A DNA stretch of 63,544 nucleotides, counting the filler, from Reclinomonas americana ATCC 50394 (Eukaryota), in assembly GCA_048213135.1 (NCBI GenBank). It is 11 parts of 11 records of this genome, joined end to end, with 100 filler letters (N's around TTAATTAATTAA, not from the genome) between each part and the next. Parts side by side here need not be neighbours in the genome. Positions count along the whole stretch, not along the records: positions 27,135 to 42,256 come from AFZH01017893.1; 10 more parts are not named here. The stretch is one strand, 5' to 3'. The notes below the pieces were generated by a model, which ran no database searches, was not told the origin of the DNA, and worked only from the letters and a program-made list of their open reading frames with translations. The first letter of the stretch is position 1, and every line of letters begins with the position of its first letter. Below are positions 1 through 63,544 of this stretch, piece by piece. The translations under genes were made by a program, and so were the position numbers.

Positions 1-227
1 AGGGGAGGCGAGGTGTGACTCAGAAGGAGAGAGAGAGACAGAGAGAGAGAAGAGAGTCCAATTGGACACAGACTTGCCCCGACGTCGATCGGAGAATGCG
101 CAGCGAGAGAGAGAGAGAGAGAGAGAGAGACTCCGCTGTGACAGGCCAACAAAAGGCACACCACAAAGACACAGAGTTTTTCCACCTCCCACACACACCT
201 CTTCCCGCGTAAAGGTCAAAGAAGCAA

Positions 228-3124
228 ATGAGAGACAAATGCCTGTGCGCGAGCGACACAACAAACAATGGCCTCTATGCCGGCGACAAGGTACACACAC
301 ACGCATGTTGCTGTGTGCTGCTCTCTCCTCATCTCACTCACACACACTCTCACTCTGTGCAAAACAGTTGGCCGGCGGCCTTCTACTCCTTGGTGTGTGT
401 GGCACTGGGCGATGCACTGGGCGCGCCACTGGAGAACAAGGTGTTCACGGTGCAAGACCTGGAGGAGCGGTGGCCGCGCGCCACGTGAGTTTCTCCGCGC
501 GTGTGCATTGCAGGCGTGTGTGTCACTCATTTGGTGAGTGAGTTGTCCAGTCCGTATCCCGAGGCGCTGCTGGTGCCTGGCGCGGTGCACACGGATGACA
601 CGCAGATGACGCTCACCTTTGTGGAAGTGCTGCTCAAGTACGTCGCGCGTGTGCGATTGATTGATTGCCATGCATGCATGTTTCGAGTTCCGCTCACACG
701 CACACGCAATGCAGCAATGGGTACTTTGAGACGTCGTATGTCAAGAACGCGTGGCTGCTGCTGTCGGAGACCGACTGGTTCGCGCAGTGCGGACAGAAGA
801 TCGCCGGTCCGTACCAGCTGGGCGGATTTCGCGGCACTGGCGGAAACTTTCGCTGGTGCGTAAACGAGAGAGTGCCTCGTTCTCGCCTTTCCTCTCTCTC
901 ACATATACGCGTGCAGGTCGGTCAAGCAGTGGCGTGACAATGGACTGGATGCGTGCGGTGCACAGAATTCGTTGCGTATCGACCTCCACCCGTGTGCGTG
1001 TTTCGTTGACTTATCGTGTGTCATTCAAGTGGCGGCAACGGCGCTGCGATGCGTGTGGCACCCCTGTCGTTGTACGCGTACACCATGGCACACGGTGGTC
1101 AGCTCACAGTTGCGTTGTTGTTTGCCGCTGTGGCGATTCATGTCTCATTTTTCTCGCGTCGCCAGAATGCAGTGAGCACCCTGCGGCAGATCGTGGCCGA
1201 CTCGGCACTGCTGACGCACACGAGCCTGTTGGGCATCAGTCCGGCGTATGCCTTGGCACACGCACTCTTGTTGATCCTCGACGAACCAAATCAGGTCCGC
1301 GTCACATGTGGCGGTCACTGTGTGCATGCATTCTCACCTCACCACCGTGCAGATGTCCAGCAATGCTGCACTGCGCGACACGCCACTGGAGGATCGAGTG
1401 CCACTCATTCTAACGCAAATCGCCGACGCAGTGGAGGAGTTCGAGTCGTTTCTGTGGACTCATGCAGGGTTTCGGGAGTATCGGTGCGTCCAAGCATAGA
1501 AATCGTGCCGTGCCGGTTGCGGTGCACTCATCATGTGTGACAGGGAGGAGAACGAGCAGTGGCGCGGTCGCTACTCGGTGTTCCTGCACAATGTGAGCGC
1601 GCACCTCTCCGACGCGCTGGTACAGTGGAGGGAGCATCGGCAGGCGGATGAGATGGATCGTGCGTATCAGGCGACGTGGGTGCGTGAGGCGCCACACACC
1701 AACCACGATGTTGCGTGACTGGCGTGAGAAGTAGTGGTGAATGGTGGGCTTGCACTGACGATTGCGCGACAGAGATCAAGCGCCGCGGCAGACAGGCCGC
1801 CTTCACCGCCTCCACCTCCAACGGCACCCGTGCGGCGAGCGGTTGTGGTGGCACGCGGCGCCGGTGGTGGCACTGACGAACTTGACTCGCTGCTCGATCT
1901 GGAGGCTGAGATTGCTGCGGAAAGCGGCGACCAAGATGAGTGGGTGACTGTGGCAGTGTCACCCAAGAGGCCAGCTGCGGTGATACAACCACCACCACCG
2001 CCACCACCACCACCCGCACGACCAGCTCATGCCGTCAGCACGCTGGACGATGTCATGCGTCGTGTGGCCGAAGAAATCGAGACCGAGAGTGGCTCCCTCA
2101 CCGACAGTCAACTCTCTGGGTTTGTGCCGTCTGAGTTACTCGCGCTGTGACGGCAACATCTCATTGTGAAACAGTGCATGCGATGGCTTTGCGCCGGCGA
2201 GCACGACTACGGCTCTCGTGGCTGGCCTCTTGTTGCGCCAACGACCGTTTCTGCATGCATTGCACGTGCTGTACTCCTTTGGCGGTGACACCGACTCGGC
2301 GGGGGCCATGGTACGTCGCTGTAAGTGCTGTAAGTGCAAGTGAGCGTGCCTTCTGAAGAATGTGATCGCAGGCCGGCATGCTGCTCGGTGCACACTACGG
2401 TAACACTGATCGATTTGAGCGAGAGGTGCCCGCGGTACTTGCAAGGCGCCTTGTGTGCTGCGACGCTCTGTTCGAGGTGTTTTCGCTGTTTGCCAACAGC
2501 ATTGTGGAGGTCTTGTCGTCGATGCTGCTGAAGTCATTCGTGTCAGTGAGATGCAACTCAAGAGTCGGATGTGCAGGGAACAATCCCGCTGCGCGACCGC
2601 GAAATCAACGCAGTGGAGCTCGAGCGACAGGTGTCGCTGGCAATCATTCGCACGCCGGTGGGAACATGATCACTGCGCCGGTTTCCGTTCGTTGCTGTTG
2701 TTTGTATTCACCTCTCCTTGCTTGTAGATGCACCTGCGCCCAGCCAACTATCGCAGCAAGGAGGCAGTTTGGCGGCGCGCCAAGTACGTGGAATGTACGT
2801 CGCAAGAACACGTTGCCGTATTCGCCTGTGAGGAGCATTTGCTTACACTGTCGTTGGCGCAGATCTGCAGCGCATTGTGCAAGAAGAGTGGGAAGAGATG
2901 ACGGTGGACGAGGCGGTGCAGTCGTTGGAGGAGGTGTACACGCGCGTGTTCACGAACAGCCAGCGATGGCACTTTACGCTCTTGTTCAGCGGTTATGTGC
3001 CTTGCTCTGCTTGTTTGATGCACGCTTATGAGATAATCTCAGTGCCTCACTTGCTTGTACGTGCGTAGAGGATGAGCGACGCGAACTGATTCTAAAGGAG
3101 TTTCGACGCCGCTTCGATCTGTAA
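228..3124 (+). CDS. ADP-ribosylglycohydrolase (ARH/DraG family), multi-exon
   Basis: Spliced exons carry the family motifs in order: ALGDALGAPLE (~403-435), HTDDTQMT (~588-611), GNGAAMRVAP (~1032-1062), SALLTH, and FGGDTDSAGAM-AGMLLGAHYG (~2278-2400). The last exon EDERRELILKEFRRRFDL ends at TAA 3122-3124. Start is uncertain and may lie upstream of the window. Confidence 0.85.
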
Positions 3125-3175
3125 TGGCGTGTCATTTGCAATGCAGACATGCTCCAGTTTCATTCCATCCATGTG

Positions 3176-6100
3176 TTACTCGTTGCAGTTGGGGTCGCGC
3201 ATGTGCAGTGGCACATCTTCGACTAGCGGTTGTTGCTGTTGTTGTTGTTGCTGCTGCTGCTGCTGCTCAGGAATCGCCGGCTCGCCTGTGCGACAAAGTT
3301 TGCACGACGAATAACGGGTGATAGATCAAAAGGCGTACACACCGGCAGGTCGCTGCGCTCCAGCGCGGAGTGCCATCATGCGCGCTTGCAGCGATAGCCC
3401 ACCACCCAGGCCTCCAGGAACGGCAATAGCTTCTGGACGCACAACAAACGGATTCACTGGCGGCTCTGCAGGTCAACCCCTCAAGTGAGACTGAGCGCAT
3501 CGCGACGTCATTCTAGGCCACACACGCAAGCACACACCGCGAACAAGAGGCTCGGCTGCAGCTGCAGCTGCAGCGGCAGCGGCGGCGGAAGCCACAGCCG
3601 CAGACGATGGAAGTGAGAGAGCAGCTGGCTGGCTCCGCTCTGCACACCGAGTGCAAAGATCAGACAGAACGACAGCGTAGTCGCGTGCCGTATTCGCACA
3701 CACCTGCCACAGCGGCCGACCGGGCGCCAAAGGGATTCGCAGCGACTGGTGATTGAACAGCGGCGAATGGTACCGGTGCGGCTAGTCGCAATTGTTTCAG
3801 AAATAAGTTGGTGAATGGTACTAGCAAAGAGAGAATTATCGCACCTGGAGAGCCAGCCGCCGCCTGTCGAGGAGCACCAAACGGATTGCCTGCTGGCGCA
3901 GCCGCTGGAACCGCAGCTGCAAAAAACAAATATCGATCAGCAGGACGGCTCTCGGGCAGACAGTGCACACGAACTACGCACCTGGTGATGCATTTTGTCG
4001 CGGAGCACCAAACGGATTGCCTACCGGCGCAGCTGCTGGAACCGCAGCTGCAAAAACAAATACCGTTTAGCAGGGTGGCTGTCGGGTAAACAGTGCACAC
4101 GAACTACGCACCTGGTGATGCATTCTGTCGCGGTGCAAACGGATTGCCGGCGAGTACTGGCGATGCGACACCTGCGACACCTGCGTCGTCAACAAAAATA
4201 CCGACAGCGAAGGCCCAACAAGACCGGCAACGTACCTGGCGATGCAGGCTGCCGGGCAGCACCGAATGGATTGACTCTTAGCGCGGGCGAAGCGGGATTG
4301 CCTATGTTGACGTAGTCAATACATACATGCACCGTCGTCGTCCACCACACCAGTCGCAAGACGCACCAGCGGGAGCAGGCGGCTGCGCATTTTCAGGCAA
4401 CGGCGGCGCTGAGGGCAGTACACACTTGTGAGGAAAGGGCGGCGAAAGAACAACCACACACGCGAAACAGTGCCACACCATTGTATGCCAAACGGAATGC
4501 TGCCAGTGAGTTGTCCACGTCAGCAACTGCGTTCTCTGCTCTCAAGTCTGGTCAGTGACACATTTCCGTTTCCACTCAGAGATACACATCGACTGCGCAT
4601 GCGCCACGCACCGCTCATCGGAGACTCGGCTGGTCAAACACACGACACACAAACAGGTGAGACATTCCACCAACAGCTCAAGCGCGGGCAGGGGAAATCC
4701 ATCTCACCGTTGGCGGCAGGGGCGGGCGGCGACGACACAGCTGCGCGTCAGGATGGATGAGTTGACGCAGCACGCGTTGACAATGACAGCACATGCACGC
4801 ACGGTTGCGAGCTGCAAACGGATTCGCAGCGGCGAGCCGAAGGGGTACCGCCGGCAATGCCACTGGAACAAGTTGCGGCGGTACTGCACACAAGAGCGCA
4901 CGACGCGTCACCACATCAGCAACAATCACACACCACCACATCACCGCGCGCCACTTTTCACCTGATGCAGCAGCTGCCGCTGCGGCGGGCGATGCCGACT
5001 CTGGTGCGCCCTGCGGCTGAAACACTGTCGATTGTTTCTCTGCATCGAATGGCGTCGGGGAGAAGGAGCTGCGCACTTGCAGCACTTCTGTCGCACCCTC
5101 AGTGAGTGGGGGCACCGAAGAAGACACATTCCGGCGGACCCTCACCTTGCCCGCGTTCGTCACCGGGCATGTCGCCCTGGAGATCAACGAGGCTGACCTG
5201 CGGACTGGCAGCCGAGGCCGCTCTCCCACCAAACGGATTGACCGCGGGTGCTGCAGCTGCGGCAGCTGTCGTGGATGTGGTGTGAGACAAGAACATTGCT
5301 TTGGCACACCCACACAAACTGACCAGCGCGACGAGGGGCAAACGGATTCGCCGCAAGGACTGCATCACGTGCGATGAAGAGAGATGAAGAGGGCGCGCGG
5401 TGACATGAAGACATCAGGAGCAACACATACCACTGCTGGCTTCGGGTCGAGATGCGACGGGTCCGAATGGATTGCGTGCCGCCGACGGCGCTGCGTACAC
5501 GACAAGATAAAGGACGTCAAGACTCAGAACGGTAGTGCCAGGCTCGAGACAAGAACACACCGACAGCTACAGGAGACCTGCCGGCGTCCGAGCCTGCTCG
5601 ACAAGGAACATTATTTCAAAGAAAAACACCACAGACTCAGGAAAGGCGCTCACCTCCTTCACCGTCCTCTTCCGCTCGTTCACCTGCATCCACAAAGAAT
5701 GAGAAGCAAGAACAAAGAGAAACAATCACAAGAGGCAACGAACCTCCGCGTGCCACTGGCTTGCCTGCAAAGCAACATCGAAGGCGTCAATGACGAGCGC
5801 GAAACAATCATCCTACCCAGACATAACGCACTCACCAAAACCGGTCGTCACTGGCGACACTGCTGCTGCTGCTGCTGCCGCCGATGCAGCAGCGCGAGGC
5901 GGCGGTGGTTGCGGCATGCGCATAATGCACACGGAGAAATCAATGCTGACAGAGATGAAGCGCCGATTGCGCACGTCGCACAGCAACTCGGTGGCGGTGT
6001 CCCGATGAATGTCGTACGCGTACGATACTCGAATGCCGCCCGGCTGCGGTTCGTTGCCGACATGCCACACTCCAATGGACGATGCACCACCGCCACTGCA

Positions 6101-7322
6101 AAACACGGCGCCCGCACCCCACGTGGCCAGCATCTGCGCTTGCTGGATGTCGCGCAAGCTGCACGTCACCTGCAGTGCAAGAGAATCCCAGTGAGAGCTG
6201 CATGAATAGTGATCAGCGCGCTTCGCCACGCCACGCACCTGGCCAGTGGCAGCGTTGAATATGCGCAGATTCTGGAGGCTATTCAACATCATCACGTATC
6301 GGCCGTCGCCCGACCACGCGAGCGAGTAGGCGGGACCGACAGCATACTCGTCCAGCCTGTGCTCGACAGTCATCGAGACTCGTCCATCCTCTGCGGCATG
6401 GAAAAGCCGGAGAATATGAGCCGAACCGGGCGCAGTGCTGGCCGCGGCGTAGTTGGCCACCACCAAGTGCGAGCCGTCCGGCGAGAACGCCAACGGCCAC
6501 CTCCTGATCCCCCGCTGATTCTGCGTCGGCAACGACATTTCGTACAGCAGCGCAAAGGTCTCCAGATCCAAGATCGACAGCATGACGTCGACCCTGGCAG
6601 CTGTCTGTGACACCGACACCGAGGCGATCATGCTGTTTGTGGCGGCAATCGACACCACGCGATCGGTCTCATCCTCAGCGCCGAACTCGACAGCAAATGG
6701 GTTCTCGCTCTCATCTGGTCGTGCATGTGCATCCAAGCGCTCATGTCGCCCGTCCAACACCGCAACAGCAGGCAAGTAGGAGATTTCGCGAATCACACGC
6801 ACACGATCCCAGTGCCACTGACGTATACCGCGCCCTCCGACCAGCAACTGAGACCCCTGTTTCCCCGCAACAAAGATCAGCAACCATTGACAGTAGACAA
6901 CAGACGCGCGCGCACGCAACATCTGGCGTCCAGCACACCGCCGTAAAGGGCATGTTTTCGGGAAACACGCCAAGCGGCAGCATCACCGTGCGCCGATCTT
7001 GCGACTCCAAGCCAGCGCCGTCCAGCCGCGGGCTCACATCCACCACAAAACACAGTCGCGAGGAACCCACCAGTGCCAACCACTCGCCCTCCACCGCATT
7101 CTCCTCATCATTGGCATCACGTGGCGCTGCACTCGCCCAACAGCATGACTTATCACACTCTCCACACGTGACACAAGCACATGTGAAAAAAAAAACGCAA
7201 CGAGGACTCGGGCGCAACGCGGCGCCATACGGCAAGAATGGAATGCAAAAGTGCGAGAGGATGTCCGCGGCACTCGACTTCACCGCAAAGCTCTGCGTCT
7301 CCTCGTCACTGCTGCTCTCCCC
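3176..7322 (-). CDS. WD40/beta-propeller-like protein with C-terminal NPF-repeat tail; 5' end lost in gap
   Basis: Long exon ~5830-6880 has propeller-blade motifs (LAFSPDGSHLVV, SLAWSGDGRYVM, RIFNAATGQ, ISVSIDFSVCIM). A chain of small GT-AG exons follows, with ten NPF motifs. The final exon GEPAIPEQn..MRDPNCNE ends at a stop at 3176-3178. Confidence 0.65.
3871..4148. repeat. Tandem ~130-bp exon+intron duplication inside the NPF-repeat gene
   Basis: ggagcaccaaacggattgcc occurs at 3871 and 4002. cagtgcacacgaactacgcacctggtgatgcatt occurs at 3961 and 4091. Confidence 0.9.
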
Positions 7323-7422
7323 NNNNNNNNNNNNNNNNNNNNNNNNNNNNNNNNNNNNNNNNNNNNTTAATTAATTAANNNNNNNNNNNNNNNNNNNNNN
7401 NNNNNNNNNNNNNNNNNNNNNN
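7323..7422. other. Assembly gap with artificial six-frame stop linker (N44-TTAATTAATTAA-N44)
   Basis: Identical 100-nt constructs also at 10525-10624, 16009-16108, 18968-19067, 22490-22589, 27035-27134, 42257-42356, 46369-46468, 51901-52000 and 55675-55774. TRM10, CPR and SLX1 continue across them, so at least those are scaffold gaps. Confidence 0.97.
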
Positions 7423-8534
7423 TGAGCGTGGCATGGGCGCCGCCATGTTGGACCGGCCGGCTCGAGTGTGCAGTTGCGTCTCTCGTCGGTGCACTCTGCT
7501 CTTTCTGTGTGCGCCTTGCTCATGTTTTCCCCTCAGGCATCATTCACGTGATGAACGAGATTCTCGAGTGCCCAGTCACTATCAAGGTGCGCATCGGCCG
7601 CACGGTGCACAAGCCGGTGTTGCACAACCTCATGTCCAATCTGGAGGGTGCCGGCGCTTCTGCCATTACGGTGCGGTCAACCAGCGGCTGCCGTGTCATG
7701 CGCTCCTTCTTACCCCCGTCACACAGATTCACGGCCGCTCGCTGAACCAACGCTACTCCAAGCTGGCCAACTGGGAGTACATTGAGGATTGTGCTGGCCT
7801 GGTCAAGATCCCCGTCATCGGCAACGGCGACATCCTGTCGTACATTGACGCGCAGGAGCACTTGCGATCGGGCAAGCTGGCGACTGTGATGCTTGGGCGG
7901 TGAGTTGGCTGATGCGTTGCAGGCAGGAGAGTGCGCGAGTCTCATCATCAATGTGAACAGTGGTGCGCTGTACAAGCCATGGATCTTCACCGAGATCAAG
8001 GAGTCGCGACACTGGGACATTTCTGCCACCGAGCGACTCGACATCTTGCGGCAGTACTGCGATCTCGGACTGGAGCACTGGGGAGCTGACGAGCGAGTTG
8101 CGGGCCATTTCTCTCTCTGTCCGCGCTCTTGCAATCTTCGACGCCTGTATGTTTTACACGTCGAATGCGCTGCAATAGGGTGTGATGCGAACGCGTCGCT
8201 TCCTGCTCGAGTGGCTCAGCTTCCTCTACCGCTACATTCCCGTCGGCCTGCTGGAGGTGCTTCCGCAGCGCATCAATGAGCGTCCACCACCGTACTTTGG
8301 TCGCAACGAACTGGAGACGCTGATGGCGAGGTATGTGCAGGTGTGGGAGTAGCGGTGGTTGTTGCACGCTGCGCAGCGCTCATTCGTCTTGTGGTGCTCG
8401 TGGGCAGTCCATCGGCTGCCGACTGGATCAAGATCACGGAAATGCTGCTGGGCCCGGTGCCCGACGACTTCCGCTTCGAGCCCAAACACAAGAGCAACGC
8501 CTACGACAATGCCTCCTCCAACTCGAATGGTTAG
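7423..8534 (+). CDS. DUS3: tRNA-dihydrouridine(47) synthase (Dus3), 3' part
   Basis: Motifs [100 protein letters not shown] and F.PKHKSNAY match the characteristic Dus3 C-terminus. Confidence 0.93.
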
Positions 8535-8747
8535 AGCGATGGGCTGCTGCGTGAGCGATATAATAATAGAGCAAAATCCGTTTTCGATTGGAGTTTTGCG
8601 CGGGAAAATCAACGAAATTGAGTGACGTGCGAGAGAAGACGAACCGCTCACTTTCCTCGAGTCACTCTCTTGCTTGTGTGTGCGACTCTCTTTCTCTCTC
8701 TCTCTCTGTGCATGCGTGTGGGAGTGCGCATCTTCGAGGGCCACGCC

Positions 8748-9120
8748 ATGCCAAGATTAGGCTCGCGATACAAGAGCGCGAGATTACAAGTCAGCTCAGC
8801 GGTGGCGCTGGCGATCATCGTGTTGGTGCACGTGGCGTGTGTGGTACACGCCACCTCGTTTGACTGGTCACAGGTTCAAGTGAAGACGATTGTCAACACG
8901 GTGCGTGTTATCATCATCACAAGATGATGTGATTTCTCTCTCGCGCACAGTGCTGATCAGAGCTGTTGCAGGCTGGTACCTCTGGATCGGCGGTTGGCGT
9001 TGCAGCGTTGACAAAGCTCAATGGCCCAGCAGGCACAGTGTTGGACTCGGATCGAACGGTCTACATTGCGGACTTTAGCAACAACGTTGCGCAACCGTCT
9101 CTTGCCCTCTCTGTGACTGC

Positions 9121-9166
<46 letters not shown>

Positions 9167-10524
9167 TCGATCTCCTCCACCCCTTCACCTCTTCCAACTG
9201 TGCGTGCCCACTGCTCCCTTTATACACACAGCGCATTGTCAAAATCGACGCTTCCACTGGAGTCGGATCGGTGTTTGCTGGCGGTGGCAGCGGTCCTTGC
9301 AACACCAACTCGGGGGCGACATCTTGTGCACTGAACGGTCCATGGGCCCTCTCGCTCATCAGCAACAATCCCAGCTCGCCGACCCTCTACATTGTGGAAA
9401 GATCGGGCCACCGTGTGCTCAAGCTGCAGAACGGAACGTTCACCGTGGTCGCCGGCACGGGCACTTCCGGAACCAGTGGCCGAAATGGTGTCGCACAGTG
9501 CTTTTCATGTGTGTGCTGTGTGTTGTGTGCGTCGGTGGCTGACCGCTTTGTCTGCACACTGCAGGCGGTCCGGCCACAAGCGCACAGCTCAACAGTCCAG
9601 GAGGAATCGTGGTGACCCAGTCGAATGATGTTGCGCAGCAAGGAGCCTCTGTGACTGCGTTTGCAGCTGTTGCGGGTACTGACGTGGTTGACGTGGCGTG
9701 CGCACTTCCCAGATCTATGTCGCGGACAACGGAAGCAACAGTGTTTTGTGGGTCAACGGGAGCGGCAACATCAATTCAATCGCCTCTGTCCCCAATCTCC
9801 AGGTGCGTTGCAGACGATGCGCACGCATATTTACTCGCTGACCACTGACACGGATGGTGAAATAGAACCTGGCGTGGGATCGCATGACAGGCGATCTCCT
9901 CATTGTGGCCTCGTATCAGATCATGGTCATGCGTCAAGGCACCACTGTGCCTCGCACGGTTGCCGGCACAGGAACTTCCGGCTCGTTTGGCAACGGCAAT
10001 GGTTCGTGGCTTCACATACACACACACTCGTGAAGCACCCGCTTACCAGCACCGCCGTGTGACGCAGGTGGCCCTCCAACTGTGGCCAATCTACAAGGAG
10101 CGACGTGGGCGACAGTCGATACGAACCGTCGGGTCTTCTTCACAGATGTCGACTGCGTGCGGTCGTTTTCCCTGGCCGAGTTTCCGGCAACGCTGGAGAC
10201 CGTGGTTGGACTGGCGAGTCCCAGCTACGTGGCCAACTCGGCCGACGGCAACACGGTAACACTGGCCGAGGCATTTCAGCCGGCCGGCATCTCGGCCGAC
10301 ATGAGCGGCAGCTACGGTTCGTGACACGGCCACGCTGCGTGCGAACAGCTGAGCTTATCGCAACCTGTAACGCAGTGGTGTACTCCGACGGTGGCTACCA
10401 CAATATTCGCGCCATTCGCAGTCGTTGCGTTTTTGTATGTTTGCCCCTCGACGCCCCTGCGCACGCCCGGTGTAATTTGTGTTCTCGATTCACTGTTTTA
10501 CAGCTCCGACCGGCAAGCTGTCAC
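8748..10524 (+). CDS. Secreted NHL-repeat beta-propeller protein, N-terminal part
   Basis: Hydrophobic signal-like N-terminus (VALAIIVLVHVACVVHA), then NHL blades: LNGPAGTVLDSDRTVYIADFSNN, LYIVERSGHRVLKL..TVVAGTGTSG, AQLNSPGGIVV, IYVADNGSN, FQPAGISAD. Runs into a gap. Confidence 0.8.
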
Positions 10525-10624
10525 NNNNNNNNNNNNNNNNNNNNNNNNNNNNNNNNNNNNNNNNNNNNTTAATTAATTAANNNNNNNNNNNNNNNNNNNN
10601 NNNNNNNNNNNNNNNNNNNNNNNN

Positions 10625-12037
10625 AAGCCACGGCGCTGGCCGTCAACATTCCCACCACATTTGACCCGACCACCGACGCGCAGTTGTGGGCGACCTTTAA
10701 GAAACTGGTGCGCTCTATTCACTTCCCTCAATGCGCGAGGGAAGCCGTCTATCGCTCACTATCAGTGCAGGCCGCTGGAACGAACATGCCGGGCAACTTC
10801 CGCACCAATCTGGCGGCCGATCTGACGTACTTTGCCAAAGGAAGTGAGTGGAGTAGGCGTGGACTGCGATGGTTTCGCTCGTCACTCAATGCACACGCGT
10901 GTGCTTGTGTGCAGACGCTTCGGTGGCCAATGTTCCACCGTATTCACTGACACTGTCGACGACCACTTACAACGCTCCTACAGGGACAAACAACTTTGTG
11001 GTTTGTGAAAAAGCTCTCTTTCTCGGTGATTGCACTCCCGTCACGTTTCGCTGATGGTCTCCGCAGCTGGGACAGCTGATTGCTGCCGACACCAACCCAA
11101 GTGACACGTTCACCTTCTCCATCATCGGCGGGACCGACGCTGCGCTGTTCTCCATCAGCGGAAACAACTTGACGGTGATCAACTCGGGCATGCGGGGCAC
11201 GCGAGTAGTCACCATTCGAGTGAGCGACAACCTCGGTGCGACGCTGTCGGCCACGTTTACGATTCGTGAAGGTGCGTCCGTGTTGCGCTCATGTGTTTTC
11301 CTCTCTAGTCCTCACCAATCTGCATTCCCAGTGAATGTGGCGCCGACCGACATTACCCTGTCGTCGACCACATTTGCCTGGCCGTCGACTGTCAACAACC
11401 GCTTCGTCGGAAACATCACCACGGTGGATGACAACCAGGACGATTCATTTGTTTACGCCTTGTCAGGTGCCAACGCCGGCAACTTTTTCGTCACCAATTT
11501 CCGGGAGCTGCGAGTCGCAAACAATGTCAGCACCAGCCAGAGCATCACCATCAGTTCCACGGACTCTGGCGGGCAGTCTGTCACGCGAAACTTTAACATC
11601 AACGCAGGTGCGCTGGCAGTGAGAAGGCGCAGGAGAGTTTCGCAGAGATACTGACCACGTGTGTGTCTGTGTGCGCGCACAGGAAATGTGGCACCCTCCA
11701 ATATCATGCTATCGGCATTGTCGTACACACCGCCGTCGACGGCCAATCAAGTTCTCGGCTCGCTGTCCACCATGGACGACAACACCGGCGACACATTCAC
11801 ATACACGATAACATCCCAGACGCCCGCAAACGTATTTGTCGTGCAAAACAACAATCAGCTGCAGTTCGTGGTGGCGGGCACCTCCGGCAACGTGTCGGTG
11901 ACGGTGCGCAGCACAGATCAAGGTGGCCTATTCATGGAGAAAGTATTCACCATCACCGGAGGTAAGTGTTACTCGTTGGTTTTTGTGTTTGACGAGGGCA
12001 CGTGCGCTCACACATGTCTATTGTTTCCGCAGTGTAA
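10625..12037 (+). CDS. Three cadherin-like Ig-fold repeats; probably the C-terminus of the NHL protein across the gap
   Basis: Three repeats of the pattern NVAP.DI.LS...G...T.DD...D.F.Y......F...N.L....V.STD.GG....F.I at ~10930-11270, 11331-11607 and 11683-11961, separated by phase-1 introns. A terminal micro-exon gives stop TAA 12035-12037. Confidence 0.75.
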
Positions 12038-12118
12038 GGAGACCGGGGAACTTAGAGAGAAAAAGACGAAAACCCCCATCACCACATTTCAACGAAAAAA
12101 AACACAAATGTATTCCTC

Positions 12119-13916
12119 CTAGTCATCATCGTCGTCGTCCACCACCACCACCACCTCTGGTGCCGCCGCTGTACCACTCTCCTGGCCATCGTGCCTTGCC
12201 CGTTTCTTGGGTGGCTCCTCCTCCACCGCCTCTGCCTTCTCCGTCTTGCTGTCCACTTCGTCTGTCGCCAGTGGGCGCTTGGAGCCTGCGGCCGGCGCCA
12301 AGAAACGCATCATTGGTCCGGCAGCAGTCGCTCGCTTCTGCGGCGATGGTTTTGCTGCTCGTGACTTGGCGGATGGACTGAGTGTCGTCGCAGGTGCAGC
12401 AGCAGCAGTCGTCGTAGTTGTGGTGGTGGTGGTGGACGAAGAGGAAGAGGAGGCGGTGGTCGCTGCCGTTTCAGCCAACGAAGATGCGCCCTCGCCTTTG
12501 CGGAAAAAGCTCGTCAAGTTGCTCTTTTGTGCCGGGAATTTCTTGGCCGCGGCACGCTCTAACCCAAGTCAGTTCGTGAGTAATCGCACGTCAACTCGCA
12601 CAAACACACAACACGACGCAACTCTTCGGGTCTCTGTTGAATTCAATCTCTTGCTGCCGCTGCTCGTCGCTCACCGGGGTCAGGCACTCGGGAACATCGT
12701 TGCGCGTGTTATTCACGGTGGTCGACACAGGATACCACGCCAGGCATGCATCCGATGGGCCTGTGGTGCTTTGTCAGCAAATCGATAGCACCGACACACG
12801 AGAGAACACGACACCACGCAACGCTGGTGAATCATGGTGGTGATCTGCTCAATTGGTGTGCGCGGGTCGATCCACCGCAGAATGTCGTCGTCGGTCTCCA
12901 GAATGAGCGGAATGCGATCGTGAATGAAGCGGAACGGCTGAATGGCGTCGGTGGTGATGATGCAAAAGGTGCGGATCTCGCTCCCTGCCGGCACCACATG
13001 GTGAGACTCACGAGGAGACTCTCTCTCATCTGCAACAACAACAACAACAACAAACCCTCACTGTCAGTCCACGTGTCATACAGGCCGGCCATGGCCAGGA
13101 GAGGTGCTGCCGAGCCTGCGTCGTCGTCCTCGGTTGATGCAGACGACGGCGGCAGTGGTCGGTGCACAAAGTACGGCAGTCGCGCGACCACAGTTTCTCC
13201 GTCGTACACCTTCAGCCACTCGTAGAACCTGCATCGCCGCAACATGTGAGTTGTGTCCATCGACGGCGAGCAGCGTCTTGTGTACACACACCCTTCGACG
13301 AGAACCACACATCGATTGCGCGGCACCAGGCGTTTGAACGAGCCCTTTTCCGTCACCGTCTCGGATCTGCATGCGAGTTCAGAGAATGCTGAGTAAGCAT
13401 CCTTGCCTCTCACAAACACGCACCGTGCATTGGCCATCTTCTGGCTCCACTCCGCCGCCTGCGATCCATTCCGAATGTGCGACGGCATGAGACCCCACTT
13501 CATCGAGTGCAGCACTGTGGCGGCGTACACCGAACAGAAGCATGAGCGCACGCAGGCAGCAAAAAGCACCACAGCAGAAGACAAAACAGAACAGACCGAG
13601 CTGCAGTTCGCCGTCATCGCTCGCCGGTGCCTCGGCGTACAACACGGGAAGAAACGTCTGCGGACCTATGTGTGTGTGGAGTGAGCAGTTGAAGGAGGTG
13701 GCGAAGTAGGCGGGCAGCGCAGCGGCAACTCTTGTTGAACCCGGGGCGGTACGAGTCTTGATCGCGCCACTCCCGCACCGATCGCGATCGGAACACGCGA
13801 CGACGGTACTCTGCGTGGTGGGGAAAGCGAAAAAGAAGTGAGTATGAGTGTGGCCAGTAGGCGCAAGAGAAGCACGCACCAGGGGCGGCAAGGGTCAGCG
13901 CTGTTCTCCCGCACAT
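12119..13916 (-). CDS. HMCES: SRAP-domain abasic-site processing protein (HMCES/YedK family)
   Basis: N-terminal MCGR (catalytic Cys2), MKWGL, NAR-SETV.EK.SFKRL...RCVVLVEG-FYEW, LAMAGLYDTW, FCIITT and IHDRIPLIL, followed by a low-complexity C-tail. Confidence 0.92.
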
Positions 13917-14239
13917 GTCGATGTCGATGTCGACGTGAATTTTCCCACTCACAATCACTCATGTTGCAGGTGCGTTCATCGCCTCCCCTTGTGTGTGCCG
14001 CCACTTCTTGCGCACGGCATTCGTCTTGCTCCTCCTTTTCACCATGTGCTTATCGTGTGGGGCGGTGTGTGTGTGTGTGTGCGTGCGCGGGCGGCATTTC
14101 TCACACGGTGTGAGAGTTTTTCGCAACCACAACACTGTATTCTCTCTCACACAGTGCGCAGTGCACTCACACACGCGCATTCGCTCTTGCCGTTTCCTCT
14201 TCCTCTCTCTCTCTCTCTCTCTGTCATTGTGCGCGGAGC

Positions 14240-15407
14240 TAGTGCGCATCATGTCGCGGATCTTACTGATTCCGCGGAGCAGGTTGGCTGGTCGGCGCTG
14301 CGCTCGCAGTTCAACGACTTTGCCTTGACGTCATGGCTCCCATTCAGCGCGCTCGTCGGCTCCTATGTGGTCTTCAATCTGCCTCTGATGCTGCTGGAGG
14401 CGTTTGATTGGGCTCCTCTGCGCAAGTACAAGATCCAGCAGGTAACGTCGCTCTCTCCTTCTCTCTCACTCACTGTTTGACACTCACGATTGCTCTGCTG
14501 CAGTCATACCGCAACGATAACAGTGTGACGTGGGCGTGCGTCAAGCAGCTCGCCTTCAACTACTTTGTGATTATGCTGCCGTTGATCATCCTGTCGTGCC
14601 CGCTGTTCACGGTGTTGTTCCCGATGGACGAGGTGCTGCCGTCGTGGTGGGCTGTTGCGTACTTTCACCCTCGCCCTCTGCCCTCCCTTGTCTTCCTGCT
14701 GATCGCCATGCGCATATTCCAGATACTGGTGCAGATTGCGGCGTGCATGGTGATTGAGGACACGGTGCACTTCTGGTTCCACTGGCTGTTGCACACCGAG
14801 TGGCTGTACCGCAAGGTGCACAGTGTGCACCACGAGTTCACGGCGCCGTATGGAATCTCTGCCTCGTATGCGCACCCGTTGGAGGTGTTGGTGCTCGGCA
14901 TGGCCACCTTTGCCGGTCCCATTATCATCCGACCACACATTGTGGTGTTCCTGCTGTGGGTCAACGTGCGACAGGTGGGGCGCTCTCTCCCGTTTCGCGC
15001 TTGTGATGTGGGTGAGCCTCACATTGTGCACGCAACAGCTGCTGGCGGTGGAGACGCACTGCGGCTACGACTTCCCCTGGTCACCCAACAATGTGCTGCC
15101 GGGCTGGTTCGGTGGCGCCGACTTCCACGACTACCACCATCGCACCTACAAGGGCGCCTACTCGTCCACCTTTGTGTGGTGGGACGAGTTTATGGGCACT
15201 GGTGAGGCAGGCACACACACAGTATCTTTCACTTTCCTTCTCTCAACGTCGCATGCAGACAACGGCTACCTGTCGTACAAGTACAAGGCCCTGCAGGAGG
15301 GCAAGCACGTCAACAGCGGCGGCTACAAGGTGGGTGTCGGGCAGGCCGGCACCACCACCTCATTCGCGAGCGGATTCAAGGCCAACCCCAAGGCCAAGCA
15401 ATCATAG
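14240..15407 (+). CDS. Sterol C4-methyl oxidase (ERG25/SMO)-like, fatty acid hydroxylase superfamily; copy A
   Basis: KYKIQ and three His boxes (HWLLH, HSVHHEF, FHDYHH), plus YAHPLE, HCGYDFPWSP and YSSTFVWWDEFMGT. Start codon not securely located. Confidence 0.88.
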
Positions 15408-15525
15408 GCGTGTTTTTCCAGTGAGAGACGGTGTGTTGGCGTGCGCTGCACGACTCGTGGTGCGGCGTCATTTTTTGTGTAAAGCTCGACGAGACTGTTT
15501 TAGAAAGCAGCAACGGCGTCTATAT

Positions 15526-16837
15526 TCATTCGTCGGCGGAGGCATCATCGGATCCACTGTCTCCGTCGGCCGCATCGGCGGCGGCACTACCCGAGACTGT
15601 CGCTCCTCCCTCGTCGTCACCCCTGCGCTTCCGCAGAGGAATGACATCGAGAATGGCCTGTCTCCACGAGCCGTGATCTGCATTACGCCAGTCAGTGGCA
15701 AGCACGAGAAGCAGCTACGCGTGTGTATCGCACGAAACTATGATAATGCAAGAGGATGCTGCAGACTTGATTGCAGGTGATGACGGTCGACGCCTTCAAC
15801 GTCACGTGGTCGACAATGGGTAATCTGGCCGTGTGCAATCGTTTCCGTTGTGCCAACTGCAACGCAGGAATTAGTCCGGGGCTTCGTGCCACCGTCTGCG
15901 ATCAGCAGCAGCACACTGCTCACCTGATGCGTGTGGTCGAGGTACCGATTGCGATCGACGAGGCCACCAATCACGAGAATGCGTGGTGGCGTCAGTGCGA
16001 GAAAGCCANNNNNNNNNNNNNNNNNNNNNNNNNNNNNNNNNNNNNNNNNNNNTTAATTAATTAANNNNNNNNNNNNNNNNNNNNNNNNNNNNNNNNNNNN
16101 NNNNNNNNCGCGCGCACTCGACAGTCAGCTACGACGGGAAGCATGCCACAAAGACGAAACGCAGCGACGCCTCAACATTATGCGAGCACGTGGTCAGCGT
16201 GGACAGCCAGTGCTGCATGACGGGCGACACACTGCATGCAATCAGCGACAGTGGCCGCGGTCCACGCGCCAGCGTCCCGTACGCCGAGCCCAGCTGTGCC
16301 ACCAGACTGCGAATCTCCTTCTCCGTCATCATGTCGTCTGCCGTGCACGCGAGTCACAAAAGACAGTTGCGCAGCACTGCACTGCACTCACTACTCACTC
16401 ACCAAACGAGCAGTCCCACGCGACAATCGGTGCCGCCAGGCTCTTCATGTACTCCAGTCGATCGAGACGCATAGACTCCGCCTCAATGTTGAGCAAGCGC
16501 GTCAGTCGCTGACCAGCATACATGCGTCGCTGGTCCTCTTTGATGTGCGTGTGGGCGGTGTCAGTCACCGAAACAAGAGAAAAATGCAACACTCGATGCA
16601 CGCACCCTCACTCATGAGCGCCAATGCCTGTCGTGAAAGCTCCTTCTCGTGCGCCCTCTTCTCCTTTCGACGATCGCGTTCCTCCTTGCGTTTCACTGCA
16701 AATGTCTCGCGTTGACGAGCTGCGCGTGCGGCCTTCTTCTCGGCCTTGGTCAGACGACGAGCAGTCGCTGGTGGTGCATCCTCTCCACTGACTGCAGCAG
16801 CAGCAGAGGGAGCAGCAGCTGAGGACTCGTCGCTCAT
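15526..16837 (-). CDS. TRM10: tRNA m1G9 methyltransferase (Trm10), spanning a gap
   Basis: Basic coiled N-terminus, DCSF..MTEKEIRSLVAQL..AY, IGGLVDRNR, TARLPI, VITCNQV and W..AILDVIP.RK. Confidence 0.9.
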
Positions 16838-16963
16838 TGATCTATTGAAAGATGTGGGGACGGGACGGAAGTACAACACCGTGAAGTTCTTAGTTTACGC
16901 TCCCCCCCACCACCACCTCTCTCCAAACTTAGAGGGAAACCTACACTTCCCCTCGCACTATTA

Positions 16964-18967
16964 TTAGTCAAAGCCGCCACCACCACCACCGCCGCCGCCG
17001 CCACCGCAGCTTCCGTGATCGCTGTTGCCGCAGCTGTCGTCGACAATGCGATGGTGTGATGCGCCACCGCCGCTGCCACCAATGGTGTTTGGTGTGCGTG
17101 GTGGGCCCGAGACGGCCGCCGCAGCCTTGCGGTTGGCCTTGCCCAGGATACGCGACGACTTGTGCAGCTGCTCGATGCCTTCCGGATCGCCCGACGACGC
17201 CACCGACGAGCACTTCCCGAGCGACGTTGGTGTGTCGGAACGGTGCGACATTGGTGCCTCGGAGAACACGGCACCACCACCACCAATCGATGCGCCAACT
17301 GTTGTTGCAGCTGCGCCACCGTCGGCGCGTGCGTGTGCCAGTGCGTCTGCGGCGGAGCGGAATCCTGGCGTGACGGCACCACCGCCGGCCTCCTCGCCAT
17401 CTTCGTCGCCGTCGCCAACGCCACCCAGCACGCTGCCGGGTCTCAGCCACGGATCCTCCTCCTCAATGTCACGGTTGGTGCGCGGCGCAAAGGCCACACT
17501 GTATTGCGCCTCCAGCACTCCATCGAGCCAATTCTGCACGAGAGAGCGATGAGTAAAAGAGAGAAAGAGTGTGTGTGAGAGAAAACAGACGCACCCTGCA
17601 GCTGGAGAATCGCAGTTTCTCGGGCATCACCGAGGCTGGCACAGTCACGCGAACAACAAAGCGACCGGGGTTGACGGCAAACTCTGCTGGCACAATGCTC
17701 GCCACGCTGTCCCTTCTCTTTGATGCACAGTACCGTCCGTGGTCGTCCAACATTAATGAGCGCAGCTGTGTCGTGGCGCAATAGTGAGCAGCCGACAAGA
17801 GGAAGACCACCCCACAAGACACCCATGCAACACTCACCTGTTTGCTCGACTGCGACGCGTACTCGTCGCCGCACCCGTCCTGCTCCTCGGCCTCCTCATT
17901 ACGCGTGACACCCTTCAGGCCGTCGCGAAGAATGACCAACGTCTTCCTTCCGTACGACTGCGCACTCCTGCCCGACATGGCAGACGGCGTGTCGGCACCA
18001 GTCGATGCACTGTACGTATTGTGTAAGTCGGCGACAACATGCTACTGCTGGCAGTTCACGGCAACGCAACGTGGCAATCTCCTCCGTGTAGGCTCTCCGG
18101 TGTCCGCGAATGGGTGGCAGGCGCTTCTTCGAATCGTCGGGAGTGGCGGCCAAGCGGGCACTGCCGCTGGCCGCCAAGAAGAACGGCACGTCGCCGAGTG
18201 CCGGTGGCTCACCCCACTCAATCGCATCCGGCACCGGCAGCTTGTCGCGGGCCCAGCGATTGCGCGCCGACAGCACCTTCATCAGGTCGCTGCCCTTGCA
18301 TCGCCACGACGGAAGTCCGTTAAAGTTGCGCGGCGACGCCGGCGCCGCCACAGCCTCAATCATACTGTGCGACGACGCGCCCGCATCGACATCGTAGTCG
18401 GTCGAGTCGCCGGCATCGCAGTCCAGCAGGTCGTCCGACAAGTCGCTCGTCGACTGATCGTCGCGCGACAGCCGCCGAGCATTCTGCGGTGGCGATCCAC
18501 CAGGTGCCAGCGTCGCACCTCCACTGGCGCCGACAGCGTTCAGTGGGGGTGCGAAGCGGCTCTTCTGTCGCTCCGCCGCAAACAGGTTTGACGAGTCGCG
18601 CCGTGTCAGGTACGACAGACCGACACGATGTGCGCGCCCGGCGACCGCATTGGCAATAGATCCGCGGAAGGCTCCGTTGCCGCCAATGGCCACGGTGCCG
18701 CCGGCGGGCGCCAACTGCGGCTGATTCAACAGCAGCTTCTTCAGCTGATCGTGATCGACGGCGACCGGCACCGGCGCCACCGACGGCATGGTCGGCGGCG
18801 ACACAACAGCCACCGTGGCCAGCGTGGCAGCCGCCGCCGTCGGTGGCGATGTCGCGGCCGCCGACGCCAACGCCGGAATCACTCGTGACGGAGGCCGATT
18901 GCGTCCACCAGCCGCCGGCTGCCGCGGCGACTGAGCCACCGATCCGTGACCACCGCCGGTGGAGGGC
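16964..18967 (-). CDS. Hypothetical protein, 5' end in gap
   Basis: A long open exon (~18020-18967) and further GT-AG-bounded exons end GGGGGGFD*. Ala/Pro/Ser-rich, with no motif recognised. Confidence 0.55.
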
Positions 18968-19573
18968 NNNNNNNNNNNNNNNNNNNNNNNNNNNNNNNNN
19001 NNNNNNNNNNNTTAATTAATTAANNNNNNNNNNNNNNNNNNNNNNNNNNNNNNNNNNNNNNNNNNNNTCGGGTTATGCGCGGCCGCCGATCGGCCATGGT
19101 CCCCAACGAAAAAGCTACACTGCTCGACAACACATGAACAAACGACGATACTGACACACGGCGTAATAAAAAGAGCTACACCAACCTTTCAACGAGATGC
19201 TGACTTGCTTGTTGATGCTTCCGCAGCGTGTGTGTGTCCAATCAATCAATGTCACACGCCCACCCACTAACACACAAATTAACGACGTGCACTGTGTCTA
19301 CGCTCTCACGTCTGCGATTACTCTGTAACTTTTTTGCGGTTCCTCCAGTGAGAAACCGCAAAAAACTCGAAAACCGCTCATTGATCATACACACACTCTC
19401 CACTGCCATCTCGCACACTCTCTCATTCTCTCTCTCTCTCTTCTGAGCGTGCGTGTGTGTGCACGGCCTTCGCGACAGGAACGGCACGCGGTCACGAGAG
19501 GCCACGAGAATCCACCATTCCGCCCCGACCGACGGAGCAAGATACTGGTGATTGATTGTGATTGCAACACAGA

Positions 19574-22407
19574 ATGGCAGACGTTGCTGCCAGCGACAAT
19601 GTGGTGGTGATTGCTGTGAGCGTGGTCGTTGGCCTGCTCTTTGGACTGTGGTTCCTCTTTAATCGCTTCCGGTGAGCGCCTTGTTTTTTCTTTGTTTTTG
19701 TGTGTGCAGATGTGCACATTCACACACACTTCGCTCCAACGCAAAACTCACCTTCTCTCTCTCCCATTGTCTTCTCTCTTTCTCCCATGGTGTGTGTGTG
19801 TGTACAGTGGTGGCAGCTCGTCGACAGCAGGCGGCTCTGGCACCAAGCAGGCGAGTTCTGCGCACAGCTCGTTGCCAGCAGATGCGCCCTCATTGCCCGT
19901 GTTGTACGGGACGCAGGTGTGTGTGTGTGCACAACCCTCAGTGTGTATGAGGGGAGAGAGGGAGAGGGAGAGAGGAGAAGAGAGAAAGAGAGAGAGCAAG
20001 AACAGATAGTGCATCTCTGTGACACGATCATCTCCGCTGTGGTGAACGAGCGCCCGTGTTGCCCGTGTTGTGCGGGACGCACGTGCGTGTGTGCACAAGC
20101 CTCAGTGTGTGAGAGAGAGAGAGGGGGGGAGACAGAGTGAGAAGATTAAGCATGAACAGTCAGTGTATCTCTGTCTGTGAAAAGATCATCTCCGCTGTGA
20201 TGAAATGAGCACCCTCGTTGCCCGTGTTGCACGGGACGCAAGTGTGTTTGCATGCGCAAGCTTCAGTATGCATGTGTGTGTGAGAGAGAGAGCAAGTAGA
20301 GAGAGCGCATCTCTGTGTGAGAAGATCATCTCCGCTGTGGTGTGAGTCATGACACGTGTTTTTGCACGCACAGTTCGGCACTGCGCAGCGATTTGCCGAG
20401 GCGCTGGCTCGTGAGGGCCGCAAGAACATGTTTGCGGCGCAGGCGGTGGATCTGGCCGAGTACCCGACCGGCTCGTTGTGTGACGAGAAGCAAGTGGTGC
20501 TGGTGATGGCGTCGTATGGCGAGGGTGAGCCGACGGACAATGCGCGCGACTTTTACTCGTGGCTCTTTAGCGACCAAGTCGGGTCGCTGGCCGGTCTCAA
20601 GTACACGCTCTTCTCGCTCGGTGACTCCACGTACAAGCATTTCCACCAGGTCGGTCGCTTGGTGGATCAGCGCCTGCAGCAGCTTGGCGCGCAGTGCATG
20701 TTTGCGCGTGGCGAAGGCGATGCGCATGTGGGGTGCGTGTGGATTGTCGTCTCTTGTGTCGCGCATCCCCACCTGCTCACTGTCTCTCTCTCTTCTGTAG
20801 GCTGGAGGACGATTTCGTGGAGTGGTGTGCGCGAATGTGGCCTGCGTTGTGCCAGCAGTTTGGCACCACATTCACACCTCCCGACGACTTGTTGCGTCCT
20901 CCTGCTTCTTTTTTGCGCTCGTCTTCGAGAACCGACAAAGAGTTGTGCAGGAAACCACTGTACACGATTCGCGAGCTGGAGGAGGAGAACGCCAATGTGC
21001 GCGTGTTCCCCTTCTCCGAGAGCTTCACCTCCAAGTTCCCGTACTGGGGCCGCGTGTTGGCCAACCGCGAGCTGCTGCACACCACCGACGGGCGGTCGAC
21101 GGTGCACGTGGAGATTGAGTCGCCCGGCGTCAACATGCGTTACCAGGCCGGCGACCACCTCGGTGTGGTGCCGGCCAACGAGGACGAACTGGTTGAGCTG
21201 TATGCGCGTCGTCTGGGCGTGGCCGACAAGCTCGATCGCATCGTCATGGTGGACCGTGTGGAAGGTGTGTGCGCAGGGAAGGGAAAAAGGGATGCACGAG
21301 TTGACGCTCACTCCTTTTTTTCTCTGCCGGCAGAGGACCTCAAGAACCTGTTCCCCGTGCGACGCACGACCTACCGCCAGATTCTCAAGTGGTACCTCGA
21401 TCTCACTGGTGTCGCCAAGAAGGAGCTGCTGAATGTGTTGGCGCACTACACGACGGACGAGCGAGAGAAGACAACGCTGCAGCTGTGGGGCTCGACCACG
21501 GAGGAGGGCAAGGTGAGTGTCCCTTCAAAAGTGCTCTCTCCGCATTTTGTTGCTGACGCAAGGGCGGGCTCAGGCGGCATACGATCATCACGTCAAGCGA
21601 CAGTACAAGATCCTGCTGGAGATTCTGCACGACTTCCCTCACGTGAAGCCGGACCTGGGTCACCTGTTCCAGGTGATGCCGAAGCAGCTGCCGCGCTACT
21701 ACTCGATCGGTTCCGACTACGCGGTGGACACGTGGTCGAACCGCATCCAGATGACGGTGGCCGTGGTGAAGCACGTGTCGCCGACGGGCCGCGTCGCCAA
21801 CGGCGTGACGTCGTCGTTCTTGCAGAGACTGAAGCCGACGGTCGACGAGGTGCCGATCTTTGTGAGGAAGAGCACCTTCCACCTGCCCAAGGATCCGTCG
21901 GTGCCGGTGGTGATGATTGGGCCGGGCACGGGTCTGGCGCCGTTTATGGGATTCCTGGCGCGGAGGCAGCATGATGTTAACAAGGGTGAGGGGGGTAGAG
22001 AGGGGAAGAAAGGGGAAGGGGGGAAGAGAGGGGAAAGGGGGTGAAGGGGGAGGGGGGAGAGAGGGGAGGGGAGAGGGAGGTTGAATTAGGGGGAAGAGAG
22101 GGGAAAGAGGTGAGTGAAAGAGTCCTACAGAGGGGACACACCGAGATGAATGTTGTAGGGGCGCAAAGTCATTTTCCTGCTTTGGTGTCTGTTTGTCTCC
22201 TATTATCGTATTAGTATAGAAGGCATGTATGTGATCGTCGGTAGCTGTTCATTGTTGTGCCTTGTGTCGGAATTTGTTCTCAACATCTACAGCCCTTGAA
22301 CAATGTTAGTTGCAATAGAAACAAGAGACCTGTTGGTGATTACTGGTAGCTGAGCTGAAGGAGAAGAGCGCACAGGAAACTTGCTGGTGAACACTGGTTG
22401 CACTTCG

Positions 22408-22452
<45 letters not shown>

Positions 22453-23513
22453 GTAGGGCTTTGTATTCCACATCGACAATCGAAATGCANNNNNNNNNNN
22501 NNNNNNNNNNNNNNNNNNNNNNNNNNNNNNNNNTTAATTAATTAANNNNNNNNNNNNNNNNNNNNNNNNNNNNNNNNNNNNNNNNNNNNCGTGAGAGTTG
22601 TTGTGATCGCTGGTTACTGTTCGTTGTGTGTGACTTAGTTGTGTGTGTCGAGGTTTGTTCTCGACATCGGCAACCGTCTAATAATTGTTAGTTTGTGAGT
22701 GTTGGTGATCAGTGGTTGCTGTTCATCGTTGTGGACATCCTTTGAACAGTTTGAGTTGAAGAAGAAGAAGGAGAGCACACGAGACTTGCTGGTGGTTGCT
22801 GGTAGCATGTCGTTGTTGTGTAGGAGTCGTTGTGTTCTGTGTAGGGATTTGACAATTCACTAAACAGTTGGAGGTGAAGAAGAGCACTTGAGACTTGTTG
22901 GTTGGCCTGGTGTCTGTGTCTTTTTGATTTGTGCTTTATCCTCACGTCGTCAAGCCTTGAACTGTTTGAGTTGAGGAAGGAGAGCACACGAGATTTGTTA
23001 GCGGTCACTGGTTGAACTTCGTTGTTGTGCAGAATCGTTTTCCTCACTCTTTTTTCCTGGCCCACAGGCGAACCTGTCGGCCCTGGCACCCTCTTCTTTG
23101 GCTGCCGCAAATCTGCGGAAGACTACCTGTACCGGGAGGAGATTGAGAACTACAAGCGCAACGGAGCCATCACCAACCTGTTTGTGGCCTTCTCGCGCGA
23201 GCAGCAATCCAAGGTCTACGTGCAGGATCTCATGTTGCAGAACGGTCATGTGATCATGGAGGCTCTCGACAACAATGGCTACATTTATGTGTGCGGGTGA
23301 GTGCATCATTCTGCAATAGTCACACGGCCTGTTTGTTGTCGCCTGACGCGCTTGTCGACTGTTAGTGATGCTCGCCACATGGCCGTGGACGTGGAGAACA
23401 CACTGATCCGGATTGTTTCCGAGTCACGGCATGTGTCACCGGCTGAGGCGCAGGAGTTCTTGGAGGGACTCACCGGCAAGCGGTACCTGCGAGATGTGTG
23501 GTCGCCCAGCTGA
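19574..23513 (+). CDS. POR: NADPH-cytochrome P450 reductase (diflavin reductase with N-terminal membrane anchor)
   Basis: TM anchor VVVIAVSVVVGLLFGLWFLF. FMN loop LYGTQFGTA, ASYGEGEPTDNA, LGDSTYKHF, YQAGDHLGV, PRYYSI, VMIGPGTGLAPFMGF, LFFGCR, AFSR..KVYVQD, YIYVCGD and RYLRDVWS. Confidence 0.93.
19884..20345. repeat. Degenerate tandem ~140-165 bp duplications of the CPR exon-2 end plus intron
   Basis: ttgcccgtgttg..cgggacgca.gtg occurs at ~19893, ~20059 and ~20218. gatcatctccgctgtg occurs at ~20026, ~20184 and ~20324. Confidence 0.85.
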
Positions 23514-24214
23514 GAGTTGGGGGGGAGAGAGAGGAGGGGGGGGATGACGATAGACATTGTTTTTGTGGAGTGGGGAGAGAGGACGGCAATGTGTATACTT
23601 TTGTTGCGGGCTGCGGGATTAAAAGAAGGAGAGCAGCTTTTTATTCGTCACACACGGAACGTCGGCGTCCGCCTACAAAGACTGTCCCACCACATTTTTT
23701 GCGCGAACCCAGAGAGCGAACGTTACTCGACTTTCACCTCCATCTCCACCGCTGACCACCACCTACCACTACCACCACCCCCAACCCCCAACAACCACCG
23801 CATCATGGACACACAGTTGAGTGGCTTATTTTTGTTTGTTGGTGCGGGAGATTCCCCCGCGCCATGTTTCACTTTTTATTACTGCTCCGTTATTTTCCAT
23901 ACGTTTCCTGTTGTCTGTCCCCTGTGCTTTTCTTGCTCTCTCTCCCTCTCCCTTCCTCTCGCCTCTCTTCTCCCCCTCCTCACGTGGAGTATTTATAGCC
24001 GAGTTCTCGCAATCGCTTTTCACATGTTCTAGAGTTGTCTTTGTGTTTGTTTTCGCTCTCCTTTCTTTTTCCCTCTGTCTCACTCTCGCGCACCAACACA
24101 CACACTCTCTGTTCCTTGGGTGTTGGGGGGTCGTTGCATTCGTGTCCCGTTGGTGCAAGATGGTCAGCCATCTCACTCACATTTTTTGCCTTCCCCTTCC
24201 ACAGACTGATTAAC

Positions 24215-24709
24215 ATGTTCACGGGAGGCGTACAGCTGCTGTACATGATCCCAGATGGCGAGGACACGCAGACGGTGTTTGTCAAGTTCGCACTCGTCTG
24301 GAACGACCTCCGCCTTCATGTGCATGGGAGCGAGTGCAGCTCGCGGCATGCGTTCCTGCGCCAGTCACCTGACGGCGATGGGACGTACGAGCTATATTCC
24401 GGAGTGCCCGACGTGAACGTCAAGTTCTACGTCTATGGCCCGGATGGCCGTTCGTACGTGGTGGAGTGCAAGGCTACCTGCGCGGACGCGCCGCCGCCGC
24501 CGCCGCCGCCGGTGGACTACCCGCAGTTTGTGGTGCCGCCGCCGGTCATGGTCGTGGCACCGCCTATGATTGACGTGCCACCGCCGCCACCGTTGGTTGA
24601 CATGGCGCCGCCAGCGATTGGGGCGTACCTCGATTTCGCGGCCTTCAGGGCTCATGATTACTACGTCTTCGCAGACGATAATGCGTTGTTCCCTGATGAT
24701 GAGGCCTGA
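24215..24709 (+). CDS. Hypothetical protein with a beta-rich N-terminal domain and Pro-rich tail
   Basis: GC3-rich open frame just after a pyrimidine tract and CAG acceptor. It may have an upstream exon near 23805. Confidence 0.55.
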   Translation: MFTGGVQLLYMIPDGEDTQTVFVKFALVWNDLRLHVHGSECSSRHAFLRQSPDGDGTYELYSGVPDVNVKFYVYGPDGRSYVVECKATCADAPPPPPPPVDYPQFVVPPPVMVVAPPMIDVPPPPPLVDMAPPAIGAYLDFAAFRAHDYYVFADDNALFPDDEA

Positions 24710-25329
24710 GAGCCTCCAGGCTCATTCAAGCGGTTGTCATTATGGCAGTTCGACAGACCCTCTTCACAGGGAAGTCTGTGGCTGTCATTGACGCCGCTGG
24801 TGTTTTTGTAAGCCGTGACTTAGATGTCGCCTTACTCTTCTTTGTTTTTCTTCTCTTCTCTCGTACTTTGTGTGGTGCTCGTTCCTCTGCCGGCTTTACC
24901 GCCACTTCTCCCTCTGCTCTCACATCCTCTTCTGGGTCGTTTTTGATAACGAACTCTCTCCACTCTCATGGGCCTCTCGAACTTGTCTGTGGCGCTTTCC
25001 AGGACCGACCCTTTTTTGTTGATATGGGTCCCTCCTGGTAGCGCACAGCCGAGTTGTACGAGCTGGTTTTCATGAGAAGTGCAGGGGTTCATTTGTTGAC
25101 CCGTTGTTGGTGTGGTGGCTGAGCGACCTAGTGGCGGGGCTGTGCACCGGAACTTGTAATTGTTGGTTTCGTGCGCGTGTGTGTGCCTCCAATGTATGAC
25201 TTGAAGAAATCATTTTCTGTTGAGCCGTGGCTGACAGGGAAAAAAGGAAGGGCACCTACACTCGCAACACTTTAAAACCATCCATCCATCTATCTAAAAT
25301 TCCTAAACAAATCGCCGCCCTCCTTCCAC

Positions 25330-26531
25330 TCAGTGGTGCCCATTCGTCGCCGCCACCACCGACGAGTCCACCTTGCCGCCCTTGGTGGCACGTCTTGCCT
25401 CGTCCATGGCGCTGCCGCCCGCTGCCACCCACTCGTGGTACTTCTCGTCGGTGCCAAAGATACGATCCCAAATCACAAACACCGACGAGTAGTTGCCGGC
25501 GCAGCGCAGGTGGTGGAAATCGTGGTGCGTCGGGCCGCAGTAGAGCGGGAAGAGGAACTCAAAGTTGATGGGGAACGCGTAGCCGGTGTGGCAGTGAATG
25601 GCCTCCACCTGGCGGAAGATCATCCACACCCAGATGCCGACGAGGTGACCGCCGCCGACAATGACGGGGCCCATGAAGGTGCCGACGCCGAGAATGACAA
25701 ACTCGAGCGGGTGCGCGTACGAGCTGGCCATGCCGATCGGATGGTCGAACTCGTGGTGCATGTAGTGAATGTTCTTGTACGCCTGCCACAAGACAAGGGA
25801 TAAGGGGGATCAGCAACAACATGCAGGAGATACCGCAAATCTTTCTCGACGAAAAGGTGCGCACCCACTCCGTGTGCAGCCACTTGTGTGCAAAGTAGAA
25901 CCAGCAGTCCTCCAGCAAAAAGTAAAACACCACACGCAGCAGCATCTCCGACCACGACGGCAGCGGCATGGCGACCGACACACCGCGCCATTGGAGAGTC
26001 GGATAGGCCAACACCATGAGCGGCGCCGCAATGAACGCATGATTGAAGATTAGCTTCTTCACGCACTTCCACGTCGTCGCCATGTCGACAATGCGATCCT
26101 GCAAAGGCGCACAGGCAAGAAGAGCGGGCGACATGTCAGACACACACAGCACGAGATACGAGACGAGATACGAGAGGAGATGCAGCGTGGACGCACTACA
26201 GACACGCACGCACGCTCACAAACACACGCACGCTCATGCCGACGGCTAGCAGGGGGCGGCAGCAACACACTCATCACTCCGCCATCTCTCCGCGCGCTCT
26301 CACCTTTTGAATCTTGTACTTCATGGCCCACGCCGGCTGCAGCCAGTCGAGCAGGAAGAACGGCAGCGACGCGAAAAAGTAGACCAGCACAAGGAAGCAG
26401 AGCGACACCGGCACCACCAGCTGGAACTCCGTGAATGTGCTGCTCATCCACATCCACCACCGCTCCATCGGCCCATACTCGGTGGGCACCATCGACGCAT
26501 GACCGCCGGTGAAAAGCACGCTCTCGTCCAT
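25330..26531 (-). CDS. Sterol C4-methyl oxidase (ERG25/SMO)-like; copy B
   Basis: Three exons with KYKIQK, PLPSWSE, EDCWFYFAHKWLH, IHYMHHEF, YAHPLEF, HTGYAFP, HHDFHH and GNYSSVFVIWDRIFGTD. Confidence 0.92.
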
Positions 26532-26696
26532 GGTGAGGTCGGCGAAAAAAAAAACGCAGCGAAAAAAAAAGGCGTGAGAAGAAGGTGGATTTTCATCTCG
26601 TTTTGTTGATTTGTGGAGAAAAGGTGAGGAGAAGCGCAAGTGTGTGTGTGTGAGTGTGTGTACTTGCTTGTTCTCACTGTGTGTGTGTGTGTCAGA

Positions 26697-26968
26697 ATGC
26701 CCCATTTTGTGTATGTTTTGCAGCCGGCGGCAGTGGAGCGGCGTGCGCTGTGCTATGTGGGATACACGGTGAATCCGCTGCGGCGACTGCGGCAGCACAA
26801 TGGTGAGGTGAAGTGGGGAGGTGCGCGACGCACGCGGCTGCATCGGCCGTGGCGGCATGTGTGTGTGGTGGGAGGGTTTCCGTCGCAGACGGCGGCGTTG
26901 CAGGTGAGAGGGAGTGAGGAGGATAAGGAAGGGAAAGGGAGGAGAAGGGTGAGGGAGCAAGGGACAAG

Positions 26969-27032
<64 letters not shown>

Positions 27033-28457
27033 TANNNNNNNNNNNNNNNNNNNNNNNNNNNNNNNNNNNNNNNNNNNNTTAATTAATTAANNNNNNNNNN
27101 NNNNNNNNNNNNNNNNNNNNNNNNNNNNNNNNNNACTCACATTGACAGAACGAGAGGAGACATAGAGCGAGGATGCCATGGACAAGTGAGAGAGAGATCG
27201 TCCATCATCGCCATTCATGTTCATTCATTTCGCGATGTGGGGATCACAGATGGAAAGCGCGTTGCAAAAGCCGACGCGAAGTCGACACACGCAGCGTGCG
27301 CTGGCGCAACTGCGCGGTCGACGAGGTGCGTCCTTGTGCTCTCTCTCTCTCTCTCTCCCTCTCCCTCTCCCCTCTCCCCCCTCTCAACTCCCTCCCGACA
27401 GGGTGTGGGCGACGCGGTTCGCTGCGCTTCACTCTGCGCCTGCTGCACGAGTTGCTGCACGATGTGCCGTTCACGCAGTACATGCTGACTGTGCACTATG
27501 CGCTGGGCGAGGAGGAGTGTCCCGACATGAGTGGCTGTCGCGAGGTGCCGGCGCACGTGGAGGTGTCGCGCGGCCTGGTGTCGCAGTTGTCGGTCAAGTG
27601 AGTGCGCCTTCTCTCCTTCTCCTCCCCCCCTCTCTCTCGCTCTGACGCCTCCACCAGAAACGACGACGGCGAAGAAGATGATGAGTTTGGCGACGGCATG
27701 GACGGCGACTTTGTGGAGGACGACGCGATCACGCAAGAATCGGCGGCCGGTGACGATGACGACGACTTGCGGCTGCTGGGCAAGCACATGCGCGATGCCG
27801 AGTGCATGCTGTGCGAAGTGCAGGAGGCCTCGCAGGGTGGCGAGCCGTGGGAGTGTGTGGTGTGTGAGCAGTTGCGTGCGTGCGACGGGGCGAGGCGAAA
27901 GAAAAGTTCCGCGCGACCGTGGGGCTCACGGCGCGCACAGATGCTCGGTCTCTTATCACGCCCTGTGCCTGGGTCGGGCGGCGCTTGAGCGTGCAGGCTC
28001 CATCAGCACGGCACTGATTCCGCGTCGCGTCGAGTGCGTACTGTGCGGGCAGGAGGAGGAGTGGGGTCGGTGGGTGGCCAATCGGGAGCGTCTGCTCAAG
28101 CGCCGACGAATCGGTGGCCGCTCGTCGCGGCCGCCATCGGCGTGCAGTGATTCGGTCGGGCCACTGCGCGCCCTCAGTCAGGACAACTCGCAGTCGCGGG
28201 TGCGACCGACCCAGGTGAAGGCGACCGCGAAGCCGCAGCCACCACCACCACCACCACCACCTCCGCGGCGTCGATCACCCATGTCGCTGCTCGACGACGA
28301 CGACGACGGTGGGGAGGCGGTGGAGGAGCAAAAGAGGCCCGCGGCGACGAGTAGCTCCTTTGCCGCGCTCCTCTCTCTTGACGACGACGGTGACGAGGAG
28401 GACATGGATGTGCCGCTGGCGGTGCGACTGGCGCGACGTGCGGCTGGCGCTCGGTGA
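26697..28457 (+). CDS. SLX1: Structure-specific endonuclease subunit SLX1 (GIY-YIG plus C-terminal RING-like zinc finger), spanning a gap
   Basis: FVYVL...[23 protein letters not shown]...RPW..V..V.GFPS..AALQ at the N-terminus. C-terminal CxxC..C..HxxCL...LIP...C.LC....W. Confidence 0.92.
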
Positions 28458-28495
28458 AGAAACGAAACAGGGTTTTACACGAGCATTGCGAGATC

Positions 28496-28514
28496 TCATC
28501 GGAGGAACTGGCGG

Positions 28515-28546
<32 letters not shown>

Positions 28547-30232
28547 CTCCAGGTGTGCGTCGTTCTGGTCGCCGGAGGCGCTGCTGCTGCCGTTGCCGAG
28601 GCCGTTGACCGATGACGCGGAGGCGAGGGAGGGCGCCGGATGTAGGTTTCGCGGCACGGGCGGCCGCCATTCCAGCCCGCTGGTGGCGAGCTCGCTCTTG
28701 ATGGGGCACAGCCAGGACCAGGTGTTCATGCCGAGTGTCTCCTTCAGGTTGGCCTTGACGCCGTTGGAGTAGCCGCCGTGAAAGTCGGAGCCCGTGAGAT
28801 CGCCCAAGGTCGATCGGTTGCTCTGGCGGGTTGTGAGTGAAAGAAATAAAGGATGAGAGGTGACGAGCAATGTGCGCGCGCAACAGCCAGCATCTGGAAG
28901 TGGAAAAACGCAAAGGGACCCAGTGCCAGTGCGAACATTGAGACCAGACTGCACAGCACGCGCGCAAGTGAGTGATGGCGAGGGAGAGTGAGCGAGAGCG
29001 AGAGCGAAAGAGAGAGTGACGCAACGCAAAGACGACAATAATCTGTACATTGTGCCGCGGCGTGCTGCGGTCATCGGAACCAGACTGCAGAAACGGCGAT
29101 ACCAAAGTGAGCGGGAGAGGTCTTGTCCACGCACGCAGAAGAAACCCGACTCACCAGGTATTTGATCACGCCAATCAAGTCGGGGAACATGGTCGCAAAG
29201 ACCCACACGGCGGTCAAGGCCGAGTACTGCAACGGGCTGGGGTTGGCGAAGGGAGAGAGGACACAAGCAGGCAGTGACACAGGCGAACACACCATGAGAA
29301 ACAGGAAAAAGAACTTGTGGTTTTGCAGTCCGACACAGTTGACGACCCAGGCTGTGTGTGCGAGGAGGAGTGAGCGAGCCAGGCCGGCATTCAGCAGTCA
29401 TTTTTTCCCATGCGCAACGACAGTGATGGTCCATCTGCAACACGAGGTGAGAAAGCGACTCGCTCCCCCACGAAAAAAACACAGCGAGGAGCGCAACTCG
29501 GAGCACACATCGATTGCACTCGGAGCAGTGGTGCGCCCGGAACGGTTTCGGCCGGTCACATCGTTTGCACTGCCGCAGGAGCACGTAAGACACCAACGTC
29601 AGTGGCAACGACAACGCATTCTCGCGCACGCAACCCATGGACCGCGCACTTCGCCACTGTGAGCACACGGATAGATGAGGCGAAGAAATCATATCGAAAA
29701 CCACACACGCACACATACGCACCCTTCCTCTGCGTCGGCCTCTGGGGCCCACTCGTGAGGCACTGAGACACGAGCGTGGTCAGTGCAAGAGAGAGACAAG
29801 CAAGGCGGACATCAGAGAGGGAGAGACAGACCGCCACCAGGATCCGTCCACACAGTCTGCACGTAGCTAAAGAGTCCGAGGAACGCCAGCACACCGTAGA
29901 TGGCGATGCGTGCGATCGCCCAGCCCTGTGTGCACAACAAAGAGTCAGAATGTGAGGAGGGAGAGAGAGAGTGTGTGAGCGTGTTCACCGGTGCATCATT
30001 CTCCACATAGGCCGTGTACGCCGACAGGTAGCAGTAGACGTAGGTGGCGTAGCTGCGCGATCAGTGAGCATTCTCTTTGTGTGTGCGAGTGTGAGTGTTC
30101 TCCTCGGTAAGACACCACCAACCCGTAGATGCCCGACACCAGTGGCACCATCACAAACGACCATATGGGACGGTATCTGAGGCCGCACCACCAGCGCGGA
30201 CGCACGGTTCGCGGGCCGTCCTCGCGTCGCAT
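28496..30232 (-). CDS. DHHC protein S-palmitoyltransferase
   Basis: TM segments, TDPG, CKRC..KPFRAHHCSECNR, MDHHC-PWVVNCVG..NHKFF.LF, and C-terminal G...NL.ETLG....W..P. Confidence 0.92.
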
Positions 30233-30359
30233 TCCTTCAACACACGAAGAGTCCACGAAGACGTCAGTCTGTCAATCAATGCGTGACGGGACAGCTGAAG
30301 TCTCCCTCCTCCCTCTCTCTCTCTCCTCTGATCCAGATCATAGTTTACTCAAAACACTC

Positions 30360-33300
30360 TCAATCATCCAGCTGCATTTGCCGACTGGCAGCGCTCAACC
30401 GCTGCAGCACATACTCGTGGACGCCCCTCGCTTGGTACACAAGGCAGCGACTGAAACGAGACACGAAAGGACCCAGAAGCCGCTCGACGTACCCCGACGA
30501 CCGATCACCGGCCACAGTCGGCGCGCTGCGACTACCGCGACGGCCCGTGTCATCGGCATCCCCGGCAGCCGCCGTCTCCGCAGCAATAGCGGCGGCCGCA
30601 GAGGCGCGACGGGCACTTACTGGCGCACCACCGCGGTCGCTGTCAGCGTCAACTCGCCACACGCGGACGCAGCTGTCATCGCAACAGCTGACGATCCGCG
30701 TACCTTCCGCACACACGGCCACTCCCGTAACTCGGCCGTCGTGCCCGACGAGCTGACCGCGTGGTACGAGCTCCATCACGCCATCGAAGTGCTGCTCGTC
30801 GGCGTCGATATCCTGCCACATGCGTACTGCACGGTCGTTGCCGCCCGTGACAATGCAGCGTGTGCCGTCGGCCAATGTCGCAAATTCCACGCATCGAATG
30901 GCTTCACGATGCACATGATGCGCCAGCCACCGTCGGCGTATCGTCGCTCCATCTGCGCCAGTCATTGTCCACTCGGACAAGTCGCCATTCGAGTGGCCAC
31001 ACAGCAGACGCTCCTCATCGTCTCGAGAGAGCACCAAACTCAGCACCCGGTCTTCCACTTGCTGCGCCGACACTTGCTCCCTGCGTGCCAACGACCACAC
31101 TCTCAACATCAAGTCGTCGCCGCTGCTGATCGCCGAGTCGCCACGTTGCGACACACACAGTGCGCGCACCGGTGTGTTACACATGCGAGTTGCGCCGCCC
31201 TCCTGGACTTCGATGCAGTGGTCTCCGAGCGCTGCAAGCTCAATAGTACCTGCAGCATCGATGGGGACATCAATATCGACTGCAAGTCGGCCGTCTGGAA
31301 TCTCGCCAACAGATATCGTGCCGTCCAGGCTGCCGCACACCACCAGTCGTCGTCCATCTGCGGCTTGGACGGCATGCGCACAAATGACAGCGTCAGTGGG
31401 ACCGACAAAGCGGCAGCGCTCAGTGCCGTCCTCCACCAGCCACACTCGCACTGTCCGATCACTGCTGCCGGAGACCACGAGTGCACCGTCGAAAGCGAAA
31501 GACAACGAGTTGATTTCGCCCGTGTGACCAGCCAGCTGACGGAGCAGGTCACCGTCATGTAGCGTCCAGATGGCCACTGTATTGCTGTTGACGACACCGG
31601 CCACATGCTGCAACGGTCCTTCGCCAGACATCGTCAGCGCGACGGGTACGGCATTGGTGTCCAGACGACGGCGACGGCGGCGAAGGTGTTCCGCTGTCGA
31701 CCACCGGCGCACGCTGTTATCTGTACTGCCGCCACTCACAATGAACTCGCCATCGTAGGTGGTGGTCAGTGAGGTGACTGGTCCTAGGTGCCCGTCAAGA
31801 GTACACAGCAAATCCCAGTTCTCGGTCCACACGCGAATCTTGTTGTCGACGCAACCGCCACTGAGGAGAAGGCCACCATCTCGAGTATAGGTCAGTGCCC
31901 GCACCGAACCTTGCGCCGCGTCGAACTTGGAAACCACGCCTCTTGCTGCCAGGCTAATGCGCAGTATCTCGCCGTTCTCGAAGCCGACAGCAAACACATC
32001 TGGATCTGGTCCCGGCGACAGGGCGATGCAATGTGCCGAACTCCGACGCTCGACAGGCGGCGGCAAACAGAGCAGTTCCATGGCCATGCCATCGCTGACT
32101 TGCCACACGCGAACATATCCGTTCTCGTAACCCGCGGCAACGTATCGACCCCTCGGCCACATGGCCACACACAGTACACAACCAAAGGAGTGCGGATCCT
32201 GCGATCTACGCATCTCTCTCGATTCGCACGGCAGCTTGTCAAGCGCCCAGATTCGCACAGATCCGTCGTCGCTGCCACTCACGAGAGTTGTGTCGTTCGC
32301 CGATAGCGCGATGCATCGCACTGCGCCTGTATGTCCCCTCAACAAGAACCATTCAGCGTGCGTTCCGGCCGCCGCAGTCACGTCTCTCTGGTCTGCTGTC
32401 GTACAAAAATAGCCACGGATCGTCTTATCGTTACAACCGACAATTACTCGCTGACTGTCGCCAGTGATGGCGATGGCATGAACGGCATTTCCACAGGGAA
32501 TAGCGTCAAGCTCAGCAGCATCCGCGGCCAGCCACAATCGGGCGGTGTGATCAAAGCCACCCGCCGCGACAATCCGACCATCGAAAGACGCGGCAACTGA
32601 TGTCACTCCTCGCTGGTGACCCTCGATTGGCATCGGCTGCAACTGTGCTCTATTGAAGTCACAGTAGTTCAGGTCGCTCTCGTCAATGTACGCATGGCGA
32701 ATGTTGACGCGCGCAAGGTCGCCCCGCTGCAGCCGAGTGCGATGCATGACGACATGACTGAGGTCGGCGCCACGGAGCCGCACTTCCTCCAGATCGCGCG
32801 CGCTGAATGAAATGCCGGCCGCACACAAAACGCCAGCAGCGCTAGCCGCCGCACAGACTATCGGTTCGGCATCACTCGACCTGGAGAGCTCGACAATCCG
32901 CCACACTTTCTCCTGCACGGACACATCGCGACGAATGCGATCGGCGATGAACATAATAATGGAGTCGAGTGACTGTTCAGTGCACATGTGAGCGACCATA
33001 ACATACAACAGGAACAAAAATGCGTGCGCCAAAACGCTGTTCACCTCGTCAGAGCGCGTCAGCAACCTGTCACTGAGGATGCGCTTTGGTTTTTGCAACA
33101 AATGCTGAATTACACAGTCCAGGTCTGTCGACTGGGACATCATGTCGACCACCGCGTCAACCTCCTGGAGCCACATGTCGGCAGCAAAGTACTCCAAAAA
33201 GCTCTTGTGCGTGAACTCGACCACGCACGAATCTAGATTGTACCGAGACACCCACTTCAGGAGCGCCTATTATGTTTGTTCGTCAGCAGGTGCATGAAGA

Positions 33301-35674
33301 CGCATGCTGCAATCGATAAGGTCTCACCGCACGGATGACAACGTCAGTCTTCGGTTCCTTTTGCCCGACCGTGAACCGTTCTCTCCACAGCTGATCCGCG
33401 TACTCATCATTCATCCACTTCACCAACTACACATGCAAGAAAGTAGTCATTAGACAGCGGGCAGTACACCGAAACACTTAAAACTTGACCACACAACATA
33501 AGGGTCCATTGTCGTGACACGGCGACACATGAGTTCACCAGCGAGCGAACGGCAGAATTCTCGAACTTGCAGGTCAAACTCCCCAGCACCACCTTCTACA
33601 AATTGCTGCAAACAAGAGAGATAAGTGCAGAAGAGATGACACAATACGACTATTGCAGGCACTCACCGCTGCAATGTCCGTCTCAAAGTGCTCGACTTCG
33701 TGAATAATACGCCGATCCATGAAGACACGATACAGATCGGCGCGAGTGACTCTTCGCCGCCAGTCCTCACGCGCCAGATCATCGCTGACGCGCACAATCA
33801 TTTGAAGCATGATAGGCTGCGGACCGGCAGTAATCGAGTGATTATGAAGGCAGTAACAGAGCCACCACCAATTAAGGGATTTCCATACCGATTTCGCCAG
33901 ATCAGCCAAGCCGGGAATGCGATTGATCTGCTGCTGACGACGATCGTGCATCAGCCGGTCTTCGTGGTGCTGCTCGCAATACCTGGTCCAATACGACAAC
34001 TATTGGCCACCACTTCCTTTCAACAAGAAGTCGACAGCACAGCAACAACGCAACTCGAGCAGAAACCGTCCAACGTCTGTAAAGGAGAATGGACGAAGAG
34101 CACAAGTGAGAAGAAGTGTCTTGTCTCGGGCCGCGGCGTCAATCTCAGTTGCTGGAGTCAACGCCACATCCAAAGGATCAAACCGGCTTGTCCACTGCCG
34201 ACCAAGACGACTGATGAATTCACGGCGGACAGAGACGATGAGCCGCAAATTTGGGAAGTTCTGGATCGCACGCACAGATGAGTAAGAATCCTGCGCCGGC
34301 AGGTCAGAATGTCGGCGTCGCTCTGAACGCACCTCCAAATTGTGGAAACGATAAAGGTTGTCCGGCACCGGGCACTCGTCGAAGCCGTCCAGAATCAGCA
34401 CAATCCGCTGACACTCGGACAACTACGCTCGGAACCGATTCACAGCTGTTAGAAATATCGATTCTCGCTCACGTGCATTGAGCAGCGCAAGCACGCACAT
34501 CTTCGCACTCGAGCCTCAGTCGCCGATCCACATCGCGAGTCGCACACTCCAGCATATGCGGCACCAAGCGACCTCGTGTGTGAAGCACATCTTGCGGAAG
34601 GACACACAGTCGCTCTCGCAAGACCAACATGTTGGTGTTCTTTTCCGGATCGGTAAAGCGCTTGTACATCTTGCTCAAGAGCGTGGATTTGCCAGCACCC
34701 GACCAGCCCACCACCACAGCCACCTGTGTGTCGAAATGCGCATCATGAGTAACACCACACACAAGAACACATATAAACTTTGCGGAGTACGCACGCGATC
34801 AGTTGGCCTCTGACCACTGTCTTCGACAAATCGCGAAAGGAGCTCATCTGCAAGCGTGTATTCGGCGTCAAGTTTATCAGCCTCGTCAACCGATTCGTTG
34901 GCGAATACGTCGATCTGTGTCACACACGACGACGCAAGCAGCATGGTTCAGCACAAACGCGCAGCATGCCTCCGCGCACACAGCGATACGTGTACACCGA
35001 ACCAGTGTTTCCTGCTCTTGCTGCACGCTGGCCACTTCCTGTTCGGCATTCACGCGAAGGCGGACTTGCACTGCGCGAATGGCAGCAAGCTTCTCTGCCA
35101 AAGATACCACCGAGGCCACGAGCCACACATTGCCGGCAGCCTGCACAGCATGACCACGGCAGGTGAGAAGAAGATGCTTGCCCAACGCTGCAGCACAACG
35201 TGCGTATGTCACGCACCAACAGGTCTTGAATCTCAAACAGCTGGTCCGGCTTCATGTCAGCATCAAAGCCGTCCACGATCAGCACAATGCATCGAGTGAA
35301 GCGCGCATTTCCTCGCACTCCCGCCAAAGTGGGACACAGTTCTTGCTTCAGCAGCTTCTGCCCTCGCGGCAAGAGACTGTTGATGCAGTCTAACACATAC
35401 AAAAGCAGCTGGTGTCGCTCGCCGAGGTTTCTGATGTGCGACAGTCGCTCTCGAAAAACAATTGTGTCGACGCTCTCGAATGGCGGCTTCCTTCCTTGCC
35501 GTCGACGCTCGCGAGAGCTCAGCTGCTGAAACTCAATGCTCTCCGTCACGAGCTTTAAGTACAAATGGTCCAGCAATAGAGATTCACCACCATCGGGCCA
35601 GGGCGGGGACACAATCAGCTGTGGCACGCACAGCCAGGCAATGAAGTGAGCTCGAGATATGCGCACCTCCAGAC

Positions 35675-35719
<45 letters not shown>

Positions 35720-36100
35720 CGCACGCACACACACAAAATCGCTCACTACACTCTGTCACACAAACACACCCTGTCGGCTATCGTTGCGTCAGCAGCAGGG
35801 ACTGTGCTGGCTTGTACCAGGCGAGTGCGAAGTGCATCTACTGCGGCAGCAAGAGGAGTGCCCAGATCCTACACGAGAAAAAAGAAGTGAGTCACAAAAT
35901 GCATGCAATTTCACGAGGCTGGAATGCCAAGACAAAACACGTACCAGGGGTTGTCGCTGCTCTGGCGTCAGGAAAGCGAACTGCCTTTTGCGTACCGTGG
36001 TCAGCTGCCTGGAAAATGACGAGCCACCACCGCAAAGGCGTACGCGTGTTCGAAAATGTGAGCGAGTCGACATGCACATTTTCCCTGTCGGCTGCTGCGC
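30360..36100 (-). CDS. NLR-like STAND module B: pseudo-NACHT + NACHT + pentapeptide repeats + WD40
   Basis: Walker A VVVGWSGAGKST (~34685-34717), Walker B IVLILDGFDE, LIVSVR, P.ML, FTHKSFLEYFAA and pentapeptide DLEEVRLRGADLS. Many GH..V...A.S.DG...SG..D..VR.W repeats lie in a single ~2.9 kb exon ending at 30360. The 5' boundary is uncertain and the module could be fused to module A. Confidence 0.82.
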
Positions 36101-36324
36101 GTGTTGCAGCGCGTAAGTGGCAGGCACAGAGTGCACAAGAAAATCTAGAAACAGCACCTTAAAGAAATGTGCACTGTAGGTGCGCTCACGACGACAACAA
36201 AAAAGTTGTGGAAGCGGACAAGATCGAGTTCGGTTCCGCACTGTCGTGTTTGTCGCGTCTGACAACGGCGTGCACTTCACTAATGTCAGGCTCATTGCAC
36301 TCGGCCGAGTCCCCGAGAGGGCCC

Positions 36325-39300
36325 TCAGTCCAAAGCAATGTCCCGCGAGTCGGGCGCGGCGACGCCAATCACGCGAAGCAAAGTTCCCGACGCCACACAC
36401 CACACGCGGATCGTCGAGTCGTCACCAGCGGAGACCAGTCGCTGGTGCCCAGCGCTGTCTTCGACAAATGCAAGACCGCAGAGGGTCGCCGCATGACCGC
36501 GGACAGCTGTTGATGCTCCACTCTCCACATCGATGAGGCGGACAACACCAAAGCCGGCGGCAACGGCAATCACCACTCGTCCTTCCGCCGACGAAAAGGC
36601 GGCAGCCAGCGACGTGACCCCGATCCCGGCACACGCGTTCGGATCCACGAGTGGTCCAACTCGTCGACTGAGTGCACCATTCTCACGACTCCAAACACAC
36701 ACCATACCGTCGTTGCCACCGCTAAAGACAAGGGTCGAGTCCGGGGAAAAAGGCCACGGTACTGACTGGTAGTGAGTGACACCTGTGTTCAGCTTCCAGC
36801 GAGACGCTGGTACCAGTTGAGCCATTCGAGAGTAACCACACCATCACACGCCTGTCGGCACCTCCACTGACAACAGAAAAACCATCAACAGATATGGCAA
36901 CGGCTGTCACGGGAAGCATGTGACTACCGAGCAATTGAGACTCGGCGGCACCCGGGGCGACGTTCCACAATCGTACAGTGCAGTCGTCGGAGCCGCTTAC
37001 AAGCCGGCTCCCGTCGGCAGTGAATGCCAACGCACGCACACGGCGGTCGTGACCAACAAGAACACGCTCATAATGACCATCGTCAACTACCGAGTAGACG
37101 TGCAACTCGATCCGAGAATCTCGAACCACAGCAAGAAAAGTGTGGGATGACGTCGACGCGCAGGCAACAGCATGTGGGAAAGGCGAACAACGGTCGATGG
37201 GCAACAAGTACCGTCTAATGCGACCATCCGCCAGCGACCACAAGCACACACCGTTTTGAAAATCGGCGCTGCAGACGAGATCGGCGGCTCCACTGCCGGT
37301 CATCGTCAACATCTTGCCGAGTTTTGGCTGCGATCTGCGCATATCCGACGCCAGCAACAGAGGCCACAACCGTACGCTCGGGTTGCCACCGGTTCCAGTA
37401 GCAAACCAGCGACTGCGGGGTGACACAGCAATGGCGGTGACAGGGCCCTCGTGGCCACTGAATACAGACAACAGGCGACCCGACTGCAAGCACCAGATGC
37501 GCACGACTCCGTCACAGCGCCCGCCGCTAATGACGTGGCGGTCGTCTGGCGTGATGGCAACCGAACATGCGCCTCGGTGGTGGGCTTCAATGACATGTTC
37601 CACGCTCAGTCGGTGCACGCTCCAGATGCGCAGTGCACCGCCGTCATCTGCACTAGCTGCAATGAAATGCGACTGGCACAGCGCCACAGCCGACACAGGA
37701 TATGCGTGGCCTTCCAGCACCGCTGGCTCAGAGAAGCTGTCCATGCGATGCAACCGTACAGCACTGTTGGCGCACCCACTAATGACAAGTGGAAGGCGGT
37801 TGCCACCAAACACAATCGAGACTGCAGTGATCACGGCGGAGTCGTCGCGAAACATCGCCCGTGGCTCATGCCGCGTAGCAGCTGAAACCGTCGACCACAA
37901 CTGCAGCATACCGTCCGTGAAGCCAACTACAACGAAGAAACCGTCGGCCGTTGCACTCACACATGTGATAGATGCGTTGCAATGCTGGTCTGCTGAAAGG
38001 AGTCGGCAAGGCTTCGTGAATTGTGGCAGATCACTATCAGCTGCGTTCGCAGTACAATTCTGAACAGAATACACCGCCACGCGGCAGCTTCTCGTGTCAC
38101 CAGCTAAAGCCGCCAGGCCAGTCACAAGTCTAATGTCCCCGCGATCAACACAAAAGGCAGCGGCAGTCACGAATGGGTCCGCCAACTCGACACGCGCGAT
38201 TTCATCACGTGTGATGACTGACCAGACGCGCATCTCCTTGTCTCGCCGAAAATATAGATCACCCAAATGACCACAACAACTGAGAAGCGTGTTGTCTCCA
38301 AACGCTAGAGCCGTAACTGCTGACACGTGTCCGCGCATCGGCTCGGCCGGCAGGACGCAATCGGTGAGATTGCACCCTGAGAGGTTGGCCTCACGACAGA
38401 ACGCCTGTGACAGATTGACTGCCCGCAGGTCGGCTCGTTGTAACTGCGTCCGATGCAACACTGCGTCCCGCATGTCAGCGCCGCAAATACGGACTCCTCG
38501 AAGGTCGCGACCGGAGAACGCCACTTGCGCCACGCTGAGTATCGTGGCCGCATTGGCAGCCGCAACAACAACACAAGGCTCAGGCTCCACATCTTGGACA
38601 GCTCTCGACAGCAATATCACACGCCAGAGGCGCTCCTGCAGTGCGCTGGATGCGCGCACAGAATCAGCAATGTACGTCACCAGGGATGGGTGTTGTTGAA
38701 TCATGTTGGACTTGGTGAGAACGCTTCGCCGCACACGTTCTACGGTGATATCCTCGGCGTGCTCGAGCTGAAACACATCACAGGCGACGAAATGCTCCAG
38801 GAACGACGCATGGCAGAACTTCCACCAACGCTCGCAGAATTGTAGCAATGGACAGCAGTTGCGAATGGCCAGCTGCTCCCTCGCATCCGAAAAGAACTCG
38901 CGCCTCAGACTCGCCTCGTCAATGTTGTCACTCGAGCAGCGTACTTCAGTCAGGCTCGCTCGAAACATGGCACGTGCAAGGCGGACGAGGAACTCGTGAC
39001 ATTGCTCCACAGATGGCACGTCAGCCGCAGCTGCAGCTACAGCTGTGTACTGGCGACGGGCGTGCGAAATCCACTCTTCCACACAACGGTCGTAGATGTC
39101 GCGCGGCAACAACTGGCATCCACGTTTTGGCAAGTGCGGCAGAATATCGACGGCCATGCCGAAAAGCAATGGAGTCGACGACAACGCATCGATGCGGTCA
39201 CTTTCCTGCAGCGCCTTTCGGTAATTCTCCGTCAGACGCCATGGCGAGCCAGCGGGAAATGAGTCTCGCACCACGTGCACATACTGCTCCAGAAACATGT

Positions 39301-40626
39301 CAATTTGTTGCTTGCCGAGCGGCAGCAGTCGGCACTCGGTCAACTCCCCCTCTTGTAACGCGGCTGTCCTGTCGAGAGGAGCGAAAAATCGAGGGTAGTC
39401 TGTGCCACCGGTTCCCAGCCTGGCTGCATAGTCCGAGCGACAAGTCATAATGACCTTGATATCGGCGAATCGGTGCAGCTGTGCGTGGGGAGGGAAACCA
39501 GGTGAGCGATCTAGAACTACAGTGTTCTCGACTCACAATCGGCGGCTTCTTACTTTGTTGGAAACAAACAGGTTAACCGAGAGACCACGCTCGTCGTATC
39601 CGTCAACAAGGAGGAGAACTGGAATATCGCGCAGTCGGCGGGCAACGGCGTCTGGCTCTGCCGCCTCCCGCGTTGACGGCATCCGCTCAGCCACTGCTTC
39701 CTCCAGAAGCCGTCGCTCCAGCATCTCCGGGCGTATGTGCGTCAATTGTACCAGCAGCGGTAGTCGAGAAGTAGCGTCACCTGTCCATCGCTCACCGACA
39801 CTCTCTGCCACCTGCAATAGCGCAGTTGACTTTCCAGAACCGCTGTCACCGAGGAGGAGCAGCACTTGCTTGTCATCGCAGGCCAGAAAGCGGTCGACTT
39901 CATCGATAAAACGGCAGTGTACTTCCTCTGACGGCACGTCGCACATAAGTGGAACGTGCACCGAGTGCCGGACGTACGCAGCCGTCGGCGACTTGGTATT
40001 CCACGATTCGCGTATGAAGTCAACCTCGCACTCCACCAGCTCATTTAACTGATCGTGCACTGTAAGTGTGCCTGCGGTGAGTAAGTCGTCAACGATACAC
40101 GAGAGCATAAATATCCACGCAACAGAGTGCTTCGCTCTCCAACCTGGCCAAGTACTTGTCAACTGGCATTGAAAGCCGCTGAAGCCACCGACACAACTTC
40201 CCAATTCGGCTCTTGCGTGGATCGCCGCCAATGTATCTTCGCACTTCGAGTGCCGACGCCATGTGAATGCCTTTGTCGGGGTGAGCAAACTTGTTTCGAA
40301 AATCTCGAAGTTTCTTCACCGCCTTGAGCTGCACATCGCAGGGTAAGTGCCGAAAACGTTAACGTAGCGACTGGTATCCACGGCGAATCGCTAACGCACC
40401 TCGAGAGCGTCAGTGAGTAGGAACGCGTCAGTTCCGTCACTTGCTCGCAGTCCTCCATAAAGTAGAATGGAAGACAAGGCAGTCAGGTCAAACCCCGAAC
40501 ACGGCGGTGCACTCGTCCTATCAGCGTTGAACGCTGTGCTCCACTCTATGACGTGCACGTACTGCTTTGCATCCAGCTTCACGACGCCGTCTCGGCCACG
40601 TGGCCTGAATCTGCACATACAAACAT

Positions 40627-40715
<89 letters not shown>

Positions 40716-41292
40716 ATCAACAATTGATCATGACGCAGCGTGTACCAAGTGCATGGGACTGTAACTTTTCTGGAATCTTGCCCTTTGGACGCCACGCTTC
40801 AACGACGTCCATATCAGGGTGTTCCGTGCAGAACTCGGGAAGTCGCTGTTGCAGGCGGCTGGCAAGGGCTTCAGTGGCGATCTCCATGGCCACAAGAAGC
40901 CGCTGATAATGCAGTCGCCTGCGAAACACGACAATCATCAAGCGCAGAAGTGATACACCGGCACATGTGCGCGTACGTACCCTCCTCCATGCAAATCCAA
41001 CAAGTCCACCGTCAACACCAACTCATCCGGGCCCACAGGAACCACCTGCATCTGCTCGAGAGTCTGATCCCTTGCAGTGGCAAACACAAAGGCTTGCTTC
41101 TCGCTTTGCACTCGCATCCGGTCAGGAGCAATAGGCAACAACAGCTCAGCCTCGAGCAAGTGCGCTGCCTTCTCCAGCAACTCGCCGACCAACATTTCTC
41201 GCGTGGCATTCTCCACTGTCACGCTGACACCCTCGTCAGAGTCCTCCAGTTCGAACCGAATAGGGAACTGGCGCGAGAAGTGAGAAACACGT

Positions 41293-41325
<33 letters not shown>

Positions 41326-41350
41326 GGCGGACACCACACGCACGCACCAT
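36325..41350 (-). CDS. NLR-like STAND module A: N-terminal domain + HEPN + NACHT + pentapeptide repeats + WD40, with one frameshift near the 3' end
   Basis: An ATG micro-exon at 41348-41350 splices to FPIRFE. HEPN-like YQRLL..A..AL / FDLTALSSILL / LRDFRNKFAH (RNKFAH at 40281-40298). Walker A LLLLGDSGSGKST (~39827-39850), Walker B LLLVDGYDE, KVIMTCRSDY, TPLLF, FCHASFLEHF, pentapeptide DLRGVRICGADMR, then WD40 repeats. A +1 frameshift lies at 36747-36751. Confidence 0.85.
40618..40713. repeat. (CATA)n/(CA)n microsatellite in an intron of the HEPN region
   Basis: Perfect CA dinucleotide run preceded by CATA units. Confidence 0.95.
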
Positions 41351-41514
41351 CTTGTCAGACCGTCGTTCTTGTCAGAGAGAGTGCGATGGGACAGGACTTG
41401 ACAGGACCTTGTTGCTCACGCGCTGTGAGCTCCTTCCTCTCCCTCTCTCTCTCTCTTTCTCTCTCTGCCTCTCTACCTCCCTCTCTCTCTCTTTGCGGAT
41501 CCACCAAAAAAAGA

Positions 41515-42137
41515 ATGACGACAATGCGCGGGCAGTCGTGGATTGTCGCACTGCTGCTGGTGCTTGTGCTGCTGCTGTCACTCGCACAACTGCAGGGATG
41601 CACAGGTGGCGCAGTGTCATCGGTGCGTGAGCTTGTGAAGAACGAAAAAAGTGAGAGTGTGCGCGCGTGTGCAGAGAAGGCGGCAATTGCGGTTTGCGCG
41701 CACGCACAGACACCCCGCCTGCTGTCTCCTCTCTCTCTCTGTGCGTGAACACCATCACCTCGGGGAGTCTCTTTGTCTCTCTCTGTGTATGTGCGTGCAT
41801 GGCGGCAGTTGTCTGACACTCTTTGTGCGCACTCGCACACGTGTACTCGTCCCTCTCAGTCCGACGACAACAATGACGACGACAACAGCAGTCACCACGC
41901 ACACCACAGCGACAACAATGACAATGCTCATAGTCATCATCATCATCATCATCATCAGTCATCGGTTTGCCTTCTCTACGTACACGTGTATATATGACTT
42001 GTCCTCAGTTGGGTGGGTCTGTCTCTCTCCAGCAGCAGCAGCAGCAGCAGCGAGTGGCCACGCAGTCGGACTCGTACTACGTGGTGGACTATGAAGATGT
42101 TGCGCTGTGCAATGACTTGTCGGAAAAATGCGCAGTG
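41515..42137 (+). CDS. Putative secreted protein with Asp/Asn/His-rich segment; truncated by gap
   Basis: Signal-peptide-like MTTMRGQSWIVALLLVLVLLLSLAQLQG. Later candidate exons read SDDNNDDDNSSHHAHH..HHHHHHHQSS and QQQQRVATQSDSYYVVDYEDVALC. Confidence 0.45.
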
Positions 42138-42155
42138 CCTCTCATCACTCTCTCC

Positions 42156-42252
<97 letters not shown>

Positions 42253-42356
42253 CTCTNNNNNNNNNNNNNNNNNNNNNNNNNNNNNNNNNNNNNNNNNNNN
42301 TTAATTAATTAANNNNNNNNNNNNNNNNNNNNNNNNNNNNNNNNNNNNNNNNNNNN

Positions 42357-42935
42357 TTGGCGTCCACGGGAGTGCCGGCGGCATCGGCGCCTTTGCCGGC
42401 CATCTTGCCCTTCTTCAGGTGGCGCTTCGGGCGATCCGGATCGACGGTCGCCGGACCAGCGAACACGTGCCAGGCCGTGTTACCCGTCGGCAGCGCCGTG
42501 GTGGCCCAAAAGTCGACGGCCAGGTGCCAGTCCTGAGGGAGGGAAAGGGGGGGGGCAAGTTATGGTGAGACCTTACGAAAACGGGAATCGGGGAATCAGA
42601 GGGCTGCCGCTCTTTCTCAATGTATGTGCATGTGTGTGTGCAAGCGTGCGTGCGTGTGTGTGTGTGTGTGTTCGTGTTTCCCCCTATTTTTAACTATGTT
42701 GTCTGTCTCTTACTCTCTCGTCCCTTCTCCTCCGCTTCCCTGCTCTCTTCTCCCTTTCCCTCTCTCTCTCTCTCTGTTCTCTTTTGCTCTCTTGTGCTTC
42801 TCATTCAAGATCTATTGCCTCTCATCTATCTCTCTCTCTTTCATGCCTGTCTTCTCTCACTTCTATCTCTCTCTTCCCTCCCTTCTCCTCCCTTCTCCCT
42901 TCCTCTCTATTCCCTCCCTTCTCCTCCCTTCCCTT

Positions 42936-42966
<31 letters not shown>

Positions 42967-43234
42967 CCTTCTCCCTTTATCTCTTCTCACCTCCTCATCA
43001 CGAATGGTCACCCACGACCAGGCGCTGTCGCCGTCATTGTAGCGGATCACGTGGTCGGCGGGGAGCGCAAAACGCTCGCAGAACTGCGCAAAGGTGGTGT
43101 CGCGCGAAACGGCAACTCGGCGCTGCAAAAGAGACAGAGAAGAAGAGGAAGTGAGTGGTTGCACAGGGGGGAGAGAGAGAAGGAGAGGCACAAACCGTCT
43201 CGTCGCCATGCTGGATTTTGATCACAATAGACAT
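42357..43234 (-). CDS. PB1-domain protein, N-terminal part
   Basis: Spliced MSIVIKIQHGDET-RRVAVSRDTTFAQFCERFALPADHVIRYNDGDSAWSWVTIRDEE-DWHLAV matches the PB1 pattern (basic K, RR, Y.D.D...VTI.DE.D..A). Confidence 0.7.
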
Positions 43235-44775
43235 GATGTTGGCGTGCGTGTGAGCTTGCAGAGTGCGGCTGTGAGAGGAATGTTTCGTCGCGCCGCCGGG
43301 TCTTGCCGGAATGCATGCATCGATCGCGACAGGATTGCACCGATCTAATCAATCCTCGCACACCATGTTTCGTGAATTCACGCGCGCCAATCTCACACCT
43401 GTGTTGAAATGCTCAAGCAGGATTTGAGGGAGCCGGGTGCGCTGCACAGTGACCGCTGCGCAGCGTATCGGCGGAAAAAACGCATGCGCGCCGGGTTTGG
43501 ATTCCAGACGTGATCACTCCTCAGCAGCGCCTCTTGGCTTCTCTCCTCCATGCGACAGGGATTTTTTGATGCGTGTTCTTTCGGGAGACATCTCTGTGTG
43601 TATAGCCACTGGCGCACCAAGAACTGGACGCACACGACAGTGTCGGGTCTGTGGATATGAATTTCTAATCGCCCGACTTTTTTCAACCATCTTTGAGCAC
43701 CTGGAGCACACAAAGTTAAGTACGACGCGTTTTTTTGTTCTTCGCATGCGTGCTCTGTGGTGCTCTTGTGCTGTGGTGCACTGGGGACATGCGTGTGTGC
43801 GCAGGAGTGAGTGAGAGTGAGAGTGTGAGAATGTGAGCATCTTCAAACTGTCGGGTGCACGTGTTTCCACTCGTGATCAGCGCAATTCTGTGCACTCTGC
43901 GTGTGTGTGACAGCTAGCACGTGCACCTACCACCGCGTCATCTGCTGCGCCACTCTCTTGCCTGTGTTTGTTGCGCCACGACACTGTGAGCCATGATAAC
44001 TATAACGTAAACTGATACAGCAGTGCATTTTGTCACGCGTGTCACCTTTCTGAATGCCACCTGCCTTTCCGTTGACTCTTCACGCTCACCACTGGTGCTG
44101 ATCGCCACCGCACCACACTGTTCTCTGATGACCCAAATTGAGGATTTCGCAGAGCACATCTTGTTCTGTTTTTTGTCACATTTGCGGTGGCGCAAGAACA
44201 CTGGCTTCCGTGACCTGTGCACCTCCGTGTTCTGCTGGGCAGTGAGGCTCTCGCACGCTCTGCATTGTGCTCCTGGGGTGGCTGCCTTCCTCACATAGCG
44301 CAGCGGCCATGTCCGCTGCCTTTCACCACGTTCCTCTCATGTGCTCTCCACTTGCATGTATGCACGTGGTGTGTGGTAGCAGGCGCTCTACACCTCTTTA
44401 CACACGACCGTAGCACATGTGTTTTTTGCGTAATGCAAGTGGCAATGATCATCTCTCTCTTCCACGTTTTTCCGGGGTTCTCTGCCTTGCCTCTCGTATG
44501 CACACATCGCTTGCATGCATACATGCATGTGTTGATTGCATATGCAGTTCACACTGAGATGCATGCAATGGATGTCGGTTGTGCTGTGTGACCATGTCCT
44601 CTCGCTTGCTCTCTCCTCTCTCCTCCAAGGCCTTCTCCTCTCTCTCCTCTACCCCTGTGCCTTGTCGTGTGGATGGCGCAGATGTCGTAGTATTGCGCAC
44701 ACGTACCGGAGAGATGCCGGCGCCGGCTGTGTCGTGACTCATTGGGTTCCACCTGCAGAGTCAAGCACAGCTGGC

Positions 44776-45075
44776 ATGACGGACCCTATTCGCAACGATG
44801 GCAACGCAGAGGATGCCCCTCAGGCACAAAACTTCAATGCAGGTTGGTTACCGCCTATCAATGCCATGTGTTTCTTGATCAAACGTTCCTCATCTCCCTT
44901 CGTCGGCTCAGATCGCGATCAAGAGGCCATGGATGCGTTCCATGAGATCTTTGGCCAAGGGGCGGATGATGTTCATTTCGGTGCCGGCGGCGGTCCCGAC
45001 TTGCAGCCGCCCGAATTATCCGCAGCTCCTCCGTTGCACTCGGTGGCAGCTGGCTATATGCATGACCACGGATGA
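44776..45075 (+). CDS. Possible small acidic hypothetical protein (two exons)
   Basis: MTDPIRNDGNAEDAPQAQNFNA, a GT..AG intron, then DRDQEAMDAFHEIFG..*. No recognised motif. Confidence 0.3.
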   Translation: MTDPIRNDGNAEDAPQAQNFNAGWLPPINAMCFLIKRSSSPFVGSDRDQEAMDAFHEIFGQGADDVHFGAGGGPDLQPPELSAAPPLHSVAAGYMHDHG

Positions 45076-45744
45076 GTCGCTGTGTGTTTGTCGGCCACTG
45101 GCGGGCCACTCCTTTCATACGTCTCCTGCGCGCTTAGCGGATGCGTGCCGCGAGACTTGTGGAGTAACCCGCCCTTCACTGACTTTCATACAGTAGAGCG
45201 CCTGCACATCGGCCTCTCTCCTCCTTTTTCTCTGTTGCTCTTTCTTCTTCGTTTGTTTCTATTGGACGCTGCCCGTTATAATCACTCTCACCGGCAGCGC
45301 TCGTCTCATCTGTCCCCCCTTTCCTCCTCCCTTGGCTGTCTTTCTTACAACGCTGCGCACTGCATGCACGTGCGCAGCGCAGCTTTTCTTCGATTTTTTC
45401 GCTTGACGTTTGGTGTTTCTTTTTTCTGCAACGCGATGTCCTTGCACCGCGCCTTGCTGCTTTCCGCACCCTTGCCGTGCCTCTTCATCTCACCACACGC
45501 CTCTTCTTCCCCGTTTGCCTTTTATTCATCCGGTCGCGATCGTCTAGACGTCTTCCACTCCATTGTCATTCTTGAGCTCTTCTCGACGCTGCATGCTAAT
45601 AAGGTCAGCTTCTTCCTTTTTCTCGTTTCGTCCTCTTTTCTCCACCACCCAAGGCTTCTCCTTACCCCCTTGCCCCTCACCACTGATGCATAAAAACCCG
45701 ACCAAAAAAATCAATTGCTGTCCCACACCTTCTCTTCACACCGC

Positions 45745-45983
45745 ATGAGCGCAAAGAAGTATCTTGTGAACAGCCGCGATGACATTGTGTCGGAGATGCT
45801 TGATGGTACACACACACACACCCTGCCTGTGTGCATGAGAGAGTGTGTGTGTGTGTGTGTGTTGCAGAATCTTATTAGTCGCACTCTCTGTGCAGGCATG
45901 TCGTTGCTGTCAGGCGGTGCCACTGTGCGTCTCTCAGGCTACAATGTGCTCATTGACGCCTCTTGCTCGCCCGAGAACTCACG
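45745..45983 (+). CDS. Dihydroxyacetone kinase/triokinase (DAK1/TKFC) N-terminus; remainder lost in gap
   Basis: MSAKKYLVNSRDDIVSEMLDG-MSLL....VRL.GYNVL resembles the KK.iN....V.EmL.G start of DhaK/DAK1 domains. Confidence 0.65.
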
Positions 45984-46789
45984 GTGAGTCTCTTGTATGT
46001 GTGCATTTGATGCATGATTTCTCCTCTCTGCTCTCTCTCTTTCTCTCTCCCTGTGTGCTTTCGTGCTTCTCAGCGTGTCTGCTTCTCCGCGCCTCTTTCA
46101 GGCTCATGGAGGCGTCTCTCCTTCTCCTCTCTGCTCTCCCTTTCTCTCTCTCTCTCTCTCTCTGCGTCTTGGTCTCTCTCAGTGCCTGTCTGCCTCGCCC
46201 CGTGCCTCACTCAGACTCATGGAGGCATCTCTCCTTCTCTTCTCCTCCTCTTCTCTCTCTCTCTCTCTGTCTCTGTCTCTGCATGGGTGTCTCTGTGCTT
46301 GTTTGTATATCTGCCTCGCTCAACACTTCTCTCTCTTCCCTCCCCCCTTTTCTCTCTCTCTCTCGCAANNNNNNNNNNNNNNNNNNNNNNNNNNNNNNNN
46401 NNNNNNNNNNNNTTAATTAATTAANNNNNNNNNNNNNNNNNNNNNNNNNNNNNNNNNNNNNNNNNNNNGAAGGGGGAAGAGAAGGGGGAAGAGAAGGGGG
46501 AAGAGAGAGACAAAAAGGGAGGTAGAGGGGAAAAGAGGGAAGAGCAAGGGGGAAGAAAAGGGATAAGAGAAGGGATAAGAGAAGGGGGAAGAGAAAGGGG
46601 GAAGAGAAAGGGAGAAGAGAAGGAGGAAGAGCAAGGGGGAAGAGAGAGACAAAAGCGAGGCAGAGGGGAGAGGGGAGAGAGAGTGGGAGAGAAGGAATGG
46701 AGGGAGAGGCAGAGAGACAGAAAGAGAGAAAGGAGAGAGAAAATGAGAGAAATTGGAGAAAGAGTCCAACAGAGAAGGGGACGAAAGTG

Positions 46790-49700
46790 AAGAGAGAGAA
46801 AAACGAAACTTGAAGCGCGGAGACGGAGTGGCGATCACGCTGCCGCTGCAAGACGTGTCGACAATGACAAAAGGCGCGACGAAGGAATTGCCGAGATTTG
46901 ACAACTCGGTGCCTGTCAATTTCAGAATCTCTATCGTGCGACCCGATACGAGCTCCGCGCTGACAGTCGTAAAATCGCCTGCAAACACGCAACGAATAAG
47001 CGAAATAGGACACTTAGAATATCTCGCGCACGTGCGTGGAGCTTACCAGCCGATAATACTCCCGCCAGCATGTAGAACAGCGAGTCGGTTGTGTACCGCG
47101 CACACAGATAGAATCTGTGTGTCATCTTCCATGAGCAACACACAACGACAAAAACCATAAGAGTGAGGCGCAACTTTCCGGCAGACGGCGACCCGCTCAG
47201 AGTGAGTACATGAGTCGCCCCGGGGGCCGTCGACACTGGCGTCAGGGTGGGATTCGCAAGGAATGTTCCCGACTCGCATGTGGTGGAGGAGGCGATGGCG
47301 TATCGCGCTCCGTTGGTGGTGTCGCTCATGTCGGGCATCGAGCAGCCGTTGATGTTGAGAGTGATGGTGCCGACTTGCGAGGCGCGGAAGGTGTTTGGCG
47401 AAATGTACATGACGGCGGGGCCCACCTGCGGAAAAGGGGGAAGGGGAGATGAGGGAAGGGACGGGAAAGGGGAAGATGAGGGAAAGGGGAAAGGGGATAT
47501 GAGGGAATGGCAAAAGGGGGAGATAAGGGGAAGGGGGAGATGAGGGAAAGGGGGAGATGAGGAAAAGGGGGAGAAAGGGGGAAGGGGGGATATAGGACAC
47601 AAGGGAAAGGGGGGCAGGGAAAGGAGGAGATGGGGGAAAGGCGAAAAGGGGAGATAAGGGAAAGGGTTAGAGGGAAAGGGGTAGAAAACGGAAAGGGGGC
47701 AGGGGGCAGGGGAGAGATGAGGGAAGGGGGAGATGAGGGAAGGGGGAGATAAGGGAAAGGGGGAAGAAGAAGGAGGATGTGGAAAAGTGGGAGATGAGAG
47801 AAGGGAGGAGATGAGGAAAGGTAGAAAGGGGAAGAGGAAGAGGGAAAGGGGGTGATGAGGGAAAAGGAAAGAAGGAGATACGGGAAAGGGAAAGGAGGAG
47901 ATGAGAGAAAGGAGGAGATGAGGGAAAGGGGACGAGGGAAGGGGGACATATGGGAGAGGGAGAAAAGGAAAGGGAGAAAAAGGAAAGGGGACAGAGAAGA
48001 GAACGAGAAGTAAGAGGAGTAAACAGCATGGGGAGAGAAGAGAAGAGGAGAAGGACGAAAATAAGGAGAGGGAGGGAAGTAAGAGGGATGACAACAACGG
48101 CGTGGAGTGGGGCTAGGGGAGCTTGAGCAGGAGAGGAAAGAAGCAAAACAAAAGAGAAGGAACAGTGAACCGTTCTCTGTGTGTGACGTACCGAGACGAA
48201 TCGCACACCGAATTGAGTTGAGTCGTACATCAGCAGCGCTCCCGTGGCATTGTGTCGTGAAATGGACTGCATTAAGGGTCAGACGTGCACTACATACGCG
48301 TGGATGCTCGGAGACACACACACCGAAATGGACTGGAAGCGCGCAACCGAGTACGCTCCATCGGTGTATGCGCTGTTGCCGAACGAGCCAATGTACGACA
48401 TGTAACCCGAATGATCGGTGGAGATTACTTGGGCAAATGAGTTTGTCTGTGCAACGAGTCGTTGAGCGTAAGGACAATGTAGTGGAGTGCAAATGGGAGT
48501 GCGCACCTCATCGCCAATCACCAAGTCACCGGTGGTCATCAATGCAAGACCTCGACCTGCATGCAGTGAGGTGAAAAGAGGAAGGAGCATGTACATCACT
48601 GGATCTTTCACGAAACTCGCAGTGAACAGATCGAGACCCAAATCGCAGGTAGTGGGCGGGACACACGGGTTGAATGTGCTCGGGGTGCTCGATTGACCGG
48701 CGAGCACCGTCCAGGCGTTGGAGATGTATTTGAGTAATCTCCCGGTGGCTGAGGTGGGAGACAAGGGACAAGGGTGGGAAAGGAGAAGGAGGTGGAAACA
48801 GGGAGTGAAAAATGAGGCAATGAGTGAACGGCGAGAAAAGCGGAGGGAGATAGAAAGTGGACAGTTGCAGCAGAAGAGCGATGCCAGGAGATTGACAGGG
48901 CGAAGGAGAGAAAAGAGAGGGAAAAGAGAAGTTACATGAAGAGACGAGGATGGGGAAGTGTTAGAGAAAGAGAAGTGAGAACTGAGACGGAGAGGAAGAG
49001 AACCAGACGGATAAGTGAAGAAAGAGGAAGAGAAGGGAGAAGAGGGAAGGGGAGAAGGAGAAAGACGAGGGAGGGTCAAGAAGGGAGAGAGAGAAGGAGA
49101 GTAAGAAGAAGAATGGTAGTTGAGGACTGAGACTGCCGGAAAGAGAAGAAGACGGGAAGTGAGAGAGCGAGCGGCAACAGAGAAGGAGTTGAGGACTGAA
49201 ACTGAATGGAGCACAGGAATACTGAAAGAGAGAAAAAGTAAGAAGAAGAGAGTGAGGGCCCAACAAGAAGTGAGAAAGATACGAAGAAACGCTGGAGAGA
49301 AATGGTGAACACACAGAGAGAAGGAGAAGCACAATTAAGTGAAAGTAGAGAAGGACAGGTACAGCCACAGTACAAACAGGAAGTCCCAGCACACTCACAT
49401 AGGTCGACCGTGTACAGCGCGTATCCGGCAGACACCTTGCGAACCACCAATTCTGTGTCACGAGTGTGAGAGACGCACACGCAAGGCAGAATCACGAATT
49501 TGAACGTACGCAACGAGAGAACTCGGGTGTCGCTGCACCAGGCGGCGTCGGCAGCGTTTCCACCTGGCCGTCGGTGTTGGACCAGTCGGCGAAGCGAATC
49601 ACCGACGTTGAGCCTTGCCTGTCGTGAATGTAGAGCGTACTCGAGGCCTCGTTGACGGCAATTTGCCTAATGTCCGTAAACGAGGATTGGGTGAGTCGAC

Positions 49701-51560
49701 CGTCTGCGGTGCCCGAAATGCCGGTGCCAAGCAATGTGCTCGTGAATCCCGTTGTCAGATCCACGGCACGTACACGGAAGTTGTTCTGCGAGAGGGGGGG
49801 TGAGAGGGAGACAGAGCGTGAGTAACTTCGGCAGTGTGATCAGCAGGGCAAGATACGTACCGCATCGGCAATGAGCAGCACTTGTCGCACGTTGCTGATG
49901 GCCATGCCGCGGATGGTGTTGAAGCGGGCGTCCTGCGTGGGAGGGAGGGGTGATGGTGAGGCACAACAAGGAGAGGGAGAAAGGGAGAGGCAAGAAGGAG
50001 AGGGAGGAAAGGAGAGGGAAAAAGGGAGAGGGAGGGGTGAGAGACAAGGAAAGGGAGAAAAGGAATGGGAGAAAAGGAAAGGGAGAAAAAGAAAGGGAGA
50101 AAAGGAAAGGGAGAAAAAGGAAAGGGAGAAAAGGAAAGGGGAGGGGCGAGAGAGAGAGAGAGAGAGAAAATGGAGGAGGAGACAAGGAGAGTCTAGTGTG
50201 TGGACGCGAGACGGCAGCCTGAGAGAGCGAAACGGAAGAAAGAACAGATAAAGACAACGACGGAAAGACAAGATGATGAAGGAAGCATCAAGAGACAACT
50301 GTATGACTGAGAGAACGCGAATGAGGAGGGGCAACAATGCAACGAGCACAACACGAGATGAGAAACGGGAGACGGAGAGAGAAGGGGGGAGAAAGAGAAT
50401 GAGAGGGAAGAGAGTTGACAAAACACTATTCAGGAAGCACGATGGACCAACAAGCCTGCTGCAGCAACAAGATGCCAAGGGCGACAGCGGGACAGGGAGA
50501 AAATGAGAGAGGGGGGAGTGGAACAAAGAAGGGACAGAACAGACAGGCCCAACAATCTTGTTGCGGCAGCATGCGCCAAATAAGGGAGACAGATAGAGAC
50601 GAAAGATACAAGGACTGGCAGCACACAATTCAAGAAACGGAGAAACCAACAATTCGGCTGCAACGCAGGAGACGACAAATGGGAGACAAGAGAGAGAGAG
50701 AGAGAATGACCCAACAATCGTTGCGGCGAAGAGAGAAGGAGAAAAAGATTGACTAAACGGATAGCCTCAACAATCTTGTTGCGGAAGCACGCACCAAACG
50801 GAACCGCATGTCAGCGACACCAGAGGAAGTGGAGCCCGCATACCGCGAGATGCGTGCATCTTGCGTGATGGTAGCCACGGCATTGCCGAGTGGCAAAAAG
50901 AGCTCTCCAGTGCGATTGGTCATGACGGTGGCGCTCATGGGGTCCATGGACGCCAGCGATGCCGTCAGCGGGTCGCCGTCCAGCTGTGGTACGGTACCTG
51001 ATGGCCCGCCGGCCAGCGTGCATACTTGCGGTTCATCTAGTCGAAAAGAAGGGTGTCAAAACCAAGAAAACAAGTGGCGGCGAGGATGGGTGGCGCACCA
51101 ATGAGGAATTTTCCAGAGCCGGCACTCATCACACGCTGCACTCCGCTACCCCAGTCGACGCACAGGTGGTAGAGCGAGCCCATATTAGGGGTGATGCCCA
51201 CGGCGTCGGCTTGGAAGAGGAAAACCATGGAGATGAAGTCGACATCTGGAAAAGGGGGAGGGGGAGGAGAAGTGGGGAATGAGAAGGGAGAAGGGGAAGG
51301 GAGAAGGGGAAGGGGAGGGAAGGGAAAGGGAGGAGGAGAGGGAAAGGGAGGAGGGAAGGGAAGGGGAAAAAGAAGGGAATAGGGAGGGGGAAGGGAGGGA
51401 GAAAGGGAGGGAGAGGGAGAAAGGGTGGTAAGAGGAAGACGGAGAGCAATGAGCGAGGGGTGAAGCATGTCATGCTTGCTTAATCGGCTCAATAGCGGCG
51501 GCAGCACCATGACAACGACCGGAAGAAGTGCGCTTCCTGTTCGATTCTAACGACTTCCAT
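46790..51560 (-). CDS. NHL-repeat / Ig-like extracellular protein; both ends uncertain
   Basis: Exons include ARFNTIRGMAIS..LLIADA-QNNFRVRAVDLTTGFTSTLLGTGISGTADG, GLALMTTGDLVIGD, YTDG..SVARF and a later beta-sandwich-like P.VMYISPNTF..GTITLNINGC. They are separated by long pyrimidine-rich (sense) introns. Confidence 0.7.
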
Positions 51561-51842
51561 GATGCGATTGGAAGAAGTGACGAATATGTGCAGAGGGTGG
51601 CGCGTGGCTGAGATTTCATAGCTACACACAAGAAGGGAAGAGGAAGAGCGGCATACAACGGATTTCGGGTGCACTGGCGGAAGAAAGGAAGACGGAGAGC
51701 GGGCGACAAGGATGTGAGAGACGAGAGAAAACATAAAGGTTCTTTCTTTTTCTGCTTGGCTACAGCGGAACAAACTAGAAGGCGACAGAAGAAGGGCGGA
51801 CGAAGGCAGAAGGCTTCTCCGCCTGGCTCTTTCTCTCTCTGA

Positions 51843-51900
<58 letters not shown>

Positions 51901-52104
51901 NNNNNNNNNNNNNNNNNNNNNNNNNNNNNNNNNNNNNNNNNNNNTTAATTAATTAANNNNNNNNNNNNNNNNNNNNNNNNNNNNNNNNNNNNNNNNNNNN
52001 GCCAGTGCGAGGTTGGAAGGGGGAGGAGAGGGCGACGGGGGCCTGGATGGAGGGGAAAGGGGAGAGAGGAGAAGGGTGGTTGGAAGGGAGACGAGAGGGA
52101 AGGA

Positions 52105-52870
52105 GAGAGAGAGAGAGAGTGAGAGTGAGAGAGTGAGGAAGGGAGGGACTGAGTGAGTGAGAGAGAGAGAGAGTGAGAGGGAGAGAGTGCAAGTGAGTGA
52201 GTGAGTGAGTGAGGGAGGGAGGGAGGGAGTGAGTGAGTGAGTGAGTGAGTGAGTGAGTGAGAGAGTTAGTGAGTGAGAGGGCGAGAGAGAGGGAGTGTGT
52301 GCAGTGAGTGAGTGAGTGAGTGAGTGAGTGAGTGTGTGAGTGAGTGAAAGGGAGAGAGAGAGAGTGAGTGAGTGAGGGAGTGAGTGAGTGAGTGAGTGAG
52401 TGAGAGAGTGAGTGAGTGAGGAAGGGAGGGACTGAGTGAGTGAGTGAGTGAGAGTGAGTGAGTGAGTGAATATAGGAAGAGGGAGGGAGCGGGTGAGTGA
52501 GAGAGAGAGTGAGTGAGTGAGTGAGAGAGTGAGTGAGTGAGTGAGTGAGAGAGAGAGAGTGAGTGAGTGAGTGAGGGAGAGAGAGAGAGTGAGCGACTGT
52601 GAGAGAGAGAGAGAAAGAGTGAGAGAAAGTGAGAGAGTGAGTGAGTGAGAGAGTGAGTGAGTGTGAGAGAGAGAGAGTGAGTGAGTGAGTGAGTGAGTGA
52701 GAGAGAGAGGAGTGAGTGAGTGAGTGAGAGACACAGAGAGAGACAGAGTGAGTGTGTGTGTCTGACAGAGAAAGAAGAGTGTAAGAGAGTGAGTGAGAGA
52801 GAGAGATTGAGAGTGAGTGAGTGAGCGAGAGAGCGAGAGTGAGAGTGAGTGAGTGTTCGAGAGAGAAGAG
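52105..52870. repeat. (GAGT)n/(GA)n low-complexity microsatellite tract
   Basis: Roughly 750 bp of interleaved GAGT and GA units. Confidence 0.95.
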
Positions 52871-52899
52871 TGTGACTTTTCTTCGCGTTCGTTCACTCA

Positions 52900-52935
<36 letters not shown>

Positions 52936-53332
52936 CTCTCTCTCACTCACACACACTCTCTCTCCACTCTCCCTTCTCATGTGATATCCCCCCCGCGCTC
53001 ATGACACCCTCATTTCATGCCACTTTCCTCCCTCTTTCATGCCACTCACCATCGACACCATCAGCGTCATTAATATCACCAACACTGCGCATAGCCACAC
53101 ACACTGTTCCCTTGTTTTCATAGTTATTTAAAAAAGAAAGACAGAGAGACTTTGTTTGTGTCGTGACTCTGTCTGTTAATCAATCACAGCTGCAAACAAG
53201 AGAGACTGTTATGTGTGTGTTTGTCACTCTGTTACTCTTTTTGTGTGAGTGCCTTTGCGCGTTGACAACGTGTGTGTTTTTGATGATTATGTCACTGCGT
53301 GTCCGGTTTGGAAGTGGGACCGCTTTTTTTTG

Positions 53333-54345
53333 CTTTCGGTTTGAGTGTCCGACTTAATTTGTTTGTTTGCGTGTGTGAGAGAGTGAGAGTGAGAGAAATG
53401 GCGAGCTGCATGAGCGTCGCTGTTTCTTTGGCGCTTGCATTCGCGGGCGGACACGCATCAATGCAAAACAGGACACGATTTCGTGGAAGGAAAGAAAAGT
53501 CGGCTGTTGCTTCGTGTTGGTTGGTGGAGTAGTAGGTGACTTGATTTCTAGTTTGCAGACGCGAGTCGATAAGGAGAGTCATGGCGTAATCGACTTCGAT
53601 ATTGTGTTCAAATTCGCTGCTCTTCTTCCATGGCCATTGCAGCATCCTTGTCTCTTTTACCACATGCAGAGTATGTACCAGATGGCCTAGTGGGACCGCT
53701 TTTTTGCTTTCGGTTTGAGTGTCCGACTTAATTTGTTTGTTTGTTGTGCTTGTGCTTGTGAGCTGCAGGTGGCTGCATGAGCGTCGCGTTGCTTCTTTGC
53801 GGACACGCATCAATGCAAAACAGGACACGATTTCGTGGAAGAGTCGGCTGTTGCTTCGCGTTGGTTGGTGGAGTAGAAGGTGTCTTGATTTCTGGTTTGC
53901 AGAAGCGAGCCGATGAGGAGAGTCATGGCGTCATCGACTTCGATATTGTGGTCAAATTCGCTGCTCTTCTTCCACTGCAGCTGCTGTGTCTTGCTTTTCA
54001 CCTGCAAAGTACAGATCAGGTGGCCTACTCACCAGGGAGAGGAAGCCTGCAGAAGCAAACCGAGAAGGAGGGCCGCGGTGGTACAAACTTCGACATTGTG
54101 TTCAAATTCGCTGCTCCTCTTCCAATGCAGCTGCTGCGTCTCCATTACCACATGTAGCGCACAAACACAGCAGTGAGTTCCCTAAGGAGTGGAAGCCTGC
54201 AGCAGCCAGCCAACTAGGAGAGTCTCGATGTCATCGACTTCGATATTGTGTTCAAATTCGCTGCGTTTCTTCCCCGCTGCAGCTGCTGAGTCTTGTTTTT
54301 CACCTACAGAGTACGGATCAAGTGACTTGTTCTTCCAGTGAGAGG
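53333..54345. repeat. Imperfect nested tandem repeat (~350-bp and ~150-bp periods)
   Basis: agtgggaccgctttttt.gctttcggtttgagtgtccgacttaatttgtttg occurs at 53333 and 53689. The core acttcga.attgtg.tcaaattcgctgc occurs at ~53593, 53937, 54087 and 54237. Confidence 0.85.
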
Positions 54346-54846
54346 AGGCCTGCAACAACGAGTCGACAAGGAGTGAGACTTCAAAAATTCGACGGTTTCT
54401 GGATACCGTTTCCTTTCCAGCGCCCAGCTGCCAACTTGCTTCGTCATGAACCTTGCACCTTCTGGAAAGTCGATCGCCTTCACGCGTCAACCATGGTGCC
54501 CTCCACCCTCGTCAGCGGCCTCGTCACTGGTGACCCAATAGCCCTCTCAGAATCTTGTCTCTGATCAGAAGAGGTCCAGCTGCATCAACCAATGTCAGCA
54601 GGCAACGCTGATCAGCTGGTGCATTGACAAGCAACGCAACGATTCCAGATGTCCAAAGACCGCTGCATTTTTTCGGTTCCCGCAACTCCATCACGAGTAT
54701 CGCAGCGACGGTCCCATTCGAGACCCACTCAATACTCTCCCCCTCCACCTCCGCCCCCTCTTCCCATTCTTCTTTCCCTTCATTCCCCTCTCGCACCTTT
54801 CGCAAACAAACAAACATTATCTCCGACGACGACACCAAAATCCACG

Positions 54847-55545
54847 TCACAAGGCGTCCAACACCTGCAACTGAATGTGTCGTCCCGCTCTCTGTGTTCG
54901 TATTACCACCGCGAATTGCGACACGGCGGCCACCACCATGCCGACGGCGATCAGCAGGAACACGAGCTGACTTCGCAAGTCGCCAATCTGTCGCGAGAGA
55001 TGAGTCACGAACCAGGAGCGGGCATCGAGGGACAGAGACGCAACTCTGAGCAGCACAAGAATAACCAGCATGTTGAGAATGATGCGGAAGCAGTTGATCA
55101 GCGTCGAGTGCACATCGTCGGGGAAGATCTCGCTGCGCTGCGTTCCCGCCGCCGGCCAGAAGAGACCGACGCATACCTCGAACACCAGGAACGACAAGTA
55201 CAGGGCGTAGATGTTCTGTGCGTCGCCACCGTCGGTGAGTGCAAAAGGACAAAATTCTCCCTCTCCACTTCCACTTATACCTGTGAAAAAACAGGCACCA
55301 GCATCGACACCGACGCCGCAATGAGGGTGTACAGCAGAATGCGGTCGGGCTTGTACTGCCGGCTCCACAGCTTGAAGAGCGTCGAGCCAATCATGCAGCA
55401 GACCATGAATGTGGAGAAGATGATGCCGTGGTTCAGCTCGCCGTCGTCGAACTCCTCCAGCGCCGGTGTCCACATGAACACAAAGATGAACATGCCGCCT
55501 TCGAAGATGCCAGAGGCGAGGCCGAGGAGGACGATGCGGACGTCT
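54847..55545 (-). CDS. MFSD5: Molybdate-anion transporter (MFSD5/MOT2, MFS), 3' part
   Basis: I.LLG....FEG.MFIFVFMWTPAL, HGIIFSTFM...MIGS, FLVFEVCVGLFWP....RS...PD..STL.N.FR..LN. Confidence 0.88.
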   Translation of the reverse strand, partial: RRPHRPPRPRLWHLRRRHVHLCVHVDTGAGGVRRRRAEPRHHLLHIHGLLHDWLDALQAVEPAVQARPHSAVHPHCGVGVDAGACFFTGISGSGEGEFCPFALTDGGDAQNIYALYLSFLVFEVCVGLFWPAAGTQRSEIFPDDVHSTLINCFRIILNMLVILVLLRVASLSLDARSWFVTHLSRQIGDLRSQLVFLLIAVGMVVAAVSQFAVVIRTQRAGRHIQLQVLDAL

Positions 55546-55916
55546 GCGATAAGGGGAAGGGTGAAGGGGGAAAAGGGGGAGGATGAGGGGGAGAATGGGG
55601 AGGAGGGGGAGGAGGGGAAGAGAAGGGGGAGAAGGGTGAGACGGGGGAGAAGGAGGGAGAAGGAGAGAGAGGAGNNNNNNNNNNNNNNNNNNNNNNNNNN
55701 NNNNNNNNNNNNNNNNNNTTAATTAATTAANNNNNNNNNNNNNNNNNNNNNNNNNNNNNNNNNNNNNNNNNNNNGAAGAGCATGCGGGAAGAGCAAAGGG
55801 GAAAGAGCGAAGGGGGAAGAGAAGGAGAATAGGGAGAAGAGAAGGGGGAAGAGAAAGGGGGAAGAGCAAGGGGGAAGAGATGGGAAGAGGGGGGGAAGCA
55901 ATGGAGGAAGCACAAG

Positions 55917-56148
55917 GGGGAGAACCATGCCTCTGAAACTGCACAGAGAGAGAGAGAGAGGCAGAGAGAGAAGAACAGTGTGCAAACAGACGGAGCGACG
56001 AAGTGAAGATCACATTTTTCTATGCATCACTCTCCTTTCCCTTCTGTGACTCTGTGTCCCTCACCAACAGCGAGCGCACGAGTGTGCTCTTGCCACTGCC
56101 AGGCAAACCACACACAAGAACCACTCCGCACACGCACTTCCTCTCCAT
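55917..56148 (-). CDS. P-loop kinase N-terminus (AAA_33/PSTK/KTI12-like); truncated by gap
   Basis: MERKCVCGVVLVCGLPGSGKSTLVRSLL followed by a GT donor. Confidence 0.55.
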
Positions 56149-56765
56149 GGTTTGCATGACAATGTGACGGGACGTCTTGAAGTCGCCAAAAAAGCTGCGA
56201 GTGGTACTGCTGCACACCGCCAAAAGTGGTATATACTGGCGTTCACTCAACGGGGAACACTTTGTTGTGTTCCCTCTTGGAAGTTACGCGCAGCGATCTT
56301 GTAACAATGATCATGATATCGATATCGATGACACCTCCGGATCCGCTGCTTTACTTTGCTTGCTTCACGTGTCCGACCCGGCTTTGCTTTGTTAGCCGGG
56401 TTATGGCCTTTCCCCGAATTCGATGTGCCGTGTACGATCGCAGAAAACGCGATGCGTCTATGCAAGTGCGTCAAATCCACTTGTCAACCACGCTTATGCG
56501 GTGAAGATCGCAGTTCTCGACTCGTTAGGAGCTCCGAGAGCGAACACACACCCACAAGGAACCTGCTGCTGCCTCAAGATTGGTGTCTGTGTTGATGTTT
56601 TGGATATGGTTGGACTTGGTCATCAAGATAGCTGTTGCTTGTTTGTTGGTGAATGAAGTTGTTGTTGTTGATGTTGCGTCGAATGCTCCGCTGTGAGAGC
56701 CAGGGATGTTGCAGCGAGGCACAATGCGTTTCGCTTTTACGGCTCATCCACGAAAGGGGAGCGCC

Positions 56766-59700
56766 TCAAAATCGAATGACTTCGCGAAGATCCGACTCGA
56801 TCATCAACTCCTCCCCGTCCGCCACTCGCTCTTTGAGATCCTCCATCGACACAAAGTGTCTCCTCGTTCTGTGTTCGACGATCATACTCGCCAGGTCAGG
56901 CGACAGCCGCTCCGTCAGCTGTGGCTCCGACATTGTGTTGACGTTGATATCTGTCGCCGACGAGTGAGTGCACTCACTCAGCAAGGATCCTCTAATACAT
57001 GCACGCACCGACAAAGTTGCGCTCGAGAAGAGGACCGATGATGAAGCCGAAAAACAGACTCATGTTTCGTGAGTCCACCATGAATGCGTTGCTTGGCAGC
57101 GACGCCTCCAGGTGAGGGTGAGGTCGCACGACAAACAGACCGAACCAAAAGTTCTGCGCAGGCACGTGTTACAAACCATTCCTACAAACGCAAGACGCAA
57201 AGCAAGCGTAACTGTGCACGACTGTGCAACGCGCAACACCATCTGCTGTCTCTTTCGAGACATGTCCGCGAAGCGCAGTGCCGCATTCTTCCCCTTGCGA
57301 ATAATCCGCCGCAGCTTGTTCGCCGATTCCATCTGCTTGTCAAAGTACAGCAGTGGCAACGAGGCACGAGTTCCATCGATCAGCAGACAGGACTGCACAG
57401 AACGAGAGCCATCAGTTGCGTGTGGCGAGCAAGTAGTTTTCAGCATGGACTGCGCACCAGGAATGCGTTTGCATACTCCTCCAGCATTGTATCGACGCTC
57501 AACAACTTCCACCACACTCGCTTGAACTGAAACGTCATGTATCCCTGTTGCAACGGATGAGAAAAGTCTTACGTACAAGGACAGCAGTTCGAAACTTAAC
57601 TGCTTGTGTGATGATCAAAGAGAACGCGGCGCGCGTCCAATCTCGTGCATGACGGATGGTGTAGTGTGGGATATCGAGATCCGCATCCTGCAGTGAGCAG
57701 TGTCTCAGCTACATCCACAGGCGCAGCATGCTCCGAGAGCAATCAAGTTACGCACTCCGAGGTTTCGCGACAGCACGTTCACAGCAGTGTTGGCGGTGAT
57801 CTGCAGCGACTCGGTGAAGCGAGTTGATTCCGACGGAAAGATGGCACCCGACAGCACATCCGCGAATTGCAAAGTACTGCTGTCAAGGTACGACAGTTTG
57901 GCTGCCAGGCCGCGAGAACATGCCGACTCAAAGTCATTCTCGCTCCACGCCGTCGTCGGCAGCTTGAGCAGGTACTTGGCGTCTCCGCTTGCACTTAGCA
58001 ACGCCAACGGGTACACTGGGAGCTGCACTAGTTCGTGCGACTGTGATGTGCAGTACCACGTCAGGGAACTCCGGTATTTGCCACCGATAGTGCACGACCG
58101 AACCATGTGCGCTTCGTTGTAGGCGACATAGACTCCATCTCCTAACTCAATGTCGCCAAGCTGCATTTCGACTGGTCGCGTGGACATCTCGAGCAGTCGC
58201 ACCCTGTCGAGATTGACGAATACGAACCCCCTGCCACGGAGCTCCACCGCGACTGCAGCTGCCAAGTGTCCTCCGGCGTCCATGAACTCTGGCACACATT
58301 GCACGAGGTGGGCGACACGATATTGGACGATTTGGAGTGAGCGCGCTTACCGTGCTGTGAATCCTGACAGAGGGCAATAACCGATGTCAAGCACTCAACG
58401 CACCGCGGAAGTCCGCCAACACTGGTCACCACTCGACGAAGCGCAGCACACGTTCGCCACTTGTTGGCCCATGTCGGATGCACCTCGCGTATGGCGACAT
58501 CCACAAATTCATCAACATGTTCGCTCCGCAGCAGGGGCAGTGGCACTACGCAGTACGGATAGATCATTTGATGGAACGCGGTGCTGAGGGTGGCGAGTGA
58601 CAGCGCAGAGCATGCCACGATCACCATGTCGTTGCTGCTGGCAGGGGGCCAGCACAGCAAGCCACTAAGGGTTGTCAGCATGCCTTTGAGATCGCCTGCA
58701 CACAGGAAACAGTTGGAGACATTTAGTGTCAAGACTGTCGCATCATAACAAACCTTGTTGCTCAACCACTTTCAAGCACTCATCCACAAGAACCAACACG
58801 ACCAAGTCGTTGTCCGCGGACATGCCTACGGGGAGACGCGGAGTCACATCGCGTGGAAACAATCAAAGAGAAGGTGCTTTGCTCACTCACCTGACTGGCG
58901 ACGCGCGTCGCGAATCACTGCCGTGATGGCGTCTTTGACCGCCACGTCGCCCTCATCGACCAGGGACAAACGCCGGTACTCAGAGACCCACCTGCCAAAG
59001 CACGCCGCAGCGCCGAACCATGCGTGGAGAATGCGAAAGCCAATCCACGGGCTCTTGGAGGCGATTTCTCCCGGAGTCAGTTCGTCACCACTGTTGAAGG
59101 TGATGGGTATCTACAGGTGCTCGCGTCAGAACAGAAGCATCAGACTCACACACACACAAACACACACACGCACGCACACACACATACATCTACACACACA
59201 TACACACACGAAGCTCTCGTAACGTACCGTCAAGCGACCGGTACTTAATGCATTGCGCAGCCTCTGCAGCGGCTCGGTGATGGTTGGTGGCCACTCGGCA
59301 CGCAGGTACTCATCGATTCCGAGTTGAAGAAGATCGGCCAGCGAGTCCAGCAGGCGCGACTTGCCAGAGCCGGGTCCACCTGCAACGACAAGAAACGGAT
59401 GTTGCATACGATCTTGTGTCTCCCGCTTCCCAATGTGCATGGCGAGATCCCATAGCACATCGGATGGAATGCTTCGATGAACGAGCGGCATTCTGTCACT
59501 GGTGAACTGTGGGAGACGGTGAGGTGACGGCCGCGGGGCTGCGTGCGGTTGCGGGGGCGGCATAGAGTTACCAGCTTGGGAGCGTCGTTGAGAATTCGAG
59601 ATGAGGCTTTTCTTATCAGCAGCCTGCCATTATGTTTTCCCATGCGGGAGATGGTGGACATTATCTCGTCGACTGCGTGACAACAATGAGCGCAGAGAAG

Positions 59701-63544: not shown

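Follow-up and report, generated by a model that had tools for sequence, protein, structure and literature searches.

Among the bacterial NACHT (bNACHT) proteins that have been described are those in which an N-terminal effector is followed by NACHT, pentapeptide repeats and WD40 repeats. They include TIR forms of Nonomuraea and Streptomyces and metallophosphoesterase forms, and HEPN is also among the listed bacterial NACHT effectors (Kibby et al., preprint 10.1101/2022.07.19.500537). HEPN-NACHT fusions are described in both animals and bacteria: DZIP3/hRUL138-like and CXorf38-like HEPN domains are joined to NACHT in Capsaspora as well as in animals, and the bacterial examples include proteins with an N-terminal HEPN and STAND (Anantharaman et al., 2013, PMC3710099).

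We analyzed a window of 63,544 nucleotides (filler included) of Reclinomonas americana ATCC 50394, which consists of 11 parts of 11 records joined end to end with 100 N's between each part and the next. Its minus strand from 41350 to 30360 encodes two colinear modules, each with NACHT, pentapeptide repeats and a WD40 region of ~14 blades. The sequence-only reading of this locus had described a diverged pair of same-strand modules with no gap between them. Pfam and BLASTP analyses supported the two modules (A, 41350-36325; B, 36079-30360; both minus strand), whereas the supposed absence of a gap was contradicted by the TGA of A at 36327-36325, which is followed by a spacer (36080-36324 by three-frame reading; ~245-246 nt from the stop of A to the favored ATG of B). 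We consider it probable, at roughly 0.6, that A and B are two separate neighboring intron-containing protist nuclear genes that arose as old tandem duplicates and encode one STAND/NLR-type receptor each. Both belong to a family that has been catalogued mostly from bacteria, in which eukaryotic members such as these are unusual.

Pfam was run on stop-free ORF pieces, after which Pentapeptide was searched on sub-pieces. For A, NACHT was matched in the piece 39533-40315 (E 7.2e-7; 29.6 bits vs. a cut-off of 26.7), and Pentapeptide (1.3e-9) and WD40 (1.2e-39) in the piece 36722-39532. For B, WD40 was matched in the piece 30360-33266 (2.6e-66), and NACHT on one exon piece (0.0067), in addition to P-loop families. 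On the sub-pieces, the Pentapeptide matches were 1e-13 (A) and 3.2e-8 (B). The long ORFs of A and B are 27% identical (BLASTP, E 3e-41), and their spliced models align from 345 to 1478 of A and from 282 to 1479 of B with 25% identity over 1275 columns (E 5.7e-54). The FxHxSF motif reported earlier is indeed common to both modules (i.e., FCHASFLEHF at 38818-38789 of A and FTHKSFLEYF at 33215-33186 of B), and the Walker A and Walker B motifs are intact in both.

Both genes are interrupted by many short introns, a point missed in the first reading. The window is eukaryotic, and 18 GT-AG introns were inferred in A and B; 16 of them are 61-88 nt long, while the other two (155 and 199 nt) contain microsatellites. 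The model of A was obtained by three-frame reading, splice anchors, enumeration of the fifth intron and a chain search using splice-site matrices. Both models were derived from open frames together with these matrices, which were built from the same introns that they score. Leave-one-out scores had a median of 11.8 and were below 0 for three introns (34054-33983, 33888-33817, and 33327-33267), and among random GT..AG pairs 45-100 nt long, only 57 of 3307 scored at least 12. Neither spliced model has an internal stop, and two in-frame stops fall within introns, one at ~34000 and the other, TGA at 39535-39533, in the 75-nt A intron 6 (39479-39553; GTAAGA...CACAG; leave-one-out splice sum 11.7).

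The predicted spliced product of A is ~1500 aa long (ATG at 41350). The splice model places its remaining introns at 41347-41268, 40980-40919, 40765-40611, 40399-40329, and 40244-40163 (alternatively, 40123-40060). Exon 2 (40981-41267) encodes a 95-aa N-terminal domain for which no Pfam or NCBIfam match was found at E<=10. Its single-sequence AlphaFold model (pLDDT 52) has the order strand-strand-helix-strand-strand-strand and had no Foldseek match to the PDB at E<=0.001. A beta-grasp/ubiquitin-like fold can be no more than guessed at. Exons 3-5 (40245-40918, introns 3 and 4 included) look helical and, by their position before NACHT, occupy the effector slot. The N-half of NACHT is encoded by exon 6 (39554-40162), with Walker A GDSGSGKST at 39850-39824 and Walker B LLLVDGYDE at 39616-39590. 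The following part (38339-39478) comprises the NACHT C-half with sensor-1 VIMTCRSDY (39454-39428), a helical linker and pentapeptide repeats (~38446-38357), and it matches P0016, the eukaryotic relative discussed below, at 100 bits (4e-31; phmmer). The WD40 region (36328-38338; ~670 aa) was matched on two ORF pieces and, judged by its length, has about 14 blades. Module A had been thought to stop abruptly at 36325; in the model, the protein ends 24 aa past its last RVW.

The effector slot of A may contain a HEPN-type domain. The candidate catalytic motif, RNKFAH (40281-40298; Rx4H with N after R), is the sole Rx4-6H motif within residues 1-300 and conforms to the rule, given for the HEPN superfamily, of a polar residue after R (PMC3710099). 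Among 20,000 shuffles, 6.3% contain the strict R[NDH]x3H motif, and the dead NACHT copy of B itself carries two chance Rx4-6H motifs. No Ex3[KR] motif is present upstream of RNKFAH in A. The nearest named Atlas clusters for the A N-terminus were Csm6_HEPN, Cas02710, and MtlR, at 0.84-0.86, where scores below 0.9 serve as leads only. Exons 3-5, searched singly, had no Pfam or NCBIfam match at E<=10, and the N-terminal region had no sequence match in the PDB; the sole match among 1.84 billion representative proteins was a repeat artefact. The HEPN start claimed for module A is thus unproven, as it consists of one RNKFAH motif and weak language-model hints with no profile match.

Gene B (30360-36079; stop at 30362-30360) has 13 exons and a predicted product of ~1575 aa. 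Its 12 introns are modeled at 35944-35869, 35817-35619, 35216-35141, 35002-34915, 34794-34724, 34498-34423, 34332-34261, 34054-33983, 33888-33817, 33666-33606, 33494-33427, and 33327-33267. Exon 1 begins with the ATG at 36079 (A at -3); the canonical 76-nt intron after it has a leave-one-out score of 13.5, above the median. Exons 2 and 3 have no usable ATG, so splicing must connect exon 3 to an exon further upstream. Exon 3 (35217-35618) had no Pfam match; BLASTP, however, aligned it from P-loop to Walker B with the NACHT of B itself (33/131 identical, E 3e-6). It is a dead partial copy of the N-half of that NACHT, in which PPWPDGGESL (35606-35577) replaces the P-loop and the Walker-B-like IVLIVDGFDA (35288-35259) is retained. 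The pseudo-NTPase reported at the start of B is therefore real, and the proposal of three STAND-type domains at the locus holds only insofar as this dead partial copy is counted along with two live NACHT domains. The live NACHT of B is encoded by exons 6-12 (33267-34723, introns included), as assigned from P-loop families, motifs and colinearity with A, and has Walker A GWSGAGKST (34708-34682), Walker B LILDGFDE (34398-34375), and sensor-1 LIVSVRREF (34242-34216). The first 876 aa of the last exon (30639-33266) comprise FTHKSFLEYF, the helical linker, a pentapeptide beta-helix (~32810-32715) and, in the AlphaFold model, ~53 strands that would form ~13-14 WD40 blades. This model, built from a 26-row alignment, has a mean pLDDT of 69.8, with 78-95 over the linker, the pentapeptide part and most blades. 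The C-terminal tail of 92 aa (30363-30638) is alanine- and arginine-rich and had been called cap-like; with a pLDDT of 24-30 and no stable secondary structure, it is instead predicted to be disordered.

The sequence-only reading had also raised the possibility of one protein of ~3000 aa, which we regard as quite improbable. In such a giant gene, an intron of ~300-800 nt would drop the last 24 codons and the stop of A and join A to B, giving a tandem NLR that has a dead NACHT domain besides two live ones. The f0 frame indeed stays open past the stop of A, between 36421 and 35945, and A and B could be linked by any of 118 stop-free GT..AG joins; the best (36400->36009) preserves the frame, rebuilds the Trp codon of RVW and, at 392 nt, scores 6.6 + 6.4 = 13.0, like a typical intron. 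The missing ATG of B exons 2 and 3 also fits a fusion. However, every intron among the best 15 is at least 278 nt, far above the size of 16 of the 18 inferred introns, and the only long inferred introns are those holding microsatellites. In addition, A has its own TGA and exon 1 of B its own ATG in good context, better than that of the alternative ATG at 36296, followed by the high-scoring 76-nt intron. In a search of longer proteins, single-module relatives of ~1650-2100 aa are among the closest full-length matches listed, and the sole two-module bacterial locus consists of two ORFs rather than one. Given that an unrelated DHHC gene starts ~128 nt after the stop of B, the tight A-B spacing reflects compact packing and is no sign of fusion. 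If A and B are two genes, they could still form a sensor/executor pair, in which the effector-less B senses and signals via the effector-bearing A in mixed NACHT oligomers and their linkage is selected. Their adjacency and common orientation after long divergence, the candidate effector present only in A, a dead nucleotide-binding piece in B that could dock onto another NACHT and the one bacterial two-module pair (locus L045) are consistent with pairing. Nevertheless, pairing appears unlikely, as a second module is absent within 10 kb at 79 of the 80 loci of bacterial relatives and no relative of the A-B locus was found for comparing linkage. Since the P-loops are intact in both A and B, no division of labor is evident, and A and B are arranged head-to-tail, whereas plant NLR pairs are head-to-head.

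By three-frame reading, a run of five T's (36747-36751), which lies midway through a WD40 repeat, puts the frame of A out by 1 nt, and the frame as written ends at a stop at 36724-36722. This frameshift was missed in the first reading. With four T's instead of five, the repeat reads ..VAF / SPDSTLVFSGGNDGMVCVW. A 61-nt GT..AG intron spanning the site was rejected for its poor scores (2.3 / -3.1). Either the assembly is wrong at this site or the gene was broken very recently. That A is a recently broken pseudogene, with its second propeller truncated at 36722 and B as the sole working copy, seems rather doubtful to us. It would explain a shift that no plausible intron repairs, and two neighboring genes suspected of frameshifts turned out to have normal introns, so that nothing else in the assembly points independently to indel errors. 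Against it, the T5 shift is the only lesion in ~1500 codons, and the 131 codons beyond it stay open and still match WD40 (8.3e-10; Pfam). Moreover, assemblies commonly miscount homopolymers, and the 20 N runs in the whole window show flaws in the assembly or record. Two separate genes encoding one receptor each remain our preferred interpretation.

Outside WD40, both A and B were matched best by P0016, a eukaryotic EukProt record (tig00020710_g13286.t1; 1702 aa; TIR_2 / NACHT-like / pentapeptide / WD40) whose identifier is in a style that we associate with the gene set of Cyanophora paradoxa. In the precomputed Pfam lists, the effector slot before NACHT in the relatives holds TIR_2, Metallophos or PNP_UDP. 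In the tree, A and B group together with this one TIR-bearing eukaryotic relative as (P0016,(A,B)) (SH-aLRT 100; A+B node 82), apart from 38 other homologues, mainly bacterial or metagenomic. However, the branches of the three eukaryotic rows are all long (2.5-3.7), and their grouping could therefore be due to long-branch attraction.

If A and B act like Apaf-1, bacterial NACHT proteins and Avs, each receptor, laid out as an N-terminal module, a NACHT ATPase, a helical linker, a short pentapeptide beta-helix and ~14 WD40 blades, would bind a ligand with its WD40 propellers. NACHT would then swap its nucleotide and oligomerise, bringing the N-terminal modules together. In A, the ~300-aa N-terminal region may contain a HEPN-type metal-independent RNase with RNKFAH as the candidate active site, and its clustering would switch on RNA cleavage, leading to growth arrest or cell death. 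B has no recognizable effector, and its dead NACHT copy is more likely to regulate or scaffold than to execute. Both receptors probably descend from the old tandem duplication.

Plants have paired sensor/helper NLRs, such as RGA4/RGA5 and RRS1/RPS4. Like these, A and B are two adjacent NLR-type genes, one of which lacks an obvious executor domain; unlike them, A and B are head-to-tail, have NACHT rather than NB-ARC and carry no recognized integrated decoy. The HEPN-NACHT proteins resemble A in the proposed logic, i.e., an N-terminal Rx4-6H RNase ahead of a STAND ATPase, with the HEPN of A only a candidate, but the sensor of A is made of pentapeptide and WD40 repeats and not of LRR, ankyrin or TPR. 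P0016, which sits on a long branch, differs from A in its N-terminal TIR domain, with only 28% identity over 436 columns, and has the same architecture as A and B from NACHT onward. Although A and B are eukaryotic, spliced and only 22-28% identical to the bNACHT proteins, and although A has a candidate-HEPN module in place of TIR or phosphoesterase and B has a dead NACHT half, they share with the bNACHT proteins their size and the order of an N-terminal effector slot, NACHT, a helical linker, a short pentapeptide stretch and ~14 WD40 repeats, and the part from NACHT to the pentapeptide repeats aligns throughout (e.g., to P0019 at 44 bits).

Pfam searches were run on stop-free pieces (i.e., single exons or ORF pieces rather than the joined sequence), and they identified two sets of NACHT, pentapeptide and WD40 domains on the minus strand. 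In gene A (41350-36325), NACHT was found at 39533-40315 (7.2e-7), pentapeptide and WD40 repeats at 36722-39532 (1.3e-9 and 1.2e-39) and further WD40 repeats at 36325-36843 (8.3e-10). In gene B (36079-30360), WD40 repeats were found at 30360-33266 (2.6e-66), and small pieces within 34000-34798 gave a weak NACHT match (0.0067) and generic P-loop matches. The A exon piece passed the gathering score of Pfam NACHT (PF05729; 29.6 bits vs. the cut-off of 26.7); the B exon piece scored 16.7 bits and fell under this cut-off because its NACHT domain is split over 7 exons. When sub-pieces were searched, the pentapeptide match was 1e-13 in A and 3.2e-8 in B. The two long ORFs shared 27% identity (E 3e-41), and B was colinear with A (E 5.7e-54). 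The Walker A and Walker B motifs, GDSGSGKST and LLLVDGYDE in A and GWSGAGKST and LILDGFDE in B, fit the NACHT-clade patterns GxxxxGK[ST] and hhhhD[GA]xDE, respectively, and the sensor-1 arginine and the FxHxSF motif are common to both genes. In addition, according to Pfam and the AlphaFold model of B, the pentapeptide repeats follow the NACHT-associated helical domain and precede a double WD40 propeller. Given that the domains, the ORF alignment and the motifs agree, the two NACHT/pentapeptide/WD40 modules noticed in the sequence-only reading are real and far beyond chance.

The window has a G+C content of ~57%, and microsatellites of the (CA)n and (GA)n types are frequent in it. Both modules have their long open frames only on the minus strand and in broken pieces, in which apparent in-frame stops at 39535-39533 and near 34000 part pieces of the same frame. 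Both of these stops lie inside short GT...AG intervals of 75 and 72 nt, which are multiples of three; the locus is hence a eukaryotic one with spliced genes. The domains found in neighboring ORFs (SRAP, two FA_hydroxylase, flavodoxin/FAD reductase, SLX1_C, DHHC and TLDc) are ordinary eukaryotic ones. The host is a poorly sampled eukaryote, as the top match of the neighboring reductase among 5.8 billion proteins was from a EukProt transcriptome and was only 50% identical.

Several other features of the window were noticed. Two genes of the fatty-acid-hydroxylase family, 14408-15404 (plus) and 25333-25809 (minus), are ~10 kb apart on opposite strands and flank the flavodoxin/FAD reductase gene at 20353-22041; this group could be a small lipid-oxidation gene neighborhood. 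A purine-rich (plus strand), low-complexity tract of ~7 kb at 46400-53500, with a GC skew of 0.33-0.42 and an AT skew of up to 0.43, holds tandem arrays that are GA-rich and degenerate; among these, GAGT is repeated ~189 times at 52105-52855, and the domain search of this tract found no matches. It is followed by a tandem repeat at 53898-54293 with a period of 150 nt, 2.6 copies and 72% matches. There are also ten pairs of N runs (20 runs of 44 N each; e.g., the pairs at 7323-7422 and 42257-42356), with 12 bases between pair members and often within microsatellites, which may be masking or gap placeholders.

Introns were set where frames changed or stops intervened, where GT...AG boundaries were present and where the joined protein, read from the three minus-strand frames, was colinear with the other module. 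Donor and acceptor matrices were then made from these same introns, and the best exon chains were searched. Among the 18 introns so placed, 16 were 61-88 nt long, and the other two, of 155 and 199 nt, contained microsatellites; the donors were mostly GTGCGT, GTACGT or GTGAGT. The median leave-one-out splice score was 11.8, and a score of at least 12 was reached by just 57 of the region's 3307 GT..AG pairs that span 45-100 nt. Three introns scored below 0, so their boundaries are less sure. The resulting model of gene A (7 exons, ~1500 residues) runs from the ATG at 41350 to the TGA at 36327-36325, and that of gene B (13 exons, ~1575 residues) starts at the ATG at 36079 and reaches its stop codon at 30362-30360; both are free of internal stops. 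There are two alternative placements of the fifth intron of A, with splice scores favoring 40244-40163 over 40123-40060. The coding signal in codon-usage gene finding was too weak to tell the frames apart.

At a run of five T's at 36751-36747, the frame of A shifts midway through a WD40 repeat and, as written, meets a stop at 36724-36722. With four T's the repeat reads through (..VAF / SPDSTLVFSGGNDGMVCVW..), and the 131 codons past this site are open and retain the Pfam WD40 match. A 61-nt GT..AG intron at 36782-36722 that would mend the frame was rejected, as it scored 2.3 / -3.1 and would remove the core of the blade. Two sites in the neighboring FA_hydroxylase and CPR genes, considered as indel errors, turned out to be ordinary introns of ~62-66 nt. 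Since these sites are normal introns, the frameshift in A reflects either an error in the assembly of a homopolymer or a break that occurred very recently, and gene A may be broken.

The stop of A follows the last RVW by 24 residues, and a short-looking spacer of 246 nt separates A from B. No ATG is found in exons 2 and 3 of B, and exon 3 must therefore be spliced to something upstream. A suitable start is offered by exon 1, where the ATG at 36079 has an A at -3; the 76-nt intron after this exon is typical (leave-one-out score 13.5). Past the stop of B, the next gene on this strand encodes an unrelated DHHC palmitoyltransferase, and its likely ATG at ~30231 is only about 128 nt away (30231-30362), so tight same-strand packing is the local norm; a gap of ~128 nt suggests that the genome is very compact or that transcription is polycistronic. 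The sequence-only reading had also allowed for one giant protein. In such a fusion, A would be joined to B by splicing around the stop of A. The f0 frame is indeed open across this stop, stop-free GT..AG joins from A to B number 118, and the best of them (36400->36009) scores 13.0 and restores a Trp codon, but the intron that it demands is 392 nt, far beyond the usual intron length. We regard such a fusion as improbable. We put the probability that A and B are two genes at roughly 0.75-0.8, and the locus is best read as a pair of old tandem paralogues, each translated on its own.

The two genes differ at their N-termini. Exon 3 of B aligned with the P-loop-to-Walker-B stretch of B's own NACHT domain at 33 identities in 131 residues (E 3e-6), with WPDGGESLLLDHLY paired with WSGAGKSTLLSKMY and IVLIVDGFDADMKPDQLF with IVLILDGFDECPVPDNLY. 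The pseudo-NTPase previously proposed for the start of B is thus correct, and exon 3 is an internal partial duplication of the B NACHT domain in which the P-loop is destroyed. At the other end of B, the AlphaFold model of the last exon, built from a 26-row alignment (mean pLDDT 69.8), is predicted to begin with helices, to continue with a short beta-helix (pLDDT 88-95) and then to form ~53 strands, which would correspond to 13-14 blades. The final 92 residues had a pLDDT of only 24-30, and the suggestion that B ends in a folded cap-like tail is for this reason not supported.

In A, the N-terminal region had been assigned to HEPN, which is plausible but unproven, and we rate its chance slightly below even. 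The candidate region fills the slot held in relatives by TIR, phosphoesterase or PNP_UDP. The three nearest named clusters of this region in the Atlas search all belonged to the HEPN superfamily, with scores of just 0.84-0.86. The sequence RNKFAH at 40298-40281 is of the Rx4-6H form with a polar N after R, and it fits the rule that the residue after R is N, D or H (PMC3710099). It is weak evidence for HEPN because the strict motif occurred in 6.3% of shuffles; ~40 residues after it differ between the two placements of the fifth intron. Two motifs of the same type, RERLSH and RNLGERH, are present, probably by chance, in the dead NACHT copy in exon 3 of B (~35217-35618; model residues 118-131), so Rx4-6H alone says little. 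The upstream acidic motif Ex3[KR], which is typical of many but not all HEPN families, is absent from residues 97-260 of the A model.

The candidate HEPN domain is split across three exons, and no single exon contains the whole of it. The first ~300 residues of A had no match among PDB sequences and nothing specific in PADLOC, the Pfam and NCBIfam searches of this region, made with single exons at E<=10, were empty except for DUF6548 (0.19), and the Atlas search with exon 4 was uninformative. When the 89-residue motif-bearing ORF (40089-40358) was compared by phmmer with 1.84 billion proteins, the only match was an artefact (P0120) and was rejected. This 1300-residue database 'protein' is a spurious translated repeat of ~8 copies (Pfam DUF4462 in 8 stretches; 5.8e-39), which reached E 1.5e-8 purely through summed repeats and is a trap for sensitive searches. 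Exon 2 of A has an order of strands and helix compatible with beta-beta-alpha-beta-beta. A ubiquitin-like beta-grasp for this exon was set aside, as the AlphaFold model had low confidence (pLDDT 52) and Foldseek gave no match at E<=0.001.

In a search of longer proteins, the best full-coverage matches were 22-28% identical and were mostly actinobacterial TIR/NACHT/pentapeptide/WD40 proteins, together with metallophosphoesterase forms. For the non-WD40 part, the eukaryotic TIR_2 protein P0016, a EukProt record, was the top match of A and also of B; it scored 100 bits against A, and the best other match, the metagenome-derived P0019, scored 44 bits. A near-length search with the NACHT-C/linker/pentapeptide part of A yielded just three weak pentapeptide matches and no close relative, and an index search for similar DNA stretches was empty. 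In a quick IQ-TREE analysis of 41 NACHT-to-pentapeptide regions (517 columns), (P0016,(A,B)) had an SH-aLRT of 100 and the A+B node one of 82, and this clade lay outside the 38 other rows. A, B and P0016 were therefore placed in a clade of their own and not inside the clade of bacterial NACHT proteins (bNACHT), with the caveat that long-branch attraction is possible since all three branches are long (2.5-3.7). The tree points to A and B as old paralogues that belong to a small branch of eukaryotic proteins, within a family found mainly in bacteria. Among 80 bacterial loci with 10-kb flanks, a second module was found in only one, as two adjacent ORFs. In this locus of Actinosynnema pretiosum (L045:8759-17655), the ORFs are on the same strand, encode 1176 and 1777 residues, are 33 nt apart and each have a NACHT-linker module.

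NACHT/pentapeptide/WD40 receptors have been catalogued mainly from bacteria, and their function is largely uncharacterised. Here the same design is found in nuclear genes with introns, in a protist from a poorly sampled part of the eukaryotes; both copies group in the tree with one other eukaryotic protein and not with bacterial ones, one copy has a possible RNase module and the other a dead partial ATPase copy. The locus is thus a data point on the spread and diversification of NLR-like receptors outside animals, plants and fungi, and a concrete pair for asking whether tandem NLR-like genes cooperate. It could be speculated that A and B form a two-part NLR, in which B with its dead-plus-live nucleotide-binding region would be the sensor, A the HEPN RNase executor and the oligomer mixed, or else one tandem NLR of ~3000 residues made via the 392-nt intron. 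We regard this either/or proposal as unlikely. If either were true, the arrangement would be one not described for protist NACHT proteins, and a deep lineage of eukaryotes would have adopted the bacterial effector/NACHT/pentapeptide/WD40 design and developed it further.

Two old tandem paralogues of this kind do not amount to a new principle; HEPN-NACHT fusions, tandem NLR duplicates and bacteria-to-eukaryote NACHT transfers are already in print (PMC3710099; 10.1101/2022.07.19.500537). These sources describe fusions of HEPN with NACHT from animals and Capsaspora and bacterial proteins with an N-terminal HEPN plus STAND (PMC3710099), list HEPN among the effectors and pentapeptide repeats among the sensor repeats of bacterial NACHT proteins, and argue that NACHT genes passed repeatedly from bacteria into eukaryotes (10.1101/2022.07.19.500537). 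Prokaryotic STANDs with WD40 sensors are surveyed in PMC13581612. The full-text literature searched held nothing relevant on NACHT in Cyanophora, and no account was found there of eukaryotic members combining NACHT, "pentapeptide repeat" and WD40. Plant paired NLRs are oriented head-to-head with a shared promoter, stay linked across species and depend on each other genetically; A and B are arranged head-to-tail. With bNACHT they share the domain order, and they differ from bNACHT in their placement outside the bacterial rows of the tree.

Follow-up and report, generated by a model that had tools for sequence, protein, structure and literature searches.

A diverged, partial copy of the NACHT domain precedes the intact NACHT in a candidate NLR-like gene of Reclinomonas americana

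The window, which is the whole stretch of 63,544 nucleotides (filler included) that was analysed from Reclinomonas americana ATCC 50394 (assembly GCA_048213135.1), carries an intron-rich candidate gene on the minus strand of its AFZH01017893.1 part (Table 1). The gene of this protist is of the NACHT-pentapeptide-WD40 type, an NLR-like STAND architecture. When its post-NACHT region was compared with Pfam, both pentapeptide repeats (PF00805, E = 5.6e-9) and WD40 repeats (PF00400, E = 2.6e-66) were recovered, and the whole gene follows the order NACHT, pentapeptide repeats, WD40 propeller. A tandem paralogue with a single NACHT lies upstream and served as a comparison. On the plus strand, the six open reading frames between positions 33640 and 36159 matched no Pfam family, and a search of positions 33000-36500 against Rfam returned no match.

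The gene model contains two successive units that are the subject of this analysis. The upstream unit consists of candidate exons 2-4 (35868-35003), and the downstream unit of exons 5-8 (34914-34055). All junctions of the model are in phase 0, and introns 1-3 are GT-AG introns in which the motif CTCAC is found 19-28 nt from the acceptor. Exon 2 lacks an ATG and has a stop on its 5′ side, and therefore an exon further upstream is needed. The candidate for this role, exon 1, has an open frame, and an intron of the form GTACGT...TAG with a CTCAC branch-like motif connects it to exon 2 in phase 0. Relative to the intact downstream unit, exon 3 holds two insertions of 20 and 13 amino acids. By eye, exon 5 is similar to the same segment in P0004 and in the neighbouring gene.

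Table 1. Positions of the features discussed, counted along the window; all lie in the AFZH01017893.1 part.
Feature	Positions	Strand	Remarks
Upstream tandem paralogue	36325..40315	-	NACHT, pentapeptide, WD40
Candidate exon 1	35945..36079	-	ATG at 36079; 45 codons, Arg/Ser-rich; least certain exon
Exon 2	35770..35868	-	Pre-P-loop segment of upstream unit; ends in 'DR' like exon 5
Exon 3	35217..35618	-	Core of the degenerate half-NBD in the upstream unit
Pseudo-Walker A (exon 3)	35603-35580	-	PWPDGGES
Pseudo-Walker B (exon 3)	35288-35259	-	IVLIVDGFDA
Intron 3	35141..35216	-	76 nt, GTGCGT...CAG; CTCAC 23 nt from 3′ end; positional homologue of intron 7
Exon 4	35003..35140	-	Strand-4 equivalent NVWLVASV at 35131-35108
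Intron 4	34915..35002	-	Join of the degenerate unit to the real gene body; weakest junction
Exon 5	34795..34914	-	Family-conserved segment preceding the P-loop strand
Exon 6	34499..34723	-	Intact Walker A GWSGAGKST at 34708-34682
Exon 7	34333..34422	-	Intact Walker B IVLILDGFDE at 34404-34375
Exon 8	34055..34260	-	Strand 4 and sensor-1 Arg (LRLIVSVRRE), NACHT continuation
Rest of gene	30363..33982	-	
Small exons	33982-33889, 33816-33667, 33605 onward	-	Next one or two exon boundaries provisional
Long exon	33266-30363	-	Pentapeptide repeats and WD40 propellers

Three stretches of the upstream unit resemble the downstream NACHT, a Walker A-like, a Walker B-like and a strand segment, and all were found at the places on the minus strand where the earlier note had put them. 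The segment LIVSPPWPDGGESLLLDHLY (starting at 35618) is identical to VAVVVGWSGAGKSTLLSKMY (starting at 34723) at 7 of 20 residues and has Glu in place of Lys, IVLIVDGFDA agrees with IVLILDGFDE at 8 of 10, and NVWLVASV agrees with NLRLIVSV at 4 of 8. When the spliced units were aligned, all three blocks fell in collinear order within a single local alignment, which comprises 114 aligned pairs with 40 identities and has a Smith-Waterman score of 99 (BLOSUM62). None of 2000 shuffles reached this score (mean 31.9, s.d. 5.0, maximum 57; z = 13.5), and pairwise blastp of the two units gave E = 3e-8. Moreover, two introns occupy homologous positions in the two units, both in phase 0, one located before strand 1 after 'DR' and the other after DLL/NLE before strand 4. 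A score above all shuffles, collinear blocks and common intron positions together indicate homology and not chance. When exon 2 was compared with exon 5 alone, the similarity was not significant (268 of 2000 shuffles scored as high).

Comparisons with the wider family place the upstream unit in the same register. In a MAFFT alignment with seven family rows, PWPDGGES lines up with the P-loop and DGFDA with Walker B. The same pairing was made by hhalign against a family profile that held neither unit (E = 6.6e-4, probability 27%). An HMM of the family from which both units had been excluded scored the upstream unit at 13.0 bits, compared with 7.3 bits for the best of 500 shuffles, and the spliced downstream unit at 50.9 bits (E = 9e-18, Z = 1). 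An unrelated open frame that resembles NACHT motifs by chance might be suspected from exon 3 alone, which has no Pfam or database match. This explanation is refuted by the shuffle test of unit against unit and by the HMM score above all 500 shuffles, and the collinear blocks and the two introns that match in position and phase also speak against it; we consider it extremely improbable.

On these alignments, the upstream unit descends from a NACHT domain and represents a partial, diverged duplication of the downstream NACHT's first half. Its best partner is the downstream unit, with the score of 99 given above, and the seven other family members score 35-60. Three features set the two units apart from the family: W in the P-loop instead of D, RERL at a place where the family has other residues, and DGFD instead of DGYD. 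The copy spans only strand 1 to strand 4, and the similarity ends after strand 4. Beyond NVWLVASV, exon 4 continues as an Ala/Gln/Glu-rich tail in which the resemblance to NACHT is gone, and this tail and exon 5 align with nothing beyond strand 4. The unit lacks a complete NBD, and helical and winged-helix subdomains were not found after strand 4. The term 'pseudo-NACHT' applied in the earlier note is too broad, as only the half from strand 1 to strand 4 is present.

All four catalytic features that can be aligned are lost from the upstream unit. The Walker A pattern GxxxxGK[ST] is absent; PWPDGGES stands where the downstream unit has GWSGAGKS, only one of the three glycines is left, the others having become Pro and Asp, and Glu takes the place of the Lys. 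The Walker B pattern hhhhDGxDE is also absent, with the first Asp kept and the second acidic residue changed to Ala (DGFDA versus DGFDE). The sensor-1 Arg, which lies in a segment that reads scRs in the family consensus, is missing from WLVASVVSLA, where its place is taken by Val in the pairwise alignment or by Ala in the HMM alignment, against SVR in the downstream unit. The downstream unit keeps Walker A GWSGAGKST, Walker B IVLILDGFDE and sensor-1 SVRRE, and it matches the family profile. What the upstream unit retains are the helix that follows the P-loop and the hydrophobic positions of the strands (LIV, IVLIVD and WLVASV).

Searched by itself, exon 3 matched no Pfam family at E ≤ 1, and exons 1, 2, 4 and 5, each scanned separately, matched none at E ≤ 0.1. 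Exon 6 alone gave generic P-loop matches (E 0.003-0.1), and the read-through open reading frame of exon 8 matched Pfam NACHT with E = 0.0071; these single-exon matches of the downstream unit are weak because introns split the domain. The language-model clusters nearest to exon 3 are NPHP3_N/NACHT/AAA at 0.80-0.86, values that we take as a lead only. Structure prediction of the upstream unit with AlphaFold2 was of low confidence both from the single sequence (pLDDT 41.9) and from a nine-row alignment (pLDDT 57.6, pTM 0.42), the latter model containing just two strands of two residues each.

The upstream copy has a coding signature. Its frame 0 has no stop in 213 codons, and the other two frames have 11 and 6 stops. 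At the local non-coding stop density the probability of such a run is about 3.5e-3, which is small and not overwhelming. The codon-usage score of the unit is 0.257, is seen in frame 0 only and was equalled by none of 2000 shuffles. For reference, the intact downstream unit scores 0.281, and introns and spacer score -0.087. Exon 3 by itself scores 0.197, again in frame 0 only and with none of 2000 shuffles as high. Candidate exon 1 is not coding-like (-0.077, a score reached by 688 of 2000 shuffles). The upstream score may in part be inherited from the ancestor. With the four catalytic features lost, the frame open and the codon score close to that of the intact unit, the description of a duplicated, inactivated NTPase core that retains an open frame is borne out.

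The divergence between the units is deep. Nucleotide identity is 50.6%, and over 114 codons dN is 0.70 and dS is 1.27, which is saturated; the unit-versus-unit dN/dS averages both lineages and is uninformative on the upstream copy alone. A neutral relic at such divergence is expected to lose both its frame and its codon bias, and this favours translation of the copy over a long-dead relic.

In the mature protein, the fusion stated in the earlier note would depend on intron 4, which must connect the copy to the gene body. The donor of this intron, GTTCGG, is atypical, and a CTNAY branch-like motif, present in all the others of introns 1-7, is missing from it. Within it, downstream of the copy, lies an in-frame ATG at 34944-34942 (encoding MLLASSCVTQ, followed by exon 5), and a start at this codon would leave out the copy and produce an N-terminus of normal appearance for the family. 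Another ATG, out of frame, is located at 34967, 20 nt upstream of ATG 34944. The frame of exon 4, if read through, is open to 34889, and the codon score of the intron 4 read-through is about -0.03.

One explanation for this arrangement is that the gene begins at ATG 34944 and that exons 2-4 are an untranscribed or untranslated relic decaying in its 5′ flank or 5′ UTR. The weak intron 4, the lack of coding character in exon 1 and the position of ATG 34944 in frame with exon 5 are as such a relic would have them, as are the loss of every NTPase motif and the failure to find relatives of the copy in our searches; NLR clusters, moreover, often contain gene fragments. A relic does not account well for a run of 213 codons free of stops where the other frames hold 11 and 6, for a codon score on a par with that of the intact unit and above all 2000 shuffles, or for introns 2 and 3, which retain GT-AG boundaries and branch-like motifs at ancestral positions. 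With dS saturated, the frame and codon signals ought to be gone, and the out-of-frame ATG 34967 precedes the start that a relic would require. We regard this explanation as possible, on the unlikely side of even. Should the copy prove not to be expressed, unequal exchange within a tandem array of NLR genes would account for it as an ordinary by-product, and it would serve mainly as a warning that gene prediction can attach to a real gene a relic that is in frame and looks coding.

The same junction could instead separate two genes, with exons 1-4 encoding a stand-alone protein of about 300 amino acids that ends at the stop at 34889 and with the NACHT-WD40 gene independent of it. Such an arrangement would make use of the open read-through and of ATG 34944 as the start of the downstream gene, and it would explain why intron 4 is weak. 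The read-through segment nevertheless has no coding signature, the units overlap and leave no space for a promoter or a 3′ end, and in-frame phase-0 donors are present at the end of exon 4. A separate small gene is therefore improbable.

The explanation that we favour, at about an even chance, is that the upstream unit is an old partial duplication, non-catalytic, that is connected in frame to exon 5 by splicing and is translated. According to this proposal, a partial tandem duplication would have copied the 5′ exons of a NACHT-pentapeptide-WD40 gene, either inside the gene or through unequal exchange with a sister copy that has since been lost. Exons 2-4 would then have evolved without NTPase constraint, losing the P-loop glycines and Lys, the second Walker B acid and the sensor-1 Arg, and would have remained constrained to be read as protein. 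Most likely the copy would be joined in frame to exon 5, yielding an N-terminal extension without catalytic activity at the place that the N-terminal module normally takes in NLRs. The copy would be unable to bind or hydrolyse nucleotide, the intact downstream NACHT would perform the switching, and any role of the copy would be steric or regulatory. The weak intron 4, the non-coding-like exon 1, the alternative ATG 34944 and the lack of a confident AlphaFold model stand against this translated extension, as do the modest improbability of the stop-free run and the codon score that the copy may partly owe to its ancestor.

The copy is present in one of the eight family members examined. Comparison of exon 3 with longer proteins yielded 239 candidates, none at E ≤ 0.01; phmmer with exon 3 over 1.84e9 representative proteins gave no match at E ≤ 0.001; and none of 271 pattern matches in metagenome contigs was confirmed. 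Given a copy in one of eight members and no relative in these searches, conservation by selection cannot be shown, a point that also counts against the translated extension. This bears on two related proposals for a function. The copy might be a selected module that acts as an integrated decoy for effectors aimed at NLR NBDs, or as a brake in cis on the oligomerisation surface of the NACHT. More specifically, a translated and selected pseudo-NTPase derived from the receptor itself might serve as its N-terminal module, capping the oligomerisation face of the intact NACHT in cis, as a brake that activation would release, or clustering upon assembly as an induced-proximity output; we consider this version doubtful. 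The support for such proposals is indirect. Hydrophobic strands kept and catalytic loops lost are the pattern expected of a fold-preserving pseudoenzyme, and the gene model places the unit where a receptor has its N-terminal module. The AlphaFold models, on the other hand, are of low confidence, no relative examined conserves the copy, and the absence of strand 5 and of the helical and winged-helix subdomains makes a native-like NBD surface doubtful. The domain also derives from the receptor's own NBD, unlike known decoys, which to our knowledge are mimics of effector targets with no relation to the NLR core. A decoy or brake under selection is unlikely, even though functional plant NLRs with two NB-ARC domains are described in the available text of two sources (bioRxiv 10.1101/2024.08.30.610185; PMC4917536).

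Plant NLRs with two NB-ARC domains, namely Pib, WTN1 and RPP2A, are close precedents. In rice Pib, as here, the N-terminal part of the NBD (kinase 1a, 2 and 3a, from Walker A to the sensor region) is present in tandem within one gene, the two NB-ARC regions stem from a partial duplication, and the two copies agree in the relative position of an intron; two introns coincide in the present case. The kinase motifs of Pib are highly conserved in both copies, according to the part of PMC4917536 available, whereas the first copy described here is motif-less. In addition, Pib combines a plant NB-ARC with CC and LRR regions, and the protist gene combines NACHT with pentapeptide repeats and WD40; neither NB-ARC nor the plant CC/TIR and LRR context was found in it. 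Wheat WTN1 and Arabidopsis RPP2A likewise have two nucleotide-binding domains per receptor, a likeness that holds here for a predicted gene model. They differ in having plant NB-ARC domains and in being experimentally functional or transcript-annotated, and the accessible portions of the sources on them do not describe the first domain as a half domain devoid of motifs.

Loss of NTPase motifs has precedents as well. Pseudo-active sites occur in duplicated ATPase domains, for example as degenerate ABC nucleotide-binding sites. Among NLRs, an Arabidopsis cluster with 'degenerate P-loop motifs' is mentioned in the available text of PMC7747988. Such receptors resemble the upstream unit in having lost Walker A residues in a protein that is retained, but the affected domain is their only, complete NBD or belongs to a full-length partner, whereas the present gene has its degenerate domain in addition to an intact NBD, as a truncated copy that precedes it. 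Narrow phrase searches of the literature found no description of a tandem NACHT in one protein; matching phrases refer to NACHT-NACHT contacts between protomers or to several genes per genome. If the copy is expressed, it would give the tandem-NBD receptors now known to work in cereal immunity a non-plant counterpart of the NACHT type, and it would be a clean example of an NLR N-terminal module made from the receptor's own core through exon duplication and loss of catalysis.

For the gene as a whole, the closest known systems are NACHT-PPR-WD40 NOD-like receptors of the Mortierellomycota and Mycoavidus type, an architecture named in the available text of PMC11291939 and shared by the entire R. 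americana gene. The best database relatives of the gene include Mortierella and Linnemannia proteins, with 26-33% identity over the post-NACHT region. The gene differs from these receptors in its many short introns and in its predicted second unit, as each of the six database relatives checked has one nucleotide-binding domain.

Two receptor genes of the NACHT-pentapeptide-WD40 type lie head-to-tail on the minus strand of a window that is eukaryotic in character, with short GT-AG introns. About 245 nt separate the stop codon of the upstream gene from the candidate ATG of the second, and the pair is old, because the NACHT halves are only ~25% identical. The model of the second gene was obtained by reading the minus strand directly and checking the boundaries; exons 1-7 comprise whole codons (phase 0) and exon 8 ends in phase 2. 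Intron 2 (151 nt) is twice the length of the gene's other introns (71-88 nt) because it contains a (GA)n microsatellite of ~40 nt (35730-35680, minus strand).

Features of the two tandem receptor genes and of other loci in the window
Feature	Coordinates	Strand	Remarks
Upstream NACHT-pentapeptide-WD40 gene	~40315 to stop at 36325	minus	
Second NACHT-pentapeptide-WD40 gene	~36079 to 30363	minus	unit 1 in 5′ part
Exon 1 (candidate)	36079-35945	minus	ATG
Exon 2	35868-35770	minus	pre-P-loop segment
Exon 3	35618-35217	minus	pseudo-Walker A and B
Exon 4	35140-35003	minus	strand-4 equivalent
Exon 5	34914-34795	minus	family pre-P-loop segment
Exon 6	34723-34499	minus	Walker A GWSGAGKST
Exon 7	34422-34333	minus	Walker B IVLILDGFDE
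Exon 8	34260-34055	minus	LRLIVSVRRE
Long exon, after small exons that follow exon 8	33266-30363	minus	pentapeptide PF00805 E = 5.6e-9; WD40 PF00400 E = 2.6e-66
SRAP	12835-13665	minus	E = 2.7e-16
FAD_binding_1	20625-21971	plus	E = 1.1e-25
DHHC palmitoyltransferase	28499-29779	minus	E = 1.7e-6

Candidate exons 2-4, when spliced, encode a segment (unit 1) that resembles the intact NACHT encoded by exons 5-8 of the same gene (unit 2). The three motif stretches quoted in an earlier note are present where it placed them, with 7/20, 8/10 and 4/8 identities, and are collinear within a single local alignment (40 identities in 114 aligned pairs, score 99). Shuffled versions of unit 1 gave a mean of 31.9 (s.d. 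5.0, maximum 57), with none of 2000 reaching 99, and pairwise blastp returned E = 3e-8. Two introns are common to both units at identical aligned position and phase, one between 'DR' and the first strand and the other between DLL/NLE and the strand NVWLVASV/NLRLIVSV. Likeness at the DNA level is restricted to short collinear patches: 23/26 at Walker B, 17/19 at RERL, and an 18/22 match that in unit 2 crosses from exon 6 into intron 6 (blastn E = 0.087). The alignment, the shared introns and the DNA patches therefore establish an old genomic duplication of exons, in line with the duplicated core of the note, and rule out a retro-copy; chance resemblance to NACHT is excluded by the shuffles, the collinear motifs and the shared introns.

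Unit 2 carries an extra intron (34498-34423) at the spot where unit 1 has a 13-residue insertion. The 18/22 patch lies in this region (35345-35270 versus 34530-34385, minus strand), and unit 1 translates it in another frame. This is suggestive only of an ancestral intron that lost its donor and was in part exonised.

The best partner of unit 1 is unit 2, its scores against the neighbour's NACHT and six database relatives being only 35-60; unit 2 scores 42-119 against the same seven sequences. Both units differ from the seven others at three places: the P-loop has W and not D, RERL is absent from the others, and DGFD stands in place of their DGYD. Given the higher score of unit 1 with unit 2 and these shared residues, the units are sisters. 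Unit 1 could have arisen by internal partial duplication, or by unequal exchange with a close tandem sister since lost.

The earlier note's claim of inactivation was borne out at three sites. The P-loop reads PWPDGGES in unit 1 versus GWSGAGKS in unit 2, Walker B has lost its second acidic residue (DGFDA versus DGFDE), and the sensor-1 Arg of unit 2 and the family is replaced by Val or Ala. P-loop NTPases that lack the Walker A Lys and glycines are unable to bind nucleotide in the usual way. Judged from these residues, unit 1, if expressed, is catalytically dead, and we regard its duplication and inactivation as virtually certain. The term pseudo-NACHT goes too far, since unit 1 stops after strand 4; its tail together with exon 5 matched no later part of NACHT. 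Exon 3 alone matched no Pfam family at E ≤ 1. An HMM of the seven family sequences, with neither unit included, scored unit 1 at 13.0 bits over a stretch running from Walker B to strand 4, compared with 7.3 for the best of 500 shuffles and 50.9 for unit 2, and hhalign against the same alignment placed the pseudo-P-loop on the P-loop (E = 6.6e-4, probability 27%). The nearest language-model clusters of exon 3 were NPHP3_N, NACHT and AAA at 0.80-0.86, a lead only because these values fall under the method's 0.9 line.

That this half-copy is still translated, giving the receptor a non-catalytic extension at its N-terminus, is on the gene model an evenly balanced proposition. The earlier note had it retained with an open frame and fused in front; the open frame and coding-like codon usage agree with the first part, and the join is weak at intron 4 (35002-34915). 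Open frame, codon usage and splice signals each indicate that exons 2-4 are still coding. They contain no stop in 213 frame-0 codons (11 and 6 in the other frames), for which the chance is ~3.5e-3 at the local intron and spacer stop density of 0.026. A codon-usage score trained on the two long WD40 exons was 0.257 in frame 0, equalled by none of 2000 composition-preserving shuffles, and negative in the other frames; unit 2 scored 0.281 and introns plus spacer −0.087. Introns 1, 2 and 3 keep GT-AG ends, measure 76-151 nt and have CTCAC 19-28 nt before the acceptor, CTNAY occurring in 6/7 of introns 1-7 versus 0.26 expected per 35 nt.

Alternatively, unit 1 may be an untranscribed relic upstream of a gene that starts at an ATG within intron 4 (34944), a possible but rather unlikely reading. 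Several observations weigh against a fused protein. That ATG is in frame with exon 5 and gives a family-typical short N-terminus without unit 1. Intron 4 is the sole one of introns 1-7 without a branch-like motif, and the best donor available to it in frame, GTTCGG, is atypical. The start codon has to come from candidate exon 1, exons 2 and 3 lacking a usable ATG, and that exon shows no coding signature (688/2000 shuffles score as high). The half-copy occurs in one of eight family members inspected (this gene, its neighbour and six database proteins, the last with one domain each), and exon 3 had no relative in representative proteins, longer proteins or metagenome contigs. Both AlphaFold models, the second guided by alignment to true NACHT domains, were of low confidence. 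However, nucleotide identity between the units is only 50.6% and synonymous sites are saturated; in a relic that had drifted neutrally for so long, the open frame, codon bias and splice signals that unit 1 keeps should have disappeared. That it is a separate small gene is very improbable. A selected role for the translated extension, as brake, output module or decoy, is improbable, and nothing in the present evidence favours the decoy specifically. The peptide of candidate exon 1 is Arg/Ser/Thr-rich and free of acidic residues over positions 1-39; it resembles a leader of the targeting or low-complexity kind.

NLRs that carry two NB-ARC domains are already known in plants. Rice Pib has two, each with an intron at the same distance past the kinase 3a motif and with kinase motifs kept in both (PMC4917536); wheat WTN1, a functional NLR, also has two (bioRxiv 10.1101/2024.08.30.610185); Arabidopsis Col-0 has four such genes, RPP2A among them, and one cluster with degenerate P-loops (PMC7747988); and RefPlantNLR records NLRs whose NB-ARC domains are multiple or truncated (PMC8559963). 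NACHT-PPR-WD40 receptors are known from Mortierellomycota (PMC11291939), and the whole gene here shares their architecture. The likeness to Pib lies in an intron at the matching place in both copies, whereas the motifs are lost in unit 1. Narrow phrase searching of the literature turned up no account of tandem NACHT domains. What would be new is a first copy of NACHT type, in a protist, that is both truncated and fully degenerate.

Elsewhere in the window, several kilobases at 46400-53000 consist of purine-rich low-complexity satellites with GAAGGGGGAAGA-like units and CT runs (GC skew 0.33-0.42), including a 750 nt GAGT array (52105-52855); long 'ORFs' there are probably repeat artefacts. Walker A motifs in open frames at 59380 (GGPGSGKS, minus) and 56109 (GLPGSGKS, minus) may mark other P-loop genes; ORF 59129-59629 matched no Pfam family. 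The nearby SRAP, FAD_binding_1 and DHHC domains are of ordinary eukaryotic housekeeping type.

Follow-up and report, generated by a model that had tools for sequence, protein, structure and literature searches.

The window analyzed here is a stretch of 63,544 nucleotides of joined records from Reclinomonas americana ATCC 50394, and it contains an NLR-like gene on the minus strand in which NACHT, pentapeptide, and WD40 domains are preceded by about 350 residues upstream of the Walker A motif. The locus was modeled as one multi-exon eukaryotic gene of ~1,500 codons, running from 41350 down to 36325 with predicted exon joins. The encoded NLR-like STAND protein would comprise, in order, an alpha/beta domain of 95 residues, ~170 residues of helical region, a linker, a NACHT module, pentapeptide repeats, and WD40 repeats.

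A previous sequence-only reading had placed a NACHT Walker A motif, pentapeptide repeats, and WD40 repeats downstream of an N-terminal head, and Pfam matches above the cut-offs were obtained for all three domains. Exon e6 (39554-40071) encodes the linker and the N-terminal half of the NACHT module (PF05729, E 5.2e-7, 30.1 bits versus a cut-off of 26.7). Its Walker A, GDSGSGKST (39824-39850, minus strand), conforms to GxxxxGK[ST], and its Walker B, LLLVDGYDE (39590-39616, minus strand), conforms to hhhhDGxDE. After intron 6 (39479-39553, 75 nt, GTAAGA...CACAG, phase 0), exon e7 (36722-39478) encodes the remainder of the NACHT module, the pentapeptide repeats (about 38357-38446), and the WD40 propeller or propellers. 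When the 936-aa ORF at 36722-39532 was compared with Pfam, Pentapeptide (PF00805) was matched at E 1.3e-9 (37.9 bits versus a cut-off of 20.2) and WD40 (PF00400) at E 1.2e-39 (133.5 bits versus a cut-off of 27). Immediately downstream, at 30360-35300, is a second paralogue of NACHT-like/pentapeptide-like/WD40 make-up, and the neighboring genes are ordinary eukaryotic ones (DHHC, TLDc, FA_hydroxylase).

Within the WD40 region, a one-base frame break coincides with a T5 run inside CCTTTTTCCCC (36747-36751) and splits one WD40 repeat (..PVSTVAF / SPDSTLVFSGGNDGMVCVW); it may reflect a broken gene or indels in the assembly. The break would fit an explanation in which no single working protein is made from the N-terminal exons together with the NACHT-WD40 part, the locus being instead two adjacent genes or a decaying pseudogene, which we regard as improbable. 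Against decay, the frame after the break stays open for the final ~140 codons of the WD40 region (36325-36746, with a TGA stop at 36325-36327) and has coding-like usage (+0.18 per codon), which fits old decay less well than a very recent change or an indel in the assembly. The ORF past the break also matched WD40 (E 8.3e-10), in an alignment to profile positions 19-39 only.

All of the peptide strings quoted in the sequence-only reading were found on the minus strand between 39820 and 41350, in the order given there. As read from the sequence, the gene would start at an ATG (41348-41350) followed immediately by a GTGCGT donor, giving a mini first exon. Microsatellites were found in introns 1 and 3. 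Intron 1 (41268-41347, 80 nt, GTGCGT...CCAG) contains a (CA)15 repeat at 41294-41323 and leads into exon candidate e2 (40981-41267; FPIRFELED..VGELLEKAA), which, judged by codon usage and an AF2 model, encodes the 95-residue alpha/beta domain, a domain without a family match. The frames of e2 and e3 are joined cleanly by intron 2 (40919-40980, 62 nt, GTACGT...CGCAG, phase 2). Exon candidate e3 (RLHYQRLLVAMEIATEAL...; YQRLL..ATEAL from 40918) can be read in a short form (40796-40918) that stops at the donor GC|GTGGCG or in a long form extending to 40746. In the short-e3 model, intron 3 (40611-40795, 185 nt, donor uncertain) includes a (CA/GT)n array at 40614-40714. Exon candidate e4 (40400-40610; FRPRGRDG...FDLTALSSILL...TDALE), read in the best of the six frames, is followed by intron 4 (40329-40399, 71 nt, GTGCGT...GTGCAG, phase 0), where read-through would meet an immediate in-frame stop. 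Exon candidate e5 (LKAVKKLRDFRNKFAH...; LRDFRNKFAH) begins at 40328, is predicted to be helical, and has an uncertain 3' end (40124, 40119, or 40144).

Coding potential across these exons was assessed by codon usage, and the proposed frame ranked first of six for each of e2, e3, e4, e5, and e6. The signal of e2 (+0.395 per codon) was the strongest among the N-terminal exons, and the e3 tail at 40747-40797 (-0.078 per codon) was not coding-like. A script-joined model ran for 449 stop-free codons, of which 350 precede the Walker A motif. The spliced N-terminus proposed earlier was thus upheld in part: its frames are coding-like and in-frame GT-AG options exist, but the obvious donors are out of phase at two of the five junctions. 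The e3 donor G|GTACAC is in phase 1 where the e4 acceptor requires phase 2, and the e5 donor AG|GTTGGA is in phase 2 where the e6 acceptor requires phase 1. In-frame GT-AG alternatives, all with non-consensus donors, are found at 40795 for e3 and at 40123 or 40118 for e5. The two e5 alternatives give an intron 5 of 52 nt (40072-40123, T|GTTGCG...CCGCAG) or of 70 nt (40049-40118, phase 0). Donor-hexamer enrichment, in which GTGCGT and GTGAGT alone stood out, was so noisy that it gave no ranking of the disputed donors.

These junctions bear directly on the two-gene version of the split explanation, according to which the first five exons would end at the stop codon reached when e5 is read through (40089-40091), and the NACHT ORF would start from an ATG near 40105 or from a Met before the Walker A. 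The phase conflicts at e3-e4 and e5-e6 favor such a split, as does the length of the 52-nt in-frame intron 5 compared with the 62 to 80 nt of the clear introns. However, the two ORFs would then, unusually for a eukaryote, overlap or abut on one strand within ~20 nt; several canonical GT-AG pairs hold e5 in frame with e6; and the whole e6 frame is coding-like. On predicted splicing, e5 may be linked in frame to the NACHT module, and the single-gene model is the one followed below.

The intact RxxxxH motif reported earlier is present in e5 as RNKFAH (40281-40298, minus strand), a candidate HEPN Rx4H catalytic motif. It conforms to the rule for HEPN domains given in section 6 of PMC3710099, namely Rx4-6H with a polar residue (N, D, or H) following the Arg. 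RxxxxH alone is uninformative: when the window is translated in six frames, Rx4-6H turns up 1581 times. When the 350-residue N-terminal model was shuffled 20,000 times, the more restrictive RNxxxH arose in only 1.2% of cases, which favors a HEPN-type head; the statistical weight of the motif is lowered by its having been picked in a scan of the whole window. In the 127,084 codons of the six-frame translation, RNxxxH was found 10 times. This count suits an explanation that accepts the NACHT-pentapeptide-WD40 NLR as real and takes the N-terminal 350 residues to be lineage-specific, non-HEPN domains (for example an adaptor or another effector) with RNKFAH arising by chance on an amphipathic helix. 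We consider this unlikely, while taking it more seriously than a split gene. The local structure speaks against it. When the 68-residue e5 peptide was modeled alone with AF2 (pLDDT 77), helices were predicted at residues 2-14, 26-33, 41-51, and 56-67, with R11 and N12 in the last turn of the first helix, which ends at RNKF, and A15-H16 at the start of the loop. This arrangement, which is that of a fragment model and not of a whole domain, corresponds to the HEPN placement described in section 7 of PMC3710099, where Arg/Asn lie at a helix end and His in the loop. A complete HEPN domain folds as an up-down bundle of four helices, formed by two alpha-hairpins, and would here be spread over three exons. 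Moreover, the motif sits exactly at the effector position of an NLR, where HEPN heads are documented. On the other hand, Foldseek and VIA searches with the e5 fragment model returned only generic small helical bundles (Z <= 5.6).

A second conserved acidic residue upstream, typically in Ex3[KR], is described in PMC3710099 as frequent in HEPN families and not obligatory, and no Ex3[KR] was found in the 122 residues that separate RNKFAH from e2. Its absence counts against a HEPN-type RNase head and would agree with a head that is HEPN-derived and serves as a non-nuclease RNA-binding or oligomerization module, and inactive nucleic-acid-binding HEPN versions are described in section 6 of the same survey. 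That explanation appears very improbable to us: the Arg, the polar Asn, and the His are all present at the commonest spacing, and motif conservation is treated in the survey as a sign of active RNases.

Similarity to HEPN families was measured with HMMs that we built for three families, DUF4145, Swt1-type, and ApeA, from their cyanobacterial members. For all three profiles the top-scoring segment was KAVKKLRDFRNKFAHPDK, which lined up with the RN..H or GN..H motif of the family. When the scores for DUF4145, Swt1-type, and ApeA (7.8, 6.6, and 4.2 bits) were compared with those of 5000 shuffles, they were matched by 1, 1, and 0, respectively; among 867 natural ORFs (209,324 residues) they were matched by 0, 0, and 2, respectively. 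The segment thus outscored every natural ORF in two independent HEPN profiles and, in the third, all but two ORFs that are HEPN-like themselves, which argues against a non-HEPN head. By hhalign, the real sequence scored above 80 of 80 shuffles with each family, at probabilities of 23%, 6%, and 4% for the three families, and the motif helix aligned best with the cyanobacterial Swt1-type profile (P 8.9e-4). The profile matches span 16-27 residues only. In global hhalign comparisons with the three families, no similarity was found upstream of or beyond the motif, and of 60 trials with the upstream part shuffled, 28, 22, and 3 reached the real global score. That the similarity ends at the motif helix is a point for the non-HEPN explanation. 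PF05168-type HEPN was not matched (-4.6 bits). The HEPN-type head proposed by the sequence-only reading is thus supported in part, by its motif, the helix-end placement, and the top segment of three profiles, with matches that are short and hhalign probabilities that are low. In an ESM Atlas search with e5, the few named neighbors included Csm6-HEPN (0.82), Cas02710 (0.82), and DUF4145 (0.80), which serve as leads only.

Membership of the DZIP3 family, also proposed earlier, received no supporting result. Both ATEAL and FDLTALSSILL occur here and may resemble motifs found upstream of RN...H in the DZIP3 family (a TEAL-like helix 1 and FD.T.L..LL). The DZIP3-like profile PF18738 (Pfam cut-off 27 bits) did not match e3, e4, or e5 singly at E <= 10, a search in which HMMER filters hide scores below ~11 bits and the domain would be split over three exons; for comparison, one cyanobacterial HEPN-like ORF scored 15.3 bits on this profile. 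Nor did PF18738 exceed its cut-off anywhere in 401 cyanobacterial genomes, E. coli K-12, or three other genomes. More generally, when e2, e3, e4, and e5 were searched singly against Pfam, PADLOC, and NCBIfam, no family match was obtained even at E <= 10, and this silence of the family libraries favors the non-HEPN explanation.

The same explanation gains from the results of homologue searches. No homologue was found for e5, e6, or e2 among longer proteins, for e6 or e5 among metagenome contigs, or for e5 among genome contigs. Two metagenome matches (L003 and L004) were discarded as spurious, since the YIGGDPRK that they share is read antisense to a bacterial hydrolase-like gene. Exon e4 was not recognized in a language-model search (recognition 1548). 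When it was searched against 1.84 billion representative proteins, no true relative emerged; the one match, P0001, an 837-residue tandem-repeat protein, was rejected as an artefact. A search with the e5 peptide in 401 cyanobacterial genomes gave only noise, and RN..H was kept under the motif in 0 of 10 re-aligned loci. Within the window, there were no paralogues of the N-terminal exons, no further HEPN matches among 93 coding-like ORFs, and no Rfam RNA family. The e2 domain, which had been suggested to be a ubiquitin-like header, found no support as such. Its AF2 model (pLDDT 52) has the order strand-strand-helix-strand...strand-strand, which is compatible with a beta-grasp; by VIA, its best match was to designed proteins (Z 3.9), and entries of the ubiquitin fold reached Z 2.6-2.8 only.

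Taken together, these data lead us to favor an NLR-like STAND gene in which the helical region most likely represents an RNase head of the HEPN type, very divergent and with RNKFAH as its catalytic Rx4H, a reading that we hold with roughly balanced confidence. In such a receptor, by analogy, the WD40/pentapeptide arm would sense a ligand, and the NACHT module would exchange nucleotide and then oligomerize. Oligomerization would bring the HEPN heads into the dimers needed by HEPN RNases, and RNA would then be cut, with arrest or death of the cell. The KEN domains of RNase L and Ire1 are HEPN RNases activated by dimerization or oligomerization (PMC3710099, sections 6-7), and they offer a model for sensor-driven assembly that activates a HEPN active site. 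The likeness is one of proposed mechanism; KEN is circularly permuted and is driven by kinase-like modules rather than by NACHT.

The architecture invoked by the sequence-only reading, HEPN fused N-terminally to NACHT, is established (Table 1 of PMC3710099; PMC9646362). According to these sources, fusions of a DZIP3/hRUL138-like HEPN (PF18738) with NACHT occur in animals and have undergone lineage-specific expansion in Nematostella, in oysters, and in Capsaspora, a unicellular holozoan. In the pearl oyster, a DZIP3-like HEPN head is found on more than 50 NACHT proteins, and LRR, TPR, or WD40 may likewise form the C-terminal end of NACHT proteins. The protein described here resembles them in its candidate N-terminal helical head with Rx4H (RN...H), its NACHT, and its C-terminal repeat arm. 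It differs in that no single-exon PF18738 match and no sequence relative were found, in the extra 95-residue domain in front, and in the pentapeptide repeats between NACHT and WD40. Bacterial proteins with an N-terminal HEPN and a STAND module are covered in section 16 of PMC3710099. With bacterial HEPN-STAND/NACHT antiphage proteins (bNACHT, Avs-like), the protein shares a STAND NTPase, a repeat sensor, and, as a candidate, the HEPN head; its WD40 arm is 24-42% identical to bacterial, mostly cyanobacterial, WD40 proteins, and some source ORFs of the Swt1-type profile are ~1,100 residues long. In contrast to the bacterial proteins, the gene bears introns, is eukaryotic, and lies amid ordinary eukaryotic neighbors, and the similarity is confined to ~22 residues, with no bacterial homologue of the head found. 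The NWD/HET-E-type proteins of fungi and animals and the cyanobacterial NACHT-WD40 proteins likewise have a NACHT followed by WD40 propellers. These families carry HET, PNP_UDP, or other heads, and the head at this locus is different.

HEPN-NACHT receptors are thus already known from invertebrate animals and bacteria. The locus mainly illustrates the low evidential value of a single RxxxxH motif, and its architecture is ordinary among conflict systems. It may be, though we are inclined to doubt it, that the head represents a previously unrecognized, highly divergent HEPN lineage, and that a small alpha/beta domain, also new, precedes it on the NACHT-pentapeptide-WD40 receptor of a sparsely sampled eukaryote. 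If true, the head would widen the sequence range of HEPN domains, and HEPN-armed NLRs would exist outside animals and bacteria, by pre-animal inheritance or by independent assembly. A working HEPN-NACHT in another eukaryotic lineage would be a data point on whether nuclease-headed NLR immunity is ancient or has been repeatedly reinvented.

The region 39820-41350 was found to be part of an intron-bearing gene on the minus strand, and all of the peptide strings quoted in the sequence-only reading were located there, in the order claimed. On this strand, candidate exon e2 (FPIRFELED...) occupies 41267-40981, e3 (containing ..YQRLLVAMEIATEAL..) begins at 40918, e4 (..FDLTALSSILL..) spans 40610-40400, and e5 (..LRDFRNKFAH..) begins at 40328, with RNKFAH at 40281-40298. 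Exon e6 carries the Walker A motif GDSGSGKST (39824-39850); the Walker B motif LLLVDGYDE lies at 39590-39616. Pfam matched NACHT on e6 (E 5.2e-7; 30.1 bits versus a cut-off of 26.7), and pentapeptide (E 1.3e-9) and WD40 (E 1.2e-39) repeats on a 936-aa ORF at 36722-39532, bearing out the downstream architecture proposed earlier. The surrounding genes are ordinary eukaryotic ones (SRAP, fatty-acid hydroxylase, CPR-like reductase, GIY-YIG, DHHC, and TLDc).

Exon reality was assessed with a codon-usage log-odds score trained on two long WD40 ORFs, and for each of e2, e3, e4, e5, and e6 the proposed frame was the best of six. Three of the five N-terminal junctions were clean (introns 1, 2, and 4; GT[GA]CGT...AG, 62-80 nt), as was intron 6 further downstream (GTAAGA...CACAG, 75 nt); microsatellites were located within introns 1 and 3. 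The N-terminus had been described as spliced, and in-frame GT-AG joins between coding-like frames do exist, but at the other two junctions the obvious sites are out of phase. Between e3 and e4, the donor G|GTACAC is in phase 1 and e4 requires phase 2; between e5 and e6, the donor AG|GTTGGA is in phase 2 and e6 requires phase 1. For e3, an in-frame GT-AG alternative uses the donor GC|GTGGCG at 40795, which also removes a 17-codon tail with non-coding-like codon usage. For e5, there are two in-frame options, one with donor T|GTTGCG at 40123 and acceptor 40072 (52 nt), the other with donor 40118 and acceptor 40049 (70 nt, phase 0). These alternative donors do not resemble the GTGCGT/GTGAGT types enriched close to ORF ends in the window. 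The script-joined model is stop-free over 449 codons, 350 of which precede Walker A.

A further frame problem was found in the WD40 region, where a single repeat spans two frames at the T5 run 36747-36751 (the CCTTTTTCCCC run; site 36741-36755, minus strand). One half (..PVSTVAF) is in one frame and the other, SPDSTLVFSGGNDGMVCVW, in the next, and the space between them is too small for an intron. Downstream of the break, the frame is open, coding-like, and WD40-like over about 140 codons. The break reflects either single-base assembly indels or very recent breakage of the gene; indels of this kind could also account for the two splice phase problems. Elsewhere in the window, N runs occur in 20 places at ten sites, as pairs of 44 N with 12 bases between them (e.g., 42257-42300 and 42313-42356), and look like masked or withheld stretches rather than ordinary assembly gaps. 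Long, strongly skewed stretches (GC skew up to +0.42) at 46000-53000 are mostly CT/GA-type microsatellite-like low-complexity sequence, yielding long, spurious, S/L/P-rich ORFs.

The region encoded by e3-e5 had been read as a HEPN ribonuclease domain. Shuffling the N-terminal model produced RNxxxH in 1.2% of cases, and translating the window in all six frames gave the motif 10 times; an Asn after the Arg is typical of the HEPN motif according to PMC3710099 and PMC9646362. When the e5 peptide alone (68 residues) was modelled with AlphaFold2, four helices were predicted (pLDDT 77), such that R11 and N12 fall in the final turn of helix 1 and H16 begins the loop after it; this is the placement, in helix-3 and its loop, given for the motif in the HEPN description of PMC3710099. 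Local HMMs were also prepared from cyanobacterial members of DUF4145 (30), ApeA (13), Swt1-type (24), and PF05168 (30) families, collected by family search. The best match of three of the four was one segment, KAVKKLRDFRNKFAHPDK, aligned to each family's catalytic motif and scoring 7.8 (DUF4145), 6.6 (Swt1-type), and 4.2 bits (ApeA). These scores were reached by 1, 1, and 0 of 5000 shuffles, and by 0, 0, and 2 of 867 natural ORFs (209,324 residues), respectively; the natural set took in every ORF of at least 80 aa that lies in the window but outside the region. The two natural ORFs represent a cyanobacterial HEPN-like ORF and served as an unplanned positive control. By hhalign, the real sequence ranked above 80 of 80 shuffles (Swt1-type P 8.9e-4). 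A language-model search gave e5 few named neighbours, among them Csm6-HEPN, Cas02710, and DUF4145, at the lead level (0.80-0.82).

The cyanobacterial ORF (loci L088 and L089, from genomes G180 and G348) is 253 or 348 residues long, contains ..FDLRNSAAH.., and scores 15-16 bits on PF18738, the DZIP3-like HEPN family, under the cut-off. It ranked first in the natural null for the DUF4145 and ApeA HMMs and in the top six for Swt1, and is probably an unassigned bacterial HEPN-like protein.

Other searches did not recognize the head. Scanned exon by exon, e2-e5 matched no Pfam, PADLOC, or NCBIfam model even at E <= 10, and the PF05168 local HMM did not match. On PF18738, the bacterial HEPN-like ORF scored 15.3 bits, whereas e2-e5 singly gave no reportable score; no PF18738 member exceeded the cut-off in the genomes searched (401 cyanobacterial, E. 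coli K-12, and 3 others). No homologue of e5, e6, or e2 was found among longer proteins, and e4 was not recognized at all by the language-model search. The sole match to e4 among 1.84 billion representative proteins was a repeat artefact; searches of metagenome and prokaryote contigs returned nothing real, the two matches being antisense artefacts. The HEPN profile matches were short (16-27 residues; hhalign probabilities 4-23%), global alignments showed no similarity to HEPN families upstream of the motif, and no Ex3[KR] motif precedes RNKFAH. TEAL and FD.T.L..LL may represent a DZIP3-specific resemblance. Motif placement in the e5 model and three local profiles speak for a HEPN head, but the exon-wise libraries are silent and the matches are confined to the motif. 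We give the HEPN fold an even chance, and membership of the DZIP3 family a smaller one. Taken together, the original observation was confirmed in part, and its interpretation was supported in part.

The first domain (e2, 95 residues) had been tentatively suggested to be ubiquitin-like. Its AlphaFold2 model (pLDDT 52) has the order strand-strand-helix-strand...strand-strand, which is compatible with a beta-grasp fold without being evidence for one. The best VIA match of this model (Z 3.9) was to designed proteins, with ubiquitin-fold entries at only Z 2.6-2.8.

Immediately downstream, 30360-35300 (minus) contains another, divergent NLR-like gene. It comprises a Walker A exon (..GWSGAGKST..; 34472-34798, minus), a NACHT-like Walker B exon (34003-34422, minus; NACHT E 0.0067), and a 968-aa minus-strand ORF with WD40 repeats (E 2.6e-66) preceded by pentapeptide-like sequence; its N-terminus is unlike e2-e5. 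Upstream of it, an ORF at 34923-35777 (minus) contains a Walker-B-like ..CIVLIVDGFDAD.. and RNLGERH (Rx5H). This ORF had no Pfam match; it could be what is left of a third NACHT module, or else the second gene's head.

On the model of other STAND/NLR proteins, and of dimerisation-dependent HEPN RNases, binding of a ligand by the WD40/pentapeptide arm would free NACHT-driven oligomerisation; the heads would then meet and form active RNase sites, and RNA would be cut, followed by growth arrest or death. Table 1 of PMC3710099 lists DZIP3-type HEPN domains N-terminal to NACHT for animals and shows that they have expanded in Nematostella, oyster, and Capsaspora; section 16 of the same paper describes bacterial STAND NTPases with an N-terminal HEPN. 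For the pearl oyster, PMC9646362 reports more than 50 DZIP3-type HEPN-NACHT proteins, and NACHT proteins that may also have LRR, TPR, or WD40 tails. A full-text literature search found no report of a HEPN-NACHT-WD40 protein in protists, which is a weak negative. If the HEPN reading is true, this gene would be a very divergent addition to the HEPN-NACHT proteins in another eukaryote, and not a new type of system.
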